DNA of 64,000 nucleotides from Candidatus Hydrogenedentota bacterium. Lineage in GTDB: Bacteria > Hydrogenedentota > Hydrogenedentia > Hydrogenedentales > SLHB01. Shown one piece after another: positions 1 to 64,000 of the stretch. The first letter of the stretch is position 1; every line of letters begins with the position of its first letter. The position numbers were made by a program, and so were the translations under genes. The DNA lies in assembly GCA_963745075.1 (NCBI GenBank), contig CAVUWV010000024.1:96001-160000 (forward strand), read 5' to 3'. The notes below the pieces were generated by a model. That model saw nothing but the letters and a program-made list of their open reading frames with translations, did no database searches and was not told the origin of the DNA.

Positions 1-2
1 CT

Positions 3-680
3 CATCACACGGGCAAGTTCCCGAAGAACATCGATTTCAGCGTTCACGACCCCGAGCTGCGCAGGAATTTCGAAATCTACTCCGGACACGGCCTCAGCGA
101 AGCCTACAATCCGGACCATCCGCTGTCCTTTGAACACAGTTGGTTCACGTCAGATTCGGTCAGCAAGAAAGAGCCGTCCTACGCCCAAGACGTGTGGGCC
201 CGTGGCATCTACCTTTCCACCGTGGCCTCGTCGGACGACCACCGCGCGCAGCCGGGTAAGCCCTTCTATGGTCTCACTGCCGTTCGTGCCACGGATCGAA
301 CTCGCGACGCCGTCTTCCAGGCCTTGTACGACCGCCGCACCTACGGGACCACCGGCGCCAAGATTATCCTCGACTTCACGCTTAACGGCCAACCCATGGG
401 CTCCATTCTGGATTCCGCCGACATCGCCAAAATCCAGATACAAGCGATCGGCACGGATATCATCTCCAGCGTAGAACTTCTCCGCCACCAACCCGGGGAG
501 GATGCTTTCACCGTCATCCAATCCTGGGAACCCGATGCGCTCGAGTTTTCGGGCGGGTTCGTAGACGAAGCCTGCGCCCCCGGCAGCGTGTACTACATGC
601 GGTTGCGCCAGGCTAACGACATCGGAGGCCGCATTGTTATGGCGTGGTCCTCGCCCATCTGGATACGAGGCAACGGCTAA
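3..680 (+). CDS. DUF3604/PHP-like metallohydrolase, C-terminal part (truncated by window edge)
   Basis: Frame is open from base 3: HHTG...EIYSGHG...SSDDH..QPG...GLTAV...RRTYGTTG...YYMRLRQ...AWSSPIW, all typical of DUF3604/CehA-McbA proteins. Confidence 0.75.
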   Translation, partial: HHTGKFPKNIDFSVHDPELRRNFEIYSGHGLSEAYNPDHPLSFEHSWFTSDSVSKKEPSYAQDVWARGIYLSTVASSDDHRAQPGKPFYGLTAVRATDRTRDAVFQALYDRRTYGTTGAKIILDFTLNGQPMGSILDSADIAKIQIQAIGTDIISSVELLRHQPGEDAFTVIQSWEPDALEFSGGFVDEACAPGSVYYMRLRQANDIGGRIVMAWSSPIWIRGNG

Positions 681-682
681 AC

Positions 683-704
683 GTAGCGCAGGCGTCCCGC
701 CTGC
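683..704. repeat. GTAG-family REP-like palindrome (gtagcgcaggcgtcccgcctgc)
   Basis: GTAG tetramer followed by a GC hairpin just after a stop codon; second copy at 15845-15866. Confidence 0.65.
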
Positions 705-726
705 TTCTTGACGTAAGGAGACGACA

Positions 727-2037
727 ATGCACAACGAGATCACGCGACGGACCTTCGTCGGCACTGGTGTTGCTGTGGCAGTGGGTGCGGCCACATCCCG
801 ATCCGCGACTGCACAAGCAGCAAGCGCGAACGACAAAGTCCGCCTGGGTTTCATCGGCGTAGGCAACCGGGGCAGCCAGTTGTTGGACGCCTTTCTTGAA
901 CAGCCCGACATGGAAGTCGCCGCGATCTGCGATATCTATCAACCCTATGTGGACCGCGCGAAGAAGAGATTGGGCGACGGGGTGACCCCGTATACCGATT
1001 TTCGCAAGCTCATCGATAACAAAGACATTGATGCGGTGGTCATCGCGACGCCCGACCACTGGCACGCCATCCAATGCATTACCGCCTGCGACGCCGGAAA
1101 GGACGTCTACTGCGAGAAGCCCCTGTCCATCACCATCCACGAAGGACGCCGCATGGTCGAGGCCGCGCGCCGCAACGATCGCGTGGTCCAAGTCGGCACC
1201 CACCGGCGCTCCTCACCGCTCTATCACCGCCTGGCGGAAATCGTGCAAAGTGGCAAGATCGGCTACGTCACCGTGGCGCGCTGCTACCGTTTAAGCAACA
1301 TGTACCCCGACGGCATCGGTAAGATGCCCACTTCGGAACCGCCCGCCGATCTCGATTGGGACATGTGGCTCGGCCCGCGCCCGTTCCGTCCCTATCAGGA
1401 CAACATCTGTCCCTACAACTTCCGCTGGTGGCGACAGTACTCGTCGCAAATGGGGAACTGGGGCGTCCACTACCTCGACGCGATCCGCTGGATGACCGGT
1501 GAACTCGCCCCTGCGTCGATCTGCGCCATGGGCGGCCGGTTCGTAGTCGACGACGACCGCACCATCCCCGACACGTTGGAGGCCAACTTCCAGTTCGCGT
1601 CAGGCCGTCTCGCCATCTTCGGACAATACGAAGCCAGCGGCGCGCCCGCCATGCGCAAGGGCGAGGTCGAACTGCGCGGAACGCTTGGAACGGCATATTC
1701 TTCGGGCCCGAGCTTTGAGATCGTCCCCGAGCGCGGCGGCCAGTTCCAGGATTCCGAGCCCCGCATGGAACCGATAGCCGACAAGGATTCAGGCAGCAAT
1801 GCCGACCTGACCGCGATGCACGCCCGCAACTTCCTGGATTGCGTGAAGTCCCGTGAAAAGCCCAACGCAGACGTCGAAATCGGTCACCGGTCCACGAGTT
1901 TCAGTCTGCTCGCGAACATTTCCTTGGCCACACAGTTACGCCTCGAATGGGACGCCGAAAACGAAATCATCACCAACAGCAAAGAAGCCAACGACCTGCT
2001 CCACTACGAATACCGCAAGCCGTGGACGTTGGCATAG
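727..2037 (+). CDS. Tat-exported Gfo/Idh/MocA NAD-dependent oxidoreductase
   Basis: RBS aaggag; TRRTFV twin-arginine signal; GFIGVGNRG, ATPDHWH and YCEKP motifs. Confidence 0.92.
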   Translation: MHNEITRRTFVGTGVAVAVGAATSRSATAQAASANDKVRLGFIGVGNRGSQLLDAFLEQPDMEVAAICDIYQPYVDRAKKRLGDGVTPYTDFRKLIDNKDIDAVVIATPDHWHAIQCITACDAGKDVYCEKPLSITIHEGRRMVEAARRNDRVVQVGTHRRSSPLYHRLAEIVQSGKIGYVTVARCYRLSNMYPDGIGKMPTSEPPADLDWDMWLGPRPFRPYQDNICPYNFRWWRQYSSQMGNWGVHYLDAIRWMTGELAPASICAMGGRFVVDDDRTIPDTLEANFQFASGRLAIFGQYEASGAPAMRKGEVELRGTLGTAYSSGPSFEIVPERGGQFQDSEPRMEPIADKDSGSNADLTAMHARNFLDCVKSREKPNADVEIGHRSTSFSLLANISLATQLRLEWDAENEIITNSKEANDLLHYEYRKPWTLA

Positions 2038-2051
2038 GCGAAGGTATAGTG

Positions 2052-3746
2052 ATGAATTCAGAGACAGCAGGGACGACAGAGACAGCAGGGACGACAGGGA
2101 CAGCAGGGATAGTAGTGACGACAGGGACGGCAATGACTACAACGGGGGTGGCGGCTGGGCGGATACCTGGCCCGCGCGGCTTCCTGAGTCGAGCATTCCG
2201 CTCGACTATCCCATACGTCCTATTGGTCCTATATGTCCCATTCTTCGCCGCAGCCCAAGATCTACCATCCAACACCCTCGATCTCGTCATGCGTAGCCGC
2301 GCCGAGACCCCTGAAGGCCGGCTCGACTTCACGTACAAGACCGTCCATTGGGACCCCAAAAAGACCGCCATCATCGTGTGCGACATGTGGAATACCCTCC
2401 GCGCCGACGTGGTAGCCGCGCGAGTGGGGGAGATGGCCCCGCGCATGAACGAAGTGCTGAACGCCGCCCGCGCCCGCGGCGTTACTATCGTTCACGCGCC
2501 CAGCGGCTGCATGGACTACTACGCCGATTGGCCCCAGCGCAAACGTTGTTTGGACGCGCCGAAAGTGAAGACGGTCGTTCCCCTGCAATGGAACGCCCTG
2601 AACCCCGACCGCGAGCCCCCCTTACCCATCGATGACTCCGACGGCGGTTGGGAAGGCAATGTAGTTGAAGGGCCGCCACCGCAAACCCACGAGCATGACG
2701 CCATCAAGATTGCGGACGAAGATGCCATCGGCGAAGGCGCGGAGATCTATCCCTACCTCGTCCAGCAGGGCATCGAGAATGTCATTCTTCTCGGCGTGCA
2801 CACCAACATGTGCGTGCTGGGCCGCCCTTTTGGCATTCGCCAAATGGTCTACCTCGGCAGGAACGTGGCCCTCATGCGCGACATGACGGACACGCTGTAC
2901 AACCCCGCAATGCCGCCGAAGGTCAGCCACGTGCGCGGTAAGGAACTGGTGGTGGAACACATCGAGAAGTACTGGTGTCCGACCTTCACCAGTACCGACC
3001 TGTTGCACAAACCGGCCTTTCGCCTCGCCGAGGACAAGCGGCCGCACGTCTCGTTTATCGTGAGCGACGACCACTACGACGCCGACAAAACACTGCCGCG
3101 TTTTGCTCAGCGTCTCCGCGAGAAACATGGCGTCTACTGCACCGTTCTTCACGGCCAGGGACAGCCGGATATTCCGGATCTCGCCGAACTGGAAACGACC
3201 GACGCCGTGGTTATTCTCGTTCGTAGGCTCGGCCTTCCCTCGGACCAAATCGCGGCCATCCGCGACTACGTCAACCACGGCGGCGCCGTCGTAGGCCTCC
3301 GCACTGCCAGCCACGCCTTCAAGATGAACTACAAAGATCCCCCGGGCTTCCAGGTTCCCGAAGACCATGCAGAATGGCCGGACTTCGACGCAGAAGTTCT
3401 GGGCGGTAACTACCACAATCACGGCCCGAACGAGCTCGGGACGGACGTGCAAATCGTTCCCGCGATGAAGTCCCACCCCATACTCGCGAATATTCCGTCG
3501 GACACTTGGCACAGCACCGGTTCCCTCTATTTCACAAGCCCCGTTACCAAAGACGCCACCGTTCTTATGATGGGTTCCAACGGGAAGCAGACCGAACCCC
3601 TCACGTGGGTGCGGGAACACGACGGCGGACGGGTCTTCTACAGCGGCCTGGGCCACCCCGACGATTTCAATCAACCCGAATTCATCACGCTGCTGACCAA
3701 CGCGATTTTCTGGGCGATGGACAAACCTTCCCCCGAAGCCGACTGA
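2052..3746 (+). CDS. Secreted isochorismatase (cysteine hydrolase)-ThuA fusion protein; start 2052 or 2133
   Basis: TAIIVCDMW and GVHTNMCVLGRPFG (isochorismatase); GLRTASHAF, GGNYHNH and VFYSGLGHPDDF (ThuA-like); signal-like segment ending AAAQ. Confidence 0.85.
   Translation: MNSETAGTTETAGTTGTAGIVVTTGTAMTTTGVAAGRIPGPRGFLSRAFRSTIPYVLLVLYVPFFAAAQDLPSNTLDLVMRSRAETPEGRLDFTYKTVHWDPKKTAIIVCDMWNTLRADVVAARVGEMAPRMNEVLNAARARGVTIVHAPSGCMDYYADWPQRKRCLDAPKVKTVVPLQWNALNPDREPPLPIDDSDGGWEGNVVEGPPPQTHEHDAIKIADEDAIGEGAEIYPYLVQQGIENVILLGVHTNMCVLGRPFGIRQMVYLGRNVALMRDMTDTLYNPAMPPKVSHVRGKELVVEHIEKYWCPTFTSTDLLHKPAFRLAEDKRPHVSFIVSDDHYDADKTLPRFAQRLREKHGVYCTVLHGQGQPDIPDLAELETTDAVVILVRRLGLPSDQIAAIRDYVNHGGAVVGLRTASHAFKMNYKDPPGFQVPEDHAEWPDFDAEVLGGNYHNHGPNELGTDVQIVPAMKSHPILANIPSDTWHSTGSLYFTSPVTKDATVLMMGSNGKQTEPLTWVREHDGGRVFYSGLGHPDDFNQPEFITLLTNAIFWAMDKPSPEAD
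2061..2141. repeat. Degenerate 9-bp tandem array (gagacagca/gggacgaca, ~9 units)
   Basis: Directly visible 9-nt periodicity. Confidence 0.8.
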
Positions 3747-3803
3747 GGTTTTCTTGCGCGAATACGCCCCTGCGGCCAACTGAAACCGCTTCAGGTCGAG
3801 TTA

Positions 3804-3839
3804 GTCTATACTGTCCATCCAGTCCATATCGTCCATTTC
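3804..3839. repeat. 9-bp GTCCAT-core tandem array (4 units)
   Basis: gtctatact gtccatcca gtccatatc gtccatttc, intergenic. Confidence 0.65.
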
Positions 3840-3962
3840 ATCGCAGACACGACAAGTTGAAGTCCTCTTCACGCTCGGATAAGATCAGCGTTTCTCGGAA
3901 TTCCCCCGGCTACAACCGGATTTCGCGTATCATTTGACCAATTGCACGAAGGAGTTACGACC

Positions 3963-5054
3963 ATGGCAGAGCGCGTGTATAACTTTTCAGCCGGCCCGGC
4001 GACCTTGCCGTTGCCCGCCCTGGAGGAGGCCCAGAAGAATCTCTTGGTATATCCGGGGGCTGGCGCGTCCGTCATGGAAATCAGCCACCGTTCCAAGCAG
4101 TTCGCCGAGGTTTTGGCGGGAGCGAAGGAAAACGTCCAGAAACTCCTGAACCTGCCCGACAACTACAAGGTGTTGTTCGTTCAGGGCGGCGCCTCGTTGC
4201 AATTCTCCATGATTCCCATGAATTTCCTGGGGCAGGGGGAGGGTGCCGACTATATCCTCACCGGCTCGTGGGGCAACAAAGCCATCAAAGAAGCCAAGAA
4301 ACAAGGCGATGTAAGCATCGCGTGGAATGGAAAAGACGAGGGCTTCAACCGATTGCCGCAGCAGGATGAATTGCAACTGAATCCCAAGGCCGCCTATTGC
4401 CACTTCACGTCGAACGAGACCATCGAAGGCGTCGAGTTCCTCGTCGAACCCGAAACCGGCGATGTGCCTCTGATATGCGATGCGTCCTCAGACTTTCTGT
4501 CGCGGCCCTTGCCCATCGAAAAGTACGGCCTCATCTACGCCGGTGCTCAGAAGAACATCGGTCCCGCAGGCGTGGCCCTGGTAATCATCCGCGACGATCT
4601 CTTGGAATTGGTGCCGGAAGGCCTGCCGTCCGTGCTTGATTACAAGCTCACCGCCGAGAATGACTCGCTCTATAACACGCCACCGTGTTTCGCCATCTAC
4701 ATGGTCAAATTGGTGACCCAGTGGCTATTGGACGAAGTCGGCGGGTTGGACGATGTCGCCAAGTTGAACAAGAAAAAAGCGCGTCTGCTCTACACCACCA
4801 TCGACGGCAGCGGCGGGTTCTATAAGGGACACGCTCAGAAGGAAGCCCGCTCGGTCATGAACGTGACGTGGCGGTTGCCCAGCGAAGAACTCGAGGCGCA
4901 ATTCGTCAAAGAAGCCACCCAGGCCGGTCTCCACGGTCTGAAAGGCCACCGTTCCGTGGGCGGAATCCGCGCGTCGATCTACAACGCCATGTCCGTTGAA
5001 GGCGTCGAAGCCTTGGCCGACTTCATGACGGAATTTCGCGCCAAGAACTGCTAA
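3963..5054 (+). CDS. serC: Phosphoserine aminotransferase
   Basis: YNFSAGPA, MEISHRS, NETIEG, YAGAQKNIGPAG (PLP Lys), KGHRSVGGIRASIYNA; RBS gaaggag. Confidence 0.97.
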   Translation: MAERVYNFSAGPATLPLPALEEAQKNLLVYPGAGASVMEISHRSKQFAEVLAGAKENVQKLLNLPDNYKVLFVQGGASLQFSMIPMNFLGQGEGADYILTGSWGNKAIKEAKKQGDVSIAWNGKDEGFNRLPQQDELQLNPKAAYCHFTSNETIEGVEFLVEPETGDVPLICDASSDFLSRPLPIEKYGLIYAGAQKNIGPAGVALVIIRDDLLELVPEGLPSVLDYKLTAENDSLYNTPPCFAIYMVKLVTQWLLDEVGGLDDVAKLNKKKARLLYTTIDGSGGFYKGHAQKEARSVMNVTWRLPSEELEAQFVKEATQAGLHGLKGHRSVGGIRASIYNAMSVEGVEALADFMTEFRAKNC

Positions 5055-6022
5055 TGCAGTAGATGTTTCGCCGCCGCGAGTCCGGATAACGCCGCGCCTT
5101 CCACGCGAGGCCCCCCGAACGCGTCTCCCGCGAAGGCAATCGGCGCCGGTTGCGCCGTGTAGACGCACGGCGCCGGGTACACCCGTGTCGGCTGACTGTA
5201 CCGCCAGCGATGGACCTGGGAATCGACCACCTTGGCACCGAGCCACGGCTCCGCCGCCCCTATCAGCACTTCCGCCACCGACGCCGGATCTTCGTCGAAA
5301 TACTGCCGTGAAAAGTTCGGGTTTCCGTGGATCGTCACGTTGTGGTGGCCGGGTGAAATGCCCTTCGTTTCGTTGTCCGCCATCCATGCGATTCGATCGT
5401 GAGGCATGCGTATACCGCCCGGATCGGGAATCTTGCTCGGACCGTCCAGCGTGACAAGCACGGCGAAACAAGGGTCGTATTCGATCTGGTCCAAGGCGGC
5501 CTTGGCGTCACTCGGGAGCGTCGTTCCGCCGGCTTCCAGTATCTCCAACGATTGAGGCACGGGCGGCGTCAGGAGGAGACGTTTGCCCGAAAGCGCCTGA
5601 CCCTCGGCAGTCTGTAGCTTCCAACAACCTCCGTCGACGGAAGCAGCGGTCACGCCATCCGAGAGATGAATATCCAATCCTTTCGCCAGGTATTTCGGAA
5701 TAGCCGTCATGCCGGAAACGCCGCAATACCGGGGGTATCCATCCGGTTGGATGAAGCCGTCGCCGCTGGCAAATCCGTGGCCCCATTCGCGAGCGATACC
5801 CCGAGCGGCCCACTCGTCGACCAACTCCTTGAACCGGGGATCCTGTGCGGTGAAGAATTGTGCGCCGTGGTCGAAAACGCCGTCGCCCACGCGGCGCGTA
5901 GCCATGCGGCCGCCGACCCCGCGCGCTTTGTCCAGCACGACGACCATCTGCCCGTTTCTTTGCAACTCTTGTGCCGCGAGCAATCCCGCGATTCCCGCTC
6001 CAACTACAATACAATCGTGCAT
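5051..6022 (-). CDS. FAD/NAD(P)-dependent oxidoreductase, renalase-like
   Basis: VVGAGIAG, DKARGVGGRMATRR, FDHGAQFFT, HRWRYS, AGD..GGPRVEGAALSG. Confidence 0.9.
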   Translation of the reverse strand: MHDCIVVGAGIAGLLAAQELQRNGQMVVVLDKARGVGGRMATRRVGDGVFDHGAQFFTAQDPRFKELVDEWAARGIAREWGHGFASGDGFIQPDGYPRYCGVSGMTAIPKYLAKGLDIHLSDGVTAASVDGGCWKLQTAEGQALSGKRLLLTPPVPQSLEILEAGGTTLPSDAKAALDQIEYDPCFAVLVTLDGPSKIPDPGGIRMPHDRIAWMADNETKGISPGHHNVTIHGNPNFSRQYFDEDPASVAEVLIGAAEPWLGAKVVDSQVHRWRYSQPTRVYPAPCVYTAQPAPIAFAGDAFGGPRVEGAALSGLAAAKHLLH

Positions 6023-6185
6023 AGTTCCCTGATTCCTGCCGCCAAAGTTTCTTTGCTTCGCCAAAAAACTGTCCGCACTATGCCAGATCGTTCATGCGGA
6101 AAGGTAGATACTGACCCGAGAACTCCTCCCGTAACGCCATCCATAGACCGGAGCCGATTGCTACTTCGCGGCTGAGTTTTCTCGA

Positions 6186-6695
6186 TCACCGATTCATGTA
6201 CCATACGGTTGCGTTCAGCACGCCGGCAAACGCAACCCATGCCAGATACGGTGCTATGAGGGCGGCCGCGGCATTTCGGATTCGTGCGAACGCGACCAAC
6301 GTCGCGAGAATCAGCAGCCACAGTCCGATCAATTCTACCAGTGCTGCGCCGGGACTCTGCAGGCCGAAGAAGAGTACCGACCACATCAAGTTCAGGGCTA
6401 ACTGGCAAACCCACAGTCCCAGGGGAACTGCACCCTTGCGAATGCCCGACCGAAGATACACGAGCCATGCGGCCACGGCCATGAGAAAATAGAGCACCGT
6501 CCATACCGCGCCAATCACGCTGCCCGGCGGGGTCCAGGCCGGCTTGGCGATCGTCTGATACCAGGTATCGACAGAACTCGACGTGGCAATGCCGCCGACC
6601 GCCGCCGCTCCGTAGCTCATCGCGAGGAATGCGACCAGCATCGCACCATTTCGGATCAATTCTTCGGTTCGCTTCACGTCGCCCTTTTCAGCCAT
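6186..6695 (-). CDS. tspO: TspO/MBR tryptophan-rich sensory membrane protein
   Basis: WYQTIAKPAWTPP, VWTVLY, QLALNLMWS.LFF, PYLAWVAFA..LN. Confidence 0.93.
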   Translation of the reverse strand: MAEKGDVKRTEELIRNGAMLVAFLAMSYGAAAVGGIATSSSVDTWYQTIAKPAWTPPGSVIGAVWTVLYFLMAVAAWLVYLRSGIRKGAVPLGLWVCQLALNLMWSVLFFGLQSPGAALVELIGLWLLILATLVAFARIRNAAAALIAPYLAWVAFAGVLNATVWYMNR

Positions 6696-6728
6696 AGCGC
6701 GGATACCTCGCAATTGCTGGTGCGCCTG

Positions 6729-9700
6729 CTATCCCTCGTTCCACGCTGGAAGTGAAACGGTCGCCTGATAATTCGAATAATTATAGAGGGGGTTCCGTTC
6801 CGGCTTGTACAGCCGGCCATCCTTCGGGGAATCGTCTTGCGTGTACACCCAGATTTCGTGCGGGATCCCAAACGACCACTTCATCCCGGCAATCGCCCGT
6901 GATGTCAAGCACCGCATTGCACATATCGGGATGGCCGTCGGCGGGGAATCGAACCACGCGACGCCCGCGACCGTCGTACATCCCGCCATAGGTCACATTG
7001 GGCGACAGGACGAAGAATTCCTCATCACGTCCCGTCCAGTTGATCGGCAAACACATGCTCCCGTGTTGTACCGGTTCAAAGTCGTAGTAAACATCGCCGT
7101 TCGCGTCGTAGAAATGAATGATGCCCTGGTTGCCCCAGAAGTTGATGGACACGGTTTCCAGTCCCGGAAGATCATCGCGAAAGTTCGCCACTGCCGGATT
7201 CTGAACGTGGCCGAGATAGTGATGCTTGATTACGTTCCCCTGCGTATCCACGAAGAACATGCCTTCGTCGCTCGCCGCACACATGACCCGGGGGCTGTCG
7301 TCGGGCCCGTTGTACCGCACGATCGCAACGCCGTCCGCGTGGTCGTGCATCGTGTCGTCGAGAGTCCACAGCACACGGCCGTCGGGTGCGTACAACGAGT
7401 ATCCGATGGCGAGTTCCTGCTTCCCGTCTCCGTCGATGTCGTAGGCGAACGGGTAATGGCCGGTGTTGCAGGCCCCTTGCCACTCGACCTCCAAGCGGTC
7501 GGTCAACGCCCAGAAATTAAGATAACGGTCCTTCAGGATGATGTCGCTCGCGCGTCCGACCCCACGCAGGTCGCAGAAATAAATGCTGTCGCCCAGAATG
7601 CGGGGGAACTTGTTGTAGGGTTCCGGCGTGGGCGCAGGCATCAAAGGCGTCGGCTGCTTGTATTTCGTTTTGCCCGTCGCCCCGTCGGCCACGACGATTT
7701 CCATGTTCATGCAATAGACGACTTCGTTCGTTCCATCCCCATCCAGGTCGTGAATTTGAAATCCAACGTCGTTGGTCAGGTTGTCTTTCCACGGGTCCGG
7801 CTCGCCAATCTGCCAAAGCATGTCTCCGTCGAAGGTCATGGCCGTCAAACAACTCAACTCACTGTTCCGGTCTTTTGGCCCGTGATGAAGCACCTGACCG
7901 ATCAATACGTCGATCTGCCCGTCGCCGTTCAAATCGCCAAACCGAAGATTACGTCCAACCCCGAAATCCCGCGTGGTAACGCTTTTCCAGAGCACGGGCT
8001 TGGGATTCTCCGCCTGCAACCGCTGTTCCTCGGCTTCCCGTGCGTGCTTCTCCTGCTGAAGCGCTTCAAAGGAGGCATCATTCGTCGTCACGGTTACGTG
8101 TGTATACCGTGCAGGAGGATCCGACATCAGCCCAATTCCGCCCCGCGGAAAGCTGTCGTCTTCCGCCACTAGTGTCAACGTGTCATTCATCGATGCAGTT
8201 ATCCGAGCACCGCGTGCTGTAACGACGGCGTCGAAATACTTGCCGGGCTTCCACGCGAAAGTCTGCTCCGCCAGCACCATTTCCGCAGGCGTACGAAACG
8301 CCGTCGCGTCTTGGACGCGAAGCAGGACCGCCCGTTCACCCTCCACGCCGAAAAAGTAGTAGTTCCGGTCGTTGTGCATGCGGAATGTGACACCGCTCCG
8401 GCCTTTGTCGTCATCCGGCGCGAACCGCACCGACACGGTGTAATCGGTCCAGAGCGGGTCTCCCGTGGTGACCAGTGGGTGCGTGTGTTTTGACTTATTG
8501 CGGTACGTCTGGGCGAGCACGGCGTCTTCGTTCTCACGGATTACCTTCCACGCAAGTTGCGACGCGGGGGATGATGTAAACGCGGAGACCGACCATCCCG
8601 CTTTGGGTTCTGTTTCCCGGACGTAATGGTATTCCGCGTGGGCCCCGACCACGCCGAACAAGTTGCCCGGCGAAAGTCGATCAAATCCATCATCCAGTAA
8701 CGTGACGTTTTTTGACTCGACTTTACCGACGGCGTCGGCGGGATCGGATTCAGTATCCGGAACGACCGCACCGGCAAGCAAAGCGATCGCGCGATTCATT
8801 TCACAATCCGGGTTGCCGCCATCCAATTTACCCCAGTTGCCTTGCGCCGAAGCGAGCACCAGGTTGAGACTCGGAATGATAACCGAGCAGTTCCCGCCGA
8901 ACCCGATAGACATAAACGTGTCGGCCGGTGCGTCCGGCCACGTCATCGCGTCCGGGTGAAGCCGCCCTTTGCCGTTGAACCACCAATTAAATCCGTAAAT
9001 GCCCGCGCCAAACTTCGTGAAGTGGTCGGAGCCTCCACCGTACGAGCCGATGCCGAGGTAATCGTTCGTGTCCGCATCTTTTGTGTGCGGCAGGTCGAAC
9101 GGCGTCTGCGGTTTCATGTACTCATCGAAGAACCGGGCGGGGAGCACTTGCCGTTCGCCCCATTTGCCACGGTTCAACCAGAACCAGGCAATTCGCGCGA
9201 AGTCCCGCACCGACGCTTTGAGTCGTCGTTTCTCTGCGATGAAGTGCAGGCCATCTTCCAGTTGAAGAGCCCCGAACCGCTCCGGCACCGCAGCAATCGC
9301 GTCTGGATCGCCCTGAAACACTTTGTCGAACAGCGTCTTTTGATAAAGCTGAATGGCGAAATCGTTGTACGCCCACGCCGCGCCGGGCGGGTCGGGCCGT
9401 GCGTAGCCGCTCGTCATGGCGCCGAGATGACGAAACGTGATCCCCTGATCTTTGCCTATCAGCGGCCACCCGAACTCGATGATGGGCTGGTCGACGCTCT
9501 TTACCTTGCCTTCCTGGATGGTGAAGAAGAGCAGGGTACTCAGTACTGGCTTCGCCGACGAGAGCCAATCACTTCGTTCCGCCTGGTCCCCCCAGGTCTT
9601 GACCACATAGCCGTCTTTTACAACACATCCCCGACCGCCCAATGCCGATGCCAACGCATCCAAAGCGTCCGCGTCCATGCCCGCCTCCTGGGGCGTGTGC

Positions 9701-9801
9701 GTCTCCCAGTGCTCGCCTGGAAAGTGATTGGCGCGCGCAGCGACGTTAACGGCAGCGACTACGAGTAGCGACAACAGCAGACGAGGCACTTCGTCAGTCA
9801 T
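6729..9801 (-). CDS. Secreted multidomain protein: beta-lactamase-like serine hydrolase + beta-sandwich + Ca-binding FG-GAP/PL11-like propeller; frameshift near 6863
   Basis: Signal peptide; SSAK (SxxK) and AYND; repeated DxxGDG motifs; removing one C at WDP joins the C-terminus HEIWVYTQD...YNYSNY ending at 6729. Confidence 0.75.
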
Positions 9802-9867
9802 TTCCTGGATTCCTTTCTCAACGGGGATCGTTACAAACCGGTGCGCGAATCGATCGTAGTGGACGGC

Positions 9868-11394
9868 CTATCGTCGCTGCGTCTTCGTAAAGTCCATGTA
9901 ACGCGTCGAACCGACTTGGGATTCGTGGAGCGTGACCGAGTAGTCGCCATTCTTGGTATGGGCTTCGTAGGTTCGTGTTTCCACCGTCGGTGAGGGTGGG
10001 GCGTTGTCTGATTGCAACAGTTCGGTCAATACCCGGCCGTCCACACCGTCCGGCACCGGAACGCCGGCCAGCGCACAGATGGTTGGCATCATGTCAATGT
10101 TCCCCGTCGGCGTGTCGCTGACCTTACCTTGCTTGAATGCGGGCCCTGCAACGATCAGCGTGTTATGGATGTCAAAAGGACTGGAGGTCCCGTGGCCGGC
10201 CACGCCGGGCAAGTCGGTCGTTCCCTTCCATCCGTGCTCGTTTGCTGCGTCCGACCAGTTTGCGTCCACCAGAATGTCTGGCGCGCGATCGTGGTCGAAG
10301 TGGGCCAGTCCCAACGACAGTGTCCCGGGCACGCTGCCCTGGTCGCTGCTCGGTTCCTTTCCCCGCGTGAAAATGGCGCCCACCCAATCCGCGTGCTGCA
10401 AGACTTCGACAATGTTCTCGATGCGGCCCGCGTCGTGGTTTTCCACGTAGATACACCCGTCAACGACAATCACGTCCGTGGAACTCGCGCTGGCTTTCAA
10501 ACCCTTCTCCACCAGGAACGGCGCCAAACGAGTCTTGCCGGTATGCGTCGAGAATCCGTGATCGGACGTCACAATGATGTTGGTCTTGTCGAGAAGCTCC
10601 TCGTGCTCGAGCGCGCCCAGGATTCGCCCGATCTCCGAATCGACTGCCTTCAGCGCCTCGAGCGTCACCGGATCCCCGATCCCTTTGGCGTGCGCGGTAT
10701 GGTCCGGATCGGATAACCACATGGTTGTAACGTCCGGGTGAATCTTCTCCAGGCCAAGTTTCAGATACGCGTCGACGATCCAATGGTTCTGCTCCGCATT
10801 CGGGTATGCTTCCTCAGGCACGGGACCGAGGACCTCATCGATGTGCGCGTGCCGTGATTCAGGAAGCGTCAACTCCACGTTGATGATCCCCGCGCCTTTC
10901 GCGAGATTGTTCAACAGATACGCCGAGCCCGGCGAGCCGGAACTGACGGCGAGGAGCGTCTTGCCATTTTCTTCCAGGACTTCGCCCAGGGTCGGGCGCG
11001 TCACGAGCCGCTCATCGATGCCGTCGGCGATGCGCATGAGTTTGGTGGCGCTTCCGGTGCTCAAACCGCCGCTCGGTTCGACGCTGGGAAAATACACGGT
11101 ATTCCCCATGAGCCCGTGCTTGGCAGGGTAACAGCCCGTTGCGAGCGAGGTCGCATTCACCCGTGTGAGCGTGGGGAAGACGGAATGGTTGTTGGTGCAA
11201 ACGACGCCCCGTTGGCCCAGCGCGTACACGTTGGGCATGATTTCCGGCGTCACGTAGTCGGGCCGGCAGCCATCCAGCACGATTGTCAGCACGCGGTTTG
11301 CGCCGGGTGTTTGTGCGTTTGCCGGAGCGAATGCAAAATTCGAAACAGCGAGGAGTATTGCCGTAAGTACCGTGCGGCTCAGGAATCCATGCAT
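9868..11394 (-). CDS. Secreted alkaline phosphatase-superfamily (nucleotide pyrophosphatase/phosphodiesterase) protein
   Basis: LDGCRPD, FPTLTRVN (Thr nucleophile), DPDHTAH, TSDHGF, AGHG. Confidence 0.9.
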   Translation of the reverse strand: MHGFLSRTVLTAILLAVSNFAFAPANAQTPGANRVLTIVLDGCRPDYVTPEIMPNVYALGQRGVVCTNNHSVFPTLTRVNATSLATGCYPAKHGLMGNTVYFPSVEPSGGLSTGSATKLMRIADGIDERLVTRPTLGEVLEENGKTLLAVSSGSPGSAYLLNNLAKGAGIINVELTLPESRHAHIDEVLGPVPEEAYPNAEQNHWIVDAYLKLGLEKIHPDVTTMWLSDPDHTAHAKGIGDPVTLEALKAVDSEIGRILGALEHEELLDKTNIIVTSDHGFSTHTGKTRLAPFLVEKGLKASASSTDVIVVDGCIYVENHDAGRIENIVEVLQHADWVGAIFTRGKEPSSDQGSVPGTLSLGLAHFDHDRAPDILVDANWSDAANEHGWKGTTDLPGVAGHGTSSPFDIHNTLIVAGPAFKQGKVSDTPTGNIDMMPTICALAGVPVPDGVDGRVLTELLQSDNAPPSPTVETRTYEAHTKNGDYSVTLHESQVGSTRYMDFTKTQRR

Positions 11395-11434
11395 GGTCGC
11401 CTATCTCCCAGACCCCTGCGCCGCGCGAACGACC

Positions 11435-11872
11435 CTACACGCGCAGGTGGTCGGCTTGCCAATCCTTAACCAGCTTCTTGATGTCGTCCGATTTGGTGAG
11501 CTTTTCGTCAAGCGCTTTGCGTACAAGGTCCGGCAGTTCCGCGTCGGAGGCAAATCGCAATCCAATCAACTGCGGAAGGGTCAGCGTTGGGATCTTCCCC
11601 GCCAACTCGGCCGGCAGCACGCGTTCGAGCCGAAGTCGCATCTCCAGTCGAATGACCCGATCCTGCACGCGGACCGAGTACATACGCATGCGAAACATAA
11701 TGCCGAGGACGGCGAATACGATCAACAATGTGGCCAAGAGCGAAAAGATGGGACCAAAGGAAACAGAAACGATCGACAAAAGGGCCGCCACGAGAAGCAT
11801 CACGGTAATCACATAGAGGCTCTTATCAACGGACTTGTGGTTTACGTAGTTCTGTGTGGTCTGCTCGGCCAT
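11435..11872 (-). CDS. DUF6526-like membrane protein
   Basis: QNYVNH, two TM helices, VQDRVIRLEMRLR, LRFASDAEL, W.AD.LRV; RBS aaggaacggag. Confidence 0.8.
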   Translation of the reverse strand: MAEQTTQNYVNHKSVDKSLYVITVMLLVAALLSIVSVSFGPIFSLLATLLIVFAVLGIMFRMRMYSVRVQDRVIRLEMRLRLERVLPAELAGKIPTLTLPQLIGLRFASDAELPDLVRKALDEKLTKSDDIKKLVKDWQADHLRV

Positions 11873-11898
11873 GGTTCTCCGTTCCTTCTCGGTTTTGA

Positions 11899-13023
11899 TT
11901 ACCCTGCGTCAAGCGGCTGCACCGGCTCCTCGAAATAGTGATGAAAGCGACGGGGAAGACGATGATAGTGGTCGTCGGCCATCGCGCTCCACGGATCGCG
12001 CGAGTTGTACGTATCCCAGAACAAGACGGACTTCCCGTCCAAGTCGCCGCGGCGCGCATCGTGAACCAACGCGGCCAACGCCTTCCCAGAGTAAGTTCCA
12101 TCCAAGCGAATATCTTCAGTATCCCGCAACAGCCGGATGGCCGCCATTCCTTCCTCAGTGTACAAGGCATACTGCGTCCCAAAGAAATCCTCCCGCAGGC
12201 TGTATTCCGCGAACGACCGTTCGCATGTCGGAAAAGCCGGATCGGAGGACCGCAGAAATCGCACGGTTTCCATGGCCAGATTCCGCATTCGCTCCGGATT
12301 CGCCAGTTCCGGGTCGATCACCCGAACCGGAATCACACGCGTGTCCAACCCCGCTGCTTCCAGGCCGATCGTAAGCCCTACGGCGGTCCCCATGCTGCCG
12401 ACGGCAACATAGATCGCATCCGGCTTCTCCATAGCGGCCTCGGCAATTTGATCGCGCAATTCGAACGCCGCGTTTACGATACCGGCGACACCCAGTGGCG
12501 AGGAACCGCCCGGCGGTATAAGCATCGGCTTACGTCCGGCGCGCAGCCAGTGGCGCACGACTTGATGGATCGTCCCCGCCGTCAGCAGTCTTCGGTTCGC
12601 GTATTCGTGCAATTCCGCACCGCAATGATGCCCCAGCAGCAAATTCCTCCGCAACGACCGCGAATTGGGTTGCGGGAGAAACATCGAGATGCTGCGGAGA
12701 CCGACTTCGCGCGCGTAAATTGCCGTCGCCAAGGCGTGGTTCGAGCCCGTAAACCCGAACGTCAGGACTTCCTTTACACCGTCTCGAAGCGCCTTGCCGA
12801 GCAGGAACTCCAGTTTGCGCACCTTGTTGCCGCCATACGTGCGACCGCTTAGATCGTCCCGCTTGATGTCGAAGCGATCCAATCCAAGCATATTGCCGAG
12901 ATTATGACATTGGGAAATGGGGGTTGGAAACTCGCCCAGCGGGACGTGGGGAAGGTGATTCTCCAACTCGGGATATTCTCGAAACAGAGGCAGGCGTGAA
13001 CGACTGTCGACGCGCGTGGCCAT
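11899..13023 (-). CDS. PLP-dependent D-cysteine desulfhydrase/ACC deaminase family protein
   Basis: PTPI, KRDDLSG..GGNKVRKLEFL, SNHA, GSMGT, LDGTYSGKA. Confidence 0.88.
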   Translation of the reverse strand: MATRVDSRSRLPLFREYPELENHLPHVPLGEFPTPISQCHNLGNMLGLDRFDIKRDDLSGRTYGGNKVRKLEFLLGKALRDGVKEVLTFGFTGSNHALATAIYAREVGLRSISMFLPQPNSRSLRRNLLLGHHCGAELHEYANRRLLTAGTIHQVVRHWLRAGRKPMLIPPGGSSPLGVAGIVNAAFELRDQIAEAAMEKPDAIYVAVGSMGTAVGLTIGLEAAGLDTRVIPVRVIDPELANPERMRNLAMETVRFLRSSDPAFPTCERSFAEYSLREDFFGTQYALYTEEGMAAIRLLRDTEDIRLDGTYSGKALAALVHDARRGDLDGKSVLFWDTYNSRDPWSAMADDHYHRLPRRFHHYFEEPVQPLDAG

Positions 13024-13040
13024 ACCGCCGCAACGACGGA

Positions 13041-13667
13041 CTATCCGTTGTCCTGGAAGAAGGACCGCACCCGGGACCAAACATACCAGGAAATGGCCCG
13101 CGCATCTTTCGGATCGACTTCGGAGAAACGCACGCCAATCCGGTGAATCCCCGTTCCGGGTTCCTTCTCCTCCGAGTGCACGATCTCGCCACACACCCGC
13201 AACTCGGGATCTTCCGTCATCTCTAAACTTACCCGCGACCGCCCGTTCTGCCCAATCGGTCCCGTCGTTTCAATATAGGCGCCGTTGGTGCTGAGATTGA
13301 GAAGTCTGCCGATTACGGGGGTCGGAAGCCCGTTCGCCTGGACAGTCAACGCGATATCGGTAGGCACGCGCAGCCTCGTTCGCAACTCTTCCCGGTTCAG
13401 ATTCGCCGCGCGCAACAGGACGATTTCGTGCAACGACTCCGGCGACGCAGTAAGGACGCGCGCATAGTAGCCGGCCACGCCTTTTGATTCCGCTTTGTCA
13501 AACTCCAAAACGACGCCGGCGCCGTCGCGAGGCACTTCCGGCACGACACAGTGGCATCGCACCACCCGCTCCCGGACATCCAGGATCTCGGCCGGATAAC
13601 GGTCTTTACCCACACGAACGTAGCCCTGGCTACCCTTACGGATATGTCCGGACAAGGATTGGGACAT
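13041..13667 (-). CDS. PilZ-domain (c-di-GMP-binding) protein; alternative start 13688
   Basis: R.RLR (RxxxR) and NLSTNG (D/NxSxxG) motifs, IGVRF. Confidence 0.8.
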   Translation of the reverse strand: MSQSLSGHIRKGSQGYVRVGKDRYPAEILDVRERVVRCHCVVPEVPRDGAGVVLEFDKAESKGVAGYYARVLTASPESLHEIVLLRAANLNREELRTRLRVPTDIALTVQANGLPTPVIGRLLNLSTNGAYIETTGPIGQNGRSRVSLEMTEDPELRVCGEIVHSEEKEPGTGIHRIGVRFSEVDPKDARAISWYVWSRVRSFFQDNG

Positions 13668-14171
13668 GGTTTGCTCGATTTCGATCATTCCGAATGTTTC
13701 ACACTCTCCGCATAGCCTACCACGACTTGCCGTCAAAACTCCAGTAAATGTCGAAAGTCCTTTTGCCCTCGCTCCGGAGGCCGGTTTACTGTCATTTCTC
13801 CAACTTCTCCAACTCCCGGTTTGTGCTCGGACAAGTCCGTGTCCAGAAACGCACGGTTTTCCGGCAACAACATTTCTAGGCCTGTGACACGATCGATCTG
13901 CACCACAAGTTCGCTGCTCGTGAACGACAAGACGTGACCCCCTTGTGTGCGCAACCCGAAATCGCAATCGGGGTTGCCAGTAGTACACAGAGGATCTCCG
14001 CTCTTGTCATGTAAAGTCTTTCCTGCGTTGGGTTTGACTGCCTACCGTCGTCGTGAGTGTAACCAACCCTTGCGCAGCGACGCAACGGAGGCCGCTTGTC
14101 CTATCCTGCCGCGCGGCGTTATCATGTATACGGGTCCGCGCGAGGTTCGTCCTTGCGAAGAAGGATTTGAA

Positions 14172-14909
14172 GTGGTGACAGCAGTCCAGCGCGTCGGATA
14201 CGTCGTATCCGATTTACATATGTTTTCCAAGCGGTCGACGTGGGCCGATCATCTCGATGACATGTACCAGGCCGCTGCCGATGCGGATGTGTTCATTCTC
14301 GCCGGAGATACCTTCGATTTCCGCTGGACGACCCTGGGTTCCATCGACGCGACCGTCGATGCGGCCATTGCCTGGCTCCGGGATTTCGTCGATAAATTTC
14401 CTACCTGCCACTTCCACTTCATTCTCGGAAACCACGATAACCTGCAAGTCTTTATCGAGGCCCTCTCCGAACTCGCCGCCGTCACGGAAAACCTCTCCTG
14501 GCACCCGTATTACCTCAAGATTGGGGACAGCGTCTTCATTCATGGTGATGTCTCGGACCGTAAGATGGACGCGGACGACCTGGAACAGGCGCGCGACGAA
14601 TGGCGCTATGACGAAAAGACTCGCCATCCCATTCTGCACCACCTCTACGACTGGGCCTTGAACGTCAATCTCCATCGTGGGGCCCAGGCCGTTCGGTATC
14701 CGAAGAAACTTGTCGCCCGCCGCGTGATTGCCTATCTGGAAGACGTCGGGTTAGGCACGCTGAACGGCACGCGACACGTCTACTTCGGCCACACCCACGA
14801 AGCCATGTCGAATTACCGCTACCGCGGCCTCGTGTTTCACAACGCCGGCTCCCCCATGAAAGGCCTCGAGTTCAACATCCTCCGCGTCGAACTTGATGAA
14901 GACGTTTAG
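14172..14909 (+). CDS. Calcineurin-like metallophosphoesterase (LpxH-like)
   Basis: SDLH, GDTFD, GNHD, IHGD, FGHTH motifs; RBS aagga before GTG. Confidence 0.85.
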   Translation: MVTAVQRVGYVVSDLHMFSKRSTWADHLDDMYQAAADADVFILAGDTFDFRWTTLGSIDATVDAAIAWLRDFVDKFPTCHFHFILGNHDNLQVFIEALSELAAVTENLSWHPYYLKIGDSVFIHGDVSDRKMDADDLEQARDEWRYDEKTRHPILHHLYDWALNVNLHRGAQAVRYPKKLVARRVIAYLEDVGLGTLNGTRHVYFGHTHEAMSNYRYRGLVFHNAGSPMKGLEFNILRVELDEDV

Positions 14910-14967
14910 AATCTCTGCAGACCGATGATAGGACGTCCGTGTCGGTCCGTGCGCGCCCGTGCAAGTC

Positions 14968-15789
14968 TTACTTCGTCCTGCCGCGACTATTCCCCTTCGT
15001 TCGCCCTCTTGGTTTCGCTTTGGGTTTCGCGCGCGCCCACCCCTTCGGCTTTTCCTTCCGCTTGGGTTTGGGAACGGGCTGGCTCGTCTTCGGCGGTTTT
15101 CGATCGCCCTTTTTCATGATGAAGAGGTAATTGAACCCGCGCAAGAAGTAGTTGCCTTGGACGGCCTCGGTATGCCAATGCCGCCGCTTCATCGTCCGGT
15201 TGTGGCGGACCACACAGACGACGTCCACCGGCTCAAAGTACTGCTCCAACATGGCAAACAGCCGGAACCCGATCGGTTGGAAGGGCTGCTTCTTCTTCCA
15301 CGAGTCGCTCACGTAAAGCCCCACGTACCGGCGGGGGCGCAGCACCCGATGCATTTCCCGAATCACCGCGCGCATGGCTTCGTAGTACTCGCCCGTCGCC
15401 GCGTCCAACTTGCCGATGCAGGCCGGATCGTCGGAATACTCGAGATGGGTGGAGTAGGGGGGATCGACGAAGACGAAATCCGCTTTCTCCGTCTCCAGCG
15501 GCAACTTTCGCGCGTCCGCGCGGAAGATGTCCTCGCGAACCGGCGCGATATCGTACCCCAACGCACGCCGGTTCAGATCGCGCGCCACGTCGAGTGTCGT
15601 CCCGCTGCCGCACATCGGATCGACCACGAGGTCCTTCTCCCGCGTATACCGCTGTAAGAGATTCCAGATCACAAACGAGGGCGTGGCCCCCACATAGGCC
15701 TGGTCCCCCTGCATCGTGTCGCCGTAATGCTGCGACGGATACTCCCACAACGTCGTGGTTTGAATTGTCAGCGAAGGTTTCTTGTGCAT
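14968..15789 (-). CDS. Orphan SAM-dependent amino-methyltransferase (N4-C/N6-A DNA or Trm11-like RNA MTase) with basic C-terminal tail
   Basis: VDPMCGSGTT (motif I) and VDPPY (motif IV). Confidence 0.82.
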   Translation of the reverse strand: MHKKPSLTIQTTTLWEYPSQHYGDTMQGDQAYVGATPSFVIWNLLQRYTREKDLVVDPMCGSGTTLDVARDLNRRALGYDIAPVREDIFRADARKLPLETEKADFVFVDPPYSTHLEYSDDPACIGKLDAATGEYYEAMRAVIREMHRVLRPRRYVGLYVSDSWKKKQPFQPIGFRLFAMLEQYFEPVDVVCVVRHNRTMKRRHWHTEAVQGNYFLRGFNYLFIMKKGDRKPPKTSQPVPKPKRKEKPKGWARAKPKAKPRGRTKGNSRGRTK

Positions 15790-15844
15790 CGGGGGATCAT
15801 AGCACCTGCGCATGGTCCACTACGACGAAAAATATCTGGCTCAT

Positions 15845-15866
15845 GTAGCGCAGATGTCCCGCCTGC
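15845..15866. repeat. Second GTAG-family REP-like copy
   Basis: gtagcgcagatgtcccgcctgc matches 683-704 at 20/22 positions. Confidence 0.6.
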
Positions 15867-15869
15867 AAC

Positions 15870-16931
15870 CTATAGTTTCAGCCTGACCTCTTTCCCTTTC
15901 TTCGCGCTCTCATAAATCGCATCCAGAATGCCAATCACCTGCAACGACTGCTCCGCCGGCACCGGCGACGGCTTTCCCTTCGCCACGGCTTCCGCAAACG
16001 CCATACACTCCAACATGTGCGCTTCACCCGTTCCCGCGCTGCGCAGCGTGATGTCCATGTGCTGACGCGTCTTGTTGCTCGTCACCTGGATCGTGTTGTT
16101 CGGCCAGTGGGCGCCGCCCTTGTCGCCGTACAACCACATCTGCATGTCCTCATCCGTGGGATCGAAGGGATGATTCAAAAGCCAGCTGACCTCCAGCACC
16201 AGCGACGCGCCGTTCGCGAACCGCACAAACGCCGCCGCGCACTCTTCCACGTTCCAGGTCTTGGGAATCCGGTCGCCCCAATCGCTGTATGCCCCCGGCA
16301 ATTTGCGCAACCGGTCATGCGTCGTTCCCGATACCGTGACCGGTTTCGGATTACCCATCATCCACAACGTCAGGTCGAGGATATGCGTGCCGATATCGAT
16401 GCACGGTCCGCCGCCCGCGTGTCGTTTCTCCACCAGCCCCGGCCGCGTCGGCGCACCCGACCGCCGCAACATCCAGCTTCGCGCGTGATACACGTTGCCG
16501 AGAATGCCCTGGTCGATCTCCGCCTTCAACGCCCGCGACGCGCCTTCAAACCGGAAATGCTGCGCCGTCATAAGCAGCTTCTTCGCCTTGTCCCGCGCCG
16601 CGATCATTTTGCGGATGTCGCCCGGCCTAGGCGCCAGCGGCTTCTCACAGATCACATGTTTGCCCGCGTTCAATGCCGCAATCGACAGCGGCGCGTGGTA
16701 CATGTTCGGCGTGCAGATATCGATGATGTCGATATCCTTGTCGCGAAAAAGATCCGCCGGCTTCGTATACAACCGGGTGACCCCTTCGCGCTGCCCGACC
16801 TCCTTCAAAATCTTCGGCGAAACGTCCGCCAACGCCACCAACTCCGTGTACGGGCTCTCCTTCCACCCCGGAAAATGCCGGCACGCAATCCCGCCGACCC
16901 CAATCAATCCAACTCTCAACGTCTTGGCCAT
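15870..16931 (-). CDS. Cytoplasmic Gfo/Idh/MocA oxidoreductase
   Basis: GLIGVGGIA, ICTPNMYH, ICEKP, GGG..IDIGTH. Confidence 0.92.
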   Translation of the reverse strand: MAKTLRVGLIGVGGIACRHFPGWKESPYTELVALADVSPKILKEVGQREGVTRLYTKPADLFRDKDIDIIDICTPNMYHAPLSIAALNAGKHVICEKPLAPRPGDIRKMIAARDKAKKLLMTAQHFRFEGASRALKAEIDQGILGNVYHARSWMLRRSGAPTRPGLVEKRHAGGGPCIDIGTHILDLTLWMMGNPKPVTVSGTTHDRLRKLPGAYSDWGDRIPKTWNVEECAAAFVRFANGASLVLEVSWLLNHPFDPTDEDMQMWLYGDKGGAHWPNNTIQVTSNKTRQHMDITLRSAGTGEAHMLECMAFAEAVAKGKPSPVPAEQSLQVIGILDAIYESAKKGKEVRLKL

Positions 16932-17024
16932 ACCACACCACGTCCTTTCTAGCTTGAAAATGGATTCCCCAATCGCAGAGACGCGATCATCGTGGAGAAT
17001 CGCGGGGATTTCAAGCAGGAATTG

Positions 17025-17053
17025 TTGACGCCCCTTTGCAACCCTACTATAGT
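17025..17053 (+). promoter_or_regulatory. Sigma70-type promoter TTGACG-N17-TATAGT
   Basis: Near-consensus boxes with 17-nt spacer, ~55 nt upstream of the DUF4870 gene. Confidence 0.7.
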
Positions 17054-17108
17054 GAGAACAGGATGGCCTTGCTCTTAATCACGGGCGAGTTGTGGGAAAG
17101 GAGTGCAC

Positions 17109-17462
17109 ATGGCGGAAATCGATCAAAGTCAGGCCCGGACCTGGGCGATGTTGGCACACCTATCGACGCTCTGCGCTTTTGTCGGTGTACCGTTCGGACA
17201 TATTCTAGGACCACTCATTGTCTGGCTGGTCAAGAAGGACGAGTTTCCCTTCGTCGATGACCAGGGCAAGGAGGCGTTGAATTTCCAGATTTCCTTGACC
17301 ATCTATGGGATAGTCTCCGGCATCCTCTGTATCGTGCTAATCGGTTTTGTGTTTCTTCTTGTTCTGTTCATCATGGATCTGGTCTTGACGATCATGGCCG
17401 CCGTCGCCGCGAACCGTGGCGAGTACTACCGGTATCCCCTGACCATACGGTTTATCTCCTGA
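17109..17462 (+). CDS. DUF4870 membrane protein
   Basis: WAMLAHLS, GPLIVWL, QGKEALNFQI, YRYPLTIRF; RBS aaggag. Confidence 0.9.
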   Translation: MAEIDQSQARTWAMLAHLSTLCAFVGVPFGHILGPLIVWLVKKDEFPFVDDQGKEALNFQISLTIYGIVSGILCIVLIGFVFLLVLFIMDLVLTIMAAVAANRGEYYRYPLTIRFIS

Positions 17463-17463
17463 G

Positions 17464-18234
17464 ATGCTCCTGAAACTCATAGCTTGCGAAGTTTTCACCC
17501 GCGAAATCTGTCACTGCGTCGCGACGAGCCCCCACGTGATCGATCTCGAATTCACGCCCAAAGGCGCTCACAACGAACCAGCCTACTTACGCAACCTGCT
17601 CCAGAAAAGCATCGACGCCGCCAACGCGTCCGAAAAGGACTACGACGCCATCGTCCTGGGTCTTGGATTGTGTGGCAACGCGACCGTCGGGCTCGTGAGT
17701 CACGGGGCCCCGCTGGTCATTCCCCGCGCCCACGACTGCTGCACGCTCTTCCTGGGCTCGAAACAGCGGCAACAGGAGCATTTCGGCGATTCCCCGAGCC
17801 AGGCCTTTAGTTCGGCCGGGTATCTCGAACACGGCGGCGATTTCGTGCGCGAAGCGGAAGGGGTGAAGCAACAGTCCGGGTTTGACGTGCCGTTCGAAGC
17901 TTTCGTCGAGCAGTACGGCGAAGAAAACGCCAAGTATCTCTGGGAAACGCTCCATCCCAACTATCCTCAAGACGGCCACGTGGTGTTCATCGAGGTGCCC
18001 GAGTTCAAGCATTTGGGGTACGCCGAAGAATGCCGGCGCAAAGCCGAAGCGGAGGGCAAGAAGTTCGTCGTCCTTGAAGGCTCCATGGATCTGGTGCGCA
18101 AGATGGTGGACGGCGATTGGAACCACGGCGACTTCCTTGTCCTCCAACCCGGCGAGGCGATTGCTGCCGTCTACGATCACGATGAGGTCATCCGAGCGGC
18201 GAAGCCCGACCCCGGCGAGACTCCCGGAGAATAG
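17464..18234 (+). CDS. DUF1638 domain protein
   Basis: LIACEVF, LGLGLCGN, PRAHDCC.LFLGS, YGEENA.YL. Confidence 0.85.
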   Translation: MLLKLIACEVFTREICHCVATSPHVIDLEFTPKGAHNEPAYLRNLLQKSIDAANASEKDYDAIVLGLGLCGNATVGLVSHGAPLVIPRAHDCCTLFLGSKQRQQEHFGDSPSQAFSSAGYLEHGGDFVREAEGVKQQSGFDVPFEAFVEQYGEENAKYLWETLHPNYPQDGHVVFIEVPEFKHLGYAEECRRKAEAEGKKFVVLEGSMDLVRKMVDGDWNHGDFLVLQPGEAIAAVYDHDEVIRAAKPDPGETPGE

Positions 18235-18299
18235 TCCGTCGGTTTGAAGAATTTTTTGCGCCCGCCTGACACTTTCTTGACAAGTTCACTCGCGATCCA

Positions 18300-18353
18300 G
18301 TCCATACTGTCCATATAGTCCATATAGTCCATATAGTCCATACCGTCCATCGA
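18300..18353. repeat. 9-bp tandem array gtccatata (6 units)
   Basis: Three exact gtccatata units plus three variants, intergenic. Confidence 0.85.
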
Positions 18354-18396
18354 ACCCCAAAATACTTCGCATGGACCAATCACAGGAGGTAGGACA

Positions 18397-20108
18397 ATGC
18401 ACGCACTGGATTGGCGGTTGCACGGGATCTCGGTCGCTGCGCTCTGCGGCCTTTTGCTCTTTGTCTCTGCGGCCCTCGCACAGGAACCTTTCACCCCGGA
18501 CGCACCCGTCGCCGTCGAAAAAGTCGCCCTATTCAAGAACGGTCTCGGTTACTTCAACGCGTCCGCCGTGTTGCCCGACGGCGCAACGTCCGTCCGTCTC
18601 GGACAACTCCCCGTCCCCGCCTACGGAACGTTTTGGGTAGGCTACCCCGAAGACGTGAAACTGCAATCCCTCATCACGGGGATGGAAGAATACGACGAGC
18701 ACCAGACCGCGCAGTCCATCGCCGACATGTTGCGCGCCAACGCTGGGAAGCACGTCACACTACGGCTCGCGAACGAAGGGGCTGAGTTAATACAAGGCGT
18801 CCTCCTCGTACCCGACCGTGACGCGAATCCTTTCCCGGAGAATAATCCCTACTTCATGGGTGGCCGGCCGCCGACGCCGCAGAACGCGCCGTATGTGCCC
18901 AATCCAGGTTCCGGCAGCTTGATCCTGGTCCAGACGGACAAGGCAACCTTCGCGGTCAATCCCAATTCCGTAATAAGCGCGTCGTTCGACGGGGCCGACG
19001 CTGCTACGGACGTGCCAATCCATCGCAAACGCCCGGCCATCCGCGCGGAATTGGCCGAACCCGCCGCCGGACAAAAGGTGTCCGTGAGCTACCTGGCCCG
19101 CGGCATCACCTGGTCGCCCGCCTACCTTATTGATCTCTCCGAGCCGGAGACCGCGCATCTCAGCGCGCGGGCGCTGGTCATCAACGAAGTCGCCGACCTC
19201 GATAACGTCGAACTGGAACTCATCACGGGGTTCCCCAATATAAGATTCAGTGACGTCGTCAGCCCCGTCGCCCAAAGCCAGCGCCTTGCAGATTTCCTGC
19301 AAGCGCTCGTCAACGGGGCCAGCACCTCGGACGGCGGTCGCAACGTCATGGTGCAGCAAGCGATCGTATCAAATGGTGCTTTCTTCTTTGACTCCTCTAA
19401 CGCCGTCCCGCTGCCCTCGTATTCGACTGCGGCACAAGGCACCGTTTCGGAGGATCTATTCCTCTACCCGGTGAACCGTCTCACGCTGAAACAGGGCGAG
19501 ACCGCCTGGATCCCACTCTTCACCGTCGACGTGCCCTACGAACACATCTATACGTGGAGAATCGATGATTTCCTCGACGCGGAAGGCCGGTACCGCAACC
19601 AACCGGAATCGCCGCGAACGGTGCGATGGCGGAAGAGGTCTGGCATTCGTGCCGCATTACGAATACCCTGGACATGCCGCTCACCACCGCCTCCGCCGAA
19701 TTCGTCACCAAGGGCGCCTTTACCGGCCAGGATATCTGTTACTACACCGCGCCCGGCGCCAAAACGACCATCCATATCAATCGCGCCATGAATGTGGTCG
19801 CGGAACAGACGGAAACCGAGGTGGACCGCACGATGAACGCCTCAAATTTTCACGGCTACGCCTACGACCTCGTGACGCTCCACGGCGACCTTCGCGTCCG
19901 CAACCGGCAGGACAAGTCCGTGAACCTCGAAATCACGAAGGAACTCTCCGGCAAAGTCCTGCAAAGTGCCCCGACTGCCAAGGATGTGCAGACCGGGAAA
20001 GGCCTGAAGCAAACCAACCCCAAACACGTCCTGACCTGGGAAATCGAATTGACCGGCGGCGAAGAAACGAACCTCTCGTACGACTACCAAGTCTACGTAC
20101 GCAAGTAG
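18397..20108 (+). CDS. Secreted DUF4139/DUF4140-like protein, frameshifted near 19612
   Basis: Signal peptide; VALFKNGLGYF, SYLARGITWSPAY; continuation frame EEVWHSCRITN...LTWEIEL..GEE..LSYDY. Confidence 0.78.
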
Positions 20109-20143
20109 GCGTCCATCTCCCCCGGAGGGAAGCTGTATCGTGG

Positions 20144-20278
20144 CCCACTGGGAGCGCCAGGCTCCAGCCTGGCGGGGTTCGGAGCGTACACCCGCCACGA
20201 ATCTTCAACGGTGATTGCGTAGCCTCGATGAACTCGCGCGGAAACTTTTCCAGGCTGGAGCCTGGCGCTCCCAGTGGG
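20144..20278. repeat. REPIN/MITE-like unit with perfect 29-bp inverted repeats
   Basis: cccactgggagcgccaggctccagcctgg (20144-20172) and its exact reverse complement (20250-20278); related single copy at 21069-21098. Confidence 0.85.
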
Positions 20279-20399
20279 GCTCGCTCCCCTTGACAGTCTA
20301 AGCGCGATCGCCCTGTCACCCGGATTCGAATCCCGGCGCGCCCTCCGGTAAAATGTAGCTCATACCGCAAGGCAAATGCCCAACGAAGGAGGACGACCG

Positions 20400-20624
20400 G
20401 TGACCGAATATCAGCCCATTCCGCAATGTTTGGCGTGCGAACGCGATTCCGACGCAACGCCCCTGATCCCGTTGGAGTACCAGGGTGCGAAGACGTGGAT
20501 TTGCCCGCAGCACCTGCCAATTCTCATTCATCACCCCAGCCAGCTCATTGGCAAACTCGCGGGCGCCGAGAATCTCCGGCCTGCGGATCACGACGATCGA
20601 CCGATCCGCGACCGGAAATTCTGA
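20400..20624 (+). CDS. Small putative Zn-binding protein (CxxC...CxxH)
   Basis: RBS aaggagg before GTG; CLAC and ICPQH motifs. Confidence 0.7.
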   Translation: MTEYQPIPQCLACERDSDATPLIPLEYQGAKTWICPQHLPILIHHPSQLIGKLAGAENLRPADHDDRPIRDRKF

Positions 20625-21055
20625 TCGATGCGGACGGCTGCCCCGTCAAAGACGAAGTCTACCGCGTTGCCAAATGCTACGGACTCGCGGTCAAACTCGT
20701 CGCGAATTCCTGGATGCGCATTCCCGAACAGGATTGGATAGAACTGGTCGTTGTGGACGACGGTTTTGACGCCGCCGACGATTGGATCGCCGAACACGTG
20801 GGGGAGAGCGACATCGTCGTTACCGCTGACATCCCCTTGGCGGCGCGATGTCTGAAGAAGGGCGCCGCGGTCGTGGGTCCCAAGGGCCGGGTATACACGG
20901 AAGCCTCCATTGGTGACGCCCTCGCTACCCGCGAGATCCTGTCCCACATGCGCGAACACGGAACCATGACCGGCGGCCCCGCCCCCTTCACCAAAGCCGA
21001 CCGCTCCCGCTTTCTCCAACGCCTCGACGAACTCGTCCACGCAAAACGCCGCTAA
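20612..21055 (+). CDS. YaiI/YqxD (DUF188) PIN-like protein; start codon unclear
   Basis: IDADGCPVK, DAADDWI, VVTADIPLA, GGPAPF..DR.RF. Confidence 0.88.
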   Translation, partial: PEILIDADGCPVKDEVYRVAKCYGLAVKLVANSWMRIPEQDWIELVVVDDGFDAADDWIAEHVGESDIVVTADIPLAARCLKKGAAVVGPKGRVYTEASIGDALATREILSHMREHGTMTGGPAPFTKADRSRFLQRLDELVHAKRR

Positions 21056-21068
21056 GACCGCGGGCCTT

Positions 21069-21098
21069 CCACTGGGAGCGCCGGGCTCCAGCCCGGCG
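21069..21098. repeat. Single REP-like copy of the 20144 family
   Basis: ccactgggagcgccgggctccagcccggcg just downstream of a stop codon. Confidence 0.7.
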
Positions 21099-21225
21099 AA
21101 AAGTCGGTCTTCAGGGCAATTGCTAGCCCTTTTTTTCCGATTCAGGTAATAGAACGTGGTGAACCACCCGCATCACCCCGCACCTTTTGACATAAGATCG
21201 GCTTCCTTGCGGATTCAACCTTGCT

Positions 21226-22002
21226 ATGTCAATCACCATGAAACACTGGCGTAAACAACTCGGAGTACTGACCGCAGTAGTCCTGGTTTCCGTCTGTGTC
21301 TACGCCGGTTACCAGGCAACACATTTCATCGCCCGCCAACGTCTCTTGCATGCCTCCTACGCCCCCGCGCCCGAAGGGATGGTCTTCGTCCCACCCGGTT
21401 ACTTCACTCAGGGCACCAACGACCCCTCCGCCGAACCCGATGAACGGCCCGCGCGCCAAGTCTTTCTCCCCGGTTTCTATATCGACAAGCACGAAGTCAC
21501 CAATCGGGAGTACAAAGCCTTCAAGCCGGGCCACACCTACCCCGAAGGCGCAGACGACTTACCGGTAACCAAAGTCCTCAAGTCCGATGCGGAAGCCTTC
21601 GCCCGATCCGTGGGCAAGCGCCTCCCTACGGACGCGGAGTGGGAGAAAGCCGCTCGTGGTACCGATGGCCGTACTTATCCGTGGGGCGACGATTTCGATT
21701 CGACGCGCTGCAATGCGGGACTGAGGAAACCTAAACAACCCGTTGGATCCTATCCCCAAGGCGCGAGCCCCTACGGTTGTCTCGACATGAGCGGCAACGT
21801 TTGGGAATGGGTCGCGGACACCTACCAGGATCCCGGCTGGTTTGCCGCAGATCGAGGGACCGAACGCGGGATTCTCCGCGGGGGCGCGTCGGGCTATGGC
21901 CCAATGCAAGCCCGCACCACCTATCACGGATTCGAGGCGCTCGAAACCACCTGTAACGACGTGGGTTTCCGTTGCGCGAAGGATGCGGAACCCCTGCCGT
22001 AA
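21226..22002 (+). CDS. Membrane-anchored FGE-sulfatase (SUMF1/EgtB/PvdO) domain protein
   Basis: HEVTN, KRLPTDAEWEKAARG, DMSGNVWEW, RGG, GFRCA; lacks the catalytic Cys pair of true FGE. Confidence 0.88.
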   Translation: MSITMKHWRKQLGVLTAVVLVSVCVYAGYQATHFIARQRLLHASYAPAPEGMVFVPPGYFTQGTNDPSAEPDERPARQVFLPGFYIDKHEVTNREYKAFKPGHTYPEGADDLPVTKVLKSDAEAFARSVGKRLPTDAEWEKAARGTDGRTYPWGDDFDSTRCNAGLRKPKQPVGSYPQGASPYGCLDMSGNVWEWVADTYQDPGWFAADRGTERGILRGGASGYGPMQARTTYHGFEALETTCNDVGFRCAKDAEPLP

Positions 22003-22113
22003 CGCGCGCTTTGGATTTGCCCGCCTCCAAATGCAATACTACGTCCCCGTGTTCGATTGAACACCTGACACACAATTCGCCACGGCTGCGCGCGATTCAT
22101 CACAGGGAGCCCG

Positions 22114-23634
22114 ATGAAAACACACACGGTCAAGGTCTACCGGTCCAAGGACACGTTGGCCAAAACCGATCAACTCGCCTGGAAGCTCGCCGCACTCGCG
22201 ACCGACCACGCTCCCCTCGACCCCGCTGCGTCGGGAATGGTGGTCAACCGGATCATCGACAACGCCGCCGTCGCCCTCGCCGCCATCAACCGCCAACCGG
22301 TGGCGAATGCCCGAAGCCAGGCGCTGGCCCATCCGTGCGAAGATGGCGCCCAAGTCTTCGGCATCTCAAATGACCAGAAGTTCGACGCGGAATGGGCGGC
22401 CTGGGCCAACGGCACCGCCGTCCGCGAACTGGACATGCACGATACCTTTCTCGCGGCCGACTACTCCCATCCCGGCGACAATATCCCGCCCATCCTCGCG
22501 GTCGCCCAGCAGTGCGGCGCGCGCCGTCGACTTACCGGTGAAGATCTCGTCCGCGGCATTCTGGTCGGTTACGAAATTCAAATCGATCTCGTGAGGGGAA
22601 TCTGTCTTCATGAGCATAAAAAGGACCACATCGCCCACCTGTGCCCGGCGCAGGCCGCGGGAATCGGGGCCTTGCTTGGTCTCGATGCCGACACGATCTA
22701 CCAGGCCATTCAGCAGGCCGTCCACGTTTCGTTTACTACGCGGCAGTCCCGCAAAGGCGAAATTTCCAGTTGGAAAGCTTACGCACCGTCCCACGCCGGC
22801 AAACTCGCCATCGAGGCCGTAGACCGCGCCATGCGGGGCGAGAAAAGTCCGTCGCCGATTTACGAAGGCGAAGACAGCGTGCTGGCCTACATGCTGGATG
22901 GTCCGAACAGCCGGTACGATGTCCCCCTGCCCGAGCCCGGCGAGCCCTTGCGCGCAATTCTCGAGTCCTACACCAAGGAACATTCCGCCGAATATCAGTC
23001 GCAGGCCCTGATTGATTTGGCCTTCCGCATGCACGAACGCATTCGTAATCTTGACGACATCGAGTTTATCGTCATCCACACCAGCCACCATACCCACTAC
23101 GTGATCGGTACCGGCGCCAACGATCCCCAGAAGATGGATCCCAACGCCAGCCGCGAGACCCTCGACCACAGCATCATGTACATCTTCGCCGTGGCGTTGC
23201 AGGACGGCACATGGCACCACGTGGACAGTTACGCGCCCGAGCGTGCGTCGCGCCCGGACACCGTAACCCTCTGGCACAAGATCAGTACCTGTGAAGACCC
23301 GGAATGGACCCGCCGTTACCACACCGCCGATCCCAAAGAGAAAGCCTTCGGTGGCCGGGTCGAAGTCCAATTCAAGAACGGGGACACACTCGTCGACGAA
23401 CTCGCCGTGGCCAACGCCCACTCCCTGGGGGCCCGGCCCTTCGAACGCAAGGACTACATCCACAAGTTCGCGACGTTGACCGAAGGCATCGCGTCCGAAT
23501 CCGAGCGGAATCGCTTCCTCGATCGGGTGCAATCACTGCCCGGACTTGATGTAGACGCCTTCCACGAGTTAAACGTACAGGCTGACGCCGTTGACCTGAA
23601 GCATGCCGAGCGCGACTCACGAGGGGTGTTCTAA
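22114..23634 (+). CDS. prpD: MmgE/PrpD family 2-methylcitrate dehydratase
   Basis: [49 protein letters not shown]. Confidence 0.9.
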
Positions 23635-23635
23635 T

Positions 23636-24040
23636 ATGCGGACGCGAATGCGGAGAAGAGGGCGATACCGGAGAAACATTCCCGTTGGTCCCATCGCCGC
23701 GATTCCGGGCGTCGTGATGGCGGTGTTTGTCATTATTTTCGGTGTCTTCTGGACCATGTCGGCTCGTTCGGCGGGCGCTCCGGGCATCTTCACGTTGTTC
23801 GGGATTGGATTCGTGGTTGTCGCAATCACCGGCCTTGCCTCCGTGGTGGCGGCAGCGTTGAAAGTTGGTTCGCGGGTCACCTCGTCGTACGAAGAAGAAG
23901 ACCCCGTGGTTCTCTATCGACCTGAGCCAGAAAAGCACAAGACTGAACACGCACCGCAAGTTTACCGCGAATGTTCCTATTGCGGTACGCGCGTTGACGC
24001 AGATGAAAACCGCTGTCCAAACTGCGGAGCAGGAATCTAA
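23636..24040 (+). CDS. Two-TM membrane protein with C-terminal zinc ribbon
   Basis: Hydrophobic segments; CSYCG...CPNCGA. Confidence 0.72.
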   Translation: MRTRMRRRGRYRRNIPVGPIAAIPGVVMAVFVIIFGVFWTMSARSAGAPGIFTLFGIGFVVVAITGLASVVAAALKVGSRVTSSYEEEDPVVLYRPEPEKHKTEHAPQVYRECSYCGTRVDADENRCPNCGAGI

Positions 24041-24044
24041 TCGA

Positions 24045-25382
24045 ATGAAGAAAGACACAGAATCGTCGCCTCGCAAACGAAACCTCACACGTCGTGGATT
24101 TCTCAAGACCACGACGGCCGCGGCGACCGCCCTCGGTTTTCCCACCATCATCCCGGCCTCCGCCCTGGGTGCGGACGGATATACGGCCCCCAGCAATCGC
24201 ATCACCATCGGTTGCGTCGGCGTCGGGGGCCAGGGTTCCAGCAACATGCGCGCGTTTATCGCGCAGCCCGACGCGCAGGTCGTTGCGGTATGCGACGTCG
24301 ATGCAAACCATCGGGCCGGGGCCAAGAAACAGGTCGAAGACAATCAGGGGGGTGTCGGCTGCGCGGAGTACCCCGATTTTCGGGAAGTCCTCGCGCGCGA
24401 CGATATCGACGCCATTTCCATCGGCACGCCCGACCACTGGCACTCCGTGATCACTGTCGCTGCGGCTCGCGCGGGCAAAGACATCTACTGCGAGAAACCC
24501 GTATCGTTGACCGTCGCGGATGGTCGCGCGATGTGCGACGTCGTCAAGCAGTACGGCCGGGTGCTCCAGACTGGAACCTGGCGTCGCTCGCGGGAAGGAT
24601 GCCGCCGCGCGTGCGAATTGGTTCGAAGCGGCTATATCGGCGATCTGCAAACCATTCACATCGGCGTGCCCAAGGGCTACGCCATTCGTGGCGGTGACTA
24701 TGGCGCCAACACCCCGCCGCAACCGGTCCCCGATGGGTTCGACTACGACATGTGGCTGGGCCCCGCTCCCTGGGCGCCGTACGTGCCGGGGCGCTGCCAT
24801 TTCAACTTCCGCTGGATCATGGATTACTCGGAGGGCTATATCTCGGACTGGGGCGCCCACTACTACGACATCGGACAGTGGGGCAACGGCACCGACCGCA
24901 CGGGTCCGGTCGAAATCGAGGCCACGGGCAAGTTTCCCGAGGACGGCCTCTACGACGCCCCCATCGAACACCGTATTGTGTTTACTTACGCCAACGGCGT
25001 CAAGATGATTTCCACCGCCACCGAAGACACTTCGCAATGGGGCATGCGTTTCGAGGGGAGTGACGGTTGGTTGTATGTGGAAAGCGACACCATCAAAGCG
25101 TATCCTGAGAAGATTGCCGAGGCGACTGTGGGGCCCAACGAGGTCCGGTTGTACGCGAGCGACAATCATCACGGGAACTTTCTGCACTGCGTGAAAACGC
25201 GGGAAGAAACGGCTGCCCCCATCGAAATCGGGCACCGTTCCGCATCCGTCTGTCACGTCGGCACCATCGCATTGCTGCTCGGGCGCGGGCTGCGCTGGAA
25301 CCCCGACGTCGAGCGGTTCGTAGACGACGAAGAGGCCAACCGGTTCTTGTCGCGCTCCATGCGGGCGCCCTGGAACCTGTAG
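24045..25382 (+). CDS. Tat-exported Gfo/Idh/MocA oxidoreductase
   Basis: TRRGFLK signal; GVGGQG, TPDHWH, YCEKP, WLGPAP. Confidence 0.92.
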   Translation: MKKDTESSPRKRNLTRRGFLKTTTAAATALGFPTIIPASALGADGYTAPSNRITIGCVGVGGQGSSNMRAFIAQPDAQVVAVCDVDANHRAGAKKQVEDNQGGVGCAEYPDFREVLARDDIDAISIGTPDHWHSVITVAAARAGKDIYCEKPVSLTVADGRAMCDVVKQYGRVLQTGTWRRSREGCRRACELVRSGYIGDLQTIHIGVPKGYAIRGGDYGANTPPQPVPDGFDYDMWLGPAPWAPYVPGRCHFNFRWIMDYSEGYISDWGAHYYDIGQWGNGTDRTGPVEIEATGKFPEDGLYDAPIEHRIVFTYANGVKMISTATEDTSQWGMRFEGSDGWLYVESDTIKAYPEKIAEATVGPNEVRLYASDNHHGNFLHCVKTREETAAPIEIGHRSASVCHVGTIALLLGRGLRWNPDVERFVDDEEANRFLSRSMRAPWNL

Positions 25383-25438
25383 AAGACAAGAGAAGGGAGC
25401 GCGCCGGGTGTCGGATACCCGGCGTCGAGGAGATCACC

Positions 25439-26791
25439 ATGACGACGAAAAGGAAGAAGCGAACCGGCGAATTGGGTTCCGGACTGAACCGGCGCCAGTT
25501 CATGAAACGGAGCGCGCTGGCCGCGGCCGGCGCCGTCGGGTTTCCGTACATCGTACCGGCATCCGCGCTTGGGCTGGACGGAACCGTGGCGCCGAGCAAC
25601 CGGATTACCATGGCGTCCATCGGCGTCGGTGGACAAGGCACGGCAAACTTGCGCGCCTTTCTCGGACAGGCCGATGCCCAGGTGTTGGCCGTTTGCGACG
25701 TGGATTGCAGCCACCGCGACAACGCGCAAAAACTGGTCGAGGAAACCTATTCCGCGCAGATGCAGAGCGGCCAGTACAAGGGCTGCGATTCCTACAATGA
25801 CTTTCACGAGGTTCTGGCCCGCGACGACGTGGACGGCGTCTGCATTTGTACCCCCGACTTCTGGCACGCCGCCATATCCGTCGCTGCCGCCGAAGCGGGC
25901 AAAGACATGTATTGCGAGAAGCCCTTGTCCTACTCCGTCGGAGAAGGCCGCGCCGTCGTCAACGCGATGAAACGGTATGGCCGCGTGTTTCAGACGGGTA
26001 GTCACGAGCGCAGTCGCAGCAATGCCCGGTACGCATGCGAACTCGTGCGTAATGGAAGAATCGGCAAACTGCACACCATTCATATCAATATGCCGATTGA
26101 TAACCACGGACCTATTCCTAATCAACCACCCATGCCCGTTCCGGACGGTTTTGACTACAACTTCTGGCTTGGTCCCCGGCCCTGGGCCACGTATACCGAA
26201 AAGCGCTGCCACTTCTTCTTCCGCTACATTCTCGATTACTCCGGCGGGGAAGTGACCGACCGCGGCGCCCACATCATGGATATCGGACAATTGGGTAATG
26301 CCACGGATCATACGGGCCCCACGTCCATCGGTGGTTGGGGTAAATTCCCGCGGGACGGTCTGTTCAACACCGCGATGGACTACGAATTCACCTTCGAATA
26401 CGCAAACGGCGTGAACATGAACGTCAAATGCATCGGCCCGCGCGGCGTGAAGTTCGAAGGTACCGATGGCTGGGTATTCGTTCACATTCACGGAGGCAAC
26501 TTGGAAGCCGAGCCGGCGTCCCTGCTGAAAGAAATCATCGGACCCAACGAGGAACACCTCGGCCGCAGTCCCGGACACCATCGGGATTTCCTGAACAACG
26601 TAAAGGTGCGCGGCGAATGCATGGCCCCGCCGGAAGTCGGCCACCGCACCGCCACTATGTGCAACATCGCGAACATCGCCATGCGATTGCGGCGAAAGCT
26701 ACAGTGGGATCCCGACAAAGAACAGTTCATCAATGATGCCGAAGCCAACAACATGTTGATGCCCTCCATGCGGGGGCCGTGGCACGTTTGA
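25439..26791 (+). CDS. Tat-exported Gfo/Idh/MocA oxidoreductase (paralog of the upstream gene)
   Basis: NRRQFMK signal; GVGGQG, TPDFWH, YCEKP; RBS gaggag. Confidence 0.92.
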   Translation: MTTKRKKRTGELGSGLNRRQFMKRSALAAAGAVGFPYIVPASALGLDGTVAPSNRITMASIGVGGQGTANLRAFLGQADAQVLAVCDVDCSHRDNAQKLVEETYSAQMQSGQYKGCDSYNDFHEVLARDDVDGVCICTPDFWHAAISVAAAEAGKDMYCEKPLSYSVGEGRAVVNAMKRYGRVFQTGSHERSRSNARYACELVRNGRIGKLHTIHINMPIDNHGPIPNQPPMPVPDGFDYNFWLGPRPWATYTEKRCHFFFRYILDYSGGEVTDRGAHIMDIGQLGNATDHTGPTSIGGWGKFPRDGLFNTAMDYEFTFEYANGVNMNVKCIGPRGVKFEGTDGWVFVHIHGGNLEAEPASLLKEIIGPNEEHLGRSPGHHRDFLNNVKVRGECMAPPEVGHRTATMCNIANIAMRLRRKLQWDPDKEQFINDAEANNMLMPSMRGPWHV

Positions 26792-26823
26792 GTAAACGGC
26801 CAGTGAGGGAAGGAATGATAACC

Positions 26824-28815
26824 ATGATTCAATCGGAAACAAAAAACGGGCGAATGCGATCCGTCGTGCTTCGGGGGATTCTTGTCGTGACACTCGCGTT
26901 TGCGATGACCGGCGTGAAGGCCCTTGCCGACGATTCGCCCACGCTCGAGGAAGCCCTGAAACAAATTCGCACCTATGAGTTTGGGCAAAGCCGTGAAATG
27001 CTCAGTGTCGTCAACGACCTGTGCAAGTCTTCCTACGGCTCCCCACAGACCCGTAAGGTCATCGAGCAGAGTCTCCTAGATGTGCTCGGGTCGGACGCGA
27101 CGTACGACTGCAAGGATTTCGTTTGTCGCGAGCTATACATCATCGGGACCGACGCCTCGGTGCCGACACTCTCGAAGATGCTTACCGACGAGAAATACTC
27201 GGACATGGCACGCTACGCCCTCGAGGGTATCGAAGGCGACGCCGCTGACGGCGCCCTCCTTAAAGCGCTCGGTACCACCAAAGACCGCATCCAGATAGGC
27301 ATCATTAATTCCATTGGCGTGCGCGGCCAAGCGGGTGCGGTCCCCGACCTCGCCGCGCTGCTTGACAACAGCGACGCGGAAGTCGCCAAGGCAGCCGCCA
27401 ATTCGCTCGGAAAGATTGGCGGAAAGGAAGCCGCAGACGCGCTTGCGAAAGCCCGTCCAAACGCTTCGGACCAGGTGAAGCCTATGGTAACCGTCGCCTA
27501 TCTCCTGTGCGCGCAGAAATATCTCAAAAACGGCGACCGTGACGCCGCGAAGGCAATCTTCACGGAACTCAACAACGACACCGAATCCCGGCAGACGCAT
27601 ATCGCGGCCGTGGAAGGTTTGGTGGCTGTCGACGGTGCGGAGTCCTTGCCGATGTTGCTTGGATCGCTGAAAGGGACGGACCCCGGGATGCAAGCTATCG
27701 CCGCAGGCGCCCTGCGGACGCTGGAAGGGCCCAGCGTGACGACGGCCTTGGCCGACGCGCTTCCGAGTCTTGATGCCCACGGCCAGATGGTCGCCCTGTA
27801 CGCTTTGCGTCAACGTGCGGACCGGGCCGCCTTACCGGCCGTCACCGCGGCTGTGAACAGCGCGGATCCCGACGTTAAGATTGCCGCCCTCGAGTCCCTC
27901 GCCACCGTCGGCGGTGCATCGTCCGTCCCCTTGCTGGCCGGGCTCATCGTGTCGGACGATGCCGAAGTTGCACGTGTTGCCCAGGCAACCCTCGCAGCGT
28001 TGCGTGGCCTGGATGTGGACGGCGTTATTGTTGACTCCATGGGATCCGCTGCGAGCCCGGCCAAAGTTAACTTGATCCATGCGTTGGCCACGCGGGGCGC
28101 CGTAACGGCGGTTCCGAATCTGCTGCAAACCGCGGCGGACGCGGATGAAGCGGTACGCCAGGCTTCGTTTGAGGCGTTGGGAGACTTGGCGAGCGATCAG
28201 GAATTGACGAGCCTCCTGAGCCTGCTGGTCCAGATGAACGGCAATCCCACGCAGACCCCTGCCGAAAACGCGGTTGTCGCCGTAGTTCAGCGGAGCGATT
28301 CCACTTCGCACGGCACGCAGGTTATCTCACGCGCCATTACCGGTCTGAAAGGCAAACCCCAGGTTCGCGCGTCCCTTGTCCGTGTTCTCGGTCGTATCGG
28401 CGATCCGGCCGCGTTGGCACAGTTGCGGGAACTCGCTGCTAACGCGAAGGACGAACCGGTTCAGGACGCTGCGGTGCACGCGCTTGCGGACTGGCCAACG
28501 GCGGAAGCGATCGACGATCTCCGCAAGATGGCCGCCGATTCTCCGAATGAGACTTACAAATCCCTCGCCTTCCAAGGTTTCTTGCGATTGCTACGGCAGG
28601 GCGGAGACCGGCCGATTGACGATACGCTGAAACTGTACGAGGAAGCCTCCAAACTCGCCTCGAATGCCGACCAGAAACGGTTGGTCCTCGCGGGGCTCGC
28701 GGAAGTCCACGATGCCCGCGTGCTCGCATTGGTTGAACCCTATCTCAACGACGACGAGGTGAAGGCAGAAGCCGCGCAAGCTGCCGAGCAGATCAAGAAG
28801 AATACCCAAGGTTAA
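26824..28815 (+). CDS. Secreted HEAT/PBS-lyase repeat protein (alternative start 26815)
   Basis: Signal peptide ending ALA-D; repeated helical units (ARYALE.I, AA.SLGKIG, A.EALG). Confidence 0.85.
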   Translation: MIQSETKNGRMRSVVLRGILVVTLAFAMTGVKALADDSPTLEEALKQIRTYEFGQSREMLSVVNDLCKSSYGSPQTRKVIEQSLLDVLGSDATYDCKDFVCRELYIIGTDASVPTLSKMLTDEKYSDMARYALEGIEGDAADGALLKALGTTKDRIQIGIINSIGVRGQAGAVPDLAALLDNSDAEVAKAAANSLGKIGGKEAADALAKARPNASDQVKPMVTVAYLLCAQKYLKNGDRDAAKAIFTELNNDTESRQTHIAAVEGLVAVDGAESLPMLLGSLKGTDPGMQAIAAGALRTLEGPSVTTALADALPSLDAHGQMVALYALRQRADRAALPAVTAAVNSADPDVKIAALESLATVGGASSVPLLAGLIVSDDAEVARVAQATLAALRGLDVDGVIVDSMGSAASPAKVNLIHALATRGAVTAVPNLLQTAADADEAVRQASFEALGDLASDQELTSLLSLLVQMNGNPTQTPAENAVVAVVQRSDSTSHGTQVISRAITGLKGKPQVRASLVRVLGRIGDPAALAQLRELAANAKDEPVQDAAVHALADWPTAEAIDDLRKMAADSPNETYKSLAFQGFLRLLRQGGDRPIDDTLKLYEEASKLASNADQKRLVLAGLAEVHDARVLALVEPYLNDDEVKAEAAQAAEQIKKNTQG

Positions 28816-28820
28816 GACAA

Positions 28821-28852
28821 TTCGGCGGGGCGTGCCCGGCGCGCCCCGCCGA
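28821..28852 (+). terminator. GC-rich hairpin after the HEAT gene
   Basis: tcggcggggcg...cgccccgccga stem; weak U-tract. Confidence 0.5.
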
Positions 28853-29017
28853 GCCTTCCCTCTTCGGAAGATTGGACGCTACCCTGTAAATTCCTCCTTC
28901 CGTTTCGGTACTATACCCCCGTCCGACCTCGCGTCCTCCGCCGGGGATCTCTTCAATCTTCGTCTTTCACGCGGTCGGTGACTACTGTGCCGCCTCGTTC
29001 AGCAGCGATGGGAATCG

Positions 29018-30872
29018 ATGATAGGTCTGTCCTTTCTTAAGAAGCGTCTCACGCGATTTCAGGGAATCCGAAGCGCCATCGCAATCGCCGTCATTGCGTT
29101 CCTACTCACCGCCACCTCCTTGCTCGTCGGGCGCGTTACGGACGACTACTACTGGGGGGCCGTGTTCGTCGGTTCGCCAGGACTGCCAGAAATCGACAAT
29201 GCGACCTTTGACACCTTCTCCTTCGGCAAGGGGACGCCCGAAGAGCACGAAGCCTATCTCGCCCGGGGGCTTGTCCCCTGGTGGTCCGACCCCGCATGGA
29301 AGATTTCCTTTTGGCGTCCCGTCGCCTCGTTGAGTCACTACGTCGATTTCACCCTCTGGCCAAACCAGACATGGTTGATGCATCTCCACAGCATGCTGCT
29401 TTACGGAATTCTGGCCTTCGCCGTGACCCGGCTCTACCAACGGCACCTGTCTCCGCCATGGGTGGCCGGTCTCGCCGGCCTCCTGTTCGCGGTCGATTCC
29501 GCGCACGGCCTTTCCGTGAGTTGGCTGTCCAACCGCAATGCCATACTCTCCGCCATGTTCGCCGTGTTCGTTCTTCTCGCCCACGACAGTTGGCGCCGGA
29601 GGATGAAGCGTTCCCGCGCGGTTCTGGCCGGCCTGATGCTCATCCTTGGTTTGTGGTCCGGCGAAGGCGCCGTTGCGGTCGCTGGCTACCTTTTCGCCTA
29701 CGCCTGCTTCATCGAAAAGGGCTCGTGGAAGGCCCGGCTGGCGTCATTGGCGCCGTATGCGATCATCATCCTGATTTGGCGCGGCCTCTATTCCGCCCGC
29801 GGCTACGGCGTCACCGCCTCCAGTTTCTACACCGATCCCGTCTCCGATCCGGCGGGTTTCGTCATTGCTCTCATCAAGTTCTTTCCAGTATTGCTCTATT
29901 CCCAGTTCGCCTTCCCGGACCCCATCTACCATACGCTTCTCCCGCCCCTTTGGACGGGGATGTATATCACCTTTTGCGCCGGCGTCGCCGCCCTTCTCAC
30001 GTGGTTGTTCTGGCCGCTCCTTCGCCAAAGCGACGCCGCGCGGTTCTACGCGGGAGGCATGGCCATGTGCGCCATCCCATACTGCTCGTCCGTTCCCCAG
30101 TACCGCCTGCTTATGCTCGTGGGCATCGGCGGAATGGGGTTGCTCGGCGCGTTTCTGGGTGGCGTTGCCGACCGGGAATCGTGGTTCATTGCCGGATCGC
30201 GTTCGCGTTTGTCTCTACGCCTAACGGCGGGGTTCCTCGTCGTACTCCACCTGATTGTTTCTCCGATCATGCTGCCGGCCAACGCCTACTCCATGCACTA
30301 CGTCGGCGAAATTGTCGATGTCAACAACAATACGCTTCCCAAGGACAAGGATCTTTCCGACGACCGGCTCATCATTCTTAACGCCACCGGGGACATCATG
30401 TACGCGATGCTGCCCCTGATGCGCTCGGCACTCGGCCAGCCCATCCCGCGGTCCATGTGGGTTCTGTACAGTGGCAACCGCAAAATCATCGTACACCGGC
30501 CTTCGATTGATACGCTCGAACTCTCCATTCCAGACGGCTGGATGGAATACCCCTGGTCGTTTTTCTTCTGCCGATTGCCCGAATCGGCGATGAGCGCAGG
30601 GCAGATCATCGATACCGATGGACTCCGCGTCACCGTTCTCGGTGTGAACAAAGACGGAACGTCCCATCCATGTCCGATTCCAATTCGATCGCCCCCTCGA
30701 GGACCCGTCCATGCGTTGGTATACGTGGAGAGACGGCGGCTATCGCCCCTTCGAATTGCCGCCAGTAGGTAAGACCACCATTATTCCCGAACTCCCACTC
30801 TCAACTGCCATTCAGCAGATTGTCTCATCGCAGCTCAAACTGTGGCTTTCTTTCCTTCAAACCTCTTCGTAA
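29018..30872 (+). CDS. Multi-pass membrane protein with GT-C (PMT/TMTC-like) features; frameshift near 30659
   Basis: TDDY after TM1, FWRPV, H..SMLL, LLFAVD..H...VSWLSNRN; removing one A gives DGRPIHVRFQFDRPLEDP...stop at 30872. Confidence 0.65.
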
Positions 30873-31140
30873 AGATCCCCCAAGTTCACTGTTGTGACTT
30901 CGACCGGGATTCTGGGCCATTCTACAGCCACTTCCAGTCCGTACTTTTCGGCCATGGATTTGATTCAAGCGCCTCTGCCGTGTTACCATCTTTCGAGTTT
31001 TGAGGGAAATTATTGACGAGAATTCGGAATAAGATGCAGCCATTTCGTCCCTCATTAAACCGATTCTACCTCGTTCGCCATGGCTTTACTCCACAAGATA
31101 TTGTATACTGTCCGACGTAGAGCCCCCTCATAACGTAGAA

Positions 31141-31171
31141 TTGTAACGGCGGGCATCCAATAAAGTATAAT
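31141..31171 (+). promoter_or_regulatory. Putative promoter of the PKS-NRPS operon (TTGTAA-N19-TATAAT)
   Basis: Perfect TATAAT in an AT-rich intergenic region; the -35 spacing is suboptimal. Confidence 0.45.
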
Positions 31172-31520
31172 TTAGGATACGGATCATGGAGTCTAACGCG
31201 TCTTTTCCTCAGCGTTTGGCACGCCAGGACAACGCGCACATCATGCCCGCAATTGAGCAGTCACATTCGAGTGGGCGGGGGGCTCTTCAACGGATATATC
31301 TTAAGCTATCAGTTGCAGTTACACGTAGGGTAAGACGAGCGGGCGGTGGCGGCACACTACGGGGAATCTGAGAGGGTTTCGCACGGCGGAAACCCTCTGA
31401 AACGGACGGTGGTCTGATGAGGTACCGCCGGTGTGTGTATATCTTCGTGGGATCGACTAGTTCACTTGTGGCCAGGATTCCCTGGCGACGCCCTATTCGT
31501 CGAATTGGGAGAATCTTCCC

Positions 31521-34500
31521 CTGAGTAAGTCACAGAATTTTATCGATGTCGTTCGAGAACGGGCGGTGAGTGATCCGGATCGGGTCGTCATTGGCTTTAT
31601 TGGCGAAAGTGATCCTTCAAGCCCGCTCCTCACCTACCACACCCTGGATTCGCGCGTTCGCGCGATTGCTTCTTATCTGCAATCCGTCAGCAAACCCGGG
31701 GATCGCGCACTGCTGTTCTTTCCTCCCGGCAATGATTTTAGCATCGCGTTTTACGCCTGTCTTTATGCCGGTATCGTCGCGGTGCCCGCCTATCCTCCGC
31801 GACCGGGCCGTACCCTCGGCCGTTTACTGGCCATGTTTTCGGACGCCGAAGCTTCGGTGGTGTTGACCCGCAGTGAACATCTCAACGGCGCTAAGGCCCT
31901 CTTAGCCAATCACCCCGCGTTGGCCGGCCTACACTGGGTGGCGACGGATACGTGTGCGTCCGATCCGGACGCGTGGCGTCATCCCGATACGACGTCGCAA
32001 GACTTAGCCTTTCTCCAATACACCTCGGGCTCCACGTCCCTTCCCAAAGGCGTCATGGTGTCCCATGGCAACTTGTTGCACAATTGCGGATATATCCAGA
32101 GCGCACTCGGCCTGACCCCGGAAGACCACGTCCTCAGTTGGTTGCCCCAATTCCACGATATGGGGCTTTTATCCGGCGTGCTGATACCGCCTTACGTGGG
32201 GTGCCGTGCCTCCTTGATGGCCCCTATGTATTTTCTGCAACGTCCGGCCCGGTGGTTGCAGGCCATGTCCGAACTGAAAGCCACCGTTTCCGGTGGCCCG
32301 AACTTCGCCTACCAACTTTGTGTGGACAAGGTTGTGGAGGACGATTGCAAGACGCTCGATTTGGCATCCTGGCGGGTGGCGTTCAACGGCGCCGAGCCCA
32401 TTCGTCCAGGAACCCTGGATGCGTTCACCGCTAAGTTCCGCTCGTGCGGTTTCCGTCACGAAGTGCACGTGCCCTGTTACGGTCTCGCGGAAGCTACCCT
32501 CGCCGTCACGTTCGCAAAATGTGACGCCGCTCCGGTGGTCCGCGAGTTTACCCCTTCGGAACAGTTGGACTCGGATGCGAGTGCCGCCCCGGAACGCACG
32601 CGTTCATTGGTCGCGTGCGGAGCGCCAGCGGACGATCAAACGGTGCGCATCGTCAATCCCGAAACCCGCCACGAATGCGCCCACCGCGAGGTCGGTGAGA
32701 TTTGGGTCCGCGGCGAAAGTGTGGCGCAGGGATATTGGAACCGTCCGGAAGAAACGGCGGCAACCTTCGACGGTCGACTTGCCGATACCGACGACGGCGC
32801 CTATTTGCGCACGGGAGATTTGGGGATTTTGGCCGACAGTCAGCTCTATGTCGCCGGACGCCTCAAAGATCTCATCATCATTCGCGGGATTAACTACTAT
32901 CCCCAGGATATCGAATTGACGGTCGAGTCATGCCACCCGGTGCTGCGTTCCGGCTGCGGAGCCGCCTTCGCGGTCGAAGATTCAGGTACGGAACGGTTGG
33001 TTGTGGCGCAAGAAGTTTCCCGCGACGATGTCGACGAATTCGATGTTGATGACGTAGCGAGCGCGATTCGATCCGCCGTGGGCGAGCAACATGAGTTGGA
33101 AGTCTACGCGGTCCTGTTGCTGCAACCCGGCTCGATTCCCAAGACTTCCAGCGGCAAAATCCAGCGGCGCGCGTGCCGGAATGCATATTTGGCCGGGAAG
33201 TTGGCTCTCGTCGGTCAATCCACGCGCGAAGAGACAGGAATTGCCGGCGATGCCGTCGTCCCGTCACGGGTTGCGGCCACCGAACAGGATACCGAAAAAG
33301 CCTACGCGCGAATTCGCGATTTTCTCACGCACCGAATCGCCCTGCGACTCAGTATCGAGGTTGGCGCTGTTGATGTGAAGCAGCCCTTCTCAAGTCTAGG
33401 CCTCCATTCCATGGCCGCCGTCGAAATGGCCGCCGATCTCGAGAAGATGATGGGGCACTCGCTGTCGCCGACACTGGCGTACGAGTATCCCTGTATCGAC
33501 GCCCTCTCTCATCACCTCGCCGGATCGTGGGTGCCTTTCACATCCGAATCCGAGAGCCGCAAGCAGGGCGAACCCATCGCCATCGTCGGCATGAGTTGCC
33601 GCTTCCCCGGCGCCAACAGCACCGCCGAATTCTGGTCCCTGTTGCGCGAAGGACGTGATGCGATTCGGGAAATCCCCCAGGAACGGTGGGACTTGGAAGC
33701 GCTCTACGATCCGGATACGGCGACTCCGGGTAAGATGATTACCAAATGGGGCGGGTTTATTGACGGCGTGGATCAATTTGATGCGGCGTTTTTCAACATT
33801 TCACCGCGCGAAGCCGCTAGTATGGATCCGCAGCAGCGGGTATTGCTCCAAGTTGCCTGGGAAGCCCTGGAACACGCGGGAATCCGGCCCGACCGTCTCG
33901 GAGGCTCTGCCACGGGATCGTTCATTGGAATCTCCTCGATCGACTATCTGCAACTCCAGCTCCTTCTGGGCGCCGAAAACGACGCATACGTCGCGACCGG
34001 AAACACCCAGTCGATCGCGTCGAACCGTCTTTCCTATCTACTCGATCTTCACGGACCCAGCGTGTCAGTGGATACGGCATGCTCGTCTGCTTTGGTGGCA
34101 TTGCATCAGGCCTGCCAAAGTCTGCGTGACCGGGAGTGCAGTCTTGCGCTCGCCGGCGGAGTCAGCGTGATCTTGTCACCGCTGGCAACCGTCGCGCTGT
34201 CCCAGGCGCGGATGCTCGCGCCGGACGGACGCTGCAAAGCCTTCGACGCGTCCGCCGACGGTTATGTGCGCAGCGAAGGGTGCGGAATCGTTGTGCTCAA
34301 GCGTCTTGCCGACGCACTGGCCGATGGTGACAACGTGTTGGCCGTCGTTCGGGGTACCGCCGTCAACCACGTCGGGCACAGCAACGGCTTGACGGCGCCC
34401 AGCACCAAAGCCCAACAGGCCGTCATTCGCGCCGCGCTCGACAACGCCGATGTCGCGCCCGCCGAAGTCTCCTTTCTCGAAGCGCACGGTACCGGCACCG

Positions 34501-37500
34501 CTTTGGGCGATCCGATCGAGATCGAATCCATTCAAGCAGTCCTGTCGGAAGGCCGTGATCCGGAAAACCGGTGCGCCATCGCCTCCGCAAAAAGTAACGT
34601 GGGCCACTTGGAACCCGCGGCCGGGATCGTCGGGCTGATCAAGGTCGTCCTCGCGTTGCTGCACGAAGAGATTCCGCTGCATCTTCATCTGAACCAACTG
34701 AACCCACTCATCAAACTCGATGAGTCGCGTTTCGAGATTCCAACGGACCGAAAGCCCTGGTCCCGTGGCGCCCGCCGCCGTCTTGCCGGTGTGAGTGCCT
34801 TCGGATTCGGCGGCGCGAACAGCCACGTGGTACTCGAAGAAGCGCCGCTCACGGTTTCCGTAAAGGCAAAGGATGCGCCCGAGCGGCCACGGCACGTCTT
34901 AACGTTGTCCGCCCGCACCGAAACGGCCTTGCACGCATTGGCCCGTCGCTATTCGGAATTCGTTACAACCGGCGGCGTGTCGGTGCCGGACCTCTGTTAC
35001 GCCGCAAATACCGGCCGGTGCTCCTTTGAACAACGACTGGCCATCGTCACGGAACCACTCGATGGCGAGAATGCTGCACAGTCGCTTCGTGATGTGCTTG
35101 CCACTGTCGCCGAAGGGAAGAAGACTCCGACCGCCTTGCGCGGCACCGTGCGCCCCGGGAACCGTCCAAAGCTTGCGTTCCTGTTCACCGGTCAAGGCGC
35201 GCAGTTCGCCGCCATGGGGCGGCAGTTGTACGAGACCGAACCGGTGTTCCGCGCGACCATCGATCGGTGCGATGCAATTCTCCGCGAGTACCTCGAACAG
35301 CCTTTGTTGTCGGTTCTGTACCCGCCGGAGGGTGCGAATTCCCCGATCAATGAAACGGCCTACACCCAGCCTGCATTGTTCGCGCTGGAGTATGCTCTCG
35401 CCGAACTGTGGCGATCGTGGGGCATCGTCCCCGACTACCTCCTCGGCCATAGCGTCGGCGAATATGCCGCCGCGTGTTTTGCCGGCATGTTCAGTCTCGA
35501 AGACGGCCTCAAACTCATTGCCGAACGCGGACGCCTGATTCAGTCGTTGCCGGCAGGCGGCAAGATGGCTGCCATCTTCACCGACCACGCAACGGTCGAC
35601 GCTGTGGTGAAAAAATACTCCGATTCCATATCCGTGGCCGCCGTGAATGGACCCAACCTCGTCGTCGTGTCCGGCGAAGGCGAGGCACTTGACGCCGTCG
35701 TCGAGCACTTTTCCGAGCAGAACGTGCGCTGCACGCGCATGACGGTTTCCCACGCGTTCCATTCACCCTTGATGGATCCGATTCTCGATGCATTCTTCGA
35801 AGTTGCCAACGGCGTAACCTATCGGCCTTTGCTGATTCCCCTCGTTTCCAACCGCACCGGACAGACGCTCGAAAAAGGCGACACGCTGGACGCCGCCTAC
35901 TGGCGCGACCACATCCGCGACGCGGTACTCTTTGACGGTGGCATGCAGGCACTCGCCGATCACGGCGTTTCCATGTTCCTCGAGATTGGACCCGCAAACA
36001 CGCTTATCGGAATGGGACGCCGTTGTCTCTCCAAGACCGAAGCGACATGGCTTCCGTCTCTCGGAAAAGACCCGGACAATTGGCGGACCCTGCTGACCGC
36101 CGCGGCCACGCTGCACGTCAATGGAATTGAGTTGGATTGGCACGCCTTTGATGCCGAACGGCCCCGTCGGCGCGTCGCAGTGCCGACCTATCCTTTCGAA
36201 TTGAAACGCTTCTGGTTTACCGAGCGGCCCGGCGCGTCTTCCGAGATTGTCCGTGCGCTCGGAGGCCAGGTTGCCGGCGGTATTTCGGACGCCGCTACGC
36301 TCAGCGAAGAAGACCGCGCGAAAGTTTCCAGCTGGTTTTACGGTATCGACTGGGAGACCCTTCCCGAGGTGCCGAAATCCAAGGACACGGGCCGTTGGCT
36401 GATCTTTGCGGAAGACACGCCGTTTTCGAAGGTCCTTCTTGAAGAGTTTGAGGCGCGTGGTCTGAATGTAACCCGCGTCGGCCGCGGTTCGAAGTGCTCC
36501 TGCGATGGTCCAACGTGGACGGTGCGTCCCGATTCGCCCGAAGATATCGACCGCTGTCTTGATGCCGCCTTCAGTTCCAACGGCTCGGGAAAGACCGGCG
36601 TCCTTTACATGGGGGGAGCGCCCTCGTTAGTGGACCAAAACGCTCCCGGTTCGGATGCGTTGGCTGCCTATTCGACTTCCTGCCGTGGCGCCTTCGCGGT
36701 AGCGCAAACCCTGGCTCGGCGCGCCGTATCGAAAACTGCCCCGAAACTCTACGTTGTGACTCGGGGTACGCAGTGCACGGCAGACGACGCAAACGCCCCG
36801 AATATGGCGGATGCCTCCCTCTGGGCATTGGGTCGTTGTATCGCGCTCGAACATCCTGACGTCATGGCCAAGCTCATCGATCTTCCAATTCCGGATGACG
36901 TCCAAGCGGCCACCGTTGCCGACGAACTTCTCGCGGCCGACAACGAAAACATGGTCGCCCTGCGGTCTTCCAACCGCTACGGTGCGCGCGTCACGCCCTT
37001 AACAGACAAAGACGAAAAACCCAAACCTCGTTTCCACTGCACCCCCGACGGCGCGTACCTCATCACCGGCGGATTCGGCGGTCTCGGCGTCAAAGTCGCG
37101 CAGTGGCTCGTTCGAAATGGCGCCCGCAGGCTAATCCTCCTGTCTCGAACCGCATTACCTCCGCGTGCAGAGTGGGCGACGCTCGATGCGTCAAGCCGCC
37201 CTGGAGCGAATGCGGCCGTAGTACGTGACCTCGAAGCGATGGGCGCTGCCGTTCACGTCGCCGCCGTCGACGTCGCGGACGCCGACGCCCTCGATCATTT
37301 CCTCGAAACATACCGTCTTGAACTGTGGCCCCAGATTCGCGGTGTTATCCATGCCGCGGGACTGCTGGACGACCAGTTGATTCATGACCTGGACCCCATA
37401 TCCTTTGAACGGGTCGGTCGTTCCAAAGTTGCCGGTGCCTGGAATCTCCATCGCGCCTTCAGCGACGCGGATCTCGATTTCTTTATATTGTTCTCGTCGG

Positions 37501-39155
37501 CTGCGTCCATGTTCGGATCGGTGGGGCAGGGGAACTACGCCGCCGCAAACGGCTGGATGGACGCCCTGGCGCGCTACCGCCGTGCAAACGGCGTGACGGC
37601 TCTCAGCGTCAACTGGGGACCCTGGGCCGAAGTCGGTATGGCCGCCCAGCCCAACCGTGGCGGACGGCTCGCCCAGCAGGGCATTGCCAGTATCGAGCCC
37701 GATCTCGGGTTGGCCGCCCTTGGCATGCTGCTCGCACGCGAAGATGCGCAGGTCGGCGTCGTCGATGCGGATTGGTCGGCGCTGCAGTCGCTCTTCGACG
37801 CGGGCGACGGCGTACCGTTCCTGTCCAAGGTGGCCGGTGCGACGAAGGCCGCCTTGCCCAGCGACCGGTGCAAGAAGATTCTCGATTCCGAAGGTGACGA
37901 ACGACGGAAGCTCATTGAGGAGCAGCTCTGCGCGTCGATCGGCGAGGTGCTCCATACCGATCCCGCAGCAATTCCCGTGGACCAGAACGTCGTAAATCTG
38001 GGCCTCGACTCGATCATGGTCATGGACTTGATTCGCAACATTGGCCGCGACCTCAAGATTCGGATCCACCCCCGCGAGGTCTTCGAACAGCCGTCGCTGA
38101 ACGGACTCGCCACATACATTGGCACCGAACTCGACATCATGCAGCACAAACGTGCCGGGGAAGCGCCGCCGGAAGAAGGCTTCATCAAGGCCAACATCAA
38201 CAAGGCGCGCGGCAAAATCACCGCGCCCCCCAAGCCCGAAAAGAAAAACCCACCCTGCGTGTTCCTGCTCTCCGCGCCGCGTTCGGGCTCGACCCTGCTC
38301 CGCGTCATGCTGGCTGGGCATTCCGGCCTGTTCAGTCCCCCGGAATTGCACATTCTCCATTTCCATTCCATGCGAGACCGCCGGACTTTCCTCGGTGAAG
38401 GCAATTATCTCGGCGACGGGTTGCAACGGGCCTTCATGGAAGCCCAGGGAATCGATGCCGACGCCGCAGAGAAACGTATCGAGCGGATGTACGAAGAAGA
38501 CACACTCATCCAAGACGTATTTACCTTGTTGCAGGAACAGGTCAACCCCCGGTTGCTCGTGGATAAATCACCGACGTATACCGGCCGTCGCGAGACCCTG
38601 GAGCGCGCCGAGGATCTCTTCGAGAACCCCAAGTACATCTATCTCTATCGCCACCCCTACGCGGTAATCGAGTCGTACGTGAAGAACCGTACCGGGAAGA
38701 TGTTCGATTTCGGACACGCCGATCCCTATCTCCTGGCGGAAGAAGTGTGGGCGTCCCACAACGAGAACACCATCGAGTTCTTGAAAGCCGTGCCGGACGA
38801 CCGCCAGTTCCCGGTGCGCTACGAAGAACTTGTCACCGATCCCGAACGCATCATGCGCGACATGTGCGCGTTTCTCGACCAGCCGTTTGAACCGGCGGTT
38901 CTCGATCCCTACGCGAAAGGCCGCATGACCGACGGCGTGCGCTCGAAGGCCCGCGCGATCGGCGATCCCAACTTCATGAAACACACGTCGATCGATCCGA
39001 CGCTGGCCGACGCGTGGAAACGCGCCAAACTGCCCTATCCACTGAAGGAATGGGCGCAGCGTATCGCCGACGTACTCGCGTACGAACTCCCGAACGAGCA
39101 CCTCGCGGAAGCGCATGCCGGTTCCACGGAGGAAATGGAGGAAGAGCGCCTATGA
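31521..39155 (+). CDS. Type I PKS, Ols/CurM-like: FAAL-ACP-KS-AT(malonyl)-KR(B-type)-ACP-sulfotransferase, no TE
   Basis: FLQYTSGST/WLP.FHDMGL/PCYGLAE (FAAL); GLHS; DTACSS, HGTGT, KSNVGH (KS); GHSVG + HAFHS (AT); GGFGGLG, LLDD, YAAAN (KR); GLDS; SAPRSGSTLLRVMLAGH, DKSPTY, YRHPYAVIES, GDPNF (ST). Confidence 0.93.
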   Translation: MSKSQNFIDVVRERAVSDPDRVVIGFIGESDPSSPLLTYHTLDSRVRAIASYLQSVSKPGDRALLFFPPGNDFSIAFYACLYAGIVAVPAYPPRPGRTLGRLLAMFSDAEASVVLTRSEHLNGAKALLANHPALAGLHWVATDTCASDPDAWRHPDTTSQDLAFLQYTSGSTSLPKGVMVSHGNLLHNCGYIQSALGLTPEDHVLSWLPQFHDMGLLSGVLIPPYVGCRASLMAPMYFLQRPARWLQAMSELKATVSGGPNFAYQLCVDKVVEDDCKTLDLASWRVAFNGAEPIRPGTLDAFTAKFRSCGFRHEVHVPCYGLAEATLAVTFAKCDAAPVVREFTPSEQLDSDASAAPERTRSLVACGAPADDQTVRIVNPETRHECAHREVGEIWVRGESVAQGYWNRPEETAATFDGRLADTDDGAYLRTGDLGILADSQLYVAGRLKDLIIIRGINYYPQDIELTVESCHPVLRSGCGAAFAVEDSGTERLVVAQEVSRDDVDEFDVDDVASAIRSAVGEQHELEVYAVLLLQPGSIPKTSSGKIQRRACRNAYLAGKLALVGQSTREETGIAGDAVVPSRVAATEQDTEKAYARIRDFLTHRIALRLSIEVGAVDVKQPFSSLGLHSMAAVEMAADLEKMMGHSLSPTLAYEYPCIDALSHHLAGSWVPFTSESESRKQGEPIAIVGMSCRFPGANSTAEFWSLLREGRDAIREIPQERWDLEALYDPDTATPGKMITKWGGFIDGVDQFDAAFFNISPREAASMDPQQRVLLQVAWEALEHAGIRPDRLGGSATGSFIGISSIDYLQLQLLLGAENDAYVATGNTQSIASNRLSYLLDLHGPSVSVDTACSSALVALHQACQSLRDRECSLALAGGVSVILSPLATVALSQARMLAPDGRCKAFDASADGYVRSEGCGIVVLKRLADALADGDNVLAVVRGTAVNHVGHSNGLTAPSTKAQQAVIRAALDNADVAPAEVSFLEAHGTGTALGDPIEIESIQAVLSEGRDPENRCAIASAKSNVGHLEPAAGIVGLIKVVLALLHEEIPLHLHLNQLNPLIKLDESRFEIPTDRKPWSRGARRRLAGVSAFGFGGANSHVVLEEAPLTVSVKAKDAPERPRHVLTLSARTETALHALARRYSEFVTTGGVSVPDLCYAANTGRCSFEQRLAIVTEPLDGENAAQSLRDVLATVAEGKKTPTALRGTVRPGNRPKLAFLFTGQGAQFAAMGRQLYETEPVFRATIDRCDAILREYLEQPLLSVLYPPEGANSPINETAYTQPALFALEYALAELWRSWGIVPDYLLGHSVGEYAAACFAGMFSLEDGLKLIAERGRLIQSLPAGGKMAAIFTDHATVDAVVKKYSDSISVAAVNGPNLVVVSGEGEALDAVVEHFSEQNVRCTRMTVSHAFHSPLMDPILDAFFEVANGVTYRPLLIPLVSNRTGQTLEKGDTLDAAYWRDHIRDAVLFDGGMQALADHGVSMFLEIGPANTLIGMGRRCLSKTEATWLPSLGKDPDNWRTLLTAAATLHVNGIELDWHAFDAERPRRRVAVPTYPFELKRFWFTERPGASSEIVRALGGQVAGGISDAATLSEEDRAKVSSWFYGIDWETLPEVPKSKDTGRWLIFAEDTPFSKVLLEEFEARGLNVTRVGRGSKCSCDGPTWTVRPDSPEDIDRCLDAAFSSNGSGKTGVLYMGGAPSLVDQNAPGSDALAAYSTSCRGAFAVAQTLARRAVSKTAPKLYVVTRGTQCTADDANAPNMADASLWALGRCIALEHPDVMAKLIDLPIPDDVQAATVADELLAADNENMVALRSSNRYGARVTPLTDKDEKPKPRFHCTPDGAYLITGGFGGLGVKVAQWLVRNGARRLILLSRTALPPRAEWATLDASSRPGANAAVVRDLEAMGAAVHVAAVDVADADALDHFLETYRLELWPQIRGVIHAAGLLDDQLIHDLDPISFERVGRSKVAGAWNLHRAFSDADLDFFILFSSAASMFGSVGQGNYAAANGWMDALARYRRANGVTALSVNWGPWAEVGMAAQPNRGGRLAQQGIASIEPDLGLAALGMLLAREDAQVGVVDADWSALQSLFDAGDGVPFLSKVAGATKAALPSDRCKKILDSEGDERRKLIEEQLCASIGEVLHTDPAAIPVDQNVVNLGLDSIMVMDLIRNIGRDLKIRIHPREVFEQPSLNGLATYIGTELDIMQHKRAGEAPPEEGFIKANINKARGKITAPPKPEKKNPPCVFLLSAPRSGSTLLRVMLAGHSGLFSPPELHILHFHSMRDRRTFLGEGNYLGDGLQRAFMEAQGIDADAAEKRIERMYEEDTLIQDVFTLLQEQVNPRLLVDKSPTYTGRRETLERAEDLFENPKYIYLYRHPYAVIESYVKNRTGKMFDFGHADPYLLAEEVWASHNENTIEFLKAVPDDRQFPVRYEELVTDPERIMRDMCAFLDQPFEPAVLDPYAKGRMTDGVRSKARAIGDPNFMKHTSIDPTLADAWKRAKLPYPLKEWAQRIADVLAYELPNEHLAEAHAGSTEEMEEERL

Positions 39156-42100
39156 CACCCGGGGGCCTCCTTGCAAAAATCCTTGCGAGGGGGGTGCACG
39201 TATGGGCCGAAGACATTGAGCTTTGCCTCCGTGCACCGAAGGGCGCCCTGTCTTCCGAATTGCGCGATGCCCTGAAGGCCAACAAGTCTGAGGTCATCGC
39301 GCTGTTGGGCCAACGCCGGAAACACGCTCCCGCATCCTATGCCCAACGCCGTCTCTGGTTCTTCGATCAACTCGAACCAAACCGGTCGACCTACAACATG
39401 CACTTGACCTATCGCCTGACCGGTGCCTTGGACGTGGTCGCGCTTGAGCAAAGTCTCAGTGCCATCGTCCGCCGTCATGAAACCCTTCGAACGTCGTTTA
39501 CCAGTTTCGAAGACCAGCCCGTCCAGGTTATTGCCGAAGATGTTCCGTTTCAGGTGAGCCATTGCGAACTCGAAAATGGCGAAAGCGATGAGGACGCACG
39601 GCTTCGCCGCCAAGTAGACAGCTACACGCGCACCCCTTTCACGCTATCCAACGCCCCATTGATGCGGGCCTATCTGATTCGCTTGCGACCCGACATGCAC
39701 GTACTTACCATCGTCCTGCATCACATCATCGCGGATGGCTGGAGCATGCGCGTCGTACTACGTGAACTGGCGGCGCACTATGCGGCCTTTGCCCGGGGAG
39801 GCCAACCGGCCATCGATCCGTTGCCGCTTCAATACGCGGATTACGCCCGCACCCAGCGGAATTGGCTTGAGAACGACCTCGATAAACGCCTCGCGTACTG
39901 GCGCGAACAACTCGCCGGTCCGCCGCCACCATTGATGCTACCCACGGATCGGTCCCGTCCCGCATTTCAAACCTTCCATGGCGGACGCGAACTGCTGGAA
40001 CTGGACCCCGAACTCGTTGCGTCATTGCGGAAACTGAGTACCGACGAAGGTGCCACCCTATTCATGACACTGTTGGCGGCCTTCGAGGTGTTGTTGTACC
40101 GCTATTCCGGCCAGGAAGACTTTGTCGTCGGTTCGCCGGTTGCGGGCCGCTCCCACCCCGGCACCGAAAACATGATTGGTTTCTTCGTCAATACGGTCGG
40201 GCTGCGTGCGAACTTCGATGGGAATCCCGAGTTTCGGGAATACCTTCGTCGCACGCGCGAAACGGTGCTTCACGCTTTCGAGCATGAGGATTTGCCCTTT
40301 GAGAAACTCGTCGAAGAACTGCACCCGGAACGTGACCTGAGCCGCACGCCGCTTTTCCAGGTCCTTTTCAATATGATTAACATGGGCGGCGACTCGCTTG
40401 AAATGGGGGACGTTACGGTCGATCGCCTGTACCGCCGCGAGCCGGAGTCCAAGTTCGACCTGACCATGTACGTCCGTCCGAAAGCAGGCAAGATTCGGCT
40501 CATGCTCGTGTACAACCGGGATCTTTTCGACAAAGAAACCATCGTGGGCATGTTGCGCGATCTTCGCTCGCTTCTCGAAGCGATCGCGGCCAACGCCGAT
40601 GCGCCCGTCGCCTCGTTACCGATGGCCCAGCGCGAACCGGATACAACGGTCGCGTTGCCGGAATCCGCGTCTGTGGTCGATTTCGATCGACCCATCCACC
40701 ACGTATTCGAAGATAGAGTGTCCGAAACCCCGGACAATATCGCCATTGCCACCCGCGAGCACGAGTGGACCTATTTCGACCTGAATCAAAGAGCGGATAC
40801 CATCGCGGCCGGATTGATGGAATCGACAGGCGCGAAGAACGCACGCATTGCTCTCGTATTCAATCACGGTGCGCCGATGATTGCCGCCGTTTTGGGAGCG
40901 TTGAAAGCGGGAAAGACCTACGTTCCCATGGACGCCGGATATCCGCAAGCCCGCTTGCGCTACATGATCGACGACGCGCAGGTTCAGGCCATCCTCACGA
41001 CGTCAGATCTGCTCGAATCAGCACGCGAGCTTGCAGACGGCCGCTGTCCCGTCTGTTCAATTGACGAATTCCAACCGGTAGAACGATTCGCGAGCGTGGA
41101 CACGGATTCAGAGACGCCAGCGTATATTCTCTACACCTCGGGGTCCACGGGTAATCCCAAAGGCGTCGTGCAGAACCATCGAAATCTGCAACACTTCATC
41201 GACGCCTACGTGCAGCGCCTTGGTCTGACGCCCAACGACCGGCTTAGTCTGCTATCGTCATTCGGGTTCGACGCGGCAGTCATGGACATCTTTTCGGCCT
41301 TGCTTACAGGGGCGTCCCTTGTCCCAATCAATCTCAAAACCGAAACGTTGCCAGACGCTATGGAATGGATGGCGACGCGACGCGTCACCGTCTACCACAG
41401 CACGCCAACCGTATTCCGCGCGTTCATAAGTGCGGTTTCGAGCGGGGAGAACAACAATGACATTCGAACCGTCGTTCTTGGTGGTGAAGTAGTCACTCGC
41501 CGAGACGTTACGCGGTTCCGGAAGCACTTCCCGTCCGATTGCAGGCTCGTAAATCTGTACGGCAGCGCAGAGGCCTCGTTCACGTGTTGCCACGTCGTAT
41601 CAGATGGGGGAGAGAGCGTCGGAGCGGTCGTTCCCATCGGTCATGCTGTGGACCGTACCGAGATTCGGCTGTTGAATGCATACGGCGGCGAAGAGCCGGT
41701 CTTCGGTGAAATCGTCGTATGCAGCCGTCATACGGCGTTAGGATATTGGACCCGCGACGCGGAGACTGCCGCAGTCTTTGGAACCGACCCGGAGCGTGAG
41801 GAAATCCGTATTTACCGTACCGGTGATCTGGGTCGCCGCCGCGCTGACGGCGTCATCGAGTACCTCGGACGTCGGGATTTCCAAATCAAGGTCCGCGGGT
41901 ACCGTGTTGAGCCCGGCGAGATCGAGACGCTCTTGAATAGATACCCCGGTGTTACCGAATCCGTCGTAGTGGCGAAGGAAGCCGACGGTGGCGACACGAA
42001 ACTCGTAGGGTATGTCGTCATTGGTGCCGGCCAGTCCCTTGATTCGCCCGCGCTGCGCGCGCATCTGAGCGGAAGACTGCCGGACTACATGATTCCGACG

Positions 42101-45100
42101 ACGTTGGTGACGCTCGATGCGTTGCCGCGAACAACGTCTCGGAAAAATCGATCGCCGCGCCTTGCCGATGCCCGAGTCTTTTGGAGAATCCGTCGGCGAA
42201 TATGTCGCGCCACGGACCCTCACGGAAGAACTTGTTGCGGGCATCTGGGAACAGGTGCTGACGCGGGGTCGCATCGGCATGCTGGATCGGTTTTTCGACA
42301 TCGGCGGTCATTCGCTGCTCGCCACGCAGGTCGTATCGCGCATTCGGGATACCTTCGATGTGAACCTGCCCCTGCGCGCACTCTTCGAGCATCCGACCGT
42401 AGCGGGACTTGCCGCCCGAATCGACGCCCTTCGCCAAGAGGCAACCGACTCCCATATACCGCCCATCACGCAGATTTCTCGGGACAAGCCGCTGCCGCTC
42501 TCGTTTTCCAGCAGCGGCTCTGGGTCCTGGATCAGTTGGGCGCACGCGACGGCGCGTATACCATGTCGACTGCCATGCGTCTGGCCGGCGAACTGAACGT
42601 CGATGCACTGGAAAAGGCATTCTCCCGGCTGATCGAGCGTCATGAAAGTCTCCGCACGGTCTTCGTCGTTGACCGCGACGAACCGCATCAGAAAATACTG
42701 CCGGCTCGCCCGTTTCCCTCGCTCCCATCACAATCGACGATCGTGCACCCGATGAGCGCAAAGCCGATGCTATGCGTCGTGCGTCGGAAGAGGCGGCCGA
42801 ACCCTTCGACTTGACGACCGGTCCGCTCATTCGGGTTCGGTTGTATCGACTTGGTCCACTGCGACCACGTCTTGTCGGTCATGATTCATCACATCGTTTC
42901 CGATGCGCTGGTCCATGGGTGTTCTCGTGCGCGAGATTCAGCAGTCGTACGAAGCGTTTGCGCGGGAATTGGAACCGGATCTACCCGCTCCTGAACGTTC
43001 AATACCCCGATTTCGCGAAGTGGCAACGGTCCTGGTTACAGGGCGAGGCCTTGGAATCTCAGTTGGCGTATTGGCGTCAGCATTTGGACCGCGCCCCGGC
43101 CACGCTCGATCTTCCCACGGACCGGCCGCGTCCTCCCGTCCGCAGGTTTGTCGGTGATCGCGTCACGTCGCAACTGCCGTCAGAAATCGCCGAACAACTC
43201 CGAGCCCTCGGCCGCGAAGAAGGCGCCACCCTGTTCATGGTGCTGTTTGCCGCCTTCAACGTGCTGCTCCATCGCTATTCGGGCCAGGATGACGTGGTGG
43301 TCGGCACCCCCATCGCCAATCGGAGTCGCCGGGAACTGGAGCCCCTGATCGGGTTCTTTGTTAACACGCTGGCCATTCGCACCAATCTGTCGGGTAATCC
43401 CACCTTCCGGACGTTGCTCCAACGCGTGCGCGAAGCGGCCCTCGGCGCGTACGCCCATCAGGATCTGCCCTTTGAACGTTTGGTCGAGGAATTGCATCCC
43501 GAGCGCGATTTGAGCCGCTCGCCGATCTTCCAGGCCATGTTCGTCCTGCAGAACGCGCCTAAGTCGCACCATCATCTGCCGGGCCTCACCCTGACGCGTA
43601 TCCCATTGGATACCCATCGCGCCCGTTTTGACGTGGTCATGGCGGTCAATGATACTGCCGACGCGCTGAACGTGGCCCTCGAATTCAATACGGATCTTTT
43701 CGACGCGTCCACCATGGAGCGGCTCCTGGGACATTTCGCTACGATGCTCCAGGCTATCGCACAAGACGGAAACGAAGCGGTCGGCACCGTGCCCATCTTG
43801 ACCGAGTCCGAGCGAGAAGCGCTTCTGCATACGTGGAATCAGACCCAGGCGCCGTACCCAGTCGACCGCTGCGTACACGAACTGCTCCAGGCGCAAGCCT
43901 CCCGTCGTCCCGACGCCATCGCATTGGACGACGGCGACCGGCGTATTACCTACCGCGAACTCAATGAACGCGCCAATCGTGTTGCGCACCGTCTGTTGGG
44001 CCTCGGCGTGAATATCGAATCACGCGTAGCCGTTTGCGCGTATAAGCGTATGGACGCCGTAATTGGTTCGCTGGCGATCATGAAGGCCGGTGCTGCGTAC
44101 ATTCCATTGGACCCGGCCCACCCGTTGGAACGACTCCAGTTCATGCTTGACGATTCCGGTGCGAACGTACTGCTGGCGGATCGCAGGTTCCATGAGGCTT
44201 TCGCATCCGACAGTGTCACGCGGGTCAGTGTCGACGACTGTATTTGCAACCCCGAACTGGACGCAGGAGACCCCGTCACCGCCGTGACTCCCGAGAATCT
44301 CGCTTACGCGATCTACACATCGGGATCCACCGGATGGCCCAAGGCCGTCCTTATCGAGCATCGCTCTGTGCTGAATCTGATCCAGTGGCACCAGCGCGTC
44401 TTCTCGGTTACGGATCGCGACCGGACAAGCCATTTGGCTGGGCCGGCATTCGATGCGTCCGTCTGGGAATTGTGGCCTCATCTAACGGCAGGTGCGACCG
44501 TCTGCATTCCCCCCGACGAAATCCGGATATCGGCGGAACAATTGCGCGACTGGTTCGTCGCCAATCAAATTACGATAGCCTTCGTGCCGACCCCGTTGGC
44601 CGAGATGATGGTCGCGTTGCCATGGCCGAAGGAATGCGTGCTGCGCTCCATGCAAACCGGCGGTGAAGCGCTGAGTGTGTTTCCCCCGCAGTCTTTGCCC
44701 TTTGAACTCGTCAACAATTACGGCCCCACGGAAAACACGGTCATAACGAGTTCCGGCGTCGTCGCTGAACCCCGCCACGAACATGATTTGCCCGCGCTCG
44801 GTCGCCCGATAGACAACGTAGAAATCTACGTGCTGGACTGCCATCGTCAGCCCGTTCCGGTCGGCGTGCCTGGCGAACTGCACGTCGGCGGTTCCGGAAT
44901 CGCGCGTGCCTATTTGAATCGCCCCGAGTTGACTGCCGAGAAATTCATCCCGCACCCGTTCAGCGATTCGGCTGATGCGCGATTGTACCGGACCGGTGAC
45001 ATGGTTCGGTATCGGCCGGATGGTTCACTAGAGTTTCTTGGTCGAAATGACGATCAGGTCAAACTGCGCGGGTACCGGATCGAATTGGGAGAAATCCAGC

Positions 45101-48100
45101 GTGCGGTCTATGACCATCCGAACGTAGCGACCGCCGCGGTCCTGTTCCGTCCAAGTTGTTCCGGCGATGACCGAATCGTGGCATACATAGTTTGGAAGCA
45201 CGGATATGAAGTTGACCTCGATAACCTGCGTTCCATCCTGGCGTCACGCCTCCCCGCATACATGGTGCCGGCCGCGTTCGTGCAAATGGACGTCCTTCCT
45301 CTGACGCGAAACGGTAAAATCAACGTCTCTGCACTACCACCGCCGGAGGAATTCACACGCGCCATCGATGCCGATGACCATCCCCAAGGCCCGACCGAGG
45401 AAGCCATTGCCGCCATTTGGTGTGCCGTACTGGGTATCAATCGCATCGGCCGCACCCAGCGCTTCTTCGACTCGGGGGGGCACTCGCTCAAAGCGACCCA
45501 GGTCATGTCCCGCATGCGCGACGCATTTGGGGTTGAACTGCCGTTGCGCACCCTGTTCGAAGTCCAAACCGTCGAGGGGCTGGCCGCACGCGTCGAATCG
45601 GAGATGGACGACTCAGGGCAAGCTGCGGATACGATTGTCACCTACACGGGAACCGACGATCCGCCCCTTTCATTTTCCCAGCAACGACTCTGGTTCCTGG
45701 ATCGGCTGGGCGCGCGCGACGGCGTGTACACCATTTCCACTGCGTTGCGTCTGCGTGGCGACCTGAACATCGAAGCATTGGAGCGCGCTCTCAACCACGT
45801 CGTGCGCCGCCACGACGTCCTGCGCACGTATTTCGGCGGAGACGAAAACCATCCCGTTCAAAAGATTGACGACGATTTTCAAATCGCGCTCGCGCCTCTC
45901 GACCTCTCCGATACGCTCGAGCCGCACCGAACCAACGAGGTGTCTCGTATCGTCCAGCAGCTTTCGTTGGAACCGTTTGATCTGCGGTCGGGCCCACTCG
46001 TCCGAGTCGCGCTACTTCAACTTGGCGACAAGGAACACGTGCTCAACGTCTCCATGCACCACGCCATTTCCGACGGCTGGTCCATGGGAGTCTTTGCCCG
46101 CGAATTGACGGCATTCTACAACGCCGAAATCGGGGACGAATACGCGGAGTTGCCCGGTCTGCCCATCCAATATGCGGACTTTTCCGCTTGGCAGCGTGAC
46201 AAACTCCGTGGGCAAGCCCTCAAAGTGCAGATGGAGTACTGGACGGAGCATCTCCGCGACGCTCCGGCAGTCCTCGAACTGCCCACCGACCACCCGCGAC
46301 CGGCCGTACAAACGTTTAATGGCGGTCGCGAATCCTTTCGTATCGAACGGGCAAGTTGGGACCGCGTCGAAGCGATGTGCAGCAGGGAGGGGGTAACGCC
46401 GTTCATGGCCCTCTGCGCGGCGTTCGATGTTCTCATCTACCGGTATACCGGTCAGGAAGACTTCGTCATCGGCACACCGATTGCCAACCGTAACCGTGCC
46501 GAGATTGAAAACCTGATTGGGTTCTTCGCCAATACCCTGGCACTCCGGTTTCATGTGGACGGTCAGGCATCCTTCCGGCAACTCCTGAACCAGGTGCGCG
46601 ACGTGGCCCTCGGTGCCTTTTCCCACCAGGACGTCCCCTTCGAAAAACTCGTGGAAGAACTGGCGCCGGAACGAAGCCTTTCGCGAAGCCCGCTGTTCCA
46701 GGTTATGTTTGCCCTCCAGAATGTAGACGCACAGTTGCCAAAACTCCGAGGTCTCGACGTTGCGCGTGTCGAGCGCCCCGGACGCCGTTCCCGGTTCGAT
46801 TTGACGGTTACCGTATCGGCCGGTCCCGAGGGGCTATCGGTCAACGCGGAGTACAATGCAGACCTCTTCGATGCGGATACCATTCATCGCATGTTGAATC
46901 ATTACGCCGTAGTCATCTCCGAAGTCGCACGCACGACGGATGCGCCCGTGGCCACCATTCCCCTGCTTACCGAAGCCGAACGCCGAACGCTGCTCTACGA
47001 CTGGAACGACACCGCGGTTCCCGTTCCCCTCGAGAAATGCGTTCACCAGCGTGTTGAAATACAGGCGTCGCGTCGGCCCGGTGTGGCTGCGCTAATTGAT
47101 AGCAATGGCCGGCTCACGTACGGAGAACTCAACCGGCGGGCCAACCGTCTTGCCCATCGCCTCGTGGAGCTTCGCGTTCACCCCAGGACCCGGGTCGCCG
47201 TATGCACGAGTCGGCGAATGGACACGGTCGTCGCGGAACTCGCCGTGCTGAAGGTCGGCGCCGCCTACGTGCCGTTGGATCCCTCGTATCCCGTCGAACG
47301 GTTGCGGTACATGGTCGAAGATTCCAGCGCAGTAGCGCTCATCACGGATCGTATTCTGGAACCGTCATTCCCACCCACTGAGGCGTTGCACGTCTGTATA
47401 GAGGATTGTTTTGACTCCGGCCACCTGCCGGATGCAAATCCCGATATAGCGATGACCGCATCCGATCCCGCGTACGCGATCTACACGTCCGGGTCTACCG
47501 GCCGCCCCAAGGGCGTTCTCATCGAACATCGCGGATTGTCGAACCTGGTCTATTGGCATCAACGGGCCTTCCACGTGACCAGCGCCGACCGGGCTACGCA
47601 TGTCGCCGGCCCCGCGTTCGATGCGTCCGTTTGGGAACTCTGGCCCTATCTCAGTGCCGGCGCCACCGTGTATATCGCCGACGAGATGACGCGGGTTTCG
47701 GCGTCCCACCTGCGACTGTGGATTCTCGAGCATTCCATTACGATCTCATTCTTGCCCACGCCCTTGGCCGAGCAAGTCATCGGGATGGATTGGCCGGCCT
47801 CCTGCCCGCTGCGCGCCCTGTTGACCGGCGGCGATGCCTTGCACAAGCGCCCGCCGCCGTCCCTACCCTTTAGAGTGGTCAACAATTACGGTCCCACCGA
47901 AAATACCGTCGTCGCCACCTCTGGGCTCGTGGAGACGACGCACAATACCACGGGAACCCCAGCCTTGGGTCGGCCCATCGACAATACGGAAATCCTCGTG
48001 CTCGACCGCAACCTTCAGTTGGTCCCGGTGGGGGTCCCCGGCGAACTGCATGTGGGTGGGTTCGGACTGGCCCGCGGATACCTGAACCGGCCGGACTTGA

Positions 48101-49755
48101 CCGCCGAGCGGTTTATTTCGCATCCCTTCCGTGGCAATGGCTGCCGCCTTTACAAGACGGGCGATATCGCGCGCTATCGGTCCGATGGGTCCCTCGAATT
48201 CCTTGGACGGGCCGATCACCAGGTCAAGATTCGCGGGTACCGCGTCGAACTCGGCGAAATCGAATCGGTGCTGTGCCGCCAACCCGGAATTGAAGAAGCC
48301 GTCGTGCTTCCCCGCGCCAACGGTCCCAGCGGGCCTGCCCTTGCCGCGTTCGTGGTTCCTGCCTCGGGACAAGAAATCGACACGGAATTCTTACGGGACG
48401 CGCTCAACGCGGAACTCCCCAGTTACATGATTCCGACCAGTGTGACGGAGACCGAAGCGATTCCACTTTCTGCCCACGGGAAGGTTGACCGGGATGCGCT
48501 GCTGAAACTCGAGGCGCGAACTTCTGACGGCGTCGCGCGGCCGGACGAAGCACCGTCGACGGCCACGCAACAGGCGATAGCCGCAATTTGGTGTGACCTA
48601 CTCGAACGGGAGCGCGTCGGAATTCATGAAAACTTCCTCGATAGCGGCGGCCATTCCCTGCTCGCCGTCGAGTTGCTTTCCCGCATAAACGCCGCGTTTC
48701 ACATCGAGTTGCCATTGCGTACCGTTTTCGAAGAACCGACCATCATGGGGTTGGCGCGCCGGATCGATCTCCTGAATCAACTTCCCGTGGCGACATCGAC
48801 TACCAACGACATACTGGTGCCATTGCGGGCTACCGGGTCGCGCCCGCCCATATTTCTGATTGCGCCCGCCGGCGGAACGGTATTCGCCTATTACGCCCTT
48901 GCCCACCATCTTGGACCGGATCAGCCCGTGTACGCTCTCCAGGATCCCGCATACGAGGGCAATCGTCTGCCGTGCGACACCATCGAGGGGATGGCGCGCC
49001 TCTACATCGAGGCGATGCGTGCCATACAACCCAAGGGGCCTTACTTGATCGGGGGATGGTCATTCGGCGGAACCGTCGCCTTTGAAATGGCGCACCAACT
49101 ATCCGATGAGGTCGGTTTATTGTTCCTCATCGAGACGATTACCGGCGTTCGCGCTCCGGGCCGGACCCAAAAGACGCCGGTGGAGCGGTTGAAGCTCATG
49201 TATCGAAACTTAGGCGCTCGCGCTTCGTTGGCCCTTTCCGGCCTGGCCACGACGTGGGAAGGGGTCCGCTACGCGGTGGTGGCCACGCGTTTTGGCGGCT
49301 GGCTGCGCCGAATCGTGCGGGGCATCCGCAACTCGACGGCCGAACGGAGTTTCGCGCGGTCCTACGAACGCGCGCTCAACGCGTCCGCCCCGGAAATCAA
49401 AGGCGCCGGCACGCTGCTCGTACAACAGTCCGTGGCCCGGCATTGGATTCGCATCGCCATGGCCAACGCCCGAGCGTTTCGCCGCTACACCCCCACGCCG
49501 TTCCCGGGAAAACTGACGCTCTTTCTCGCGAAACGGCGCTTGACGGCGCGACCGGGTTCCGACCCCGCCCGTGGCTGGTCGCCCTTCGCCGAAGGCGGAG
49601 TGGACGTGCGCCTTCTGCCCGGCGATCACTTCTCGATTCTCAGAAATCCCAACGTCGTGAGATGCGCGCAAATCCTTCGCGACCGCGCGGACCAAGCGCA
49701 AACCCAAACGAAACGCCAGGCCGACCGGGAAACGACCCCGACGCTGGCATCCTGA
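39152..49755 (+). CDS. Three-module NRPS: TubC_N docking-(C-A-PCP)x3-TE; about six single-base indels between 42138 and 42990
   Basis: HHIIADG, HHIVSD(G) (out of frame in the ORF track), HHAISDG; three YTSGSTG.PK; three GGHSL; TE GWSFG and GDHF. Confidence 0.9.
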
Positions 49756-49823
49756 TTTTTCGTGAACCCCTTTCCGCTGATATGACGGGTACTTTTTTGT
49801 CGACCTGCGAGGAGCAACTCGCC

Positions 49824-50762
49824 TTACGGTCCGGTTACGTCATCGAAAACCTGTTTCACCGCATCGATGACCGCTTGGGGTTGGTCGACCTGGATGTCGT
49901 GTCCCGAATTCGCCACGACAATCAATTGTCCCTGCGGGGTCAGAGAGGCCTGGTCCTCGTCGAGCGTCTCCTTGATGCCGTCCGCGATGGTGGCTTGATC
50001 CGCAGGCACTTCGCCGGGATCGTAGTTTCCGGCACTCAGATAGATGAGCGGGATGTTTGGCAGCGAGCGATTCGCGCCGACTACATCATACGAATTGTAT
50101 CGGTTGTAGTACTCACCCCAAACCCCCGCCTTACCCGTCGCCCCGAAGTACACTCCATACTCAAGGTCTTCTTTTTCCAGCGACTCCGGCTTCAACGCCT
50201 CCGCCAATTCGTTTTCCATCAATTCGTGCGTCGCATCGACCAATACCAGCCCCGCAACCCGAGTTGGATGCTGATTCGTAAAGTAGCGAGCGAACAGACC
50301 CCCAAACGAATGGCCGCAGAGAATGACCGGATCCGTCAATCCCATGGCGTCGAGGAACGCCTCCAGTTCATCCGACACAATGTCCGGAGTGCGCGGGTTT
50401 TCGCCCTGATCGCTACATCCGACACCACCACGATCGTACGCAATCGCTGTGGTGAACGCCCCTACCTCAGGCAAAACCTTGCGCCAGACCGTCAGATTGT
50501 CGTCCTCGCCCGCCATCAAGATAACTGCTGGCCCGCCAGTACCTTCCTCCTCGTACAGTAGAGAATAGCCGCCAACGTCAATAGAGCTCAATTTGCTGCA
50601 ATCCTCCGGGAGTGATGGACATTGCTTGGCCGATACCGCCAGTAAGACTGCCACCGACAACGAAGCCAGCGTGCCTGCCGATCGCACCCCCAGCCGGCAC
50701 TTCCGGGTTGCAGCGTCATCGGGTTCGGGTTTCAGCTCAGTTTTCGGCTCAAATTGATTCAT
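49824..50762 (-). CDS. Alpha/beta hydrolase with N-terminal hydrophobic segment, convergent with the NRPS
   Basis: YDRGGVGCS, GHSFGG nucleophile elbow, LVLVDA, SGHDI. Confidence 0.85.
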   Translation of the reverse strand: MNQFEPKTELKPEPDDAATRKCRLGVRSAGTLASLSVAVLLAVSAKQCPSLPEDCSKLSSIDVGGYSLLYEEEGTGGPAVILMAGEDDNLTVWRKVLPEVGAFTTAIAYDRGGVGCSDQGENPRTPDIVSDELEAFLDAMGLTDPVILCGHSFGGLFARYFTNQHPTRVAGLVLVDATHELMENELAEALKPESLEKEDLEYGVYFGATGKAGVWGEYYNRYNSYDVVGANRSLPNIPLIYLSAGNYDPGEVPADQATIADGIKETLDEDQASLTPQGQLIVVANSGHDIQVDQPQAVIDAVKQVFDDVTGP

Positions 50763-50974
50763 TGCCGCGGGCTCCTCGATAGTTTGCGCTGGGTGACGAT
50801 TTTTACACATACCTTTTCAGCTCCGGGCAGGATGATACATCAATTCCCGCAGAACAAGCAATATTTTATTGTATTTAAGGTTTATTTTTTGAATATTCAC
50901 TTGACAAAACGATGTGCGTTTCCTCCGAAAAATGACGCGATTGCACACGAAAAAAGCAGATTTTGTTTTTCTAC

Positions 50975-51003
50975 TTGACTTTCCTCCGTGTTTGTGGTAA
51001 AAG
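50975..51003 (+). promoter_or_regulatory. Sigma70 promoter TTGACT-N17-(TGn)TAAAAG
   Basis: Consensus-like boxes, 17-nt spacer, extended -10. Confidence 0.65.
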
Positions 51004-51063
51004 TCCGCGATTTGCGCTGTACCACGAAAATCACTTTATTTGACGAAAGGAGGTGAAAGAGCT

Positions 51064-51201
51064 ATGCATTGCTGTCCATTGTGCAACGAAGCGATCGAAG
51101 AAACCGACATTCAGTTCGGCGAAGTTCAGATCGTTGAAGACGAGTACTGGCATCTCGATTGTTATGCCGAGTACTACGATGAAGTTCTCGAAGAAGCATA
51201 G
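51064..51201 (+). CDS. 45-aa acidic zinc-finger-like microprotein (absent from the ORF track)
   Basis: RBS AAGGAGGTGA; MHCCPLCNEAIEETDIQFGEVQIVEDEYWHLDCYAEYYDEVLEEA with CxxC...WHxxC. Confidence 0.8.
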   Translation: MHCCPLCNEAIEETDIQFGEVQIVEDEYWHLDCYAEYYDEVLEEA

Positions 51202-51225
51202 GTGAATCCTCTTTCACCGGGCACT

Positions 51226-51267
51226 ACGCCTCAGGCGAGCAGTTTGTTCGCCGGAAGGCGTTTTTTT
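51226..51267 (+). terminator. Rho-independent terminator
   Basis: acgcct..ggcgagca/tgttcgcc..aggcgt stem followed by a T-tract. Confidence 0.8.
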
Positions 51268-51410
51268 GTCTCCACGCGGGCGAAATTGGATGGATTCTAA
51301 CCACGATAAACCGTTACCCTCGCGGAAGCGACTTTTGCTATAGTAGCGGCTGTACTCTGCGTCACTCTGGTTAATCGAAGCCGGAGCACCTATAGGAGCT
51401 GGGATACCCC

Positions 51411-52370
51411 TTGGCGAAGCTGAATCACAACAGCCGTGGCACAATCTCCCACACGTTGCCTTTTGAGAAACGGATTGTGGAACTTGAAGCCAATCTTGAG
51501 CAGGCTGAGAGCGAGGACGAGCGTGCGGAGATTACGCGCGAGCTGGAAGTTGAACGAGAAAAGGTGTTTACACAATTAACCCCATGGCAACGCGTGGAAC
51601 TCGCCCGGCACGCCCAACGACCCAAAATGCTGGACTACGTCAGCCGGGTCTTCGAGGATTTTGTCGAACTTCATGGCGATCGGGTGTCCGGAGAGGATAC
51701 GGCGACCGTTGGCGGCATCGCGCGTTTCAAGGGAGAAACGGTCGTGCTCGTAGGTCATGAGAAAGGCAATACAACGGACGAGCGAATCCGCCGAAATTAC
51801 GGCATGGCATTCCCGGCCGGTTACCGTAAGGCCTTGAGGCTGTTCGAGATGGCGGAACGCCTCCACCTTCCCGTCGTAACGATTGTGGACACGCAGGGCG
51901 CCCATCCCCACCCCGACGCCGAGCAGCGCGGACAAGGTCCCGCCATCGCGCGAAACCTTTTGTATCTTATGGGGATTAAAACAGCGGTTTTCTCGGTCGT
52001 TATCGGGGAAGGCGGGAGCGGAGGTGCACTCGGAATTGCCGTAGGCGACTGGGTTTGCATGTTCGAACATGCCATCTACATGATCTGTGCTCCCGAGCGG
52101 TGTGCGGAGATTCTATGGCGAGACTCTTCAAAGAAGGAAATCGCCGCGTCTGCCCTGAGAATAACCGCGCAGGATTTGAAGGAATTCGGCGTGATTGACG
52201 CGGTACTCGCCGAACCGGGCGGTGGTGCTCACCGCAATCCGGACGGCGCCGCCGCGGTCCTTTCCGAGGAACTGAGCCGGTTCCTCGCGTCCGCGGCGGA
52301 GGGAAAGTGGACAGTCGAGCGCCGGCAGGAAAAATTCCGGCGCATGGGGGTGTGGCGAAACGTCGTTTGA
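51411..52370 (+). CDS. accA: Acetyl-CoA carboxylase carboxyltransferase alpha subunit
   Basis: LTPWQRV.LARH..RP, ELHGDR, GYRKALR, GEGGSGGAL, EP.GGAHR. Confidence 0.93.
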   Translation: MAKLNHNSRGTISHTLPFEKRIVELEANLEQAESEDERAEITRELEVEREKVFTQLTPWQRVELARHAQRPKMLDYVSRVFEDFVELHGDRVSGEDTATVGGIARFKGETVVLVGHEKGNTTDERIRRNYGMAFPAGYRKALRLFEMAERLHLPVVTIVDTQGAHPHPDAEQRGQGPAIARNLLYLMGIKTAVFSVVIGEGGSGGALGIAVGDWVCMFEHAIYMICAPERCAEILWRDSSKKEIAASALRITAQDLKEFGVIDAVLAEPGGGAHRNPDGAAAVLSEELSRFLASAAEGKWTVERRQEKFRRMGVWRNVV

Positions 52371-52464
52371 TTCGGCGAGTCCCGGAAGAGGGTAAATGGA
52401 AGACCGGGTGCCGGGCCGCCTCGTACGTTACGTCATTCGGGAGACGCCGAAATTGCGCTGCATT

Positions 52465-52761
52465 ATGCCGACTGCGGACGAAATACACATTCGGGTACGC
52501 GTACAGCCCAAGGCTTCCACGAATGCCGTTGTGGAGGAGCAAGGGGACCGTCTAAGAATTCGCCTTACGGCGCCTCCTATCGAGGGGAAAGCAAACGAGG
52601 CGTTGCGCGGATTTGTTGCAAAACAGTTGGGCGTTGCCAAGAGCGCAGTGCGCCTGATCCGCGGCGAACGCTCGCGCGACAAGACGCTTAGTGTTCGGGG
52701 AGTGGGTGCCGAGGTGGCTTGGTCCAAGCTGACGCGCGATTGTACCGGGAGAGCATCGTGA
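52465..52761 (+). CDS. DUF167 (YggU family) protein
   Basis: VRVQPKAS, APPIEGKANEAL, G..SR.K. Confidence 0.88.
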   Translation: MPTADEIHIRVRVQPKASTNAVVEEQGDRLRIRLTAPPIEGKANEALRGFVAKQLGVAKSAVRLIRGERSRDKTLSVRGVGAEVAWSKLTRDCTGRAS

Positions 52762-53616
52762 ACGGGTCGGATGCAGCGAGTGTAAACGATGCCGCAAACT
52801 TTGTGCGGTCGTCTCTGGGCGAGATGCCTGCGTTCGCCTGTGTTGCCGAACGCGGGGCACTTTCTGCCGGAGTAGTTGCCGGTGAAGGTTCTTCGTGTTG
52901 GCAACTTGACTCCGGCGGACCGGCACACGACAAGGTATACTGTGGCCGCGCCAACGGAGAGCCCCCTTCTTCTCATAATTGAATCACCTCCGTTTCAATC
53001 GACCCGAACCCGCACGTTTGCGGCACGGCTCGCTTCCAAGTGCGGTTGTGAGGCGCTATTCGTTATAACTGCCGCGATACCGCTTACCCGGGATCTTCTA
53101 CCGGGCGAGTTGATGGTGGTCTGCGACCATATCAATCTGCTTGGTGACAGTCCGCTCATCGGGCCCCCTTCGGATGGATCGACCTTCCCATTCTGCGATC
53201 TCACAAACGCCTATGACCCTGCGTTGCAGGATGATGTGGCGCGCGCCGCGGAGGCGGCGTCGCTTGCCGCACATCCCGGGGTCTACGTGGCCAGCCCGCT
53301 GGCTGAACGTCCGGATGCCTCGGCGTTGGAAATCCTGCGCGATTCCGGAGGGCATGCCTGCGGCACCGGACTTGTGCCACATGTGCTCGCGGCCCGCGAC
53401 GCATCGCTGAAGGTTGCTGCACTAAGTTGTTTGACGACTTCTGATTCCGCCATAGTGTCGGGCCCTCCCGCCCGGCTTGACGCCGAAGCATTGGATACGC
53501 GCATCGACCGGTTTTCTCAACTGGTAGGAGGGCTCCTCGGCCAGTGGTCGCGACGCGGCGGGACCAGGAGCCAGCGCCGGTTCGCTACCGCAGAAGATGG
53601 AGATGCAAAGAACTAG
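52758..53616 (+). CDS. Degenerate purine nucleoside phosphorylase-like protein, frameshifted near 52962
   Basis: GTGA overlap with DUF167; DHINLLGDSPLIG, F.DLTNAYD, GVY; catalytic motifs altered. Confidence 0.65.
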
Positions 53617-53702
53617 TTTTGCAATATATCGTTGTGTATCATAGGAGTGTTCATACGTTCGGGGATTCATAATTTGCATTCATGCCGTCGTAGGAGAATT
53701 CG

Positions 53703-54782
53703 GTGTCAAGTAAAATTATTCGCGGACTCTTTATCATGGCGTGCATCGTTATGGGGGGATTTTGGTCATACTACCTCGTAAACGAGCACAACGAATTGGT
53801 GATTCAGGCACTCGCCCGGGGCGAACCCGGGGCGATGAACCAATTGCCGCAGAGCGTCTCCGTGTGGACCACCCTCGGATGTGTTACCGGCGGTGTCGTC
53901 TCCGCGCTTATCATCTTTATTCTGGCCTTCGTCACCCAAGAGCTGTTCGAGCGCATGTTTCCGGCGCTGGTTGCGATCGTCCTGGCGATGATGGTCGGTT
54001 ATTTCTTAGCCAAATACATTCTCATCTGGTATCCAATATACGACCGCACGGTCGAAGTCTACCTGACAACCTCGTTAGTCCTCGTCTTCGGGTACGTGGG
54101 CATCTGGCTCGGTTTGTCCCGTGCCACCCATTGGGACACGCTCATTCAAGCGGTTTACCGCAGAGAATTCGAGCGCGGAAGCCCGAAACTGGTCGATACC
54201 AGCGTGATTATCGACGGGAGAATTGCTGAAGTCTGTCAAACCGGGTTTGTGGAAGGCACACTAATTATTCCACGATTCGTGTTAAGGGAACTCCAGAATA
54301 TCGCGGATTCCGCCGACGAATTGCGTCGCGTTCGAGGCCGGCGCGGACTGGATATCCTGAAGCAGTTGCAGCAACCGGAAAGCAAAGTCGCCGTCGAGGT
54401 GGTGGAAGACGACCCACCCGGCACGGCTGAAGTCGACGGAAAACTCATTGAACTCGCCCGTCAATTCCAGGCCAAGATTTTGACCAACGACTTGAATCTG
54501 AACAAGGTTGCCCAGATCGATGGGATTGAAGTTTTGAATCTGAACGATCTGGCCAATGCCCTCAAACCCGCCCTGCTTCCCGACGAACAACTGAACGTGA
54601 AAATCGTGAAAGAAGGCAAAGAGGCGCAGCAGGGTGTCGGCTATCTCGACGACGGCACCATGGTCGTGGTGGACGGCGGCCGCGAATTCGTTGGCAAAGA
54701 AGTCATGGCGCTTGTCACCAGCGTGCTTCAGACAACCGCGGGACGTATGATCTTCGGTAAACTGCAGCGCGTCATCGGCTGA
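53703..54782 (+). CDS. PIN-TRAM domain membrane protein (YacL-like)
   Basis: N-terminal TMs; LVDTSVIIDGRI, RGRRGLDIL, TND.NLNKVA, GVGYLDDGTMVVV, QTTAGRMIF; upstream of ispD/ispF as usual. Confidence 0.93.
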   Translation: MSSKIIRGLFIMACIVMGGFWSYYLVNEHNELVIQALARGEPGAMNQLPQSVSVWTTLGCVTGGVVSALIIFILAFVTQELFERMFPALVAIVLAMMVGYFLAKYILIWYPIYDRTVEVYLTTSLVLVFGYVGIWLGLSRATHWDTLIQAVYRREFERGSPKLVDTSVIIDGRIAEVCQTGFVEGTLIIPRFVLRELQNIADSADELRRVRGRRGLDILKQLQQPESKVAVEVVEDDPPGTAEVDGKLIELARQFQAKILTNDLNLNKVAQIDGIEVLNLNDLANALKPALLPDEQLNVKIVKEGKEAQQGVGYLDDGTMVVVDGGREFVGKEVMALVTSVLQTTAGRMIFGKLQRVIG

Positions 54783-54795
54783 GCGCGGGGGTTCC

Positions 54796-55488
54796 GTGGA
54801 AAACGTGCAACTCCTGATACCCGCCGCGGGGATGGGGCTTCGGCTCGGCACAGGCGGCCCGAAAGCATTGATCGAATTGGCCGGCACACCACTGCTGGTT
54901 CGTACGTTGTCTCGATTTGAACCCCTGGACCTTGTCGCGCGTGCCGTAATCGTCGGTCCGGCCGAGTGCAAAACCCAATTTCTGGAAGTCCTGACCGCTG
55001 CCTATCCGGGCGTGACGTTCACTTGGACCGATGGCGGCGTCGAGCGTCAGCATTCAGTTATGAACGGTCTGGCCGCGCTGACGGAGGACTGCGAAATTGT
55101 TGTAATACACGACGCCGCCCGCCCCTTCGTGCCGAAACACGCGGTCCGGGACTCCATTGACGCCGCCCGCGAATTCGGCGCCGCTACCGTGGCCATCCCC
55201 GCCATTGATACCGTGCTGGTCGGCGACGCGGACGCCTTTCTCGTGGACACGCCGGACCGCACCCGGCTTTGGGCCTGTCAGACACCGCAGACCTTTCGCG
55301 TGTCTGTCATACGCGACGCCCATCGAAAGGCCAGCCGGGAAGACCACCTCGGCACGGATGACGCCACCCTGGTCCAGCGGACCGGCGGCCGCGTCAAGCT
55401 GGTGAACGGGTCGCCGCTGAACTTCAAGGTGACGACGCCTGAAGACTTCGCGCTCGCCGAACGCGTCATCGAAGGAGGATTGGTGTGA
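54796..55488 (+). CDS. ispD: 2-C-methyl-D-erythritol 4-phosphate cytidylyltransferase
   Basis: PAAG.G.RLG..PK, GG.ERQ.SV, IHDAARPF, QTPQ.F, TDD, NFKVTTPED. Confidence 0.95.
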   Translation: MENVQLLIPAAGMGLRLGTGGPKALIELAGTPLLVRTLSRFEPLDLVARAVIVGPAECKTQFLEVLTAAYPGVTFTWTDGGVERQHSVMNGLAALTEDCEIVVIHDAARPFVPKHAVRDSIDAAREFGAATVAIPAIDTVLVGDADAFLVDTPDRTRLWACQTPQTFRVSVIRDAHRKASREDHLGTDDATLVQRTGGRVKLVNGSPLNFKVTTPEDFALAERVIEGGLV

Positions 55489-55497
55489 TTCGCAAGA

Positions 55498-55623
55498 GAG
55501 TTAGGGACTGACACCGTCTTTCGCGTCGGACGAACCGTGCTGCAACACGTTGAGCAGATCCAGGATAACGTCGGGACGTCGTGCAAACGTTGGCGCGCGA
55601 AACACGGTGTCTGTCCCTAACTC
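55498..55623. repeat. 126-bp MITE/REPIN-like element with 28-bp terminal inverted repeats
   Basis: gagttagggactgacaccgtctttcgcg matches the reverse complement of 55596-55623 at 26/28 positions. Confidence 0.8.
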
Positions 55624-55641
55624 GTTGGAGGGAGTGCCTCA

Positions 55642-56121
55642 GTGATACGCATAGGCTTTGGATACGACCTGCATCGGCTTGAAGAAGGTCGTCCCCTCAT
55701 TCTGGGCGGCATCCACGTGCCCTACGAACGAGGTCTCGCCGGCCATTCCGACGCGGATGTCCTCGCCCACGCCATCACCGACGCACTCCTTGGCGCCGCC
55801 GCCCTCGGCAACATCGGTCAACATTTTCCAGACACCGACCCTCGTTACAAAGACGCCGACAGCATGCAACTCCTCCGCAACGTCGTCGGCATGGTCAACG
55901 AACACGGCTACCACATCGTCAACATTGACAGCAACCTCGTCGCCCAACAGCCCAAGCTCAATCCCCACATCGACGCCATCCGCAAGTCCCTCGCCGCCTG
56001 CCTCGGTCTCCCCGTCGACGCCGTCTCCGTCAAAGCCAAGACCAACGAACACGTCGGTCCCGAAGGCCGCGGCGAAGCCATCAGCGCACAGGCCGTCGTT
56101 CTCCTCGGTAAAGACGCGTAA
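55642..56121 (+). CDS. ispF: 2-C-methyl-D-erythritol 2,4-cyclodiphosphate synthase
   Basis: [36 protein letters not shown]. Confidence 0.96.
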
Positions 56122-56196
56122 TTAGAATCGCTCGCTCGACCGACATGAACCGTCAAACACCCCCATCGGCAAGTTGCGTGGTGTTTTCGCAAGCAA

Positions 56197-56251
56197 CACT
56201 TCTCACCGTCGCAACTCTGCCTTTCGGATGTCGCCGCGACGGTGAGAAGTG
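56197..56251. terminator. Perfect 16-bp stem-loop between convergent genes
   Basis: cacttctcaccgtcgc ... gcgacggtgagaagtg. Confidence 0.55.
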
Positions 56252-56420
56252 CAAACTATGAATGTACCGAACGCTGTAATGGCAACGTTCTCGAATGCTA
56301 TCGGATGTCGTTCTCCGAAATCCCTATACAACACACGCCGAGCCTGGGACTCGATTGCCGGTCCGCCTTGCTGCCGGGCGTGCTTAGGTTTCCGTGCAAT
56401 ATCTGCTACACAAAGTGGGA

Positions 56421-57599
56421 TCATTTTCCCCCGGGCACACCCTGGCCCGGCTGATACGGATCCTTTTGTTGCTGACTAGGCCCTTCTTGCTCAGGTTGGT
56501 CTTGCTCCGGTTTCGATTCCGGACCCTGGGGCGCCTCCTCCGTGGGGCCGGGAGCCACGTAACCGTATACGTACCAGTAGGGTTCCTGGCCAAACGCGTC
56601 GTGAACCTTTCGGCTGAAATCCTCTTGTTCCAAGGCCCTATAGTCACCCTTGGCTAACATAACTCCGGCAAGGTCCGGTTCCGTCGCGTTCAGAGCTAGA
56701 ACCTTATCGCTAGGTCGAATGTCAATCGCCTCCCAGGGAACGGCCGCGGTATCGGTGAACAAACCTACGGTACCGCCGTACGACACAATGCCGTACACCG
56801 CGCGGCCTTCTCTGGTGTCGATAATTGCGTCTTTCAATTCGCCGATCGACGTATTATCCGAACCCTTGATATCCGTTCCGATAAGCGAACTCAGGCGGCG
56901 CTGCCAATCGGATTTTGCGCCCTCGGCCGGCTGGTTCGTCTCAGGTTGCGGGGTAGCGCCCAATTCCGAAGTTTTCTCACCACGACCGGCGGCGCTGGTC
57001 TTGTGCATACGCGCACCCGATGTGCCACTCATGAACGCGGGATCGGCGCTCTCGGGATAATGATCCGTGTCGATTCCCTTCGCATTCTCGAGACGGTCTT
57101 TGGGAACATTGATATAGAGCGCAACTGCGCCCTGAGAGGAGTCTTGAGATCCCAATCCATCAAACGCGCTGGGTACTTCGAACGCTTCCCACGGCACGGC
57201 AATGAGCTTTTCTCCCACACCCAAAATGCCGCCGTATTCCAAGACCACATATGCGATGCGGTTATCGCCCGGTTCGAGGACAATGTCGCCAACTTCGCCG
57301 ATGTCTTCGCCCTTCGGTGCTGCTTCGTTCTTACCATTGGCGGACTCTTGGGAGGTCTCGCCGCTCGTACCGATGTTGCGGATCGTCATGCCAAGAAGCT
57401 TGTCCGCACTCACGAGCGTTTCGCCCATGCCAGCTCTCTCGTCCCATTTGGATAGGTGAATCTTGGGGCTCTGCGACTACATTGCCGGTGATTGGCCGCC
57501 CTGTGCCTGCAGTTCGCTGCCCTGCGCTTGAGCCATCGATACCGGCGCCAGCATCAAGCAACTCAGCACCACTACTACGAGCCATTTCCCGTTCGTCAT
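56421..57599 (-). CDS. Secreted tandem PRC-barrel protein interrupted by an in-frame TAG at 57477-57479
   Basis: RBS gaggagg, signal peptide MTNGKWLVVVVL; two PRC units (IG.V.DI...YVVL.YGG.LG.GEK..AVPWEA). Confidence 0.78.
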
Positions 57600-57700
57600 T
57601 CCGTCTTCCTCCTCTGTTGGGTTCCCACTTGGAAAGCACGCACGCGGATCGCGACGTGCGGGTGCAAACCACCCATAACGCCTGGAACGGAGCGGAAGCC

Positions 57701-57716
57701 GCAAGCGCAGTGCCAA
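57701..57716 (-). promoter_or_regulatory. Sigma54 (-24/-12) promoter TTGGCAC-TGCGC-TTGC
   Basis: Exact GG-N10-GC spacing with TGGCAC/TTGC consensus, ~100 nt upstream of the PRC-barrel ATG. Confidence 0.7.
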
Positions 57717-57984
57717 TTGCGGAAGGCTATTGGTAACAAAGGGCGTAGGCAAGGGGCGATCGCAGAATTGAATCGGCTGTATCTATTCCATACAGGGATC
57801 GCGTGGGCGATCTATACAAACATGTAGGGAATCGGTACGCACCCGGGACCCTAACGAATCTGGACTTCTCACCGTGCCCAAGGTACCGGTCGGCAAGACG
57901 ACAATTTTCGGGGCGTTGAGAAATGCGGACTATCCGAGGACTCGCCTGTGAGAGACAGCTTGTGGTCCGGTGAGAAATGCGGCG

Positions 57985-58989
57985 CTAAGGCCGCTGATCC
58001 TCAAGATACCTCGCCCAATTCCGCGTCATACCATCAAGCGAACCAAACGCGCGCTCGAAGGACTCGACCGTCGGAAAACGTTGCCCCGTTCGCTCGGTGC
58101 GAAGCGCTTTCAGATACTCGCGCAATTGGAACGGGTAACGGTGCGACATGAAATCGTAGAAACCCCAGGCTTGGGCATAGCGGATTCGAGCGTTACCCAT
58201 GTCTCGAAAATCTACGCGAGTAAACGTGACGAAATCCCGGAGAGATAGAAGTTTTCCCGCGTCGCGCGCCTTCCTGAGGGTCCCCTGCCATTGTTCACCA
58301 CGGCTCGCATCGCCAATGCCGCTGTATTCCAGATTGACCGCCATGCCTTCGGTAATCCACATGGGGTACACCACCTCGCGACGAAGAATCCCCCGGCTGA
58401 AACCGAGGTGGTGAACCGCTTCGTGGGTGACCTTGGCGATCGTGTCTCGCGACTCGAACGTAGCCAACGGAACCGATTGCCCCGTCTCCTGGTCCTCGGA
58501 CGCCGGTTCAAGCGTTGTAGGTCCGATCCCTTCAATATTTTTCTCGGAGTTGCAGCAAAAAGCGACCCGATTCGTCATCGCTGAATAGTAAGCCTCCAGA
58601 GAATAAGGCGCGATACCATCGGCCGCACGAGCGTATGCTACGAAGTCGCTCCGCTCTTGAAAACAGATCCATACCAGCGGAGCGTGAAGGTCATTGCGTG
58701 GCAGTCCGATTTCATCCATGCACGCGTCGAACCGGTCGTATGAGTCTTCGAGCAACCGTCCCAGTTGCTCGGCCCATAAGGCCGACGCGTTATGATAAAT
58801 CGCGAAATGTTTCGTACGCTCCAAGAGCAAGCCTTCTCGATCCACGAGATTCTGCAACGTTGCGTCAGGCTGAGCCGAAACCAGGTCCGGTTCTGACGTG
58901 GCGCCCATTGACGCTTCGTCAGATCCGGCAAGCGCCGCACCAGAAGCAAATACGAACATGAACGATACGTTTAAGAGAATCTTCCACAT
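57985..58989 (-). CDS. Secreted DUF1570/peptidase MA-like protein
   Basis: Signal peptide; THEAVHH (HExxH), PMWITEGMA, YAQAW. Confidence 0.82.
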   Translation of the reverse strand: MWKILLNVSFMFVFASGAALAGSDEASMGATSEPDLVSAQPDATLQNLVDREGLLLERTKHFAIYHNASALWAEQLGRLLEDSYDRFDACMDEIGLPRNDLHAPLVWICFQERSDFVAYARAADGIAPYSLEAYYSAMTNRVAFCCNSEKNIEGIGPTTLEPASEDQETGQSVPLATFESRDTIAKVTHEAVHHLGFSRGILRREVVYPMWITEGMAVNLEYSGIGDASRGEQWQGTLRKARDAGKLLSLRDFVTFTRVDFRDMGNARIRYAQAWGFYDFMSHRYPFQLREYLKALRTERTGQRFPTVESFERAFGSLDGMTRNWARYLEDQRP

Positions 58990-59659
58990 ACCACAATTTG
59001 AGTCCCGCTATGAGAAGTCTGACGATTTCCCCGAGCGTAAGGCCTACCACCTAGGAATTCTTACCCATTCTTCCCTAGGGGATTTTACCAGGCAAGAATC
59101 CCATAATTCAAAAGCTGAACAAATCTCAGTTGCTATGCCAATCGATCTCCTTCACTTGGCATCGTCTTCGATCTTGGCGGACCAACCGTAAAGACTGCAA
59201 TATGTGAATAAAACGAAAGTTGATCCATTTAGCGACGCTGGATAGATGTAGCATCCTCGGAAGAACTCAAACCCAATTCCCGATCGATCACACCAGTCGA
59301 ACCGCGCCGATTTATTGTGAACTAAAAACTTATACAGTGCTGCGATTCTACAACCACGTGTATTCTCGTCCATCAATTCGCGAGCCGTACGGGAAAGGAG
59401 CACGGTCATCTCGCCCGTATCTCAGTTTCAGAAGTGGTCAGAATTCGGTTCCCACGAGCCGACCGAAGTCCCAAAGTCCCCGGATTTCGGCGCACCGATT
59501 TCCAAACGCTGTAGGTCTCGCCGCACAAATACCTTTTCGGCGCCCGCACTTGCGCGAGGTGGTCTTTCGCCTGGTGTCCTCCGCGCCGCGAGAAGAGACG
59601 AAAATGGTTTCCATCGCGTAGAAAGAGAGACGGATCAACGACCCCAATGTGCCGACAGC

Positions 59660-60115
59660 AGGGTCAAACCCGATTGGGCGGAGATTCCGGGTTGGCGGCG
59701 CCATGAGCTGGCGTATCGCGTCGAACACGATCTTGAACTGAGCGTCGTACTTCTTCTCGAGTTCGGAAAGCTTTTCCGCTAAATCGGCGTGAGATGCAAG
59801 CATCTGCCGCAAACGGACGAAGGCGCGCATGATTTCGACATTGACCAAGTCGGCCCGCTTGTTTCGTAGAACGCTCGATAACATGGCAACCCCTTGTTGT
59901 GTAGAGACATACGGAGCGTATTTGCTCGGTCGTCACTTGGAGCATGAAGTCCTCCGGAAACCGGCCAAAGTTCCGTTTGACGGCTTGGGTCAGCACCCAG
60001 ACCTTAACTTCGTACAATGCAGCCAAGTCCGAATCCAGCATGACTTTCTGCCCCGGATAATCCGGATACCGGATTCGATTTGCTCAAGCTCGATGGTCGT
60101 CAGCTCGCCCGCCAC
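59660..60115 (-). pseudogene. ORF6N (phage antirepressor-like DNA-binding) pseudogene
   Basis: [17 protein letters not shown]...QAVKRN..RFPEDFM, then [11 protein letters not shown]...IMRAFVRLR...IGF in other frames; two frameshifts and an apparent internal deletion. Confidence 0.8.
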
Positions 60116-60295
60116 GGCCGGTGTCCCCCTCACGTCGGTTCGGATTGTTCGGCGATCCTTATCGGGATCCGTACCGCATTATCCCGAAAAACATACATGG
60201 TTTGGGCGCGGCGGGGCAGCTTCACTGAGCCCGGATGGGATATCGAACCAAACGGAGGCTTTCACCTCCAAGTCCCACGTGCTAACTTTACCGCT

Positions 60296-61027
60296 GTGAA
60301 AGAGCGTCTCGACATATTGGTGCAACGGCTGGCAGGCGTATCGCGGTCGCGCGCGCAGGGGATGATCCATACCGGCATGGTGTATTCCAAGGCGGGGGAG
60401 AAGTTGGATAAGCCGGGCCTGCGTTTGCCAGTGGACACGTCACTTGAGATTCGGGAAGAGCCGCGGTTCGTAAGCCGGGGCGGTGAAAAACTGGAAGCCG
60501 CATTCCAGGCCTTTGACCTGGACGTGGAAGGAAAAGTCGCCATCGACGTGGGGGCGTCGACGGGCGGGTTCACGGACTGCCTGCTACAACACGGGGCGGC
60601 GAAGGTTTATGCCGTGGACGTAGGCTACGGTCAATTGGCCTGGAAGCTGCGCCAAGATTCCCGGGTCGTCGTGCTGGAGCGGACCAACATCCGCCACCTG
60701 CACCCGGATGCTCTCGACGAGCCCCCCGCGTTCTTTACGGCGGATTGTTCGTTTATCTCTCTGCGCTTGGTATTGCCTCCGATACACGAACTGTCCGCGC
60801 CCGATGCCGAAGGCGTCGTCTTGGTCAAACCCCAGTTTGAAGCGGGCCGCGAGAGCGTCGGAAAAGGCGGCGTTGTGCGCGACCCGGACGTGCATGAGCG
60901 CGTTCTGGTGGACCTTGAAGCGGCGGCCCAAGAGTTGGGATTCGCGCCGGGGCCTGTGATACCCTCTCCGCTGATCGGACCCGCCGGGAACCGGGAGTTC
61001 CTGATGCGGCTCTCCAAGTCCGCCTAG
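60296..61027 (+). CDS. tlyA: TlyA family rRNA 2'-O-methyltransferase
   Basis: KERLD (S4), FVSRGGEKL, DVGASTGGFTD, DVGYGQL, LVKPQFE, GN.EF. Confidence 0.95.
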   Translation: MKERLDILVQRLAGVSRSRAQGMIHTGMVYSKAGEKLDKPGLRLPVDTSLEIREEPRFVSRGGEKLEAAFQAFDLDVEGKVAIDVGASTGGFTDCLLQHGAAKVYAVDVGYGQLAWKLRQDSRVVVLERTNIRHLHPDALDEPPAFFTADCSFISLRLVLPPIHELSAPDAEGVVLVKPQFEAGRESVGKGGVVRDPDVHERVLVDLEAAAQELGFAPGPVIPSPLIGPAGNREFLMRLSKSA

Positions 61028-61119
61028 AGCCTGATTTGGAATGGTCCGCTACACATTGTGGCGTTCCCGATCCAGTCGAATTCGTTTGTCTACACACGTT
61101 TCCGTGAGTGCGCCGAACC

Positions 61120-62786
61120 ATGCTTGAGACATTGCGGATCGAGAACTACGCGTTAATCGACTCGCTCGAAGTTGAGTTCCGTTCCGGACTCAACGTCATG
61201 ACGGGGGAGACCGGCGCGGGTAAATCCATTATCGTGGGGGCCTTGAACCTGGTTCTGGGCGCCCGCGCGTCCAATGAGACCGTTCGGTCCGGTGCCAAGC
61301 GAGCGAAAATCGCCGCAGTATTCTCCTTGCCTCGCCTCTCGCGGCGTCTGAAAACGATTCTGCAAGAGCATGAGATCGAACTGGAAGACGGTCTGCTTCA
61401 CCTGTCACGCACCGTCAACACCGACGGCCGGAGCCGCGCCCATGCGGGCGGATCCATCGTCCCCATCTCCGTCTTGTCGCAAATCGGCGACGAACTCGTC
61501 GACCTCCACGGTCAACACGATCACCAGTCCCTCTTGAAAGCCGACCGCCAACTTGAACTGCTCGACGCCTTTGCCGGCGCCGAAGATGCCTGTGCGAACG
61601 TCGGGGAACGGGTTTCGGAATTGCGCCTGCTCCAACAGGAACTGGCCGAACTGGAATCGGACGACCGGGAACGGGCCCGTCGCGTCGAATTCCTGCGCTT
61701 CGAAGTGTCGGAGATAAACGCCGCCGACCTGCAACCGGACGAGGAAGACGAAGTCAAAGCGCGTCGCAACCTCATTACCAACGCGGAGAAAGTGGTCGGA
61801 TTGACGAGCGCTGCCTATGCGACTCTGTATGAAGGCGAGGGACAAACCGCCATCGATGCTATCGACGCCGCGCTGACCGCGCTCGAAGAACTCGCCGAAG
61901 TCGACGAGCAGTTCAAACCCTTGTCCGAGCAGCTTGGCGCTATTCGCGCAACGTTGGATGATTTTTGCTCCGACCTGCGCGGACACACCCAGGAACTCGA
62001 GTTCGACCCACAGGAATTGGAGTCCCTCAATCAGCGCATCAGCCTCATCGGCGGGCTGAAACGGAAATTCGGCGATTCCATTGAAGCAATCCTCGCGTAC
62101 CGGGATCGGGCCGCCCAGGAAATCGAACGATTCGACCAGCGCGACAAAACACTCGCCGAACTCAAGGCACGATGCGATTCGCTCGAAGGCCATGCCCGGG
62201 AAGCCGCACGGGAACTCAGCAAAAAACGCAACACCGCCGCCGCAAAGCTGGACAAAAAAGTGTCAAGCGCGCTTCAGGAACTCGGCATGAAAGGCGGAAC
62301 GTTCCAGACCCGTTTCGACCGGACGGACCTCACGCGCACCGGCGAAGACCGCATCGAGTTTCTCCTGACCGCCAACCCGGGGAGAGCCCGAAACCCCTCC
62401 GGCTAGTCGCGTCCGGCGGCGAGATTTCCCGCGTCATGCTGGGGATCAAGACGGTCTTCGCTACCGCCGACAAGATTCCGACGCTCATATTCGACGAAAT
62501 AGACGCCGGCGTCGGCGGTGCGGTCGCCAATAAGGTCGCTGCGCGCCTGCGCGAGTTGGCCGAGTCCCATCAGACCATCTGCATCACCCATTTGCCTCAA
62601 ATTGCGGCAGCCGCGCACCGCCATTTGCGCGTCGAGAAGTCGACCGCAAAGGGCCGCACCGCCACCCAGGTCGTCGCGGTCGATGCCAACGCTCGCGTGA
62701 ATGAGTTGGCCCGCCTCCTCGATGGATCCCTCTCCGACGTAAGTCTCCAGCACGCCTCCGAGATGTTGAAGACCCACACAGACTAA
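61120..62786 (+). CDS. recN: DNA repair protein RecN, frameshifted near 62380 (missing G)
   Basis: TGETGAGKS, LHGQH; continuation ASGGEISR, FDEIDAG, ITHLPQIAA. Confidence 0.93.
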
Positions 62787-62867
62787 TTCGAATCGGCGGC
62801 GCGTGCAATCGTCCTGCCATCCTGCTATGGTTTCTCTTGTTTTGCGAACGAAGGGGGTAGTCATCCG

Positions 62868-64000
62868 ATGAATATTACGTCATACGGCGCCGCCGAGACC
62901 GTCACCGGTAGCAAACACGTCGCGGAGATCAACGGCAAGCGGATTCTGTTCGACTGTGGGATGTTCCAGGGGTCCCGTAAAGAGGCCGAGACCCGGAACC
63001 GCGAACTGCCCTTCGACGCGGCGTCGATCGATGCCGTCGTCCTCAGTCACGCGCACATCGATCACAGCGGCATCCTGCCCATGCTCGTCAAACACGGCTA
63101 CGAAGGCCCCATCTACGCCACGCCCGCGACGCGCGATCTGTGCAGCGTCATGCTCCTCGATAGCGCGCACATCCAGGCGCGCGACGCCGAATGGCTGTCC
63201 AAGAAGAATCGCTCCTTTGTCGCGCCCCTCTACGACGATGACGATGTAACCGAGACCATGCGGCGCTTCGTGAGCGTCCCGTACAATCTCCCCATCGACG
63301 TTGCATCCGTCGCAAAAGTCACCTTCCGCGATGCCGGGCATGTCCTGGGTTCGGCCATGGCCTTTACCGAGTTCCGGGAAAATGGTTCGACCAAGCGCTT
63401 CCTGTATGGCGGCGACTTGGGGCGCAAGAATATGCCGATTCTGGAGGATCCCTGGGCCCCTGACGATGCCGACCTCGTAGTGATGGAGAGCACCTACGGA
63501 AATCGCGAGCATGAGCCCATCCAGGAGATGGACCAGAAACTGGCCCATATCGTTCGCGAAACGTACAACCGCAAGGGAAAGATCATTATCCCCAGTTTTG
63601 CGCTGGAACGCGCGCAGGAAATCGTCTACGCCTTGAAGCGATTGGAAGCGAACGATCATCTCCCCAATCTCCCCGTCTACGTGGACAGTCCCATGACCGT
63701 CAACATTACGGAAGTGTTCCGCCTGCATACAGACAGTTTCGACGACGAGATGCGCAAATTCATGACCACCGAAGGGGATCCCTTCCAGCTCGACAACATC
63801 CACTACATCCGGCGGGTCGAAGACTCCATGAAACTCAACTCCCTCGAGGAACCGGCCATCATTATCTCCGCGTCGGGTATGTGCGAGCAGGGTCGTATTC
63901 TTCACCACTTGCGTAATCATTGCAGCGACGAACGCAACACCATTCTCATCGTCGGATTCCAGGCGAAAAACACCTTGGGCCGCCGGATCGTCGAGCACGA
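62868..64000 (+). CDS. MBL-fold beta-CASP ribonuclease (truncated by window edge; not in the ORF track)
   Basis: MNITSYGAAETVTGS, DCGMFQG, SHAHIDHSG, AGHVLGS, GDLGR, MESTYG, PSFALERAQE, ASGMCE.GRI.HHL, VGFQA. Confidence 0.92.
   Translation, partial: MNITSYGAAETVTGSKHVAEINGKRILFDCGMFQGSRKEAETRNRELPFDAASIDAVVLSHAHIDHSGILPMLVKHGYEGPIYATPATRDLCSVMLLDSAHIQARDAEWLSKKNRSFVAPLYDDDDVTETMRRFVSVPYNLPIDVASVAKVTFRDAGHVLGSAMAFTEFRENGSTKRFLYGGDLGRKNMPILEDPWAPDDADLVVMESTYGNREHEPIQEMDQKLAHIVRETYNRKGKIIIPSFALERAQEIVYALKRLEANDHLPNLPVYVDSPMTVNITEVFRLHTDSFDDEMRKFMTTEGDPFQLDNIHYIRRVEDSMKLNSLEEPAIIISASGMCEQGRILHHLRNHCSDERNTILIVGFQAKNTLGRRIVEH

Follow-up and report, generated by a model that had tools for sequence, protein, structure and literature searches.

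What does a sulfotransferase (ST) of the CurM/Ols type do in an assembly line that lacks the thioesterase (TE) found after it in those systems? In Ols and CurM, the TE that follows the ST carries out a decarboxylative elimination, leaving a terminal alkene. To our knowledge these STs have been recognised only as companions of such a decarboxylating TE, and the sole role described for them is an 'activating' one, with loss of the sulfate. We examined a 64,000-nt stretch of a Candidatus Hydrogenedentota contig (CAVUWV010000024.1, positions 96,001 to 160,000; hereafter the window, with positions counted from its first letter) in which an ST of this type, under strong selection in a lineage without such a TE, is wired to an NRPS through a candidate docking pair. 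The nearest named proteins belong to Hydrogenedentota, which overturned a Planctomycetota origin first suspected from the neighbouring genes. This conserved but unstudied design of PKS and NRPS probably makes a sulfated lipopeptide.

A PKS that ends in a CurM/Ols-type sulfotransferase

The PKS gene encodes one 2529-aa protein on the + strand (ORF 31566-39155, GTG start), whose Pfam domain order is FAAL-ACP-KS-AT-KR-ACP-ST. DH, ER and thioesterase domains have no Pfam match anywhere in the 2529 aa, so the order proposed in a sequence-only reading of this DNA is borne out; FkbH-type domains have no Pfam match in either the PKS or the NRPS. The ST motifs which that reading quoted are all found in the translation. 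It had placed the locus at 31521 to 49755: the end coordinate is exact, and the start does lie inside the open frame, but 45 nt before the earliest start codon (31566). The features of the PKS gene are listed here.

31566..39155, + strand: PKS gene, 2529 aa, frame intact (ORF and Pfam)
31629..33209, + strand: FAAL, an AMP-binding domain plus DIP2-like C-terminal subdomain, aa 22-548 (Pfam)
33312..33515, + strand: ACP1, the loading carrier, with its Ser in GLHSM at 33399-33413; limits approximate (Pfam and motif)
33570..34691, + strand: KS, aa 669-1042, DTACSS at 34071 (Pfam and motif)
35178..36131, + strand: AT, aa 1205-1522, GHSVGE and HAFH (Pfam and motif)
37050..37631, + strand: KR, aa 1829-2022, LLDD motif (Pfam and motif)
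37920..38120, + strand: ACP2, aa 2119-2185, with its Ser in GLDSI at 38001 (Pfam and motif)
38253..39125, + strand: CurM/Ols-type ST, aa 2230-2520, PRSGST, PPELH, DKSPTY and GDPNF (Pfam Sulfotransfer_3, structure match and motifs)
39126..39152, + strand: C-terminal tail ending EEERL, a candidate docking peptide; stop codon at 39153-39155 (tail alignment)

By motif rules we take the HAFH of the AT to indicate malonyl-CoA specificity, and the LLDD of the KR to indicate a B-type domain giving a D-3-hydroxy product. The ORF terminates 9 residues past the ST alignment.

Among solved structures the ST matches those of CurM (4gbm, E 3.4e-100) and Ols (4gox, E 3.3e-86). In the CurM ST we take R39, E60, H62 and K133 to be the PAPS-binding/catalytic positions, a numbering and assignment of roles that reportedly comes from McCarthy et al. 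in 2012. Placed on the window ST through the structure-match alignment, all four are present there and in 14/14 members of the TE-less clade described below, and they are kept in 102, 102, 100 and 102, respectively, of 103 PKS-type ST rows. Only three substitutions specific to the TE-less STs were found, each conservative. The ST is also under strong purifying selection. Relative to the same-genus ortholog, no other domains of the PKS are as well conserved as ST and ACP2, which have 90% aa identity and dN/dS of 0.067 for the ST and 0.028 for ACP2 against 0.122 for the whole PKS, ratios that are rough at a dS of about 1 or more. An APS kinase gene is encoded in the genome, making a supply of PAPS possible.

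The ST phylogeny that the sequence-only reading had suggested as a check resolved the TE-less STs as a clade of their own (n = 14, all in proteins stopping just past the ST), with a FastTree support of 99 and an SH-aLRT of 100 in a quick IQ-TREE run. This clade stands apart from the ST of the same genome's own ST-TE paralog, and its depth equals that of the ST-TE clades. The idea that the TE had been replaced by peptide extension thus holds in part: a TE-less KR-ACP-ST wired to an NRPS is a conserved arrangement, but the STs sit in a separate deep clade, and the TE was not recently lost from the genome's own ST-TE gene. The direction of change, whether loss or gain of a TE, is not readable from the ST tree. 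On that tree the ST-then-C arrangement takes at least four changes and the ST-then-stop arrangement likewise at least four; in the analysed set, the ST is fused to a C domain in 11 rows of PKS type and 17 of NRPS type.

The junction between PKS and NRPS

The PKS stop (TGA, 39153-39155) overlaps the NRPS start (ATG, 39152-39154) as ATGA, confirming the overlap with a three-module NRPS described earlier. The N-terminal domain of the NRPS is TubC_N (PF18563, 51.9 bits against a Pfam cut-off of 26), and a TubC_N-like domain could be aligned in eight orthologs, with 17 invariant columns. Hydrogenedentota genomes with readable downstream DNA number eight (the window, G001-G005, G040 and G116), and in every one of them the next gene on the same strand opens with a TubC_N-like domain and a C domain. 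The PKS tails of these eight all end in EERL (E42, E43, R44 and L45 are invariant), giving (E/V)EERL overall; across the 14 TE-less clade members the tail reads EEERL in 11, and EEDRI, QDERV and EEERI in one each.

A chimeric assembly at this junction had been raised as a concern by the sequence-only reading. The PKS-NRPS layout is not such a chimera: beyond the wiring found in all eight genomes, a 508-nt contig from an unrelated soil run spans 38813-39320 without a gap.

We propose that the NRPS is recruited through its TubC-type domain, which would bind the conserved acidic (E/V)EERL tail of the PKS. The arrangement resembles the beta-hairpin docking of TubB/TubC, with TubC_N on the NRPS and a short conserved acidic peptide on the upstream partner. 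It differs in that the upstream partner here ends in an ST rather than a carrier, with ACP2 lying ~340 residues from the putative docking tail. A candidate EEERL/TubC_N docking pair placed after a non-carrier domain is of interest for engineering.

The NRPS, its substrates and its frame changes

The NRPS gene is adjacent to the PKS gene and co-directional with it, and its Pfam order is a TubC-type docking domain followed by C-A-T-C-A-T-C-A-T-TE. Together the two genes supply FAAL-ACP loading, one PKS module, C-A-T modules and a terminal TE. The NRPS reads here as two ORFs, 39014-42814 and 42772-49755, with these features.

39152..39313, + strand: NRPS start (ATG) and TubC_N-type docking domain (Pfam and ortholog alignment)
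39317..40630, + strand: C1, HHIIADG at 39719 (Pfam and motif)
40706..42139, + strand: A1, code as extracted DAMHVGLFTK (Pfam and motif-anchored code)
42140..42995, + strand: six 1-bp frame changes (~42140, 42505, 42703, 42860, 42907 and 42990) over the A10 motif, T1 and the N-terminal half of C2 (frame analysis)
43885..45352, + strand: A2, code DAWFQGNVIK, Leu-like; limits approximate (Pfam and code)
45403..45594, + strand: T2 carrier (Pfam and motif)
45661..46995, + strand: C3, HHAISDG at 46057 (Pfam and motif)
47053..48483, + strand: A3, code DAWFLGNVVK, Leu; limits approximate (Pfam and code)
48544..48741, + strand: T3 carrier, GGHSL at 48646; limits approximate (Pfam and motif)
48847..49755, + strand: terminal NRPS-type TE including the stop codon, GWSFGG and GDH (Pfam, PDB match and motifs)

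The A-domain codes, extracted by motif anchoring, match the peptide X-(Leu-like)-Leu read earlier. For A1, the code DAMHVGLFTK fits no code that we recall and the PDB matches are generic. Residues 2 and 3 are predicted from their codes to be aliphatic, so the hydroxyl made by the KR is the only assured sulfate acceptor. It is conceivable that the ST instead acts on an acceptor other than this 3-hydroxyl, such as the residue-1 side chain or some different metabolite, or that it is a silent remnant; A1 offers no substrate prediction, and in G040 the single-module relative carries a Tyr-like code (9/10 positions agreeing with a Tyr code). We regard this as very improbable, given that the ST directly follows KR-ACP2 as it does in CurM and Ols, sharing conserved positions with both, that it is under strong purifying selection, and that residues 2 and 3 would carry no hydroxyl.

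An objection to a functional pathway comes from the NRPS frame. The six single-base changes lie between ~42140 and ~42990 (0.9 kb), spanning T1 and the first half of C2, and the remaining 17 kb of the 18-kb gene pair are open. Intact NRPS forms occur in G003 (3527 aa), in G005 (an open frame of 3553 aa) and, with a single module, in G040 (1434 aa), and the same-genus ortholog has its NRPS pathway intact. The additional base at 42140 is missing from a near-identical soil contig, whose two other differences are synonymous once the frame is restored. Four public read runs, with shares of just 0.06-0.16, gave useful cover at the first of the six indel sites only; no contig from public runs crosses 42508-42841, and a partial, more distant one lies at 42985-43088. 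Because the near-identical contig lacks the first indel and the same-genus ortholog is intact, the six frame changes are most likely assembly or sequence errors.

That the NRPS of the source strain is instead a decaying pseudogene, the cluster yielding nothing or a PKS shunt product, seems to us rather unlikely, although there is evidence on its side. Six changes fall within ~0.9 kb, and when 19 other genes are set against their orthologs in G003 none has a frameshift, so indels are infrequent in the assembly. A DNA repeat behind the indel cluster was also sought, but 41800-43400 matches only itself in the genome, leaving no genomic repeat to account for mis-assembly. Neutral decay, however, would scatter breaks across the 18 kb rather than gather all six in 0.9 kb, and the soil contig, with its missing base and synonymous differences, also weighs against decay. 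Furthermore, recN (61108-62786) is frameshift-split as well, so that the assembly does carry sporadic indels, and the genome is 89.7% complete despite consisting of only 36 contigs. With its NRPS frame broken six times, and only one of the six breaks shown to be absent from the near-identical contig, the source strain itself may not make the product.

Fate of the sulfate

With no TE after the ST, decarboxylative elimination to a terminal alkene has no catalyst here, and we looked for one elsewhere at the locus. The terminal TE of the NRPS was considered as a displaced CurM-type TE and rejected: its best PDB matches are NRPS TEs, and the CurM TE is not matched. Aligned along its entire length, it shares 31% identity with the TE of the ST-TE paralog in this genome, a TE which itself has no CurM TE match at E <= 0.001. 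A neighbouring alpha/beta hydrolase (49824-50810, - strand) was likewise rejected as a CurM-like TE acting in trans; it is a generic Ser hydrolase with the nucleophile motif GHSFGG, its best PDB matches are generic esterases and haloalkane dehalogenases, and the CurM TE lies outside the best 60 of its 203 PDB matches.

What computation shows is the architecture, how far it is conserved and an intact ST; we infer sulfation by the ST, docking of the two proteins and a product that keeps its sulfate. In the pathway that the domains suggest, the FAAL would put a fatty acid on ACP1, KS and AT would extend it by one malonyl unit, and the B-type KR would give a 3-hydroxyacyl-ACP2, onto whose 3-hydroxyl the CurM-type ST would move sulfate from PAPS. 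No TE comes next; the acidic (E/V)EERL tail would dock to the TubC-type domain of the NRPS, and C1 would join the 3-sulfooxyacyl chain to residue 1 (X). Module 2 would then add a Leu-like residue and module 3 Leu, and the NRPS-type TE would free a linear 3-O-sulfo fatty acyl tripeptide. We give a probability of about 0.5 to this reading, a two-gene FAAL-primed PKS-NRPS line for the anionic lipopeptide 3-O-sulfo fatty acyl-X-(Leu-like)-Leu. Retention of the sulfate would make this a new class of anionic lipopeptide, or of N-acyl amino acid surfactant, from a phylum that has hardly been studied.

Against retention, we know of no natural 3-sulfooxyacyl peptide, and a beta-sulfate is readily expelled when it lies beside a thioester or amide. 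Nor does C1 carry additional basic residues that hint at binding of a sulfated donor: the columns unique to it amount to RK in the linker and a Gly in place of Asn. Sequence does not decide whether the sulfate is kept or lost. The sulfate might be expelled on line or after release, giving a 2-enoyl or 3-enoyl acyl peptide, with the ST as a DH surrogate, or allowing ring closure by an intramolecular nucleophile. Every biochemically studied member of the CurM/Ols ST family is, as far as we know, an activator. The Ols ST is so described in PMC11730487. Expulsion would also suit an ST nearly indistinguishable from the ST-TE enzymes at conserved positions (with the three conservative changes noted above), a PKS module without a DH, and a wiring that apparently arose repeatedly on the ST tree. 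Even so, we hold expulsion to be the less probable outcome. None of the domains after the ST is known to catalyse elimination, and the only TE is NRPS-type, three modules away and without a CurM TE match. C1 has a canonical HHxxxDG and clusters with the elongation domains C2 and C3 of its own cluster rather than with the fused ST-C domains or a special class. An ordinary DH, finally, would make an enoyl chain more cheaply than PAPS. Expulsion, if it occurs, would be a new route to unsaturation or rings on assembly lines.

A broader form of the same idea, which we put forward still more tentatively, is that TE-less CurM-type STs serve assembly lines in general as an 'activate and expel' device, with a 3-O-sulfate put on only to be displaced on the NRPS. 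Displacement may proceed by DH-free elimination to an enoyl-peptide, or by attack of the new amide N or another nucleophile to form a small ring. If true, this would extend sulfate-driven chemistry past alkene off-loading. The small size of the system, which has two genes and in the relative from G040 comprises just one PKS module and one NRPS module, makes the role of a TE-less 'activating' ST testable.

In the open-access papers searched we found no characterised TE-less CurM-type ST cluster of this layout, and passages of PMC11837247, PMC10308959 and PMC5061366 yielded no characterised TE-less example. The Ols of Picosynechococcus/Synechococcus PCC 7002 has the identical order FAAL-ACP-KS-AT-KR-ACP-ST, and the terminal module of CurM (curacin A) is KS-AT-KR-ACP-ST, its ST catalytic residues being kept in the window. 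Unlike both, the window ORF has no TE after the ST, ends in a candidate docking tail that would feed an NRPS, and has its ST in a separate clade.

For a retained sulfate, OciA (cyanopeptolin/oscillapeptin) and the AerB variants are NRPS lines with a built-in ST. DysB of dysinosin offers a further precedent, with a cis ST in line at the start of the peptide line, a starter that ends up sulfated and a sulfate that is kept, according to PMC6520454. These three lines sulfate FkbH-loaded glyceric acid; the PKS and NRPS here have no FkbH, and sulfate would instead go to a 3-hydroxy fatty acyl chain made by the KR. Mid-line CurM-type STs of uncultured bacteria (KR-ACP-ST-C and PCP-ST-C, in metagenome proteins) share the feature of condensation in place of a TE. 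In contrast to these, the window line is split just after the ST and would be rejoined by the candidate docking pair of EEERL tail and TubC_N, its C1 groups with its own C2 and C3, and STs of its kind form their own clade.

A sulfotransferase-terminated PKS overlapping an NRPS

The cluster reads as three long co-directional ORFs, listed here with their neighbors.

Genes of the cluster and its surroundings (window positions)
29018-30772 (+): 584-aa ORF directly 5' of the PKS gene
31566-39155 (+): ORF 1, PKS, 2529 aa
39014-42814 (+): ORF 2, first part of the NRPS, 1266 aa
42772-49755 (+): ORF 3, second part of the NRPS, 2327 aa
49824-50810 (-): alpha/beta hydrolase, convergent with the NRPS end
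61108-62786 (+): recN, in two overlapping frames of 432 aa and 204 aa

Pfam gives ORF 1 the order AMP-binding with a DIP2-like C-terminal part (together a FAAL), PP-binding, KS, AT, KR, PP-binding and Sulfotransfer_3, with no Pfam match to a dehydratase, enoylreductase or thioesterase in its 2529 aa. Joined, ORFs 2 and 3 give a TubC_N docking domain, C, A, (T), (C), A, T, C, A, T, TE; the true NRPS start is the ATG at 39152, in an ATGA overlap with the PKS stop. The sequence-only reading had proposed just this architecture, FAAL-ACP-KS-AT-KR-ACP-ST lacking DH, ER and TE and overlapping a three-module NRPS with a TE, and the Pfam and ORF results agree; every ST motif it quoted is found in the PKS translation, and its coordinates hold overall, except that its start, 31521, lies 45 nt 5' of the first start codon. 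The AT has the motif HAFH and the KR the motif LLDD, which by motif rules we take to specify malonyl extension and a D-3-hydroxy product, respectively.

The 584-aa ORF has no match in Pfam or NCBIfam; it occupies the same place in G003 (a genome of the same genus) at 77% identity, and has no homolog beside the cluster of the more distant Hydrogenedentota genome G040. The hydrolase (nucleophile motif GHSFGG) also keeps its place in G003, at 73% identity, and shows no sign of belonging to the pathway.

Conservation of the PKS-NRPS junction

Among the matches listed, the proteins nearest to this line are from Candidatus Hydrogenedentota. ST-domain searches were positive in 13 of 41 relatives (E <= 1e-20) and in 25 of 135 genomes across the phylum (E <= 1e-60), and revealed two types of paralog. 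Type 1 (53-87% identity to the window ST), whose protein ends right after the ST, occurs in each of the genus's six genomes, the window's own included, and in G116 and G040; type 2 (~50% identity) is more widespread. Eight loci have DNA to read downstream of a type 1 gene (window, G001, G002, G003, G004, G005, G040 and G116), and in 8/8 the next gene lies on the same strand and encodes at its N-terminus a TubC_N-like domain followed by a C domain. In G003 the NRPS is intact, a single frame of 3527 aa that encodes three modules and a TE; G005 has an open frame of 3553 aa, and the NRPS of G040 is 1434 aa long, with one module and a TE; in G116 the NRPS has at least three modules before the frame leaves the contig end, and in G001, G002 and G004 the contig ends within the NRPS.

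The PKS tail is EERL at all eight loci (E42, E43, R44 and L45 invariant), and the docking domains of the eight orthologs share 17 invariant alignment columns. Within the wider clade of 14 TE-less STs the ending is EEERL in 11, the others being EEDRI, QDERV and EEERI. An unrelated soil metagenome contig of 508 nt spans 38813-39320 with 20 mismatches and 0 gaps, and the junction is therefore not the chimeric assembly that the sequence-only reading had wanted checked.

The PKS ortholog of G005 (L041 11296-12998, -) changes frame once between its ACP2 and ST domains, in a draft genome. G040 (L018 2144-14196, +) has a minimal system, a TE-less PKS plus one dock-C-A-T-TE module with a Tyr-like code; it would be expected to make an N-acyl aromatic amino acid, perhaps sulfated, and with only two proteins it is convenient for testing.

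The sulfotransferase and its lineage

The last 334 PKS residues match, among all PDB sequences, the STs of curacin CurM (4gbm, E 3.4e-100) and olefin synthase Ols (4gox, E 3.3e-86), the next best being tyrosylprotein sulfotransferases at ~1e-6; the proposed CurM/Ols type is thus confirmed. With CurM numbering transferred through the PDB-search alignment, the residues we take to be essential, R39 (in PRSGST), E60 and H62 (PPELH) and K133 (DKSP), are kept in the window ST and in 14/14 members of the TE-less clade, which only three positions (E/D, F/Y, L/M), all conservative, set apart from ST-TE enzymes. Comparison with the G003 ortholog shows the strongest conservation within the PKS at ST and ACP2 (90% amino acid identity each), with dN/dS of 0.067 and 0.028 against 0.122 for the whole PKS, rough values as dS is ~1 or higher. 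An APS kinase gene in the genome provides a route to PAPS. Judged by these sequence features the ST is very probably active, and we conclude that its acceptor would be the hydroxyl that the KR forms on the chain held by ACP2, as happens in CurM and Ols; action on some other acceptor seems highly improbable.

A database search with the ACP-ST region yielded 1189 proteins (1390-4426 aa) at E <= 1e-30. Our set took 120 listed proteins of these plus the window genome's own ST-TE paralog, and domain contexts called by BLAST gave 140 ST rows; a tail of 250-400 aa after the ST was scored as TE, with or without an explicit TE match.

Context of the 140 ST rows
PKS-type ST then TE: 71
PKS-type ST then stop: 19
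PKS-type ST fused to C: 11
NRPS-embedded ST then C: 17
NRPS-embedded ST then TE: 7
NRPS-embedded ST then second ST: 6
other or unclear: 9

In a FastTree tree of all 140 rows, the window ST belongs to a 14-row clade (support 99) that consists entirely of ST-then-stop rows. This clade joins three other groups in an unresolved fork, compatible with either loss or gain of the TE: 13 Hydrogenedentes-type ST-TE rows, the own paralog among them; seven rows in which ST and C are fused; and 69 ST-TE rows, mostly cyanobacterial, where the phylogeny that the sequence-only reading had called for places CurM. NRPS-embedded STs stand apart, in a group of 37 rows. A second tree, built by IQ-TREE in quick mode from 49 rows selected out of the 140, gave SH-aLRT values of 100 for the TE-less clade and 99 for the Hydrogenedentes ST-TE clade. 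Such a separate, well-supported clade argues that the TE-less STs form an old lineage of their own; a recent rewiring of the own ST-TE gene is ruled out by the separate clades. The suggestion that peptide extension had replaced the TE is thus upheld insofar as an NRPS stands where the TE would follow, but not as a recent swap from that gene.

The C1 domains that come after a split ST fall together in the C-domain tree (7 rows, support 90). Their group is placed with the C2 and C3 of the clusters themselves, away from C domains fused to STs of other lines; the ST-to-C wiring therefore arose more than once. Many NRPSs with two CurM-type STs occur in metagenome bins labelled Thermoanaerobaculia/Acidobacteriota (P0016-P0038, P0047, P0077), some in tandem ST-ST and some beside an NRPS-type TE.

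The own ST-TE paralog, a type 2 gene on another contig (L015 8780-17487, -, contig C31), encodes KS-AT-KR-ACP-ST-TE in 2278 aa, the Ols domain order, the FAAL being encoded by a gene of its own. The TE of this paralog belongs to the PF00975/NRPS kind, and a PDB search with it gave no CurM TE match at E <= 0.001, so olefin production by the 13-row Hydrogenedentota ST-TE clade is not self-evident. In G116 a single 1833-aa frame (L043 554-6052, +, contig C253) reads ACP-ST-C-A-T-TE, its TE having 47% identity to that of the paralog, an arrangement that looks like an ST-TE line with a single NRPS module inserted in the middle; this genome holds the split, docked version (L042) as well. The L042 NRPS has ~510 residues between A and T of module 3 (frame residues ~3070-3580), room for a candidate embedded tailoring domain.

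NRPS integrity, specificity and the fate of the sulfate

Three-frame reading and comparison with G003 locate six single-base frame changes (~42140, 42505, 42703, 42860, 42907 and 42990), which affect the A10 motif, T1 and the N-terminal half of C2; the rest of both genes (~17 kb) is open. Six breaks within 5% of the gene pair are unlike neutral decay, and we regard local assembly errors as the probable cause, the alternative being real inactivation of the NRPS in the window strain. A near-identical 262-nt soil contig, its cover useful at one of the six sites, does not have the extra base at 42140, and its two other differences are synonymous once the frame is restored. The recN halves match TIGR00634 profile positions 1-435 and 430-562, with one frameshift near 62380, which suggests sporadic indels in the assembly; the genome is 89.7% complete though in only 36 contigs. 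No frameshifts were found in 19 other genes compared with their G003 orthologs, and no second copy of the broken stretch elsewhere in the genome.

A-domain codes were read by anchoring on motifs A4, A5 and A10, at the specificity positions reportedly set out by Stachelhaus et al. 1999.

A-domain codes
Window module 1: DAMHVGLFTK; same in G003 and G005; unusual A5 motif NLYGSAE; no substrate prediction; PDB matches generic
Window module 2: DAWFQGNVIK; Leu-like
Window module 3: DAWFLGNVVK; Leu
G003 and G005 module 2: DAWTIAGVCK; Phe-like, 8/10
G040 single module: DASTLAAVCK; Tyr-like, 9/10

Module 2 shares 8/10 positions with what we take to be the Leu code and module 3 is identical to it, in line with the peptide X-(Leu-like)-Leu expected from the sequence alone. 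Modules 1 and 3 keep their codes across G003, G005 and the window, whereas module 2 differs within the genus, Phe-like in G003 and G005 (L016, L041) and Leu-like in the window (43885-45352). Identity to the same-genus ortholog is only ~57% over the NRPS, against 87% for the ST domain. The terminal TE has the motifs GWSFGG and GDH and its best PDB matches are NRPS TEs; aligned along its entire length, it shows 31% identity to the TE of the own ST-TE paralog, and it does not match the CurM TE in the PDB at E <= 0.01.

Computation establishes the domain layout, how widely it is conserved and that the ST is intact; in the pathway we propose, a fatty acid would be adenylated, loaded, extended by C2 and reduced to 3-hydroxyacyl-ACP2; the ST would sulfate the 3-hydroxyl with PAPS as donor; the candidate docking tail EEERL would bind the NRPS, where C1 would join the chain to residue 1, followed by two Leu-type residues; and the terminal TE would free the product. 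The line would work like the Ols and CurM front end, but is no member of the olefin-forming ACP-ST-TE module: a check for the TE that defines this module found none. We favor retention of the sulfate, with a probability of about 0.5, which would make the product an anionic 3-O-sulfo lipotripeptide (in G040, an N-acyl amino acid bearing a sulfate), because where the product of a peptide line with an in-line ST is known, the sulfate is kept, as by DysB according to PMC6520454, and because an eliminating partner is absent here. That absence likewise weighs against the sulfate serving as a leaving group, the role it has in Ols and CurM, which we consider rather unlikely. Part of the probability goes to none of these readings.

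No characterized example of such a line was found in the open-access papers searched, a set that covers few of the subscription journals. What appears new is the split-and-dock form with its conserved tail, the ST clade of its own, the coexistence with an ST-TE paralog in one genome, and the spread within Hydrogenedentota.
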